Shown here: in pieces, positions 1-32,000 of the stretch
Numbering within the stretch: the stretch's first letter is position 1
Layout of the letters: every line of letters begins with the position of its first letter
Source of the DNA: an uncultured Clostridia bacterium
Lineage (GTDB): Bacteria; Bacillota; Clostridia; Oscillospirales; Ruminococcaceae
DNA: 32,000 bases
Assembly (NCBI GenBank): GCA_947383835.1
Contig: CANDEV010000018.1
Coordinates: forward strand, 1-32,000
Direction: 5' to 3'
Position numbers and translations under genes: made by a program
The notes under the pieces: model-generated
Databases searched by the model: none
Told to the model about the DNA's origin: nothing
What the model saw: only the letters and a program-made list of their open reading frames with translations

Positions 1-151
1 GAGCCGTGCCGTAATAGCCGTGCTCGTCATAGATTTGGAAATCGAATTGGGTGGTTGCTATACCCGATACCCCGAAGCCGGGGACTGTGCCGGAGAAGCG
101 AAGTCCGCCAAATGGCTCGGTGATCGATTGACCGTTTATGCGTAAGTCCCA
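1..151 (-). CDS. Phage tail protein, N-terminal part only. The gene runs off the left edge and has no ATG/GTG/TTG start in frame.
   Basis: One minus frame reads WDLRINGQSITEPFGGLRFSGTVPGFGVSGIATTQFDFQIYDEHGYYGTA down to base 2. The other two frames are Arg-rich junk or hit an immediate stop. Position is right after the tape-measure gene and the small tail gene. Confidence 0.4.
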
Positions 152-152
152 G

Positions 153-563
153 CTAAAGACCGTCGCCGTTATCTTCGGCAGCAGTCAGATCGGCGGAGCG
201 GAGGGTAAGCATGATATTCCACGTTATATTATTGGTAATGAGCGGATTTTTCTGCCGAGGGTCTGCACATTTCGGAGTTGGATTGTACTTAGTGCAGCAG
301 AATTTTTTTGTTATCTCAAGGGGCGTTGTGTAGGTAAGCTCAAAGCTGTCGCGGGTAACGATCTTCGCGATTTCCTGTGCAACAGCATGAGGCACTTTTC
401 TCAGAGTGCAGGAGATGATCGTCTCATGACCCATAAGCTTGTGTATCTGCCCGCCGTTTACGGATTTGAATTGATTATCGGACTCCACCCTCGAAATATT
501 TATGCTGTAATCCGTAGCGTACTTGTGTATCTCGATTCCGTCCATTGCAACAATTTGTATCAT
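153..563 (-). CDS. Small phage tail-associated protein encoded directly after the tape measure. It resembles the roughly 130-aa family seen in that position in Firmicutes phages; the DUF6711-like assignment is from memory only.
   Basis: 136-aa ORF separated by 3 nt from the tape-measure stop, same strand. Confidence 0.5.
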   Translation of the reverse strand: MIQIVAMDGIEIHKYATDYSINISRVESDNQFKSVNGGQIHKLMGHETIISCTLRKVPHAVAQEIAKIVTRDSFELTYTTPLEITKKFCCTKYNPTPKCADPRQKNPLITNNITWNIMLTLRSADLTAAEDNGDGL

Positions 564-566
564 AGA

Positions 567-2885
567 TCAGCCTCCCTCCATTCTGGTTTTTTCGCCCTGA
601 TAATTTATGACGACCTCGCCCACGGGCTTGCCGTCAAGGTACGCCGTGGTCTTGCCCGTAACGTCCACGGTAACGTACACTTCCATAGGCGCAGCGTCCG
701 AAGCAGTTTTGTAATTTTCATAATTTTTATTTGTACCGCCGACCTGTATCTGAGTATAAAGCGCACCGATGTCAAGCTCTTTCATAGCCGCGTTGAAGCC
801 TGCGGAAAATTGCTGTGCAGTCTGCGCGCCGTAATCGTATGCTGACGTTGCCAAGTCCCCAAGCGCGCTCGTCATGCTGTCGGAAATAGCCTGCGCTTCG
901 TCCTTGTAAAGGTCGTTCGCAAGTTCGTCGGCAAGCTTCTGCTTCTCGTTATAAAGCTCGTTGATCTTTGCAAATTCCTCGGCGGACATTCCGGAAAGAT
1001 ATTTCGCGAACTGCGCGCTGTCCTCCGAACCGAGAGAAGTCAGCTCGGCAAAAAGTCCGTCGGACATACCCTCCGCACGAAGCTTCTTGACAGCGGAATT
1101 ATACTCCCGCATTTTCTTAAGCTGCGCGTCAATGTCGTTGACTGTGTAAATAGTTTTCTTCTGACCGTTTTCGTCCTCTTCCTCGGTCACGGAGAATAAG
1201 TCCCCGCCCACGGACATAAGCTTGTCTCGGTAGCTTTGCCGTTTTTTCTCCAACTCATCATAAGCGTCCTGATACCGCTTTACGATCGCCGACAAGCCGT
1301 CGTCAACAAGCTTTTCCTGTTCGTCAAGGGTCTTTTTGGTAACGTCCAGATTATCTTCATAGACTTGCTTCAGGTACTGATAATTTTCGTCGGTAATGCC
1401 CTTGCCCGTGGTAATATCCGCGTCGCCGTAATATTTTTTTACGAAATCGGCGCGAGCTTGGATAGCGTCCTCGTCAGACAGCAGACCAAGAGTGTTCAGA
1501 CGGTCGATGTTCTCCCATTCGGACTGACGGGCGGCGACCTGCTCCGCGGAAGCCTTTTTCGCGGCTTCTTTGGCAGCCTCAGCAGCCGCTTCCGCTTCCT
1601 TTTGGGACTTCTCGGAATAGTCCTGCTGATAACCGTATAAATCCTCATAATACTTCCAATGCTCCTGCAAATCTGCATTGCCGTACTGACTTAGCAGAGC
1701 GGATTTTCTTGCGTACAGAGCCTCCTCGGAAGCGATAACGCCTATGGCGTACTCATGCTCGGCTTGCTCCCATGCTTCTTTTAAAAGAGCTGTGTTTTCG
1801 GCTTGTGCGTCGGCGAGCTTTTGGGAAGCTTCCAGCATAACAGTAGTGTAATTTGCGGCATATTCTTCCGCAGCCATTTGCTGGGAAGATTTATAACTGT
1901 CACTTGCGTCAACAGAGTTTTGTGTAAGCAAATTTTCATAATCAGCCATATCCTGTGCAGATTTATCCATAAGCTTTTTATTTTCGCCGTATGCCTGCCA
2001 AGCCGATTCCCAAACGCCTTGAGTATAATCTTTTTGATATTTAACATACTCCTTAACGCTCATGCACATTTCGTCGGCTTTCCTTTTGGTTTCAGCCGTG
2101 AAATTATTTACTCCGCTATTGAATTTGTCGTAATCTGCACGAGCTTTTTCGTAAGCTTCGCTCGCGGCGAGAGCGTTTTCATAAAGCCCGTCATTGGCTG
2201 CCGAGGTCTCGTCATAAGTAACAATAGCTGTTTTGTAAACCTCACGCTTTGCTTCAATAAGTGTTGTCTTACGCAAGTTTTCAATATATCCGTTAATTGA
2301 AGCTGCAAGGTCATTATATCCTTGTATCTGACCGTTTATAAGTTCGATCTGTTCGGGATATATTTTGTTAATTTCCTCAACAATTGCTTTGACTGTTTCG
2401 TAACTACCCGTAATTCTGCCATTTTCGTCAACGTTTTCTGCAAGCTTGCTTTTAAGTGAGCTTAAAGTGGATATTTCGTCTTCGCGGGAGGAGATCATTT
2501 CCTCGGATTTTTTATTTACATCTTCGTAAGCGTCGGCAAGTTTTTTTATCGCCTGCTGCTGTTCGGCGTAAATCTCGCTGCCTTTAGCCGCGGCTGCATT
2601 TAATTCTTTGTGGCGGTTGACAGCAGAGGCTACAGCGGCGACATATATTCCGCCGATAACTGCCGCAACTGCCGTGATCGGGCTTATAAGCATAGCTGCC
2701 GACATAGCGGCGTTTGCTTTTGCCAATGCACTTGCGGCAACGGAAGCTCCCCAAGAAGTAGCTGTATATTCCTTGAGTGCAACGCTCATGCCGCTTATGG
2801 AGGCTGTGTGCAAAATATTTGCAGCCGCAGCCGCTCCTGTTGCGGTTTCATAAATAACCATTGCAGAGCCTACAGCTATGAGCAC
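567..2885 (-). CDS. Phage tail tape measure protein, probably 5'-truncated.
   Basis: 772 aa. Gly/Ala-rich hydrophobic segments are followed by a long Glu/Lys/Ala coiled-coil-type sequence, typical of tape measures. The first start is GTG with no Shine-Dalgarno, and the frame stays open upstream to 2999 without a start codon. Confidence 0.7.
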   Translation of the reverse strand: MLIAVGSAMVIYETATGAAAAANILHTASISGMSVALKEYTATSWGASVAASALAKANAAMSAAMLISPITAVAAVIGGIYVAAVASAVNRHKELNAAAAKGSEIYAEQQQAIKKLADAYEDVNKKSEEMISSREDEISTLSSLKSKLAENVDENGRITGSYETVKAIVEEINKIYPEQIELINGQIQGYNDLAASINGYIENLRKTTLIEAKREVYKTAIVTYDETSAANDGLYENALAASEAYEKARADYDKFNSGVNNFTAETKRKADEMCMSVKEYVKYQKDYTQGVWESAWQAYGENKKLMDKSAQDMADYENLLTQNSVDASDSYKSSQQMAAEEYAANYTTVMLEASQKLADAQAENTALLKEAWEQAEHEYAIGVIASEEALYARKSALLSQYGNADLQEHWKYYEDLYGYQQDYSEKSQKEAEAAAEAAKEAAKKASAEQVAARQSEWENIDRLNTLGLLSDEDAIQARADFVKKYYGDADITTGKGITDENYQYLKQVYEDNLDVTKKTLDEQEKLVDDGLSAIVKRYQDAYDELEKKRQSYRDKLMSVGGDLFSVTEEEDENGQKKTIYTVNDIDAQLKKMREYNSAVKKLRAEGMSDGLFAELTSLGSEDSAQFAKYLSGMSAEEFAKINELYNEKQKLADELANDLYKDEAQAISDSMTSALGDLATSAYDYGAQTAQQFSAGFNAAMKELDIGALYTQIQVGGTNKNYENYKTASDAAPMEVYVTVDVTGKTTAYLDGKPVGEVVINYQGEKTRMEGG

Positions 2886-3020
2886 AGTTTTTAAATCGTC
2901 TGCGTTTTCAACTACCCAAGCAAAGCTATTGATTCCGGGGGACGAAAGCTGTAATATCCTGCTGTTCCAAAAGAGAACGGACGGTAAGCTCCTTGCCTGT
3001 CATAACTTGCAAAACGTAGA

Positions 3021-3584
3021 TCATTCCTGCCCCGCCTCCGTTATTTCAGATTTTTTACTTTCCAAATAATCCGAAAGCTGTTTGTACAATGTCGGATCAT
3101 CATGGGCAAGCCCCGTGAAAAATTTATCCTTGACCGCGTCGAAGCCTGCTTCTGAAATATCCTTGTTCTTCAGGTCGAGATTTTTCTTGTATGCCGCAAC
3201 GCGTATCAGTTCGGTAGCCTGCTTCATTAATTTAAGCGGGTCGGTACTTTGCAGATCGTTCTCATCGAATTTAAGCACACCGTCAAGAATTATATTTGAC
3301 AGTATTTTTATAATGCCCTCGGTGGTGTCCAAATTCGGGTATTTATCAAGCTCGCGGGAGATCGCCTTAAAATTTTCCTGTGCAAGCCGCAGGGACTGAA
3401 TAGACTGATTAAGCCGCGAAGCGTACCGCTGAATTGACGAGTAGGAAATTTCAAAGCCGACGTTCTGCACATACTCCACGATCTCGCGGTATTTAAAATT
3501 TGCCTTTATCATTTCGTCAACGGTATTTCTGACCTCTTCGGGGAAATCATTTATTTTAGGGTGACTTCGATTTCCTGTTTTCAT
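3021..3584 (-). CDS. Mu gp27-like protein (DUF3486 family, putative small terminase subunit).
   Basis: N-terminal pattern KINDFPEEVRNTVDEMIKANFKYREIVEYVQNVGFEISYSSIQRYASRL matches the gp27/DUF3486 HTH-like N-terminus. Start moved to ATG 3584, which sits behind a GGAGGA. Confidence 0.6.
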   Translation of the reverse strand: MKTGNRSHPKINDFPEEVRNTVDEMIKANFKYREIVEYVQNVGFEISYSSIQRYASRLNQSIQSLRLAQENFKAISRELDKYPNLDTTEGIIKILSNIILDGVLKFDENDLQSTDPLKLMKQATELIRVAAYKKNLDLKNKDISEAGFDAVKDKFFTGLAHDDPTLYKQLSDYLESKKSEITEAGQE

Positions 3585-3592
3585 AAGTCCTC

Positions 3593-3919
3593 CTAAATGT
3601 CTATGCACGGATCGCTGACCGCCCCCGCAAGAAGCTGTATACCCTTTGCGGTAAGCTTGCCCTCAATTTCGTCCATAGGATAATCCGCAAGCTCCGCAGG
3701 CTTTTGAGTGTCAACATGGCGTATGCGGATATATTCCGATTCGATAAGATAATTCACGCTGTCGGCGAAATCGTCAGCGTCAAGACCCAGCGCGGAGCGA
3801 ATAGAGGATAATTTATTAAAATCGGTGCGGAGCATATTTATCCCACGCAGGACTTTGCCATTATTCTCAATAAAATTCGCTGCACGGGCTTTTTTCATCA
3901 TTGTTTCGGGATTCATCAT
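3593..3919 (-). CDS. Hypothetical phage protein (108 aa).
   Basis: ORF with AAGGAGG 6 nt before ATG 3919. ATGA overlap coupling with the upstream gene. Confidence 0.6.
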   Translation of the reverse strand: MMNPETMMKKARAANFIENNGKVLRGINMLRTDFNKLSSIRSALGLDADDFADSVNYLIESEYIRIRHVDTQKPAELADYPMDEIEGKLTAKGIQLLAGAVSDPCIDI

Positions 3920-4209
3920 GAACCGCCTCCTTTGCTTATAGTCATTAAAATTTCCATGATACTGTCGAGCTTTTTATCTACTTTAGCCTGTTCGCGAAAG
4001 TAGTCGTCCTTGGTAAGATAATTGTCCTTGATACGGCGAATATCGTCCGTATTTTTTTCAATATCTTTTTTCGCAACCTCAAATTCCTTGGAAGATGTTT
4101 TATTGTCAAGCTCTTTAAAAGTCCGCGTAAGAAAAAATCCTATAATTCCGATCATAAGCGTTAATATCGCCGAATATATTGACAAGATAGTTGTCGCGTC
4201 TATTGCCAT
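3916..4209 (-). CDS. Phage membrane protein with one N-terminal TM helix and a charged coiled-coil tail. A holin- or spanin-like role is possible but unproven.
   Basis: ILSIYSAILTLMIGIIGFFL hydrophobic segment followed by a K/E/D-rich tail. GGAGGTG lies 6 nt before the ATG. Confidence 0.6.
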   Translation of the reverse strand: MAIDATTILSIYSAILTLMIGIIGFFLTRTFKELDNKTSSKEFEVAKKDIEKNTDDIRRIKDNYLTKDDYFREQAKVDKKLDSIMEILMTISKGGGS

Positions 4210-4221
4210 GTTCTCACCTCC

Positions 4222-4268
4222 AAAAAAATATGGTGTATGATTTACTTTACAGTTTAATCATACACCAT
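4222..4268 (-). terminator. Intrinsic terminator between the Mor-like gene and the first late-side gene.
   Basis: 13-bp perfect stem ATGGTGTATGATT / AATCATACACCAT (4230-4242 and 4256-4268). On the minus strand it is followed by ATTTTTTT (4222-4229), which runs straight into the GGAGGTG ribosome-binding site. Confidence 0.6.
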
Positions 4269-4312
4269 TATTTATATCATTTCTCTTTTCATATGAAAAG
4301 AAATCATGATAA

Positions 4313-4642
4313 TTAAATTTTTATGTCATCATCAAAAAATGAGGTTTGCCCCGGGAGTGGAGCAGCCTTGACAGCTTTCAGAACAGGAGAGATAATTCGG
4401 CGGATAGAGATTTCCGAAAGATTGAATTTTTTAGCAAGGTCAAGATAATTGTAACCGTTAAATTCTTTCCGAATTTGTTCGTCGCGGACGTTCGCCGTTA
4501 TAGTGTCGGGCTTGCAGACATAAATATATGAGCCTGCATAATTCCGCAGTAAATTTTTGTATGCCTCAAGCCCGATACAATCCGCAAGCTGCCGCTGCTC
4601 CTCGTCTAAATCCTCCAGCGTTAATTTTTCAAGCAGGCTCAT
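4313..4642 (-). CDS. mor: Mor/C-family transcription activator.
   Basis: C-terminal motif RDEQIRKEFNGYNYLDLAKKFNLSEISIRRII is the Mor-family HTH signature. The size (109 aa) and the position after the GemA-like gene also fit. Confidence 0.75.
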   Translation of the reverse strand: MSLLEKLTLEDLDEEQRQLADCIGLEAYKNLLRNYAGSYIYVCKPDTITANVRDEQIRKEFNGYNYLDLAKKFNLSEISIRRIISPVLKAVKAAPLPGQTSFFDDDIKI

Positions 4643-4658
4643 TTTATCACCCTTTCAT

Positions 4659-4916
4659 TTATAATAAACTCATTTGAACATAATCGCAGGGGATTTCAGA
4701 ATATCCCTCACGGGGCTGATATTCTTTATCGGTAAAAATATCAATGCCGCAAAATCCAAAATACCTGCAATGATTTACCGATTTTGCTTTTGCCGCGGAA
4801 TAAAATATCCCGTTTCCGTTATCACCGCAAGGGGCGTTTGCAAAGCATACAAAATCAGTCCCCTCGCCGTTGTAGTCCTCTGCGTGCGAACAGTATCGGC
4901 AGTACTGTTTAATCAT
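4659..4916 (-). CDS. Small Cys-rich phage protein (putative zinc binding).
   Basis: The ORF contains CRYCSH ... C ... C ... C. Start moved to ATG 4916 behind GAGGCGGAAG; the upstream ATG 4946 has no ribosome-binding site. Confidence 0.5.
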   Translation of the reverse strand: MIKQYCRYCSHAEDYNGEGTDFVCFANAPCGDNGNGIFYSAAKAKSVNHCRYFGFCGIDIFTDKEYQPREGYSEIPCDYVQMSLL

Positions 4917-4968
4917 TGGACTTCCGCCTCGCTTTCCGTTCCGCATTATTAACGTACCGCTTCAGCCC

Positions 4969-5409
4969 CTAAATAAGCTTTTCGCCGTCCTTAAATGATA
5001 CCCACCTAAAAATATCCTCACCCGATTTTGCGGTAATTCCGCAAATTTTATGTATCGCCCCCGCCATGCGTTCCCCAACGGTAAAGGGCTTGCCGTCCTC
5101 ATGCAGCATGGGCTTTTCGTCCAATTCCCGCAGATGGTACATATACCGCCATGCGAGGGACTGCTGCTCCGTTGTCATCATACCGGCGACCGCAGGCTTG
5201 TAGGCTTTGGGACTGCGTTTCTCGGGCGGTTCGGGAACGCTGCCGCACCGCTTGCGAAGCTCGCCGATCACAGCCTCGGTCTGACTGTCGGTAAGCTCCT
5301 TGGTGGACTCCTTACCCGTCAGCCCGAAAATCAGAGCGCGGCGGTCGTCCTCGCTCATTCCGAGACTTTTGCACATTCCAAAAATCGTCTTGCGCTGGGT
5401 TGTTGTCAT
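4969..5409 (-). CDS. gemA: Mu gp16/GemA-like regulatory protein (DUF1018 type).
   Basis: TTTQRKTIFGMCKSLGMSEDDRRALIFGLTGKESTKELTDSQ matches the GemA N-terminal pattern. AAAGGAGGA lies 8 nt before ATG 5409. Confidence 0.7.
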   Translation of the reverse strand: MTTTQRKTIFGMCKSLGMSEDDRRALIFGLTGKESTKELTDSQTEAVIGELRKRCGSVPEPPEKRSPKAYKPAVAGMMTTEQQSLAWRYMYHLRELDEKPMLHEDGKPFTVGERMAGAIHKICGITAKSGEDIFRWVSFKDGEKLI

Positions 5410-5441
5410 TTTGAAAATTCCTCCTTTATCTTTATTAAATC

Positions 5442-5470
5442 TTGACAATTGCTTTTATAAATTGTATAAT
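5442..5470 (+). promoter_or_regulatory. Consensus sigma-A/sigma-70 promoter of the moron.
   Basis: TTGACA (5442-5447), 17-nt spacer, TATAAT (5465-5470), about 30 nt upstream of ATG 5503. Confidence 0.65.
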
Positions 5471-5502
5471 TTTTATAATTAATATTATTAGGAAGTGTTA
5501 TA

Positions 5503-6252
5503 ATGTCAATTATATTTCCATTTGAAAAATGTCCTTGTGGAAGTGAAAAAACGTTTATTAATTGTTGCTTTAAGCTACACCATAAATACCAAAAAATTTA
5601 TCCTCCAAATAAAACAATAACTAAAAACAAATATTTGGTTATTGATAAAACCCTTTATACTTCGTATATTTCTGAAATCCGAAATTTTTTAAATTATCAC
5701 ATTACTCAAAATTTGCAAACAAATCTAAAAGATTATGCCAATCTTTTATTCTATATAGATAAAATAATGGATATGATATATCCGTATACAGATTGCCATA
5801 AAGGTTGCGATTATTGCTGTTATATGAGTGTTGCCATATCAGAATTTGAAGCCGACTACATTAAACAGTACGTAAATAAAAACTGGTCTAAAGAAGAAAA
5901 AAATAAACTTCATTCCAAAATAAAAAAATTAAAGCGTGAACATATAGAAATATTTAACCCTGTTTTTTTGGCAACTGAAACACATACACAAGTTCGCGTT
6001 CCGTGTATTTTCTTAAAAAATGGGTGTTGCTCTATTTATCCCTGTAGACCTACAATATGTAGAACTTATGTATCTCTAACACCTTCAGAAATATGTCATG
6101 ATGTTCATTTTAATCCTAATTCAACAAATGTTACTGTAGAAATGGATATCTTAAATGACGTAAGAAATCAACTATTTGAATTTTTTTCCTCACAGGCTCG
6201 TAATATTCAATGGTCTTGTGCACTGCCATTTTGGTTTGATAAATTCAAATAA
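5503..6252 (+). CDS. SEC-C motif plus YkgJ/UPF0153-type (CxxxCxxCC) cysteine-cluster protein. A prophage moron.
   Basis: N-terminal CPCGSEKTFINCC. Central CHKGCDYCC and CIFLKNGCCSIYPCRPTICRTY. It is the only plus-strand gene inside the phage operons. G+C is 18/60 in 5521-5580 versus 42/60 in 5221-5280 (hand count). Confidence 0.8.
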   Translation: MSIIFPFEKCPCGSEKTFINCCFKLHHKYQKIYPPNKTITKNKYLVIDKTLYTSYISEIRNFLNYHITQNLQTNLKDYANLLFYIDKIMDMIYPYTDCHKGCDYCCYMSVAISEFEADYIKQYVNKNWSKEEKNKLHSKIKKLKREHIEIFNPVFLATETHTQVRVPCIFLKNGCCSIYPCRPTICRTYVSLTPSEICHDVHFNPNSTNVTVEMDILNDVRNQLFEFFSSQARNIQWSCALPFWFDKFK

Positions 6253-6258
6253 GCATTT

Positions 6259-6597
6259 TCACGCCTTTACCTGCAAAAGCCACTTTTTAGTACCCTCTGC
6301 AATATTTTTAATATCGGAAATATTTTTGTCTGTAACCATAACGACCCCGCGGAATGGATAGCACCGATAACAATTATTCCACTTTTTCAGATCGTACACA
6401 AAAATAGGCTCATATCCGCCAATATTCACGCCCTCGGAATGTACTTTATTATATATCTCGGGGGACAGCCACAGCCGTACAAATTCGGATATTTCATGAC
6501 GGATCGCACGAGCCTCATCGTCGGTCTTGGTAACAATAAGCACCCTGCTTCTGATCGCAGCGCACAGTACCTGCCGTATAATTCTGCCTGTCAGCAA
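6259..6597 (-). CDS. Hypothetical phage early protein (112 aa, TTG start).
   Basis: AGGAGGCGG lies 4-7 nt before TTG 6597. Same strand as the operon. Confidence 0.55.
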   Translation of the reverse strand: MLTGRIIRQVLCAAIRSRVLIVTKTDDEARAIRHEISEFVRLWLSPEIYNKVHSEGVNIGGYEPIFVYDLKKWNNCYRCYPFRGVVMVTDKNISDIKNIAEGTKKWLLQVKA

Positions 6598-6642
6598 AAT
6601 ACCGCCTCCTATCGCATTAAAGCGGGATCGCTCCCGCCTTAA

Positions 6643-6948
6643 TCACGTAATTGTAAATTTCATAGAAGAGGATTCCCTTAGATACATTTCGTACAAATTG
6701 TGGTTGTCCGCCTTGAATGTAGCCGTATCAAAACGGTTGGAAACAACAGGCTTATACCGTATAGTAAAAACGTCCGCGCACATTTCCTCCAAATGATTGT
6801 CAGTCATTGCCTGCTTAATTTCGTCCTGTGCTTCCTTGATTTCGGCTTCAAGCTGTTTCTTGACCTGTTCGCGCTCCTTGATGTCCCGCACAAGAGCAAC
6901 AATACGGTTGATGTCAATTTTTTTCTTAGCAGCGATTTTCTTTGGCAT
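6643..6948 (-). CDS. Hypothetical coiled-coil phage early protein.
   Basis: Start moved to ATG 6948 (MPKKIAAKKK) behind GGGAGG. The K/E-rich helix region is followed by a beta-like C-terminus. At about 101 aa it is shorter than Mu Gam, so no Gam call is made. Confidence 0.55.
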   Translation of the reverse strand: MPKKIAAKKKIDINRIVALVRDIKEREQVKKQLEAEIKEAQDEIKQAMTDNHLEEMCADVFTIRYKPVVSNRFDTATFKADNHNLYEMYLRESSSMKFTIT

Positions 6949-7036
6949 AGTAGTACCTCCCATAAAATTTATTTTTACCTTGACTCTGCGTTTTCACGGG
7001 CTTGTCACCGTTCGGCATTGCCGAGCCGCATTAAGG

Positions 7037-7065
7037 CGGGGAACGCGTCCCCGTTCTATTTATTT
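7037..7065 (+). terminator. Plus-strand terminator-like hairpin.
   Basis: CGGGGA acgcg TCCCCG followed by TTCTATTTATTT. It is the first such structure downstream of the plus-strand moron. Confidence 0.3.
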
Positions 7066-7242
7066 CCGAAGCTCCCACCCGAGCCACACAAGCCCTGCCA
7101 TAAGCGGAAGCACAAAAACTTCACCGCCGATATTTCCCGCCGCGCGGTTTCCGTATGCTTCAAGAGCCGCGCCGATGAAACCGTATATCATTGCTCCAAG
7201 AAGCAAAATGATAATGTCCCTAACAATATTACGCAACCGCAT
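7060..7242 (-). CDS. Small two-TM membrane protein (60 aa).
   Basis: IIILLLGAMIYGFIGAAL and VFVLPLMAGLVWLGW hydrophobic segments. Lies in the operon. Confidence 0.45.
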   Translation of the reverse strand: MRLRNIVRDIIILLLGAMIYGFIGAALEAYGNRAAGNIGGEVFVLPLMAGLVWLGWELRK

Positions 7243-7420
7243 GAGACACCTCCGTTACAGACACCGACGCGATCTCGGTGATATTCTCCCGACCGTGCCT
7301 TCGGATAGCCTCCGCCGCGGCAATGGATTCCGCGGACTTCCTGTTTCCCGCAAGCACCGTGTACGGCTCGACTGCAACTCCCGAATGGGTCTCAACTCTT
7401 AAATTTACTGTGTATCTCAT
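7229..7420 (-). CDS. Hypothetical small phage protein (63 aa).
   Basis: ORF overlapping both neighbours by a few codons in the operon. Confidence 0.4.
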   Translation of the reverse strand: MRYTVNLRVETHSGVAVEPYTVLAGNRKSAESIAAAEAIRRHGRENITEIASVSVTEVSHAVA

Positions 7421-7580
7421 AATTTTTCTCCTTTTTATATCGTGTAATTGTTTTTCGAGTTTTCTTATTATAAAGCTCCATTGTGCCGTCGGTCTCCTTT
7501 ACTACAAGGAAATTATCACCGTTTAAGCCAAATCCGCTGATAAGAATTTTTTGCCGTCTTGTGGGGCGGGTCGCTCTCAT
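7392..7580 (-). CDS. Small basic phage protein (62 aa).
   Basis: ORF with a 4-nt overlap with the MuB-like stop. RPTRRQKILISGFGLNGDNFLVVKE resembles small proteins common in Firmicutes mobile elements (from memory). Confidence 0.45.
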   Translation of the reverse strand: MRATRPTRRQKILISGFGLNGDNFLVVKETDGTMELYNKKTRKTITRYKKEKNYEIHSKFKS

Positions 7581-8746
7581 GCTGCCGCCTCCTCTCTGAG
7601 CCGCTTGATAATGCCGCCGATATTGGTTAAACGGAGGTTGCCCATTTGCGCAAGCTCTGCAAGCCGCTCTATGCCGACATTCCCGCCGTCCATGTTGTAA
7701 GCTGTACTGTAAAATTTTATCGCGCGCCGTATACCCTCGCCGTTGGTTTGGGCAATAGCATACAGAAATTTTATCTCGGCATTTTTCTTTTGGGAGACAA
7801 GCTCGGGGAACAGCAGCTTGATGTCCTCGATCTTAATGTCCGCCGCCTTGATGTACGGACGGAGATTAGCACGGTTGAAAACCTGCCCCGTTACCGCAAT
7901 TTTCTTTTCGTCAAAGTGCCGCATAAATGAGGGATTGCCCACAAAGCAAACGCCCATTGTCTCGCCGCGGTCGGTAAAAATATCGGATATGCTCCGCAGG
8001 TGGTCTATGGCGGGAAATTTAAGGTGCTGCGCCTCGTCAATGATTATCAGCATACCGTCATGAAGCCTTGAAACCACTGCGGAATTAAGGTCGTGCAGCC
8101 TGTTTAAGCCGTTTACTCCAAGCTGCGCAGCAATTAATTTCATAATGCCGATAACTGAGCTGTCCGCATAAGTAGGGGTAACGACAATGGTATTTTCGGG
8201 ATAGTCGGCGGCGTACTTTGAAATGGTGCGGGACTTTCCCACGCCCGTGTCCCCTGTTATAATTTCGCATTCTCCCGCGATATGTACGCCCCTGATAACC
8301 TGATACATATACTCCGAAATGGAGGTCGGCACGTACTCCGTACCCTTGTATATCTGCGCCTTTTTCTCGGCTTTAAGGGTCAGATAGCTTGCGAAATTTG
8401 CAAAGATCTGCTGAATGTCGCCGCGGTACTTGCAATTCCTTATGTCGGATATTGTGCTGCCGCTTGTGCCTATGGCGGAAGCCGCCATGCTTGCGCTGCC
8501 GCTCTCTACAATAAACCACTCCAGACGTTTGAAAAGCTCCCGCTGTTCGCCTTGGTAAAATTCATACGCCTTGGGTCTTGAAAGCAGCAGGCTTTCTATT
8601 TTCTCTGTGTACGTGGCTTTTTCGCCGTTCAGCGCGCTTTCCACAAATTTTATGGGTACGCCTGCCAAAATTGCCGCGCCTTTTTCGCCGAATTCATTTA
8701 CCAATTCCGCATATCCGCCGCGGATAGCTTCTAAATCAAAGCTCAT
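7577..8746 (-). CDS. MuB-like AAA+ ATPase (transposition target-DNA activator).
   Basis: Walker A GDTGVGKS and Walker B MLIIIDEAQHL. Located immediately downstream of the transposase gene. Confidence 0.85.
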   Translation of the reverse strand: MSFDLEAIRGGYAELVNEFGEKGAAILAGVPIKFVESALNGEKATYTEKIESLLLSRPKAYEFYQGEQRELFKRLEWFIVESGSASMAASAIGTSGSTISDIRNCKYRGDIQQIFANFASYLTLKAEKKAQIYKGTEYVPTSISEYMYQVIRGVHIAGECEIITGDTGVGKSRTISKYAADYPENTIVVTPTYADSSVIGIMKLIAAQLGVNGLNRLHDLNSAVVSRLHDGMLIIIDEAQHLKFPAIDHLRSISDIFTDRGETMGVCFVGNPSFMRHFDEKKIAVTGQVFNRANLRPYIKAADIKIEDIKLLFPELVSQKKNAEIKFLYAIAQTNGEGIRRAIKFYSTAYNMDGGNVGIERLAELAQMGNLRLTNIGGIIKRLREEAAA

Positions 8747-8749
8747 AAA

Positions 8750-10741
8750 TTATGCTCCTTTCGATTGCTCCTGAACGTCGTTGAGACGCTTCAGGTCTGC
8801 AAATTCAATTTTTGTAATATTCATGCCGCTTGCTTCAAATTCCTCCGCAATAACAGGGGTAAAGCTGTCGGGCTTAGCAATTTCGTAGCCCTTGGAATTT
8901 TGCTCCGCTCGGAGAAGCTCCGCCTTGAGCAGGGAAACAGCGTCGAATTTTTTATAGTCGTCAAGCTGCTTTTTGACAGCTTTTCGCGCTCTGCCCTGAC
9001 TTTGTATAGCTTTCTGTATATTTTCCTCGGACGCTCCTATAAATTGCAAATCAAGATGTTCCGCGCAGGGATATGTGTACAAAAATCTATCAGTGTCTTT
9101 TTCGTATACCTGTACCTCGCGCAAATTAATAGGATCAAACCTAACATATACTTCCTCATCAATATGAAATATCGAATTATCGTCTTTATACCATATTTTT
9201 CGTCCAGCCCATTCGATAAAAACACCGTTCCGCTTGATTTTCTGTATTTTGGTAGTGCGCCGCAAAAGCAAGTTAAGATTTTCTGCGTCGGTGGTGCGAA
9301 GTTCAATATCTCCCGCCCGCACAGCCTCATTCCAAACTTCAATGCGTTTCATATTTTTGAAACGTTTTTCCTTGCCGCCGTAAAGCTCGCTGTTGTGTCC
9401 CTTGATAAAGATTGGGAGAATTTCCCGCAGCTCCTCATCGGTGATAAGCTTCCGCTCCTTTACAAGCTGCTTGCACTCCTCGGGACGCTCATCGGGCTTG
9501 CCGCCGCAGTAGCTTTCCACCGATTTTGAGTAATGCTCCTTGAAAGTGTAGAAAAATCTTTCAATAGGCTTTGCTTTGGCGTTTTTGGGAATGGCATTTG
9601 TTACTGATATGCCAAGCAGTGAAAATATTTGAACAGGGTGTTCTTCTTTTTGCCAACTTGATTTTTTTCGGTGTCCGCGTCCCGCAAGATCGCTTGCGCA
9701 GAATTCCGAACCGTTATCGAAATATACGCCTATCGGTATTCCATAGCCTTGAAGTATTGCCGACCGCAGTGCAAGACGTGTAGTGTCCGAATTTGGGTGG
9801 TCGCAAAGCTCCGCCGCAACAATAATGCCGCTTTTGGCTTCTTGAAATGTGGTTATTGACGGGCGGTGTACCTCGCCGTCGTCCGAAAGCGTGAAAAAGT
9901 CCAGCGTATGATTGTCAGCTATCCAAATATCATTGCATTTAAGGGTACTTACATCACGCTCCACATATTCGAGATACTTATCCATAAATGCCTTTTTGCC
10001 GAATCGTCCATACTCCAAAACTGCATGAGGAATTTTCTCAACATGGCGGCGGAACGTCCTCGATGAGGGAATTCCGTCCACAAGCTCGGGGTAGTATTCT
10101 CTGCATACCGCCACCGCCTTTGCATAGCAGTTTTCTATAGTAAGGCGGTGCGTTGTGAGGTAGTAACTTGTGAAAATGCTCCAGACCGTGTCGTCAATAC
10201 TGCACTTGCCCTTATTCCACCCGCCGCGGTTCTCAACAAGCCCCTGAAAATCGTTGTTTCGGTAAGCTCTGTATTTGCGGTACAAAATATCGGGAGAAAT
10301 GTCAATATCGGGATGTTCTAGCTTGACCTTGCCACAGAAAAGTGGATCCGCCTCGGTCTTGTTCTTGAATTTGGAACGCGCCGCCTGCCACTCCTTGAGG
10401 ATACTGCACCATAGAGCAATCTGCTCCCGTTCCGCTTCGGTGAATTCGTCCAAACGCTTCTTTTGAACAGGCTTTTTAGCAGCCTTAGAATGCCGTTCTA
10501 ATGGCGTTTCCTTAAGTTCGGGCTGTAAGCCAAGCTCTTGTTGTTTCTGCTTATAGTACCTCGCTTTCAACTCCTCGGGAAGCGCGGAAACGGGTACAAG
10601 AAATTTAGCTTTACCTTTGGAATTTAATTCCTCTTTAGCCTCAAGCTTACCCTTTGATACACAATTTTGTACGTACCTCTCACTACACCCTTTAAGCTCC
10701 GCCACTTCTTTTACTGTTAAATAATCCAAATAAATCCACAC
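8750..10741 (-). CDS. MuA-like DDE transposase (rve-type core plus N-terminal HTH).
   Basis: N-terminal LTVKEVAELKGCSERYVQNCV HTH. DDE core candidates WIADNHTLDFF, YFDNGSEF and KPIERFF. The real start is probably TTG 10729, 10 nt after GGAGG. Confidence 0.9.
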   Translation of the reverse strand: MWIYLDYLTVKEVAELKGCSERYVQNCVSKGKLEAKEELNSKGKAKFLVPVSALPEELKARYYKQKQQELGLQPELKETPLERHSKAAKKPVQKKRLDEFTEAEREQIALWCSILKEWQAARSKFKNKTEADPLFCGKVKLEHPDIDISPDILYRKYRAYRNNDFQGLVENRGGWNKGKCSIDDTVWSIFTSYYLTTHRLTIENCYAKAVAVCREYYPELVDGIPSSRTFRRHVEKIPHAVLEYGRFGKKAFMDKYLEYVERDVSTLKCNDIWIADNHTLDFFTLSDDGEVHRPSITTFQEAKSGIIVAAELCDHPNSDTTRLALRSAILQGYGIPIGVYFDNGSEFCASDLAGRGHRKKSSWQKEEHPVQIFSLLGISVTNAIPKNAKAKPIERFFYTFKEHYSKSVESYCGGKPDERPEECKQLVKERKLITDEELREILPIFIKGHNSELYGGKEKRFKNMKRIEVWNEAVRAGDIELRTTDAENLNLLLRRTTKIQKIKRNGVFIEWAGRKIWYKDDNSIFHIDEEVYVRFDPINLREVQVYEKDTDRFLYTYPCAEHLDLQFIGASEENIQKAIQSQGRARKAVKKQLDDYKKFDAVSLLKAELLRAEQNSKGYEIAKPDSFTPVIAEEFEASGMNITKIEFADLKRLNDVQEQSKGA

Positions 10742-10794
10742 CTCCCGAAAAAATTTTTGAAAAACACTTGCATTTTTGCACCAACTCTGCTATA

Positions 10795-11004
10795 CTATAT
10801 ATTAGAGTTGGAACACTCGTTCTTATTGAACGATCTAAGGAAATCCTCGGTTTCGGTCAGGATCACAAGAATGGTTGCGACATTCTTCCTGACCTGTTCC
10901 TGCTCTAAATCTCCTTTTTGAGAGACTTCCAACAGGATTTTGGTTGTTTCAAGAGCGTTTACAAGCATTTCTGCTTTAAACTTCTCAATTATAAAATTAT
11001 CCAT
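10795..11004 (-). CDS. Hypothetical early protein (69 aa).
   Basis: ORF in the early operon between the Ner-like gene and the transposase. Confidence 0.45.
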   Translation of the reverse strand: MDNFIIEKFKAEMLVNALETTKILLEVSQKGDLEQEQVRKNVATILVILTETEDFLRSFNKNECSNSNI

Positions 11005-11089
11005 ATTTCACCGGCTTTCTTGACCTGCCATCATCAGTGCAGGGCGGTCATTCCCTGCGGACGGAGCGGGTTTGCTCCGTTTCGGCTAT

Positions 11090-11410
11090 TTAGGTGTTTG
11101 AATAAGCTTCGATACGCTGTCCCATTTGGATAAGAGCATTTTCATATTTAAGGCAGACTGAACAATACTCAAAATTGTCTGTCTCAATGTCATAGGTAAT
11201 TACATCATAGCGGTTCGCGTCATAACGGTTTGTAGGACAACTGTCTCCCTCATTGTTATTTCGTGGCGTATATGTTATACCAACGTAAAAACGTCTGTCG
11301 TCCTCGGCTGTCTTAGCATAGGCAAAGTTTACAAGCTCCTCTCCCTCTTTTTTAAGGTACTCCTCGACCTTGACCCTTGCGGTGATTTCGGGATTGTGCA
11401 TTACTTTCAT
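11090..11410 (-). CDS. Hypothetical early protein (106 aa).
   Basis: ORF in the early operon. AGGAGAAATTAAT precedes the ATG. Confidence 0.55.
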   Translation of the reverse strand: MKVMHNPEITARVKVEEYLKKEGEELVNFAYAKTAEDDRRFYVGITYTPRNNNEGDSCPTNRYDANRYDVITYDIETDNFEYCSVCLKYENALIQMGQRIEAYSNT

Positions 11411-11442
11411 ATTAATTTCTCCTTTACAATAGTTAATGTTAG

Positions 11443-11646
11443 TTAGCTTGCCTTGCGACCGAGTAATTCGTCGATTGAACAGTGCAATGTATCTGCCATG
11501 CTGATTAAAGTAGCTATTGACGGCAATTTTACGCCTTGTTCATAATAGCAGATCATAGCTTTGGTTACGCCTACGCGTTTGGCAAGTTCAAGCTGCGTGA
11601 GGTCATATTCGAGCCGCTTCCTGCGGATATTCTCGCCAAGTGTCAT
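11443..11646 (-). CDS. XRE-family HTH protein, Ner/Cro-like early regulator.
   Basis: LTQLELAKRVGVTKAMICYYEQGVKLPSIATLISMADTL is a classic HTH_3 pattern. Start moved to ATG 11646, 10 nt after GGAGG. Confidence 0.8.
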   Translation of the reverse strand: MTLGENIRRKRLEYDLTQLELAKRVGVTKAMICYYEQGVKLPSIATLISMADTLHCSIDELLGRKAS

Positions 11647-11651
11647 AGTTA

Positions 11652-11843
11652 TCATGCCTCCTTGTTTTTATTTCCGTAAAGCATATTGTAGCTGAGTATC
11701 GCTCTTGCGATTGTGTTGCTTGGAATGTGTATTCCTTTGCAAATTGCAATTACCGCTTCACAAAGTACCGTAAGTACATCAACTACGGTCGCATTTTCAA
11801 TATGCTGTTCAACGCCCTTGTCGGTAATGTGTATGTCAATCAT
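11652..11843 (-). CDS. Hypothetical early protein (63 aa).
   Basis: Start moved to ATG 11843 behind GGGAGGAATATTG. Confidence 0.45.
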   Translation of the reverse strand: MIDIHITDKGVEQHIENATVVDVLTVLCEAVIAICKGIHIPSNTIARAILSYNMLYGNKNKEA

Positions 11844-12057
11844 CAATATTCCTCCCTGTGATACAAACAAATTGTTCGTATGTATTTAATGTATCTTCCT
11901 CACGGGCGTGATCTTCCATAGCACGGTACAAAATGTACGCCGCTTCGTCGTGACCGCCGTGGGCTATTTGGATAATCGCTTCGGCAATGCTGTTTACCAT
12001 GTCGTCGATTTCTTCAAGGGCTGTTTCAAGCTCTTGAACGGTTTCTTCGTTGTTCAT
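11836..12057 (-). CDS. Hypothetical acidic early protein (73 aa).
   Basis: Start moved to ATG 12057 (MNNEETVQ) behind AAAGGAC. Confidence 0.45.
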   Translation of the reverse strand: MNNEETVQELETALEEIDDMVNSIAEAIIQIAHGGHDEAAYILYRAMEDHAREEDTLNTYEQFVCITGRNIDD

Positions 12058-12098
12058 TTTATTAGTCCTTTCTTTATTTTTAATCTTATGGGAAATCA

Positions 12099-12422
12099 CT
12101 ATAATTTGAGTTTTGAAGCATTTTCAACCATAGCATTCAAGTCAATATCAACTTCGGAACTGTTCAAAGCTTCATTTACTGCTTCCGGTTTAGTGGTAGC
12201 AGTATTATCTGCCGAAAATTTCTTTATTTTGTCATAGTGATTTTTTATAAGCTCACCAATTGTGTAGTCTGATCTCTTTTGCCTATGACCTCTGCCTATA
12301 TAATCACAACAGGCAAACGGGACAAATTCTTTTCCGTCATCAAAAATGACCTTGTTAGAAACACCAAAAGAACTGAGTGCGCTTCTAAGTTCCGTTTCCG
12401 TTCCCTCAAAAATAATTTTCAT
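12099..12422 (-). CDS. First gene of the early operon, hypothetical (107 aa).
   Basis: GTGAGGAAAATTT precedes ATG 12422. About 110 nt downstream of the early promoter. Confidence 0.55.
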   Translation of the reverse strand: MKIIFEGTETELRSALSSFGVSNKVIFDDGKEFVPFACCDYIGRGHRQKRSDYTIGELIKNHYDKIKKFSADNTATTKPEAVNEALNSSEVDIDLNAMVENASKLKL

Positions 12423-12540
12423 AAATTTTCCTCACTTTCTATTGTTTTTTCAAGTTTCTTATGGTACAATGTGTTTGTACCATTGTAACAACAAGGGGTT
12501 ACTGCGCCTACAGGGTCAACCTCGGTTGATTACAATACTT

Positions 12541-12569
12541 ATTATAATCTGATTTTAATCAGAAATCAA
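12541..12569 (-). promoter_or_regulatory. Early promoter (Pe-like).
   Basis: The minus strand reads TTGATT (12564-12569), 17-nt spacer, TATAAT (12541-12546). Operator O1 fills the spacer. Confidence 0.65.
12547..12564. promoter_or_regulatory. Operator O1 (ATCTGAT-TTTA-ATCAGAA).
   Basis: One of three copies of the dyad (A/T)TCTGAT-N4-ATCAGAA. Lies inside the Pe spacer. Confidence 0.6.
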
Positions 12570-12574
12570 GATAA

Positions 12575-12594
12575 ATTCTGATATTTATCAGAAT
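12575..12594. promoter_or_regulatory. Operator O2 (ATTCTGAT-ATTT-ATCAGAAT).
   Basis: 8-bp perfect arms, centred 29 bp from O1, just upstream of the Pe -35 element. Confidence 0.6.
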
Positions 12595-12699
12595 TTTGTT
12601 AGTTAGCACATATTTTTATGCTCGTTTTGTGCAAATTGCTAAAATAAAAATTTTCCCCCTGCATAAGGGCAGAGGGAAAATAAAAGCATATACTAATAT

Positions 12700-12718
12700 A
12701 TTCTGATCTTTATCAGAA
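12700..12718. promoter_or_regulatory. Operator O3 (ATTCTGAT-CTTT-ATCAGAA).
   Basis: Same dyad, located 7 nt upstream of the AGGAG ribosome-binding site of the repressor gene. Consistent with autoregulation. Confidence 0.55.
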
Positions 12719-12738
12719 ACCAATAGGAGCTGATAAAA

Positions 12739-13026
12739 ATGATTAAAAAAAATAAAGAAGAAATATTAGAACAAATAAAAAAAAGAGGAGTAAAAAAATC
12801 TTTCCTTTGTGATTTGATTGGAGGTTACCGTGGGAAATTAACTGAATGGGAAAAAGGAAAAACAACTTTAACGGAGCAAGAACTCGAAATTATTATTAAT
12901 TATCTTTTTGATGAGGATAATCATCAAGCGGAAGCAATTGCCTTGTACTCAAGATATAGTCGTCTTTCTCCAGAACAACGGATTCTTGTTGACGGTATGT
13001 TTGATCAGTTTGAAAAGATGAAATAA
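12739..13026 (+). CDS. XRE-like HTH protein, putative prophage repressor.
   Basis: GVKKSFLCDLIGGYRGKLTEWEKGKTTLTEQELEIIINYL fits the HTH_3 layout. Divergent from the early operon, with operators in between. Confidence 0.7.
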   Translation: MIKKNKEEILEQIKKRGVKKSFLCDLIGGYRGKLTEWEKGKTTLTEQELEIIINYLFDEDNHQAEAIALYSRYSRLSPEQRILVDGMFDQFEKMK

Positions 13027-13096
13027 GTATCTCAATAGAGTGCTTTTGGGAATTATTTAATTTGTTGTATCTTTCAATAAATTCGTCTTGAGTCAT
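12896..13096 (-). CDS. Possible 66-aa ORF convergent with, and overlapping, the 3' end of the repressor gene.
   Basis: ATG 13096 lies about 30 nt downstream of a TTGATT-17-TATAAT promoter. MTQDEFIERYNKLNNSQKHSIEILISSF resembles the repressor C-terminal motif LYSRYSRLSPEQRILVDGMFDQF. The ribosome-binding site is weak (GGTGAAAG) and 131 nt are antisense to the repressor gene. Confidence 0.3.
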   Translation of the reverse strand: MTQDEFIERYNKLNNSQKHSIEILISSFQTDQTYRQQESVVLEKDDYILSTRQLLPLDDYPHQKDN

Positions 13097-13133
13097 ACTT
13101 TCACCGCCTATATAATTTAATATTGTAGTTATT

Positions 13134-13162
13134 ATTATAGAACAAAAGTTCCAACAAATCAA
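13134..13162 (-). promoter_or_regulatory. Near-consensus promoter pointing toward the repressor gene 3' end.
   Basis: The minus strand reads TTGATT (13157-13162), 17-nt spacer, TATAAT (13134-13139). Confidence 0.5.
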
Positions 13163-13210
13163 TTGGTATAATAAACAAATGTTTTTAAAGTTTTTCTCTA
13201 TTTTTGTGCA

Positions 13211-13239
13211 TTGACTTTTGTAAAATATGAGGGTATAAT
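13211..13239 (+). promoter_or_regulatory. Near-consensus promoter pointing toward the prophage end.
   Basis: TTGACT (13211-13216), 17-nt spacer, TATAAT (13234-13239). Confidence 0.5.
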
Positions 13240-13245
13240 GTGCAG

Positions 13246-13310
13246 CCTCGATTAAATAAAAATAGCAAAAATTACGATATGCGAACCAGTTCGCATATCG
13301 TAATTTTTTT
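13246..13310 (+). ncRNA. Candidate small RNA of about 65 nt: a promoter followed directly by a terminator.
   Basis: The predicted start near 13246 is followed by an A-rich 25-nt tail, then a 14-16-bp perfect hairpin and T7. There is no ORF. Confidence 0.3.
13267..13310. terminator. Bidirectional intrinsic terminator / perfect palindrome.
   Basis: ATTACGATATGCGAAC (13271-13286) pairs with GTTCGCATATCGTAAT (13289-13304). Flanked by AAAA on the left and TTTTTTT on the right. Confidence 0.65.
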
Positions 13311-13410
13311 GTTCGCATATTCGCATATCGAAATTTCCAATTTTATATCTGAATTTTTCGAGAGCAGGTAAAATTTAAAACGACCCGTTATATTTTTAAA
13401 ATAACGATAT

Positions 13411-13459
13411 AACGCCATTTGAACGGGTTTATAACTTTTTTAAAACGCCATTCTAACGA
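13411..13459 (+). repeat. Two direct 16-mers, AACGCCATT(TG/CT)AACG(G/A), 33 bp apart. Candidate subterminal protein-binding sites.
   Basis: 13411-13426 AACGCCATTTGAACGG and 13444-13459 AACGCCATTCTAACGA. A related AAAACGACCCGTT lies at 13377-13389. Confidence 0.5.
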
Positions 13460-13468
13460 CAAAACAAC

Positions 13469-13521
13469 AAAAACAGCATTTCCAGTTGATTTTTTTCAAA
13501 TCAGCCGAAAATGCTGTTTTT
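13469..13521. terminator. Long AT-rich hairpin, terminator-like on both strands.
   Basis: AAAAACAGCATTT (13469-13481) pairs with AAATGCTGTTTTT (13509-13521). An inner TTGATTT/AAATCAG pairing is also present. Confidence 0.4.
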
Positions 13522-13564
13522 CCTTTTGACAATAAATTTTTCCACCGTTTCAACTCTTTGTCAA

Positions 13565-13645
13565 GCTAAACCTTGATAAACCGCGATATATCCACATTTA
13601 TTCAACCTAAACCCTAAATTACCCAGCTTTACCCGCCTTTACCCA
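13565..13645. repeat. Helically phased (A/C)ACC(C) repeats ending in three 10-bp tandem units. Putative transposase-binding terminus of the prophage.
   Basis: TAAACCTTGA TAAACCGCGA ... ACCCTAAATT ACCCAGCTTT ACCCGCCTTT ACCCA. The last bases are CA, so the inward strand starts 5'-TGGGTAAAGG. Confidence 0.4.
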
Positions 13646-13695
13646 TTTTTTATATTATGCTCGTCAAATCACATTTAGGAGCAAATTAGTATTAT
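13646..13695 (+). repeat. Half copy (right arm) of the 110-nt palindromic host element.
   Basis: CACATTTAGGAGCAAATTAGTATTAT matches copy 2 (CACATTGGGAGTGAATTAGTATTAG). Its last 22 nt are the perfect reverse complement of 14301-14322. Confidence 0.5.
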
Positions 13696-13703
13696 TAATG
13701 ACG

Positions 13704-13735
13704 AACCCCCTCCGCAGAATACTGCGGAGGGGGTT
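13704..13735. terminator. GC-rich hairpin downstream of the 103-aa gene.
   Basis: AACCCCCTCCGCAG / CTGCGGAGGGGGTT 14-bp stem with a 4-nt loop. The U-tract is weak on the minus strand; TTGATTT follows on the plus strand. Confidence 0.5.
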
Positions 13736-13749
13736 GATTTCGTGTACGG

Positions 13750-14061
13750 TTAGTGCCTTGAAAGCCATGCGTATGCAATATCGAGAGCCTCGTAAAGACT
13801 GGTTTTCTCGCTTTGCTTGACAATAGCCTCTATGGGCGAAAGCTTATCATCGGTAGCCATTTTGTATATTTTTACCTTACTGGCTACGTCCAGATTGCCT
13901 ACCTTGGTTTTTTCTGTGATCTGCATCCAAACAACATATTTGTCTGACATATTGCCGTAATAAATTTCGTCCTTATTTCTTACAAGAGGGTAGCCCTTAT
14001 ATCGGAGAAATTTATTCTCCTTTTCGGTTGCTGCACTTGCTGACGTGTTTGTTTCTGCCAT
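13750..14061 (-). CDS. Hypothetical protein (103 aa), family not recognised.
   Basis: AAGGAGGA ribosome-binding site, consensus promoter upstream, hairpin downstream. Confidence 0.7.
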   Translation of the reverse strand: MAETNTSASAATEKENKFLRYKGYPLVRNKDEIYYGNMSDKYVVWMQITEKTKVGNLDVASKVKIYKMATDDKLSPIEAIVKQSEKTSLYEALDIAYAWLSRH

Positions 14062-14179
14062 TGCGTATCCTCCTTTTCATTGTCGATTGATCGTTTCTCT
14101 GTACGTATTTTAAATCTCCAAAGGAAATTTTTTTCACAGAAATCTTCCCTTGGGAAAATCTTAATCATTCACACTTATT

Positions 14180-14208
14180 ATTATAACATAATTTTTTAAT
14201 AAAATCAA
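14180..14208 (-). promoter_or_regulatory. Consensus promoter of the 103-aa gene.
   Basis: The minus strand reads TTGATT (14203-14208), 17-nt spacer, TATAAT (14180-14185). The leader is about 110 nt. Confidence 0.55.
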
Positions 14209-14300
14209 GTGCAAATATTAAAAACAGAGAAAAAATTTTTTAAAAAATCAAGTAACTTAAATATTGTACCATAATTTTGCTGCAAATTTTGTCAAAGCAT

Positions 14301-14410
14301 ATAATACTAATTTGCTCCTAAAAGCGTAGATAAAAAATCTGCACAAAAATCACACGCGCAAATTTTTGTTTGATTTTTTATACGCTTTTTAGTCGCAAAT
14401 TAGTATAAAC
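14301..14410. repeat. 110-nt long imperfect palindrome, copy 1 (ends ATACTAATTTGC ... GCAAATTAGTAT).
   Basis: The two arms pair over roughly 42 of 50 positions when folded by hand. Length and architecture match 24588-24697. Confidence 0.75.
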
Positions 14411-14430
14411 ATTGAGAAAATCGCGTATCC

Positions 14431-14516
14431 GCCCCGCCCCCTTGAGGGGGCTTAATAAAGTTAAGAGTTGTAATCATTAACATTGGGGGTGTCTCTCGCA
14501 GCGGGGCGTTCCCCGC
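14431..14516. repeat. GC-rich double-hairpin module, copy 1, adjacent to the palindrome.
   Basis: GCCCCCTTGAGGGGGC (14436-14451) and GCGGGGCGTTCCCCGC (14501-14516). Parallels 24731-24813. Confidence 0.5.
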
Positions 14517-14539
14517 CTCTTGCCGACGTGCGTTTCCCG

Positions 14540-16000
14540 CTACCAAGTAGCAATTATTTTTTCGCCGTTTTTGAAAAGCTCCAGATTGCTCATAAGTCTG
14601 TCAACGTAGGCGGCGGCGCACTTGTATGTTGTCTTGCCGTTGAGTCTGATTATTGCCTTGCGGCTGTCCGAGGGGATAAACTCTATCAAGTCCTCGCCGC
14701 GGCTCGTTGTTATTTTTATGGAAACGGTCGGCTCGGCGTCTGTTTCCTCAAAATAAAGCTCGTCGCTGGGCACTTTCAGCAGGAATTGATACAGGTTCTT
14801 GAACTCGTCCGTATCCGCGTCATTGCCGTCAAGCTTTACCGCGAAATCGTCCGCGCTGCTGCCTGTCATGGTGAAGCTCATGCTTGCTTCGCCGCTGATG
14901 TCAATGGACTGTACATCATAAATATAATTTGATGTGATCATGGTGGTGGTGATGTCAAGCGGCTCGACAGTCAGCCATGGAAGGCTGCTCTCGTCAAAAA
15001 TGTAAATGATCGCCGCGCCGTCGGCATAAACGTAACGACCCAGCTTTTTGCCCTCCTCGTCGAAGCACTCGCTGCCTATAGTTATGCGTATGTTGTCGCC
15101 GCCGTTTATTTCAAACAGCACCTCCGCAGCAGGGGCGGTGATACCGCAGGCTGCAAAGTCCTCCTCATTGGGATTTAAAATGCCGAAATCCGAAGCCGTC
15201 AGCCCGAAAATACCGCTTGTGACCGTCGAGGAAGTCTCGGGGTTAAGCTCGCGGAAAACAGGTGAGGTAATAACATAGCTTGACGAATTTGCTATCATAA
15301 TACTGTCATCGTCAAGGCGGACGTCGTACTCAATAACAAAATCGTAATCAAGGTCGGGACGCTTGATAGTCATTTTGTTTATGCGCGTATAATCGGTAGT
15401 ATCGTTTTCGTCAGCGGCAGACCGCGCTGTGTAGATCACCTTATTCAGGACGTAATACTCGTTTTCCAAAAAGCAGTTCAGCCTTGAATTTAAAATGGTA
15501 TATACCTTTGGATCGCCCTCAGCCATTGCATAGTGCATAGTACCGCTTGGCGTAAGGTTGCCTATAAGCAGCTTTTTCACGGTGTTGCCGCTGTCTGAAA
15601 ATGTTGCTGTGACCGTAGATAAAGGCTTGTCCAAGCCGTAAATGGAGAGGTCCTCCGCGTTTTCAACAACAGTCTGCTGCGCGGTAACGCTTGCCGCGTT
15701 TTCAAGCAGAGTACCCATATTGCCGCTGCTCATGGGCAGATTGGCAAGCTCAACAATAGTCCATACAGCATCGTCGCCGTCACCTGCCCTAACAACCTCA
15801 TATGTGCCGTGTTCGTTGGAAATTTCCAGCTTGGAGATATCGTGAGGATTCTTGTCGTAAACAAGGGACGTCTGAACAGCGCCCTCTGTTTCAGTTTCGG
15901 CTTCCTCCGGGGGAGCGGTGAGCTTGAGCACAATAAGAAGTCCGACCAAAATTACCGCAATAACGCCGAAAATTATAATATGCTTTATATTTTTTTTCAT
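14540..16000 (-). CDS. DUF4340-like membrane-anchored protein, last gene of the ABC/GldG-type cluster.
   Basis: N-terminal TM helix IIIFGVIAVILVGLLIVL. The usual position after a GldG-like gene. The family name is from memory. Confidence 0.75.
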   Translation of the reverse strand: MKKNIKHIIIFGVIAVILVGLLIVLKLTAPPEEAETETEGAVQTSLVYDKNPHDISKLEISNEHGTYEVVRAGDGDDAVWTIVELANLPMSSGNMGTLLENAASVTAQQTVVENAEDLSIYGLDKPLSTVTATFSDSGNTVKKLLIGNLTPSGTMHYAMAEGDPKVYTILNSRLNCFLENEYYVLNKVIYTARSAADENDTTDYTRINKMTIKRPDLDYDFVIEYDVRLDDDSIMIANSSSYVITSPVFRELNPETSSTVTSGIFGLTASDFGILNPNEEDFAACGITAPAAEVLFEINGGDNIRITIGSECFDEEGKKLGRYVYADGAAIIYIFDESSLPWLTVEPLDITTTMITSNYIYDVQSIDISGEASMSFTMTGSSADDFAVKLDGNDADTDEFKNLYQFLLKVPSDELYFEETDAEPTVSIKITTSRGEDLIEFIPSDSRKAIIRLNGKTTYKCAAAYVDRLMSNLELFKNGEKIIATW

Positions 16001-17490
16001 TATTTATGTCTCCTTTTGAGCCATACAGCAATTCCCGCTGCCGCAACCAAAGCGGGGAGCACGAACATGAATATTATCCTAAGCACGTTTGCCTGCGCCG
16101 CGTTAGTCTCATAGGTCGGGCTTGAAAGATCCTTTGCAACGATGTAAAGACCGTTGTCCTTGCCAAAAATTTTGTTGACGATCGACACAAAGTAATCTCC
16201 GTTATTGTAATATGGCATACTTGTGAGAGTGCTGTCAAGAATATAATCACTGCCCAGCACAATAAGATTGGAGTAGGTCTGAACATTGTCTACAAAGGCA
16301 TACTTTCTCGCAAGAGCCATGACAGAGGCTGACTGCTCGGTAATTTCAGGCATTTCGTTTGTATCGGCAATATGCTCCATCATCTCGTTTGTCATGACAA
16401 ACGCTGTCTCGGAGGTGTTCAGCAGGGACATTGCGTCAATATTGCCGAAGTGGTCGAAAAGCACCTCCAACGGACGGGAGTTCGGTACAGCCACAGGACT
16501 TGTAATAGTTTCCTCTGGAATACCCGTTGTATAATCGTTGCTTTCAATATAAGTCTTTATATTGTATGGGCTTGAGGCGGAAACGCGGTTTTGGGCGTTA
16601 TTTTCGGCAATAAGACCGTCGCCGACCTTAATTCCCCATTCTTCCAAAAATGCGTTGATATTTGGGGTTTCATTCTGGCTTATACTTGCTGTATAAATCA
16701 TGTTTTTGCCGTAATTTCCGCCGTTTTCCATAAAATCGTAAAGCTGCGCGATAAGCTCCTCGGAGAAATCATTCAGCGGCGAGTTGATAACAATAAGGTC
16801 GGCGTCCATGGGGATATCCTCCGTGAGAGGATCCACCGTAAGAACGTCAAAGCCGTTCGTTTCAAGCATATCGGTAATGTTTGCCCCGCTCGTGCTCTGG
16901 CTTGTAACATTCAGATAAACCGCCGTTTTGGGGTCGGGGTCTGTAACGTACATAAGAGCCGAGGTAATCACCTGCTCTGCCTTTGAGGAAACGATTGTAG
17001 TGGCATAGTAGTTGTAGTCAAATTCGGTGTTGAAAAGATCGTTCACCGAAACCACTCTTATCCTGTTGGAATCCTTGTTGAAAATAATTATGCTGTAATC
17101 GTTGATACTGCCGCTGTAGTACTGCTTGTACTTTTCAACATAGGTGGGATTCACCGTCATGTCCACGAAATTCACTTCAATTTTGGAGGAATTCTGAGCG
17201 TACTTTTTCAGCACCTCGTATGCCTGACGGTAGTAGATATTCTCGGTAGTCTCAAAGAAAAGCTCGTCCACCGTGGTGCATATCTCAACGTTTTCATTAA
17301 GCTTTGCAAGATAGTCGGTGGTATCTTCGCTTATTTCAAAGTTGTTGTTTGGGGTAAGGTCGAACTTCATGTCATAACGCTCCCCTAAAGAGGAAACGAT
17401 AACGTTCAGCAGCACTACCATTACAATTACGATAACGGTTATGACAGTAGCGACTGTGCCGTATTTAAGCTTTTTTGTATTTATCTTCAT
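16000..17490 (-). CDS. GldG-like auxiliary component of an ABC-type transport system.
   Basis: TM helices at both the N and C termini and a large extracytoplasmic domain. Follows the ABC-2 permease. Start moved to ATG 17490 behind GGAGGTG. Confidence 0.75.
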   Translation of the reverse strand: MKINTKKLKYGTVATVITVIVIVMVVLLNVIVSSLGERYDMKFDLTPNNNFEISEDTTDYLAKLNENVEICTTVDELFFETTENIYYRQAYEVLKKYAQNSSKIEVNFVDMTVNPTYVEKYKQYYSGSINDYSIIIFNKDSNRIRVVSVNDLFNTEFDYNYYATTIVSSKAEQVITSALMYVTDPDPKTAVYLNVTSQSTSGANITDMLETNGFDVLTVDPLTEDIPMDADLIVINSPLNDFSEELIAQLYDFMENGGNYGKNMIYTASISQNETPNINAFLEEWGIKVGDGLIAENNAQNRVSASSPYNIKTYIESNDYTTGIPEETITSPVAVPNSRPLEVLFDHFGNIDAMSLLNTSETAFVMTNEMMEHIADTNEMPEITEQSASVMALARKYAFVDNVQTYSNLIVLGSDYILDSTLTSMPYYNNGDYFVSIVNKIFGKDNGLYIVAKDLSSPTYETNAAQANVLRIIFMFVLPALVAAAGIAVWLKRRHK

Positions 17491-17507
17491 TTCCAAGCAC
17501 CTCCGAA

Positions 17508-18215
17508 TCAAGACCAGCGGCGCTTTTCAAGTGCGCGTACGGTTAAAAAGTTGAATATGAAAATTGCGCTGAGGAAGAAAATAAGGCTGGGGATACTGAA
17601 TATTCCCGTGGAAAATTCATAGTATCTTGTGTAGAAGCCCAAGGAGGACATTACCGTTTTGAGCCATTCCACCTGAATGTTCCCCGCGAAAACGTCTATC
17701 ATATAGAAAAGCATGATGATGATAAAGCTGACAATTGCCGCAACGACCTGATTTTCCGTCATTGCGGAAACAAAAATGCCTATTGAGATAAAGCTTGCGC
17801 CCAAAAGCAGGAGAGCGACAAAGTTGCCGATGACCGTCGCCCACGCAACGGAGCCTGCCAAAGCAACAAGAGTTATAACGTACAGAACGTAGATTGCCAT
17901 AGCGCAAAGGAATATGCACACCGCCGCAAAAAATTTTCCCATAACAATAGAAAAAAGATTTACGGGAGCGGTCAAAAGACATTGGTCGGTTTTCTGCCGC
18001 TTTTCCTCGGTAAAAAGCCTCATGGTCAGAAGCGGCAGCAGTATCATAATGATAGTGAACGCGCTTGTGAACGAGGTGGACATATCGGTCGTGCCGTAAT
18101 AAAGGTTATAGCTGGCAAAAAATGTGGATGTATAAATGTAAAAAACTGCAATAAAAATATATGCGATAGGGGAGGTGAAATAAGCCTTCAGCTCCCGTCT
18201 GAAAATTGCGCCCAT
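17508..18215 (-). CDS. ABC-2 family permease (GldF-like).
   Basis: About 6 hydrophobic segments. N-terminal FRRELKAYFTSPIAYIF is typical of the family. Confidence 0.85.
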   Translation of the reverse strand: MGAIFRRELKAYFTSPIAYIFIAVFYIYTSTFFASYNLYYGTTDMSTSFTSAFTIIMILLPLLTMRLFTEEKRQKTDQCLLTAPVNLFSIVMGKFFAAVCIFLCAMAIYVLYVITLVALAGSVAWATVIGNFVALLLLGASFISIGIFVSAMTENQVVAAIVSFIIIMLFYMIDVFAGNIQVEWLKTVMSSLGFYTRYYEFSTGIFSIPSLIFFLSAIFIFNFLTVRALEKRRWS

Positions 18216-19282
18216 TATTCGTTATCCTCCTTAGACTCATCTTTTTCCGCAGTCTCCGTGACCTCGTCCCCGTCGGCTGTATCTTCTTTGTCAGAGGAAG
18301 CCGCTTCATCGGTTTTTGCGTCGGCTGCTTTTTTCGTTTTAATAACAACGTTGTCTCCCATTGTAATTTTAAGGAAGATGTCTTCAAGAGTCATTTCTGA
18401 GGTCTTAAGCCCCAGTATTACCCAGTTTCTCGCCGCAACTCTCTTGAAAAGCTCGCGGCGGATATCAACGTCCTCTCTGGACTCTATCTCATAATCAAAA
18501 ATTCCCTTTTCACGCTCCATGTCCGCAACAACACTTATTACTCCGTTGATGCCCTTTATCATCTTGAGGACTTCCTCACGGGGACCGTCTATCCTTGCGA
18601 TTATCTTGTGGTCGGTGGAGATGTTTTTTGTGAGGTTTTCAGTAGTGTCGTCTGCGGCAATTTTTCCGCCGTTGATAATGATTATCCTGTCGCATACCGC
18701 CTGTATCTCAGGCAGAATGTGGGAGGACAGAATTACCGTGTGCTTCTTTCCAAGCTTTTTGATAAGAGTGCGTATCTCAATTATCTGCTTAGGGTCGAGA
18801 CCGACGGTAGGCTCGTCCAGAATAAGGATAGGAGGGTTGCCTATAAGCGCCTGTGCAAGTCCCACACGCTGCTTGTAGCCCTTTGAAAGATTGCGGATTA
18901 TGCGGTTATAAACATCGTTTATCATGACAAGGCTGCAAACGTCCTCCAAATGGGACTTTCTCGGCAGCTTGCACTTTTTAAGATCGTATATGAAATTGAG
19001 GTAATCCTTGACGGTCATGTCGAGATAAAGCGGCGGGATCTCGGGCAGATAGCCTATGTTTTTCTTTGCCGCGATAGGGTCGTCAAGAATATCAATACCG
19101 TTTATAAGGGCTTTTCCCGATGTCGAGGAGATATACCCCGTCAGCATATTCATCGTTGTGGATTTACCTGCGCCGTTCGGTCCCAAAAAGCCTAATATCT
19201 CCCCGTCCTGAATAGTAAAGGAAAGATCGTCAACAGCTTTTTTTGATCCGTACTGCTTGGTAAGGTTCTGAACTTCTATCAT
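18215..19282 (-). CDS. ABC transporter ATP-binding protein with an acidic C-terminal tail.
   Basis: Walker A GPNGAGKST, signature LSKGYKQRV, Walker B ILILDEPT. Start moved to ATG 19282 behind AAAGGTGG. Confidence 0.9.
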   Translation of the reverse strand: MIEVQNLTKQYGSKKAVDDLSFTIQDGEILGFLGPNGAGKSTTMNMLTGYISSTSGKALINGIDILDDPIAAKKNIGYLPEIPPLYLDMTVKDYLNFIYDLKKCKLPRKSHLEDVCSLVMINDVYNRIIRNLSKGYKQRVGLAQALIGNPPILILDEPTVGLDPKQIIEIRTLIKKLGKKHTVILSSHILPEIQAVCDRIIIINGGKIAADDTTENLTKNISTDHKIIARIDGPREEVLKMIKGINGVISVVADMEREKGIFDYEIESREDVDIRRELFKRVAARNWVILGLKTSEMTLEDIFLKITMGDNVVIKTKKAADAKTDEAASSDKEDTADGDEVTETAEKDESKEDNE

Positions 19283-19393
19283 GTAATAAACCACCTTTTC
19301 GGATTTAAAAATTTTACCGTACCATATTTTATCAGTTTAATGTGTACATCATGTGATAAAGCAATAAAATTGCTGTAATTAAAATAACCGCAA

Positions 19394-20854
19394 TTAAGAA
19401 AGCTGCTCCAAAGCCTTTTTGATACGTGCGGCAGAGTCTGTTTTTCCCAAAATCGCCGCAAGCTCGATACCTCCGCCGGGAGTCATAGCCTTGCCCGAAA
19501 GCGCGGCGCGCATTGGGAGCAGTATCCAGCCGTTCTTAACGCCAAGCCTTTCTATCTCAGCAAAAACAGCGGCGTGAATATTTTCCTCCGTCCAATCGGA
19601 CTCGTTGATTCCTTCCAGTATGGGCAGCACAGCCTGAAGCGCGGGAAGAGCTGTCTCCGCATTGGTTTTCATCTTCTTGTTGAAGAACAGATCGTTGCTG
19701 TACTCGCGAAGCTCGTCGATAAAGTCCACCTTTTCGGGAATGTCCGAGAGCAACTCGGTACGTGGCTGCAATACCTTTACAAGCACATCAAGGTCTATGT
19801 CCTCACGCTTGCAGGTCTGCCTGATATAGGGGAGAGCAAGCTCCTTAAATTCTTCATGGGAAATTCTGCGGAGCCATTCCGCGTTTATCGCCGTCATTTT
19901 TACAGGGTCGAAAATTGCGGGGGACTTGGAAATTCCGCTGATGTCAAACTCCTCTACAAGCTCGTCGAGAGAGAAAATTTCCTGCTCGCCCTTGGGCGCC
20001 CAGCCTAAAAGCACGATATAGTTCAGTATGGCGGGAATGTAGTATCCCTTTTCAACAAATTCGCCGAAATATGCGTCTCCGTCACGCTTTGAAAGCTTGT
20101 GTGTCGCATCCCTCATGATATGATTAACATGGATATATGTGGGAATTTCCCAGCCGAAAGCCTCGTACAGAAGATTGTACTTAGCCGCGGAGGAAAGATA
20201 CTCGTTGCCGCGGACAACGTGAGTAATTCCCATTAAATGGTCGTCCACAACATTTGCGAAATTGTATGTGGGCATACCGTCCGCCTTGAGCAAGATCTGG
20301 TCGTCAAGGTCGGCGTTCGGTACGGTTATGTCGCCGTAAAGCTCGTCGTGGAAAGTAGTAGTACCCTCCAAAGGCACTTTCTGACGGATAACATAAGGCG
20401 TACCCTCGGCAAGAAGCCTGTCCACCTCGTCCTTAGGCAGGTCGCGGCAGTGACGGTCGTATGTTGGCGTAATGCCCTTAGCCTGCTGCTCCTCGTGGAC
20501 TTTGTCCATGCGCTCCTTTGTGCAGAAGCAGTAGTATGCGTGACTCGTCTCCACAAGCTTTTCGGCGTACTCCTTGAAGATACCCATGCGCTCTGACTGA
20601 ACGTAGGGACCAACGGGACCGCCTATGTCGGGACCCTCGTCCCAGTTAAGCCCGCAGGAACGGAGCGTGTCATAAATGACCTCCGTCGCGCCCTCAACGT
20701 AACGACCCTGATCGGTGTCCTCAATGCGGAGAATAAACTTTCCGCCGTATTTTTTCGCAATAATATAGGTGTACAGCGCAGTCCTCAGGTTGCCTATGTG
20801 CATAAATCCCGTGGGACTGGGCGCAAACCGTGTTCTGATATTTTCCGTGTTCAT
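19394..20854 (-). CDS. gltX: Glutamate--tRNA ligase.
   Basis: RFAPSPTGFMHIGNLRTALY (HIGH motif) and KLSKR (KMSKS motif). Start moved to ATG 20854 behind AGGAGGA; the longer ORF only reads through a repeat. Confidence 0.92.
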   Translation of the reverse strand: MNTENIRTRFAPSPTGFMHIGNLRTALYTYIIAKKYGGKFILRIEDTDQGRYVEGATEVIYDTLRSCGLNWDEGPDIGGPVGPYVQSERMGIFKEYAEKLVETSHAYYCFCTKERMDKVHEEQQAKGITPTYDRHCRDLPKDEVDRLLAEGTPYVIRQKVPLEGTTTFHDELYGDITVPNADLDDQILLKADGMPTYNFANVVDDHLMGITHVVRGNEYLSSAAKYNLLYEAFGWEIPTYIHVNHIMRDATHKLSKRDGDAYFGEFVEKGYYIPAILNYIVLLGWAPKGEQEIFSLDELVEEFDISGISKSPAIFDPVKMTAINAEWLRRISHEEFKELALPYIRQTCKREDIDLDVLVKVLQPRTELLSDIPEKVDFIDELREYSNDLFFNKKMKTNAETALPALQAVLPILEGINESDWTEENIHAAVFAEIERLGVKNGWILLPMRAALSGKAMTPGGGIELAAILGKTDSAARIKKALEQLS

Positions 20855-20912
20855 TTTAAGTCCTCCTAATTTTATACTATTGCAATCCAACAATAAATGA
20901 AATGCATATTTT

Positions 20913-20986
20913 TGTAGGGCGGGGGCTCTGCTCCCGCCTTTTAACAGAACCGTTTCCATTAGGCGGGAGCAAGCCCCCGCCCTACA
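20913..20986. repeat. GC-rich inverted hairpin pair (REP-like).
   Basis: TGTAGGGCGGGGGCTCTGCTCCCGCC (20913-20938) and GGCGGGAGCAAGCCCCCGCCCTACA (20962-20986), with a 23-nt spacer. Confidence 0.7.
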
Positions 20987-21001
20987 GAGTTTGGTATCGT
21001 T

Positions 21002-21259
21002 TTATTTAATTGCTATAGTATTATGTGCGGTAATAATTGTATAGCTGTGGGAGTTGACGGTTATTTTTACGCCGTCTTTTTCACAGTACCAATTCTTGCC
21101 GTTTTTGTAAATGCCGCAATTTCTATCAAGTATTATTTTTCTGCAAACCTCCACAGGGTCGGCGTTTTCAAGACCGAGGTTTTTTATTATCCTTTCCGCG
21201 CCCATTTCGGTGGTATGCAGCCTGTCGATATTTTGCAGCAGCAAATTTTTATCTTCCAT
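21002..21259 (-). CDS. DUF3781-like small protein.
   Basis: HTTEMGAERIIKNL ... GKNWYC ... TVNSHSYTIITAH matches the DUF3781 pattern (from memory). Confidence 0.6.
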   Translation of the reverse strand: MEDKNLLLQNIDRLHTTEMGAERIIKNLGLENADPVEVCRKIILDRNCGIYKNGKNWYCEKDGVKITVNSHSYTIITAHNTIAIK

Positions 21260-21261
21260 AA

Positions 21262-22221
21262 TTAATTTTCCGCGCATTGGTCTCTCACGCTTTTGTACTT
21301 TATGTCGGGAATATCCAAAACAGCCTGTGTGTCACGAGCTATCTGTTCTTTAAGCCCGGCAACGTCTGAAAATTTCATCTCGGGACGTATAAAGCTTATA
21401 AGGGAAATTTTAGCGGTCTCCCCGTAAAGGTCGCTTCCGTCAAAGCCGATTATGTATGTCTCCGCAAGAGGAGCGTCGCTGCCGACAGTAGGCTTTATCC
21501 CAATGTTGGTAACGCTTTTGTAAATCTTGCCCAGCACCTCTGTTTTGGAAGCGTACACGCCGAATTTCGGCATGACCTGCCGCTTCGGGAGGTATTGATT
21601 TATGGTGGGGAAATTAAGCGTTCTGCCAAGCTGTCTGCCGTAGGCTATCGGTAGCTTCATAGTAAAATGGCTGCCTAAAAGCAGATTTGCCGTCTCAATT
21701 TCTCCGCCTCGTATAAGCTCGCGTATCATGGTTGAGGAAATTCGCACTCCCTGACGTTCGCGGACGGGCGGAACAACATACAGCCTAATGCCGTGCTTTC
21801 GGCAAAGCTTGTCAAGCTCCTCAACGCCGCATTTCGCCTGCTTGCCGAAGCGGAAGTCCTCGCCGCAGGTCACGAATTTCGCGCTAAGCTTGTCACAGAG
21901 AACAAGCTCAACAAATTCCTCACCGGTAAGATCCTTGAAATTCATAAAATCCGGGGAATAAATGTACCTTACACCAAGATTTTCGATAAGCTCGAATTTC
22001 ATTTCACGGGACAAAATGCACTCCACACCGCCGTTTCCCTTTGAAGTGACGCTCTGTGTGTCAAAGGTAAAAACGGCAGGCTCTATCCCGGGATTATTTT
22101 CCGCAATATCCGTAGCATATCTTATAACCGTTTTGTGACCGTAGTGCAGTCCGTCAAAAAGTCCCATTGCAACTGCGGTGCTGCTTTTCGGCACGTCGTT
22201 TGTTCCGGTCAGATCAACCAT
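21262..22221 (-). CDS. ribF: Bifunctional riboflavin kinase / FMN adenylyltransferase.
   Basis: GLFDGLHYGHKTVI nucleotidyltransferase motif and GRQLGRTLNFPTINQ kinase motif. Start moved to ATG 22221 behind AGGAAAGGAAG. Confidence 0.9.
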   Translation of the reverse strand: MVDLTGTNDVPKSSTAVAMGLFDGLHYGHKTVIRYATDIAENNPGIEPAVFTFDTQSVTSKGNGGVECILSREMKFELIENLGVRYIYSPDFMNFKDLTGEEFVELVLCDKLSAKFVTCGEDFRFGKQAKCGVEELDKLCRKHGIRLYVVPPVRERQGVRISSTMIRELIRGGEIETANLLLGSHFTMKLPIAYGRQLGRTLNFPTINQYLPKRQVMPKFGVYASKTEVLGKIYKSVTNIGIKPTVGSDAPLAETYIIGFDGSDLYGETAKISLISFIRPEMKFSDVAGLKEQIARDTQAVLDIPDIKYKSVRDQCAEN

Positions 22222-22303
22222 TTCCGCGCTTCCTTTCCTATCAGAGATTAGAGTTTTTGAGGCAAGAGGCAAGAAGTTTTCCGCTTTCAGCAGAATTATT
22301 TCG

Positions 22304-23218
22304 TTATTGACAGAAGTTTTTGTGTACTCTTAAAATGCCGTTTTCACGGTCGGGGAGGGCAGTGCCTATAAAACCGCTTTCGCCGTATACCTTGATTGGA
22401 GAACCCTCTCCCGATATTTTTATTTTTTCAAGAGAAAGTTTAACGCCGTTTCGGTACATTCTCTCCTGCACAGGGGAGAGCCGAACCGAGGGGAGTCCCT
22501 CAAAAACGCTTTCAATTGGTCTTGATGCAGATGAAAAATCTCCGTCTCCGTTTGCAATAGCCTGCAATTGCTCCAAGGTCACGCAGTCCGCAAGGGTAAA
22601 GCCGCAAGCCGCAGTCCGCACAAGAGAAGTCATAATGCCGCCGCAGCCCAAAGCCTCGCCTATATCATTGATAAGCGTCCTGATATAAGTACCCTTTGAG
22701 CAGGATATTTTTAAAGTGCCGCTTTGTGCGGACTCGTCAAATTCTGTAATTTCAAGGCAGTAAACCGTTATCGGGCGCGCCTCCCGTTCAACCTCTATAC
22801 CCTTTCGTGCAAGGTCGTAAAGCCGCTTTCCGCCCACCGATACCGCCGAGTACATAGGCGGTACCTGCATGATCTCTCCGCGAAAGCTTTCAAGCGTATT
22901 TTTTATCTGCTCCGACGTAACGTTTGCGGGACGCTCTTTTGTGACCGTTCCGGTAACGTCCTGAGTGTCAGTGGTAATTCCAAGGCGGAAACCCGCCTCA
23001 TATGTCTTGTCGTGGTCGGGAAGTATGTCGCAGGCTTTTGTGGCGCGTCCAGCAAAAACGGGAAGGACTCCCGTCGCCATTGGGTCGAGAGTACCCGCGT
23101 GACCCAAACGCTTCATTTTAAGTATGCCTCTCATTTTGGCAATTACATCAAAGCTTGTGAAGCCCTGCGGCTTGTTTACACAGATTATCCCGCAAAGCTC
23201 GTTATTTACGCCAGCCAT
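22304..23218 (-). CDS. truB: tRNA pseudouridine(55) synthase.
   Basis: GIICVNKPQGFTSFDVIAKMR ... GHAGTLDPMATGVLPV catalytic Asp motif. Confidence 0.92.
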   Translation of the reverse strand: MAGVNNELCGIICVNKPQGFTSFDVIAKMRGILKMKRLGHAGTLDPMATGVLPVFAGRATKACDILPDHDKTYEAGFRLGITTDTQDVTGTVTKERPANVTSEQIKNTLESFRGEIMQVPPMYSAVSVGGKRLYDLARKGIEVEREARPITVYCLEITEFDESAQSGTLKISCSKGTYIRTLINDIGEALGCGGIMTSLVRTAACGFTLADCVTLEQLQAIANGDGDFSSASRPIESVFEGLPSVRLSPVQERMYRNGVKLSLEKIKISGEGSPIKVYGESGFIGTALPDRENGILRVHKNFCQ

Positions 23219-24171
23219 AAGTCTATACCCAAAGCGGGAGCGATACCCGAAAGGAGCTTAAGCTTAACGTCCTCAAGCTCGCCCTCAAGAGTGCAGCCCG
23301 CAGCCTTGACGTGACCGCCGCCGTCGAATTTGCGGCATATTGCGGAAACGTCCACGTCCGAAGCGGAACGCATGGAAACTTTAAACTTGCCATGCTCCTT
23401 TTCCTTGATTATCACTCCGACCTTGACGCCCTCGATCTGAACGCTCATTCCCGAAATTCCCTCAAATTCTTCCTGTGCAAGTCCCGTCTCTTTTATCGTG
23501 TCAAGAGTGACAGCCGCCATTGTGCATTGGTCGTCAAGGTAGAATTCCATAGCCGAGTTGATGTACTGCTCAACCTTTAGCCGCGCACGGCTTTTCAGGT
23601 CGAACATCTCGCGGTTTATACGCTCTAAATTTATTCCGTAGTCCATAAGCTTCGCCGTAATAATGTGGGCAAGCCTTGTGGTGTTTGCGTACTTGAAGCA
23701 CCCTGTGTCCGTGGCAATTCCCGTGTAGAGACATTCGGCAATAAGCTTGTCTAAGGGTATCTCCATTTCGGCAAGCACACGGTATATCACCTCACAGGCA
23801 GCGGCGGCGTCGGGGTACACCAAAAGCTGCTTTGCATAATCGGTGTTGGAAATATGATGGTCAATGCAAAGATCAACATATTCACCGTACTGTGCAAGCT
23901 TTGGACCAAGAAGCTTAGTGTCGGCAACGTCCACCGCAACTATCGTTTCGGGAGTAAATTTCTGCGGCTCATAGCTGTCGTGCATAAAATAATATCTTTT
24001 CGGAAATTCGTCCGAGCAGACTACATTAGCGTTCTTGCCGATCTTACGCAAAGCATAGCAAAGCCCGAAGCCGCTGCCCATTGTGTCGCCGTCGGGACTT
24101 TGGTGGGTGAGAATGTAGTAATTGTTGTGCGCCTTAAGAAAATCGGCGGTTTCCTTTAAATTTATCTGCAT
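23206..24171 (-). CDS. nrnA: DHH/DHHA1 phosphoesterase (NrnA-like nanoRNase / pAp phosphatase).
   Basis: HQSPDGDTMGS, CIDHHISN and the GGGH motif. Confidence 0.8.
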   Translation of the reverse strand: MQINLKETADFLKAHNNYYILTHQSPDGDTMGSGFGLCYALRKIGKNANVVCSDEFPKRYYFMHDSYEPQKFTPETIVAVDVADTKLLGPKLAQYGEYVDLCIDHHISNTDYAKQLLVYPDAAAACEVIYRVLAEMEIPLDKLIAECLYTGIATDTGCFKYANTTRLAHIITAKLMDYGINLERINREMFDLKSRARLKVEQYINSAMEFYLDDQCTMAAVTLDTIKETGLAQEEFEGISGMSVQIEGVKVGVIIKEKEHGKFKVSMRSASDVDVSAICRKFDGGGHVKAAGCTLEGELEDVKLKLLSGIAPALGIDLWLA

Positions 24172-24172
24172 A

Positions 24173-24544
24173 TCAATTCTCCAATTTGTCGCTGCCGCTT
24201 TCTTCGAGCTTTTCCAGCATTCGTGCGATTTCCGCCGAATGTTCTATCGAGTTGTCGGCAATAAATTTCAGTTCGGGACACTTTTTAAGATGAAGCTTGT
24301 TTGAAATATGCCTCCTCATCATTCCCGAAGCGCTTTCAAGACCCTTGACCGCGGTTTTTGCCGCTTCCACGCCCTCAATGCTTGAAATATATACCTTGCA
24401 GTGGGAAGCGTCTCCCGAAAGCTCCGTCCGCACAACCGAAACAAGTCCCGAATTTACTCTGGGGTCTTTGATCTCCTCGCGGATAAGTCCCGAAATTTCC
24501 CGCTTAATATCCTCGGACATACGTCCGTTTCTGAAATTTGGCAT
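24173..24544 (-). CDS. rbfA: Ribosome-binding factor A.
   Basis: RMSEDIKREISGLIREEIKDPRV ... VSVVRTELSGDASHCKVYIS. AAGGAG ribosome-binding site. Confidence 0.9.
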   Translation of the reverse strand: MPNFRNGRMSEDIKREISGLIREEIKDPRVNSGLVSVVRTELSGDASHCKVYISSIEGVEAAKTAVKGLESASGMMRRHISNKLHLKKCPELKFIADNSIEHSAEIARMLEKLEESGSDKLEN

Positions 24545-24587
24545 TTAGATTTACTCCTTTACTAACGGTAAAAAATCATAAACAGAG

Positions 24588-24697
24588 TTTATACTAATTC
24601 ACGACCTGAATGTGTACAAAAAATTCAAGCAAAAATTTGCGTATATGATTTTTGCGCCGAATTTTTTGTCTGCACATTGGGAGTGAATTAGTATTAG
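24588..24697. repeat. 110-nt long imperfect palindrome, copy 2 (ends ATACTAATTCAC ... GTGAATTAGTAT).
   Basis: The arms pair by hand folding. It shares the ATACTAATT termini, the A6/T6 tract and the CAAAAAT/ATTTTTG inner stem with copy 1, and has compensatory differences elsewhere. Confidence 0.75.
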
Positions 24698-24721
24698 AAG
24701 TAAGAAGTTAGAAGTTAGAAC
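24696..24721 (+). repeat. 7-nt tandem repeat AGAAGT(A/T), about 3.6 units.
   Basis: AGAAGTA AGAAGTT AGAAGTT AGAAC. Confidence 0.5.
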
Positions 24722-24730
24722 ATTACACCC

Positions 24731-24813
24731 GCCCCCTTGATAGGGGACTTAGTAAAATCACAATATATTGATAACTAACTATGGGGCAGACGCTGCCCGC
24801 GGGGGCTTCCCCG
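24731..24813. repeat. GC-rich double-hairpin module, copy 2.
   Basis: GCCCCCTTGATAGGGGAC (24731-24748), GGGCAG..CTGCCC, and GGGGGCTTCCCCG directly after the infB stop. Confidence 0.5.
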
Positions 24814-27468
24814 TTAATCAGGTCTGTATTCCTCCATATAGTATGCCTCAAAAATATCGCCCACATGAATGTCGTTGAATTTTTCCAAAGTAATACCGCA
24901 CTCGTAGCCCTCGGCAACCTCTTTCACATCGTCCTTGAAACGCTTCAGACTTGACATCTTGTCGTCCGCAATAATAATACCGTCGCGGACTACCCGTATC
25001 TCCGCGTTCCTTGTAATTTTTCCGCTTAGTACATATGAACCTGAAACCGTACCAACGCTTGAAATTTTGTATACCTGACGAACCTCAACGCGTCCAAGAT
25101 TGACTTCGCGGAATTTAGGTGCAAGCATACCCTTCATAGCCGTTGTAATTTCTTCTATCGCGTCATAAATAATTCTGTACAGACGAATATCAACGCCGTC
25201 TCTTGCCGCGTTGTCCGCAGCAACAGGATCCGGGCGGACGTTAAATCCAACTATAATAGCGTTTGAAGCGTTTGCAAGCATTACATCGCCCTCTGAGACA
25301 GCTCCCACCGCTCCGTGGATAACACGTACACGGACTTCTTCGTTGGTAAGCTTTTCAAGGGACTGTTTAACAGCCTCCACAGAGCCCTGAACGTCCGCCT
25401 TAACAATGATAGGAAGCTCCTTGATCTCGCCCTGTTCGATCTGACTGAACAGGTTGTCGAGAGTGACCTTCTGATACTGCTTGAACTGTTCCTGCTTAGC
25501 CTCGTGCTTACGCTGGTCAACAAGCTCACGGGCAAGGCGTTCGTCCTCAACAGCATTGAAAATGTCGCCTGCGGAGGGTACTTCATCAAGTCCCGTTATC
25601 TCAACAGGATAGGAGGGTCCCGCCTCCCTGACCACCTGACCCTTGTCGTTAGTCATTACGCGGACGCGTCCCAATGAAGTGCCCGCAATGATAATATCGC
25701 CTGTGTGGAGAGTACCGTTCTGTACCAAAAGCGTTGCGATAGGACCTCTGCCCTTGTCAAGGCGCGCCTCAATAACAGTACCCTTTGCAAGCCTGTTGGG
25801 GTTCGCCTTAAGCTCTGCGACTTCGGCAACAAGCAGGACGTTCTCCAAAAGTTCATCGATTCCCTCGCCCGTCTTCGCGGAAACAGGTACGCAAATTACA
25901 TCGCCGCCCCATTCCTCGACAACAAGATCGTATTCGGTGAGCTTCTGCTTTACAGCTTCGGGGTTTGCGCCCTCTTTATCCATTTTGTTTATAGCAACGA
26001 TTATCGAAACACCCGCCGCCTTTGCGTGGTTGATAGCCTCGATAGTCTGGGGCATTATGCCGTCGTCCGCCGCAACTACAAGAATTGCAATATCGGTTAT
26101 CTGCGCGCCTCTCGCTCTCATTGAGGTAAACGCCTCGTGACCCGGCGTGTCGAGGAAAGTAATTTCCTTTCCGTCGCAGGTAACGCGGTACGCACCTATA
26201 TGCTGGGTAATTCCTCCCGCCTCGGTGGAGGTAACGTTTGCGTTTCTTATCCTGTCAAGGAGAGAGGTTTTACCGTGGTCAACGTGACCCATAACAACAA
26301 CTACGGGAGCGCGTTCTATGCCGTCCTCCTCCTTGTCGTCCGAATCGTCGATAAGGCGTTCTTCAATGGTGATGATGACCTCTTTTTCAACCTTTGCGCC
26401 AAGCTCCTCCGCAACGAGAGAAGCCGTGTCAAAGTCAATGACCTGATTTATCGTACACATCTCACCAAGCTGCATAAGCTTTTTGATGACCTCGCTCGCC
26501 GCCACTTTAAGACGTACCGCAAGCTCGGAAACCACTATCTCGTCGGGGATAAGGACTTTAAGCTGCTGCTTTCTTGCACGCTCCAGCTCCAATCGGCGGA
26601 GTTTCTCCGTCTCCGTCTCCTTTTTGTTGGAGTACTGCTGGCTCTTGCGCTGCTGTGACTTTTGTGTAAGCTTCTGCTTTTTGGAGAAATTGTCCTTTTT
26701 ACGGTTGTTTCCGCCTGTGGCATTAGCCATGTTGTCGTATTTTTCGTTGTATTTGTCCATTTCAACATAAGAGCCGCGGGTATCGACCTTGTGTATCTTC
26801 TGATCGACTACAGCAGTGCTGTCCGCAAACTTAACGTCAAGCTTTTTCTTATTGGACTGCTGTTCCGCAGGCTTATTCTGCGGCTTCTGCTCCTGTTTTT
26901 TCTTGTGTCCGCCCTGCAAGACCTGCTGTGCGTTGAAGCGTTCGCTTTTTGAAGCGGGGGACTTGTCGGACTTTTCCGTCTTTTCGGCAGGCTTTTCCGC
27001 AGCCGTCTCCTGCTTTGGAGCAGACTTTGGCTCTTCTGCTTTGGGAGCGGGAGCTTCCGCTGCCGTTACAGTCTCCTTTTTAGCAGCAGCCTTTTTGGGC
27101 TTTTCAGCCTTAGCTGGCTTTTCCGCTTTCTCCTCCGCCTGTTCGGACTTAGCCTCGTCCTTTTTCTCCGCTTTCTTTGCGGCAGGCTTTTTCTCCTTTT
27201 TGGGAGCCTTCTTTTCCTCAGCGGCTTCTTTTTCTTCCTTTACAGGCTTGTCGTTTCTTGTGGCAAAATATTCATCAAAGGAGTCTACCTGGTTTTCCTG
27301 AGAAAAAAGCTCCAAAACCTTATTCATTTCCTCTGCCGTTATTGAAGCGGCAGGCTTTTTTGTGATATCAAGCTTATCCTTTAAAAAATCCGCAAGCGCC
27401 TGACCTGTTATTTTCAGGTCCTTGGCTGCGTCGGTTATTTTGACCTTCGGTTCTTTTGATGTACTCAT
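24814..27468 (-). CDS. infB: Translation initiation factor IF-2.
   Basis: GTPase G1 motif [17 protein letters not shown] plus DTPGHEAF and NKMD. K/E/A-rich low-complexity N-terminal region. Confidence 0.95.
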
Positions 27469-27508
27469 AGGCTGTATACCCTCCGTTTATACAATTATTG
27501 CGTAATAC

Positions 27509-27817
27509 TCATTCTATATCATCTTTGCATATTTCAAGAGCCTTTTTTGCAAAACCCTCTCCGCAAATCGTAAGTATACCCGCTTTTTTTCCAACGCAGA
27601 AATGTATCTCGTCGATCGTGCATTGTGCTTTAGCCACGGGTATTTGTTTCCTGTCCGCAAAATAACGGACCTCCTTTTCCGTCTTGGGAGATATGTCGGA
27701 AGCGACTATCACCGCCGCAGCCTTTCCTCCCGCAAGAGCCTCCTTCATAGGGTCGAAGCCCATTGAAAGCTGCCCCGCTTTTCTGCATATCGTCATAAGG
27801 CTGAGAAGCTTATTCAC
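27509..27817 (-). CDS. ylxQ: L7Ae/L30e-family RNA-binding protein (YlxQ-like).
   Basis: CRKAGQLSMGFDPMKEAL..GKAAAVIVASDIS pattern. Conserved position between the ylxR-like gene and infB. Confidence 0.8.
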   Translation of the reverse strand: MNKLLSLMTICRKAGQLSMGFDPMKEALAGGKAAAVIVASDISPKTEKEVRYFADRKQIPVAKAQCTIDEIHFCVGKKAGILTICGEGFAKKALEICKDDIE

Positions 27818-28076
27818 TTTCCCTCAGCTCCTTTTCCATTTCATCGTATATCTCGTCTGATATTCGGCAGGAGAACGTTCTCTCAAATTTTCTTGACTTC
27901 CTTGCCAGAGCAAAGCATTCCAAGCTTTTGCAGATGTATGCTCCTCTGCCGGCTTTCTTGCCCGTAAGGTCAATGGAAATTTCCCCTTCGGGAGATTTCA
28001 CCGCCCTTATAAGCTCCTTTTTCGGCTTCATTTCACCGCAGCCGAGACACATTCTCATAGGTATCTTTTTGACCAT
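27810..28076 (-). CDS. ylxR: YlxR/DUF448 family RNA-binding protein.
   Basis: RMCLGCGEMKPKKELIRAV ... GRGAYIC motif. Immediately downstream of nusA. Confidence 0.85.
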   Translation of the reverse strand: MVKKIPMRMCLGCGEMKPKKELIRAVKSPEGEISIDLTGKKAGRGAYICKSLECFALARKSRKFERTFSCRISDEIYDEMEKELRESE

Positions 28077-28088
28077 TGCTTCACGCCC

Positions 28089-29135
28089 TTACTCAATTGG
28101 ATTTTCGGGCTTTATATCTATCTTGAAGCCTGTGAGCCTTGCCGCAAGCTTTGCGTTCTGCCCCTTGTTTCCGATAGCAAGCGAAAGCTGGTTGTTCGGT
28201 ACAGTAACCACGCAGGTTTTCTGTTCGCCCTCTTCGATCTCAACCTTGATGACCTCCGCGGGAGCAAGCGCGTGTGCGATAAATACCGCAGGGTCTTCAT
28301 CGTAAACTATTATATCTATCTTTTCGCCGCAAAGCTCGTTCACAATGCTGCCGATACGGCTGTGCTTAGGTCCAATGCACGAACCCACAGGGTCCACGTT
28401 TTTGTCCTTTGACCATACCGCGATCTTAGTCCTCGAACCCGCTTCTCTCGAAATGGATTTTACCTCTACTGTGCCGTCGTAAATTTCGGGGATCTCAAGC
28501 TCGAAAAGACGTTTTACCAAGTCCTTGTGAGTTCTTGAGACCTTTACCATAGGCTTCCTGTCGGGGTTGATAATGTCCGCAATGTAAAGCTTCACAATGT
28601 CTCCCTCTTTAAGGACTTCTCCGGGAATTTGCTCGTTTTTGTATAAGTACACTTCGTTTTTGTCAATTGTAAGAGTAGCGTTGCCGCTCTCCGGTTCAAC
28701 TCTCTGAACCGTCGCGGAAACAGCCTCGTGGAGCTTGCCCTCAAACTGGCTGATGTACTTCTGCCTCTCAAAAGTCTTTATTTCGGTACGGATAGCCTGC
28801 TTAGCGTTTTGAGCGGCAACACGTCCGAACTGCGCCGTGGAAAGCTGATAGGGGATAACGTCGTCCACCGCCACAGGGTGTCCCACATAAGCGGCAGCCT
28901 CCTCAACGGTTATCTCGCTCATGTCAAGGGGAAGCTCCTCAACTACGGTACGCATTACGGTTATCTCAAACTTATGCTCCTCGGGGACAATGTCCACCAA
29001 AAAATCCTCGCAGTAGGGGTACTCCTTTTTCACCGCCCTTGCAATGCCCTGCTTTATCTTATCCACAAGCAGATCCATTGGTATGCCGTTTTCCTTTGCA
29101 AGAAGCTCCAGAGCTTCAAAAAATTCCTTGTTCAT
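28089..29135 (-). CDS. nusA: Transcription termination/antitermination factor NusA.
   Basis: N-terminal domain, S1-like region (GDIVKLYI) and KH domains (CIGPKHSRIGSI, AIGNKGQNAKLAARLTG). Confidence 0.95.
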   Translation of the reverse strand: MNKEFFEALELLAKENGIPMDLLVDKIKQGIARAVKKEYPYCEDFLVDIVPEEHKFEITVMRTVVEELPLDMSEITVEEAAAYVGHPVAVDDVIPYQLSTAQFGRVAAQNAKQAIRTEIKTFERQKYISQFEGKLHEAVSATVQRVEPESGNATLTIDKNEVYLYKNEQIPGEVLKEGDIVKLYIADIINPDRKPMVKVSRTHKDLVKRLFELEIPEIYDGTVEVKSISREAGSRTKIAVWSKDKNVDPVGSCIGPKHSRIGSIVNELCGEKIDIIVYDEDPAVFIAHALAPAEVIKVEIEEGEQKTCVVTVPNNQLSLAIGNKGQNAKLAARLTGFKIDIKPENPIE

Positions 29136-29222
29136 TTTTCCGATTTCCTCCTGTTTCTGTGGGACGGGTTTTGCTCCCGTCTATTTATCAAACATATTTT
29201 ATAAATACGGGGGTAATTCCCC

Positions 29223-29247
29223 AAAAAGGCGGGAGCAAGCCCGCCCT
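29223..29247 (-). terminator. Intrinsic terminator-like hairpin between rimP and nusA. Part of a GC-rich REP-like pair at 29161-29250.
   Basis: The minus strand reads GGCGGG CTTGCT CCCGCC TTTTT. The partner arm GGGACGGGTTTTGCTCCCGTC is at 29161-29181, and GGGGGTAATTCCCC lies between them. Confidence 0.5.
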
Positions 29248-29280
29248 GTATTGTCGGTGCGCCAAAATATTAATTATTAA

Positions 29281-29784
29281 TTATTCTTCGTCGTCCTTAA
29301 AAAGCTCATCGTCGTCATCGTCAAAAAGCTTTACAAACGCCGTGTCGGAAAGCTTTATCTCCCTGTCGCCATCTTCGGTTATTACGGAAATACTGTCCTT
29401 ATTATAACCCTTGAGAATTGCAATAAACTCCTTCATACCGTCTATTTCGCGGATATACCTTATTCTTACGGGACACTCCAAAAATTCCTCAAAATGCTCG
29501 GGACGCTTAAGCTGTCTTCCCAGTCCGGGAGAACCCACCTCCAGCATATAATTCTGCTCAATGGGGTCAGCCTCGTCAAGAGCCTTGGAAAGCGGTCTCG
29601 TCATGGCTTCGCAGTCGTCCATGTCCACCGCGCCGTCCTCTTTTTCAATAAGCACCCGAAGATACCACATAGCCCCCTCTTTATCAAAGGAAACGTCCCA
29701 AATCTTAAGATTTAAGCCGTCCGCAATGGGCTTTGCGATCTCATAGACCGCAGCGGCGGTGTTCCCGCCCTTTTTTCCTGCCAT
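29281..29784 (-). CDS. rimP: Ribosome maturation factor RimP.
   Basis: YLRVLIEKEDGAVDMDDCEAMTRPLSKALD ... LEVGSPGLGRQLKRPEHF. GGAGG ribosome-binding site. Confidence 0.9.
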   Translation of the reverse strand: MAGKKGGNTAAAVYEIAKPIADGLNLKIWDVSFDKEGAMWYLRVLIEKEDGAVDMDDCEAMTRPLSKALDEADPIEQNYMLEVGSPGLGRQLKRPEHFEEFLECPVRIRYIREIDGMKEFIAILKGYNKDSISVITEDGDREIKLSDTAFVKLFDDDDDELFKDDEE

Positions 29785-29808
29785 TCAACAACCTCCACAA
29801 TACAGCAC

Positions 29809-29835
29809 AAAAGACCGAGAAGCTCTCGGTCTTTT
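29809..29835 (-). terminator. Leader terminator (candidate attenuator) of the rimP-nusA-infB operon.
   Basis: The minus strand reads AAAAGACCGAG AGCTT CTCGGTCTTTT. It lies between the promoter at 29861-29889 and the rimP ribosome-binding site. Confidence 0.6.
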
Positions 29836-29860
29836 ATGAAACTATTATAATGATAGGTAT

Positions 29861-29889
29861 ATTATACCACATATTTTTTCAAATTGCAA
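29861..29889 (-). promoter_or_regulatory. Promoter of the rimP-nusA-infB operon.
   Basis: The minus strand reads TTGCAA (29884-29889), 17-nt spacer, TGGTATAAT extended -10 (TATAAT at 29861-29866). Confidence 0.65.
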
Positions 29890-29933
29890 GGGTTTTTGAA
29901 AAAATTTTCATTTTTGAATAATTTTTGCAATTT

Positions 29934-30818
29934 CTATTTAACCATACCCCAAAAATATTTTTCTTCGGGAAGAAGCTCCGTAACCTTTTCACGTTCCTCA
30001 TCACTTAATTTCTCCAAGCAGCTTCCGTGCCCCGAATCAATTATCGCTTCAAGACTCGGCATTTCGGAAAGCGGTATGAACGTTTCCGCGGAATCCGCCG
30101 TGAAATACGCATAAATATACCTCACCGACGGCATATCCTTTAAAAATTCAAGGTCTGCACGTTCTATATCATGACCGTCTATAATTATGCTTTCAATATT
30201 TGAAAAAGCCGAAAAATCGGTTGTATCCCAGTGATTTATATTTATCCGCATTTCTTTGATTTTGCCGCACCAATCACCCTTTGAAATTTTCGCCTTTTCG
30301 TTGGGTTTATTCGAAAGCCAATCAAACTCAATGTGGTTGAGTTCATTGAATTCGTCCAGTATGTCAAAATCAAAACCATTTTCCAAAGCGTCTGTATTTA
30401 TTCTGATAAAATTGTCAGTGCTTTTATACTGAAAATCTCCAACCGATATTTTGGTAATTTCATATTCGGGCAGGTCATACGAAGGCTCTTCCGCAAAATC
30501 CGTATCGTTTTCAAAGCTTGCAATAATGTCGCTTTTATAGTCCAAAGCGATCGTGTCGATGATCTCATACTCGGAAACATATTCCGCAAGCTTATCTTTA
30601 AATTCAGCGTAAACAATATCATAGGGAGAATTTATAAAATCTGTCCGTTCAGAGCAGTCGCCGAGAAATTCATATTCAGCAGTGTAATATTTTCTCTCAT
30701 TCTCATAGTCGTATCCATATGGAACAAAAAACAATGTCGCTTTTCCGAGAATGGTTTTTATTGAACAGTTTGAATAAAAATCATATCTTGCCGCGTAAAT
30801 ATCCGAGCAGCCTGCCAT
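29934..30818 (-). CDS. Hypothetical protein. Probably the downstream part of a frame-disrupted repeat-containing lipoprotein gene; the frame is open back to 31076 without a start.
   Basis: 294-aa ORF. The 86 codons upstream in the same frame are homologous to repeat unit 1 of the preceding ORF but contain no ATG/GTG/TTG. Confidence 0.55.
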   Translation of the reverse strand: MAGCSDIYAARYDFYSNCSIKTILGKATLFFVPYGYDYENERKYYTAEYEFLGDCSERTDFINSPYDIVYAEFKDKLAEYVSEYEIIDTIALDYKSDIIASFENDTDFAEEPSYDLPEYEITKISVGDFQYKSTDNFIRINTDALENGFDFDILDEFNELNHIEFDWLSNKPNEKAKISKGDWCGKIKEMRININHWDTTDFSAFSNIESIIIDGHDIERADLEFLKDMPSVRYIYAYFTADSAETFIPLSEMPSLEAIIDSGHGSCLEKLSDEEREKVTELLPEEKYFWGMVK

Positions 30819-30934
30819 TTCATATCCTCCGTTGTAGCAGGCTGCAAGGAATATCCTGCCGTCGGTATCGCGGCAAATGTAAATTTTCTCGTCCGCATAT
30901 ATGTAGTCCCATTTAATATCGTAAACCGACGAGG

Positions 30935-31576
30935 CTATGCTCCCCTCGTATATATTGAACCTTTCGGGGAAACCATCCCCCGTGATATCATATAAAAAAC
31001 GGTGCGTGTATTCGTCAGCCCAAGCCTGTGCTTCTTCAAGGGGAGTGAGGTTTCCTTTATCTCGCCCGAGTAAAAATCATATCTTGACGCGCAGTAAGGC
31101 GTAAAACCCGCCACAAAATCATTATCACGGCACGCGGCAATAAATATCATGCCGTCCGTATCGCGGCAGACGTAAGCCTTGCCGTTTGTACGTATGCAGA
31201 AATATCGGTCATAAACCTCGGTATCCTCATAAAAATAAATATACCAAGCTCCCTCGCAAAGGTCAAAGCTCAGCCTTTCGGGGAACCCGTCCCCCGTGAT
31301 GTCATATAAAAAACGGTTAGGGTATTCGTCAGCCCAAGCCTGCGCTTCTTCAAGGGGAGTGAGAGTGACGGTTTCCTCGGTCGCAGCCTTAGTTGTCTCA
31401 AAGGTAGTTTTCGCGGCAGTAGTGACAGCCGTTTCAGAGGTTGCCGAAATGTTTTCCGCCGAAGTCTCCGTCCGACTTGTTTCCGAAATCTCGGAGTGTA
31501 TTTCCGCACCCTTTTCACACCCGCAGAGCATTGAAAGTACCAAAACCGCTAAAATTGCCGAAATAAATTTTTTCAT
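30935..31576 (-). CDS. Putative lipoprotein; its 3' end reads out of frame through repeat unit 2.
   Basis: Signal peptide MKKFISAILAVLVLSMLCGC with a lipobox-like LCGC. AAGGAGGG ribosome-binding site. The last ~37 aa (KKHRLGLTNTRTVFYMISRG...) are the wrong-frame reading of the duplicated EEAQAWADEY...DITGDGFPE segment. Confidence 0.6.
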   Translation of the reverse strand: MKKFISAILAVLVLSMLCGCEKGAEIHSEISETSRTETSAENISATSETAVTTAAKTTFETTKAATEETVTLTPLEEAQAWADEYPNRFLYDITGDGFPERLSFDLCEGAWYIYFYEDTEVYDRYFCIRTNGKAYVCRDTDGMIFIAACRDNDFVAGFTPYCASRYDFYSGEIKETSLPLKKHRLGLTNTRTVFYMISRGMVSPKGSIYTRGA

Positions 31577-31596
31577 AAAAAATCCCTCCTTAATTT

Positions 31597-32000
31597 TTAT
31601 ATAGACCCGCGCGCAGGTGCGTATCCCGTATCAAAAATCTTTTCCACTTGCTGTAAAGTGATAGTGCCGTCCTCATTTTTCGAGAAAGTATATTCCGACT
31701 GCACCGCAGGGTACAAATACAAGCTGTCGCCGTAATAGCTTACCGTGATTCTCGCTTCGTCTTCCGTCTCCTCAAAGTCCGCAATCTCGCTGTAAACCCA
31801 GTTTCCGTCGTGACCGCAGTTCTTTACCATAAAGCCCGTTTCGTCCGTCATTGTCCGCGCTTTCTCCGTCGTTATATTTATATTGTACAGCTTTTTTACC
31901 GCCGCCGCAAATTCCACGGGCGTTATGTCGTATCCCTCGTCTTTTTCGTAATCGTACACGGTAAAATACGGATTATACGCGTGATAAAAGCTGTGCGCAT
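31597..32000 (-). CDS. Hypothetical protein, C-terminal part. The gene continues beyond the right edge.
   Basis: The frame is open from 31597 to the window edge (…AHSFYHAYNPYFTVYDYEKDEG…). The listed GTG 31959 is probably internal. Confidence 0.55.
   Translation of the reverse strand, partial: AHSFYHAYNPYFTVYDYEKDEGYDITPVEFAAAVKKLYNINITTEKARTMTDETGFMVKNCGHDGNWVYSEIADFEETEDEARITVSYYGDSLYLYPAVQSEYTFSKNEDGTITLQQVEKIFDTGYAPARGSI

Follow-up and report, generated by a model that had tools for sequence, protein, structure and literature searches.

The region between the GemA-like gene and an early gene of this Mu-like phage raises the question of what a single plus-strand gene is doing amid about 12 kb of minus-strand operons, and of what its product may do for phage or host. 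As the first-pass annotation had stated, the gene is alone in its orientation: within the window, by which we mean the whole 32-kb stretch of DNA analysed, all other called genes from 153 to 12422 lie on the minus strand. The open reading frame (ORF; 5503 to 6252, plus strand) has an ATG start and a TAA stop and encodes a soluble protein of 249 amino acids (aa) with 15 cysteines, in which a SEC-C-type motif precedes a YkgJ-family domain. Promoter, 5′ untranslated region, and ORF together make up an 833-bp cassette (5426 to 6258, plus strand). Our best explanation of the whole, which we rate at a little less than an even chance, is that this is a self-promoted antisense cassette, exchanged between phages, that encodes a modifying enzyme expressed by host RNA polymerase (RNAP).

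Genomic context

The surroundings are Mu-like, as reported before: they include genes for the MuA transposase (8750 to 10741), a MuB-like AAA protein (7577 to 8746), Mor (4313 to 4642), and gp27 (3021 to 3608), besides the GemA-like gene (4969 to 5409, minus strand; PF06252 at 4.5e-11). The last of these flanks the cassette divergently and lies outside it. The likeliest start codon of GemA is ATG 5409, not TTG 5448, to judge from the alignment of its MTTTQRK with the MTASQRK of its orthologue in a relative, L034; its ribosome binding site (RBS), AAGGAGG, lies ∼20 nt from the −35 box of the cassette. The convergent flank, also outside the cassette, is an early-region gene (6259 to 6597, minus strand) encoding a 112-aa protein that is 41% identical to its L034 orthologue. 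Its stop codon begins at 6259 and that of the plus-strand ORF ends at 6252, which leaves exactly the 6 nt noted earlier. Rfam models matched nothing in or beside the cassette.

Promoter, base composition, and orientation

The cassette carries a σ70/σA consensus promoter, TTGACA-17-TATAAT (−35 box at 5442 to 5447, −10 box at 5465 to 5470, plus strand). The earlier description of this promoter as perfect is correct: it matches the consensus at 12 of 12 positions and is the sole perfect site in the window, where three sites with at most one mismatch occur, compared with 0.27 expected from shuffled sequences. An RBS, AGGAAG (5490 to 5495, plus strand), can be read 7 nt before the ATG. These signals travel with the gene; TCTTGAC(A/T)-17-TATAAT is kept upstream of homologues in all phage backbones, an AGGAG-type RBS is found at the equivalent position, and DNA similarity among phage-borne copies begins at the −35 box. 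Going by the consensus match alone, host RNAP may transcribe the cassette without phage factors; such transcription would mean expression in the lysogen and also at once upon DNA entry.

Base composition likewise sets the cassette apart. The ORF has a GC content of 0.281 and a GC3 of 0.196, compared with a GC3 of 0.31 to 0.66 for the 20 other phage ORFs, and the cassette contains 224 G+C in 833 bases (27%). The counts made by hand in the first-pass annotation (18 G+C of 60 at 5521 to 5580; 42 of 60 at 5221 to 5280) were exact. The gene is also AT-rich elsewhere: in every backbone its GC content is 28 to 33%, versus 32 to 51% for its flanks.

In 12 of 12 loci, the gene is the lone plus-strand one among minus-strand genes. 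We do not regard this bias as decisive statistical proof because the flanks cluster into only ∼4 independent backbones, for which the probability of chance is ∼0.06. A possible explanation for the constant orientation lies in transcription termination. No terminator-like site, a classical mark of the moron, was found on the plus strand between 5470 and 6842, and in L011 the nearest such site is 376 nt past the homologue's stop codon. For a cassette of this kind, only the antisense orientation would spare the downstream lytic genes.

With no terminator after the ORF, transcription should continue in antisense through the early genes, and the cassette might therefore act in cis: strong convergent transcription through the 112-aa gene toward MuB and MuA would damp leaky early expression and stabilize lysogeny, with the protein being secondary. 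Both the missing terminator and the orientation, which is convergent with the neighboring operon at all 12 loci, fit such a role. However, there is clear purifying selection on the protein, whose cysteines are invariant; distant homologues are ordinary chromosomal genes; and the same effect would be needed in very different operons of different phages. We consider a primarily cis-acting function to be very improbable.

An accessory cassette in unrelated phages

L034 is closely related to the phage in the window (MuA 92%, MuB 73%, GemA 67%, and Mor 69% identical) and has orthologues of both genes that flank the cassette, with a 174-bp spacer at the cassette site. L054 and L055, two Mu-like phages that are less closely related, are also without the cassette. 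Of the related prophages, for which a survey of the gemA-proximal position had been proposed earlier, L020/L026 have the gene at the same site; L034, with its empty site, L054, and L055 do not. Because the window and L020/L026 represent two diverged Mu-like lineages, retention at one site could be taken as the behavior of an ordinary core phage gene and not of an accessory acquisition. The empty L034 site already rules that reading out, and the cassette-free L054 and L055, the foreign base composition, and the different positions of the gene in unrelated phages also speak against it; we find it scarcely credible. Instead, the consensus promoter of its own, the deviant composition, and the absence from the same site in L034 uphold the earlier view of a moron-like accessory unit, and we think it highly likely that this is an accessory, self-promoted cassette.

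Close homologues of the protein form only 8 clusters among 5.8 billion proteins. In every cluster with readable context they are phage-borne, on at least four unrelated backbones: Mu-like phages, a ∼117- to 124-kb member of the Caudoviricetes (DAW20612.1), and a TerL/HK97-capsid phage in an Oscillospiraceae metagenome-assembled genome (MAG), with a DnaB/PAPS-reductase phage and a DnaE-polymerase phage as further backbones. Homologues that were mainly chromosomal housekeeping genes would, by the criterion of the first-pass annotation, have refuted its interpretation; for the close homologues this is not the case, as all proteins of at least 50% identity with readable context proved to be phage-borne. 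Flanks are unrelated between the groups, whereas protein identity from one group to another reaches 72%. The best explanation for this pattern is horizontal exchange of the cassette among phages of gut Clostridia (Oscillospiraceae). The copies sit in phage early, replication, or packaging modules and always as a single gene; we found no conserved partner gene beside the homologues. Among the close homologues, MBQ5334046.1 is already annotated as "YkgJ family cysteine cluster protein" and DAW20612.1 as "Putative zinc- or iron-chelating domain." A tblastn search of the INPHARED phage genomes gave no match at E ≤ 0.01 and noise alone at E ≤ 10.

Two other interpretations of individual loci were considered. 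In L007, an insertion sequence (IS) adjoins the gene, but its inverted repeats (8369 to 8380 and 9904 to 9915) end before the −35 box, and the 99% identical gene of L049 is accompanied by no IS; we therefore rejected the idea that the gene is IS cargo. A contig of ∼554 kb is unlikely to be a megaphage: members of the cluster lie on many 117- to 124-kb Caudoviricetes sp. contigs, and IMG/VR cuts UViGs of 114 to 135 kb from them.

The gene's company in these phages raises the possibility of an immediate-early counterdefense or host takeover factor, one made by host RNAP before the phage regulatory cascade, which would inactivate or modify a host defense or housekeeping component. Early, replication, or DNA-methylase modules house the gene in all backbones, among them a ∼120-kb phage that encodes replication machinery of its own, and a host-type consensus promoter needs no phage activator. 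Against this, the protein has no similarity to any known anti-defense protein, and anti-defense genes of prophages do not usually have a strong, unregulated promoter that lacks a repressor next to it; we judge such a function to be distinctly improbable.

Domains, cysteines, and predicted structure

The YkgJ half of the domain assignment proposed earlier is secure: PF03692 (CxxCxxCC) scores 26.7 bits against a cutoff of 23 over aa 98 to 191 (profile positions 2 to 71). The domain as we delimit it (aa 98 to 198; 5794 to 6096, plus strand) contains C98-x3-C102-x2-C105-C106, followed by C168, C176, C186, and C198. Across 68 sequences, these eight cysteines never vary, and neither do F170, R182, and P183; an RPxxCR motif is present, and PF03692 recognizes every one of the 68 members of alignment A4.

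The SEC-C-type motif has support as well. While PF02810 reaches 17.3 bits in the window protein (aa 8 to 23), below its cutoff of 20.4, 67 of the 68 relatives in A4 match it at E ≤ 1 (best, 2.8e-11), precomputed matches are on record for homologues P0002, P0004, and P0008, and CxC-x8-CC is invariant. The window protein has E15 in this stretch, where its relatives have G. The putative metal knuckle (C10, C12, C21, and C22; 5524 to 5571, plus strand) is invariant in a 28-sequence alignment. When the family profile was compared with PDB sequences, SecA and YchJ zinc-knuckle chains aligned (E values of 0.04 to 0.08), and there was no other PDB match. NCBIfam matches cover the knuckle only, at 17 to 21 bits versus cutoffs of at least 120; UPF0225, the YchJ core, is absent.

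Structure prediction followed by a structural search, as had been recommended, succeeded in its first part: an AF2 model based on the 68-sequence alignment is confident (pLDDT of 91.7, pTM of 0.87), compared with a pLDDT of 69.5 for an earlier model. The search itself matched no solved fold: with both models, nothing in PDB or BFVD came below an E value of 0.49, so no neighbor anchors function. The YkgJ/CxxCxxCC superfamily is large (6,298 cluster representatives at E ≤ 0.001); PDB sequence and fold searches found no solved structure for any member. The protein has no hydrophobic or membrane segment that we could find, and we identified no SAM-binding or catalytic motif in it. Isoelectric points range from 6.6 to 8.7, with most homologues being mildly basic.

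Among phage-borne homologues, dN/dS ratios of 0.11 to 0.24 indicate that the protein is under purifying selection. From the conserved cysteines and profile matches, we regard it as very probably a metal-binding protein of the YkgJ family. Zinc or iron might be held at the SEC-C knuckle, and an Fe-S cluster or second metal center might be held in the YkgJ module.

The SEC-C–YkgJ fusion beyond phages

The first-pass annotation pointed to the combination of domains as one not familiar from transposable phages. In a wider search the fusion proved not to be unusual: the full SEC-C plus YkgJ architecture occurs in ∼46 of the 150 top-ranking cluster representatives and in all 68 members of A4. The fusion already exists in dozens of distant chromosomal proteins and is not new. 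The distant members (20 to 31% identity) whose contexts we read are mostly at ordinary chromosomal loci; one of them, P0012, is encoded in an island whose other products include an integrase, a Macro domain protein, a PLD-family nuclease, and DUF6710.

The P0012 island bears on the function favored by the first-pass annotation, a prophage defense or superinfection exclusion factor that would be made constitutively in the lysogen and block other phages. Also consistent with defense are the constitutive-type promoter and the accessory nature of a gene that moves horizontally among probably temperate phages. However, PADLOC-DB 2.0 returned only noise (Cas8a at an E value of 0.006; E2 models at ∼5e-4 over the SEC-C knuckle of P0008 alone). 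The protein has no nuclease, TIR, Sir2, or pore effector domain and no membrane segment; its gene always stands by itself, without a conserved partner; and most of the distant homologues with known contexts are in ordinary chromosomal surroundings. We therefore consider defense improbable.

Proposed functions: modifying enzyme or metal sensor

Our literature search found only two YkgJ-superfamily members with a characterized function, FliB and DpdM. In FliB, the only one for which metal binding by the module is shown, the cysteine motif holds an O2-sensitive [4Fe-4S] cluster that is required for SAM-dependent lysine N-methylation; the Salmonella protein has an N-terminal CX4CX3CC motif and is a membrane-associated oligomer (PMC8598068). 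[quoted passage not shown] Both thus methylate a primary amine, one on a protein lysine and the other on a DNA base (PMC8598068, PMC10516641). Two characterized relatives are a thin basis for chemistry across a whole superfamily, and the role of the cysteine module could be wholly one of structure or regulation.

By analogy with FliB and DpdM, the window protein may be a modifying enzyme that docks, perhaps to ribosomes, through its SEC-C knuckle. Taken by itself, a FliB/DpdM-like transferase activity is a real but doubtful prospect. Speaking against it are the failure to identify a SAM-binding or catalytic motif, the lack of FliB model and DUF3109 matches, the nonsignificant profile comparison with DpdM, the absence of deazaguanine and flagellar genes nearby, and the lack of an informative structural neighbor. 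The more specific proposal, that phage SEC-C–YkgJ proteins are a third class of FliB/DpdM-type metal-cluster transferases, for methyl or other groups, that temperate phages of anaerobic gut Clostridia carry as a portable cassette and that modify a host macromolecule and so reprogram or protect the lysogen, seems to us quite unlikely; candidate targets would be a DNA base bearing an amine or a ribosome-associated protein reached via the SEC-C knuckle. SecB, with which SEC-C domains classically pair, occurs largely in Proteobacteria and is therefore an unlikely partner in Clostridia.

The same cysteines could instead belong to a nonenzymatic redox or metal sensor, regulator, or adaptor, in which they would sense O2, reactive oxygen species (ROS), or metal, or just fold the protein. 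Such a protein would bind DNA, RNAP, ribosomes, or another host protein and tune host or prophage physiology. YchJ, which has the same N-terminal CxC-x8-CC knuckle, was reported to be a ROS-sensing transcription factor (PMC13377102), and a preprint describes binding of iron and ribosomes by SecA-like knuckles (bioRxiv 10.1101/613315). Phage WhiB-like Fe-S regulators offer a parallel, and an O2-labile cluster might be informative in strictly anaerobic hosts; the mild basicity of most homologues and the lack of a recognized catalytic motif are also compatible with a sensor. On the other hand, Pfam shows no recognizable DNA-binding domain, the functional core of YchJ is missing, and both characterized proteins with a YkgJ module are enzymes. 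We think a sensor or adaptor unlikely and retain, tentatively, the modifying-enzyme explanation given at the outset.

The YkgJ/CxxCxxCC superfamily is very large, and both of its characterized members carry out unusual metal-dependent N-methylation. A compact and strongly selected clade, which is restricted to phages where context is readable and which moves between unrelated phages together with its promoter, offers experiments a convenient way in: as a single gene it is presumably self-sufficient, and its effect should show upon expression. If the protein is an enzyme, it would carry poorly understood chemistry into the dealings of phages with their anaerobic gut hosts; if it is not, the cassette remains an ordinary accessory gene.

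Comparison with known systems

As a genetic unit, the cassette resembles the morons of lambdoid and Mu-like phages in its own promoter, deviant composition, presence or absence at a fixed site, and spread across unrelated phages. It differs in that the classical moron has a terminator, whereas none is detectable here, and in being antisense at every locus seen.

DpdM has the CxxxCxxCC motif in common with the window protein, and the arrangement C176-x9-C186-x11-C198 resembles C92-x9-C102-x9-C112 of DpdM, a likeness of sequence pattern alone. Two Cys4 metal sites would be predicted here too, one from C98, C102, C105, and C168 and the other from C106, C176, C186, and C198. The VH7D protein, which we located by a motif scan (KC131129, 41694 to 42608), also matches the same PF03692 positions (2 to 71). 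A direct comparison with this validated DpdM was not significant: hhalign gave a probability of 2.5% and aligned the cysteine motif alone. DpdM is assigned to DUF3109, which matches neither the window protein (E ≤ 10) nor its 68 relatives; it is without a SEC-C knuckle and is not an antisense, self-promoted cassette. It also sits with DpdA and preQ1 pathway genes, none of which is found within ±10 kb of any of the phage-borne loci.

FliB is a protein of ∼400 aa encoded in the flagellar regulon, and its CX4CX3CC motif is N-terminal; the window protein, at 249 aa, has a central Cx3Cx2CC. No FliB model was among the NCBIfam matches at E ≤ 1 for the window protein and three homologues, and neither flagellar nor deazaguanine genes were found near any phage-borne locus. 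We found nothing that favors the modification of flagellin.

With the SecA C-tail, YecA, and YchJ, the protein shares a CxC-x8-C(C/H) knuckle with a GSGKK core. In YchJ this knuckle is N-terminal, as it is here (Cys5/7/16/17 versus C10/12/21/22). These ∼16 residues are all that SecA, YecA, and YchJ have in common with the window protein, from which the remainder of each is absent.

With the YkgJ family itself (PF03692), the protein shares an HMM score above the cutoff, eight cysteines in two halves, and RPxxCR. To this the window protein adds an N-terminal SEC-C knuckle and a helical linker, and its clade of at least 50% identity is found only in phages wherever the context can be read.

A self-promoted accessory gene in a Mu-like prophage

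The cassette, an AT-rich unit of promoter, ribosome-binding site, and ORF, is on the plus strand; every other gene called in the interval 153-12422 is encoded on the minus strand. Its ORF (5503-6252) encodes 249 amino acids (aa) and is separated from the convergent gene by 6 nt, stop to stop. The promoter matches consensus at 12 of 12 positions, with a −35 TTGACA (5442-5447) lying 17 nt before a −10 TATAAT (5465-5470), and the ribosome-binding site, AGGAAG, precedes the ATG by 7 nt. No other perfect TTGACA-17-TATAAT site occurs across the 32-kb window, in which three sites with ≤1 mismatch were found versus 0.27 expected. The ORF has a GC content of 0.281 and a GC3 of 0.196; GC3 of 20 other phage ORFs is 0.31 to 0.66. 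The first-pass annotation described the gene and promoter accurately, and its G+C hand counts (18/60 and 42/60) were exact on recount.

The neighboring genes are Mu-like (MuA transposase, MuB-like AAA protein, GemA, Mor, and gp27); phage structural genes lie outside the window. The transposase is ≤43% identical to those of deposited phages, BalMu-1 of Bacillus being the nearest named phage (34.5%). Mechanical ORF calling starts GemA at TTG 5448 (−), but ATG 5409 (−) is the more likely start, judging from alignment with its orthologue in the related locus L034 (MTASQRK...) and from an AAGGAGG site; this start would leave ~20 nt between the GemA ribosome-binding site and the cassette −35 box.

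L034 lacks the cassette: its MuA, MuB, GemA, and Mor are 92%, 73%, 67%, and 69% identical to those of the window, and orthologues of both flanking genes are present, separated by a 174-bp GC-rich spacer. The cassette is likewise missing from two further, more distantly related Mu-like phages. These empty sites define an inserted unit at ~5426-6258 (833 bp). The earlier proposal that the gene is a moron thus holds, given its own promoter, deviant GC, and the empty site in L034. In a distant Mu-like phage, L054 (MuA 43% identical), the equivalent MuB-to-GemA interval contains a different opposite-strand 118-aa ORF (4449-4805, −), which may be either spurious or another accessory gene occupying this region.

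Several other features of the prophage deserve mention. A full-length match to the RF02276 type II hammerhead ribozyme model (11019-11087, −; 47.9 bits, E = 4.8e-7; Rfam gathering cutoff, 37 bits) falls within the early operon, flanked by the transposase gene and a 106-aa ORF (11090-11410). The gp27-like gene is immediately followed by a 772-aa ORF (567-2885, −) that matches nothing in Pfam or PHROG, has no convincing match in PDB, and has a single weak one in INPHARED (MT837006, 34%). In the related Mu-like loci L034, L054, and L055, gp27 is not followed by any such gene. This ORF may be a second accessory gene, here on the same strand as its neighbors. A promoter one base off consensus (TTGACT-17-TATAAT, 11/12; 13211-13239, +), near what is presumably the prophage's left end, has no ORF of ≥50 aa after it; it could serve an RNA or a small gene on the repressor side. 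Window position 1 is also the start of contigs L001 and L002; that assemblies made independently from different samples stop at the identical base, inside the prophage and 5.5 kb from the cassette gene, suggests a repeat or strain-variable junction there.

Distribution among phages

Just eight clusters of homologues (50 to 100% identity) emerged when 5.8 billion proteins were searched by a word index, and every cluster with readable genomic context was located in a phage. Among 185,579 species genomes, matches were confined to two Oscillospiraceae MAGs. Two Mu-like lineages carry the cassette at the same gemA-proximal site, the position for which the first-pass annotation had proposed a survey. 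The other phages are a ~117- to 124-kb Caudoviricetes phage with PolB, NrdD, and ligases (homologue deposited as DAW20612.1); one encoding TerL and an HK97-type capsid, within an Oscillospiraceae MAG; one that has DnaB and a PAPS-reductase-like gene; and one with a DnaE-type polymerase. By flank comparison the loci represent ~4 unrelated backbones, yet cassette proteins from different backbones are up to 72% identical, indicating horizontal transfer. The gene's GC is 28 to 33% in every backbone (flanks, 32 to 51%), its 5′ region always contains TCTTGAC(A/T)-17-TATAAT followed by a ribosome-binding site of AGGAG type, and DNA similarity between backbones starts exactly at the −35 box.

The gene is plus-strand among minus-strand genes in all 12 loci; with ~4 independent backbones (chance, ~0.06), this constancy is only suggestive. 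We found no terminator-like structure 3′ of the ORF, and, on a simple reading, a strong promoter without one would be tolerated only if it pointed away from downstream lytic genes. The cassette might alternatively act in cis through convergent transcription; dN/dS is 0.11 to 0.24, so the protein itself is under selection.

Two homologous loci have additional features. In L007, an insertion sequence (8369-9915; 425-aa DDE_Tnp_1 transposase; terminal inverted repeats GAGCAAAACACC / GGGGTTTTGCTC) lies ~20 nt 5′ of the −35 box of the homologue, oriented the same way, and is absent from beside the 99% identical gene of L049. In L024, the DnaE-type phage, two adjacent ORFs with a C-5 cytosine DNA methylase domain (12683-15365, −) also match Intein_splicing, Hint_2, and, weakly, LAGLIDADG; this methylase looks intein-interrupted or split.

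Domains, fold, and superfamily

The domain assignments of the first-pass annotation are supported. PF03692 (CxxCxxCC) scores above its cutoff (26.7 versus 23 bits); Pfam SEC-C falls slightly below its own (17.3 versus 20.4 bits), but the CxC-x8-CC knuckle (C10, C12, C21, and C22) is invariant and SEC-C is matched by 67 of 68 relatives. Invariant in the YkgJ part are C98, C102, C105, C106, C168, C176, C186, and C198, plus F170, R182, and P183. The protein is Cys-rich and soluble, without a hydrophobic segment. We consider it very probable that this is a metal protein encoded by an accessory, self-promoted gene. An AlphaFold2 model from a 68-sequence alignment is confident and single-domain (pLDDT, 91.7; pTM, 0.87) and has no significant PDB neighbor; an earlier, poorer model had none in PDB or BFVD. 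One database entry, P0028 (108 aa), is family-like for its first 56 residues and then reads ...LLYTSDAADDPASV...CRLVGSEMCIRDS, which we take to be translated sequencing-adaptor or contaminant sequence; it would thus be a chimeric assembly artifact rather than a variant.

The domain fusion, previously thought unusual, is common. An exhaustive HMM search yielded 6,298 superfamily representatives (E ≤ 0.001), and ~46 of the best 150 carry the whole architecture, at 20 to 31% identity. Distant members whose context was read lie mostly in ordinary chromosomal loci, one of them syntenic between two clostridia; another, P0012, is in an island with an integrase. No conserved partner gene was found at any locus whose context was read. 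Public databases already annotate the family at domain level; the novelty lies in recognizing a small clade that is phage-borne in all contexts that could be read and moves between unrelated gut phages together with its own consensus promoter.

Possible function

By sequence, the only solved structures matched are the SEC-C peptides of SecA and YchJ. As a rival to the modifying-enzyme reading given below, the protein could be a regulator or adaptor that senses redox state or metals, on the model of the SEC-C protein YchJ. A defense or exclusion factor would be another rival, but PADLOC gives it no support; an immediate-early counter-defense factor would be a further one.

A literature search for functional data on this Cys module returned two proteins alone. 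FliB, which N-methylates flagellin lysines in a SAM-dependent reaction, requires for this an O2-sensitive [4Fe-4S] cluster held by the motif (PMC8598068). The YkgJ homologue DpdM, from phages, carries a CxxxCxxCC motif and is predicted to have two Cys4 sites; in DNA, it N-methylates dPreQ1 at the aminomethyl group (PMC10516641). We would generalize their common chemistry as methyl transfer onto a macromolecule's primary amine. Unlike FliB, the cassette protein does not match the FliB model and, unlike DpdM, it does not match DUF3109; hhalign of its family against VH7D DpdM was not significant, VH7D DpdM itself scoring no more than 16.4 bits over the part of PF03692 that the cassette protein matches, and no flagellar or deazaguanine genes lie near the cassette gene. 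Because membership in either family fails, a role as a modifying enzyme would follow from superfamily membership; it is our leading reading, though we hold it to be tentative and rather doubtful. What the cassette protein does share with DpdM is the same CxxxCxxCC motif and a similar spacing of downstream cysteines.
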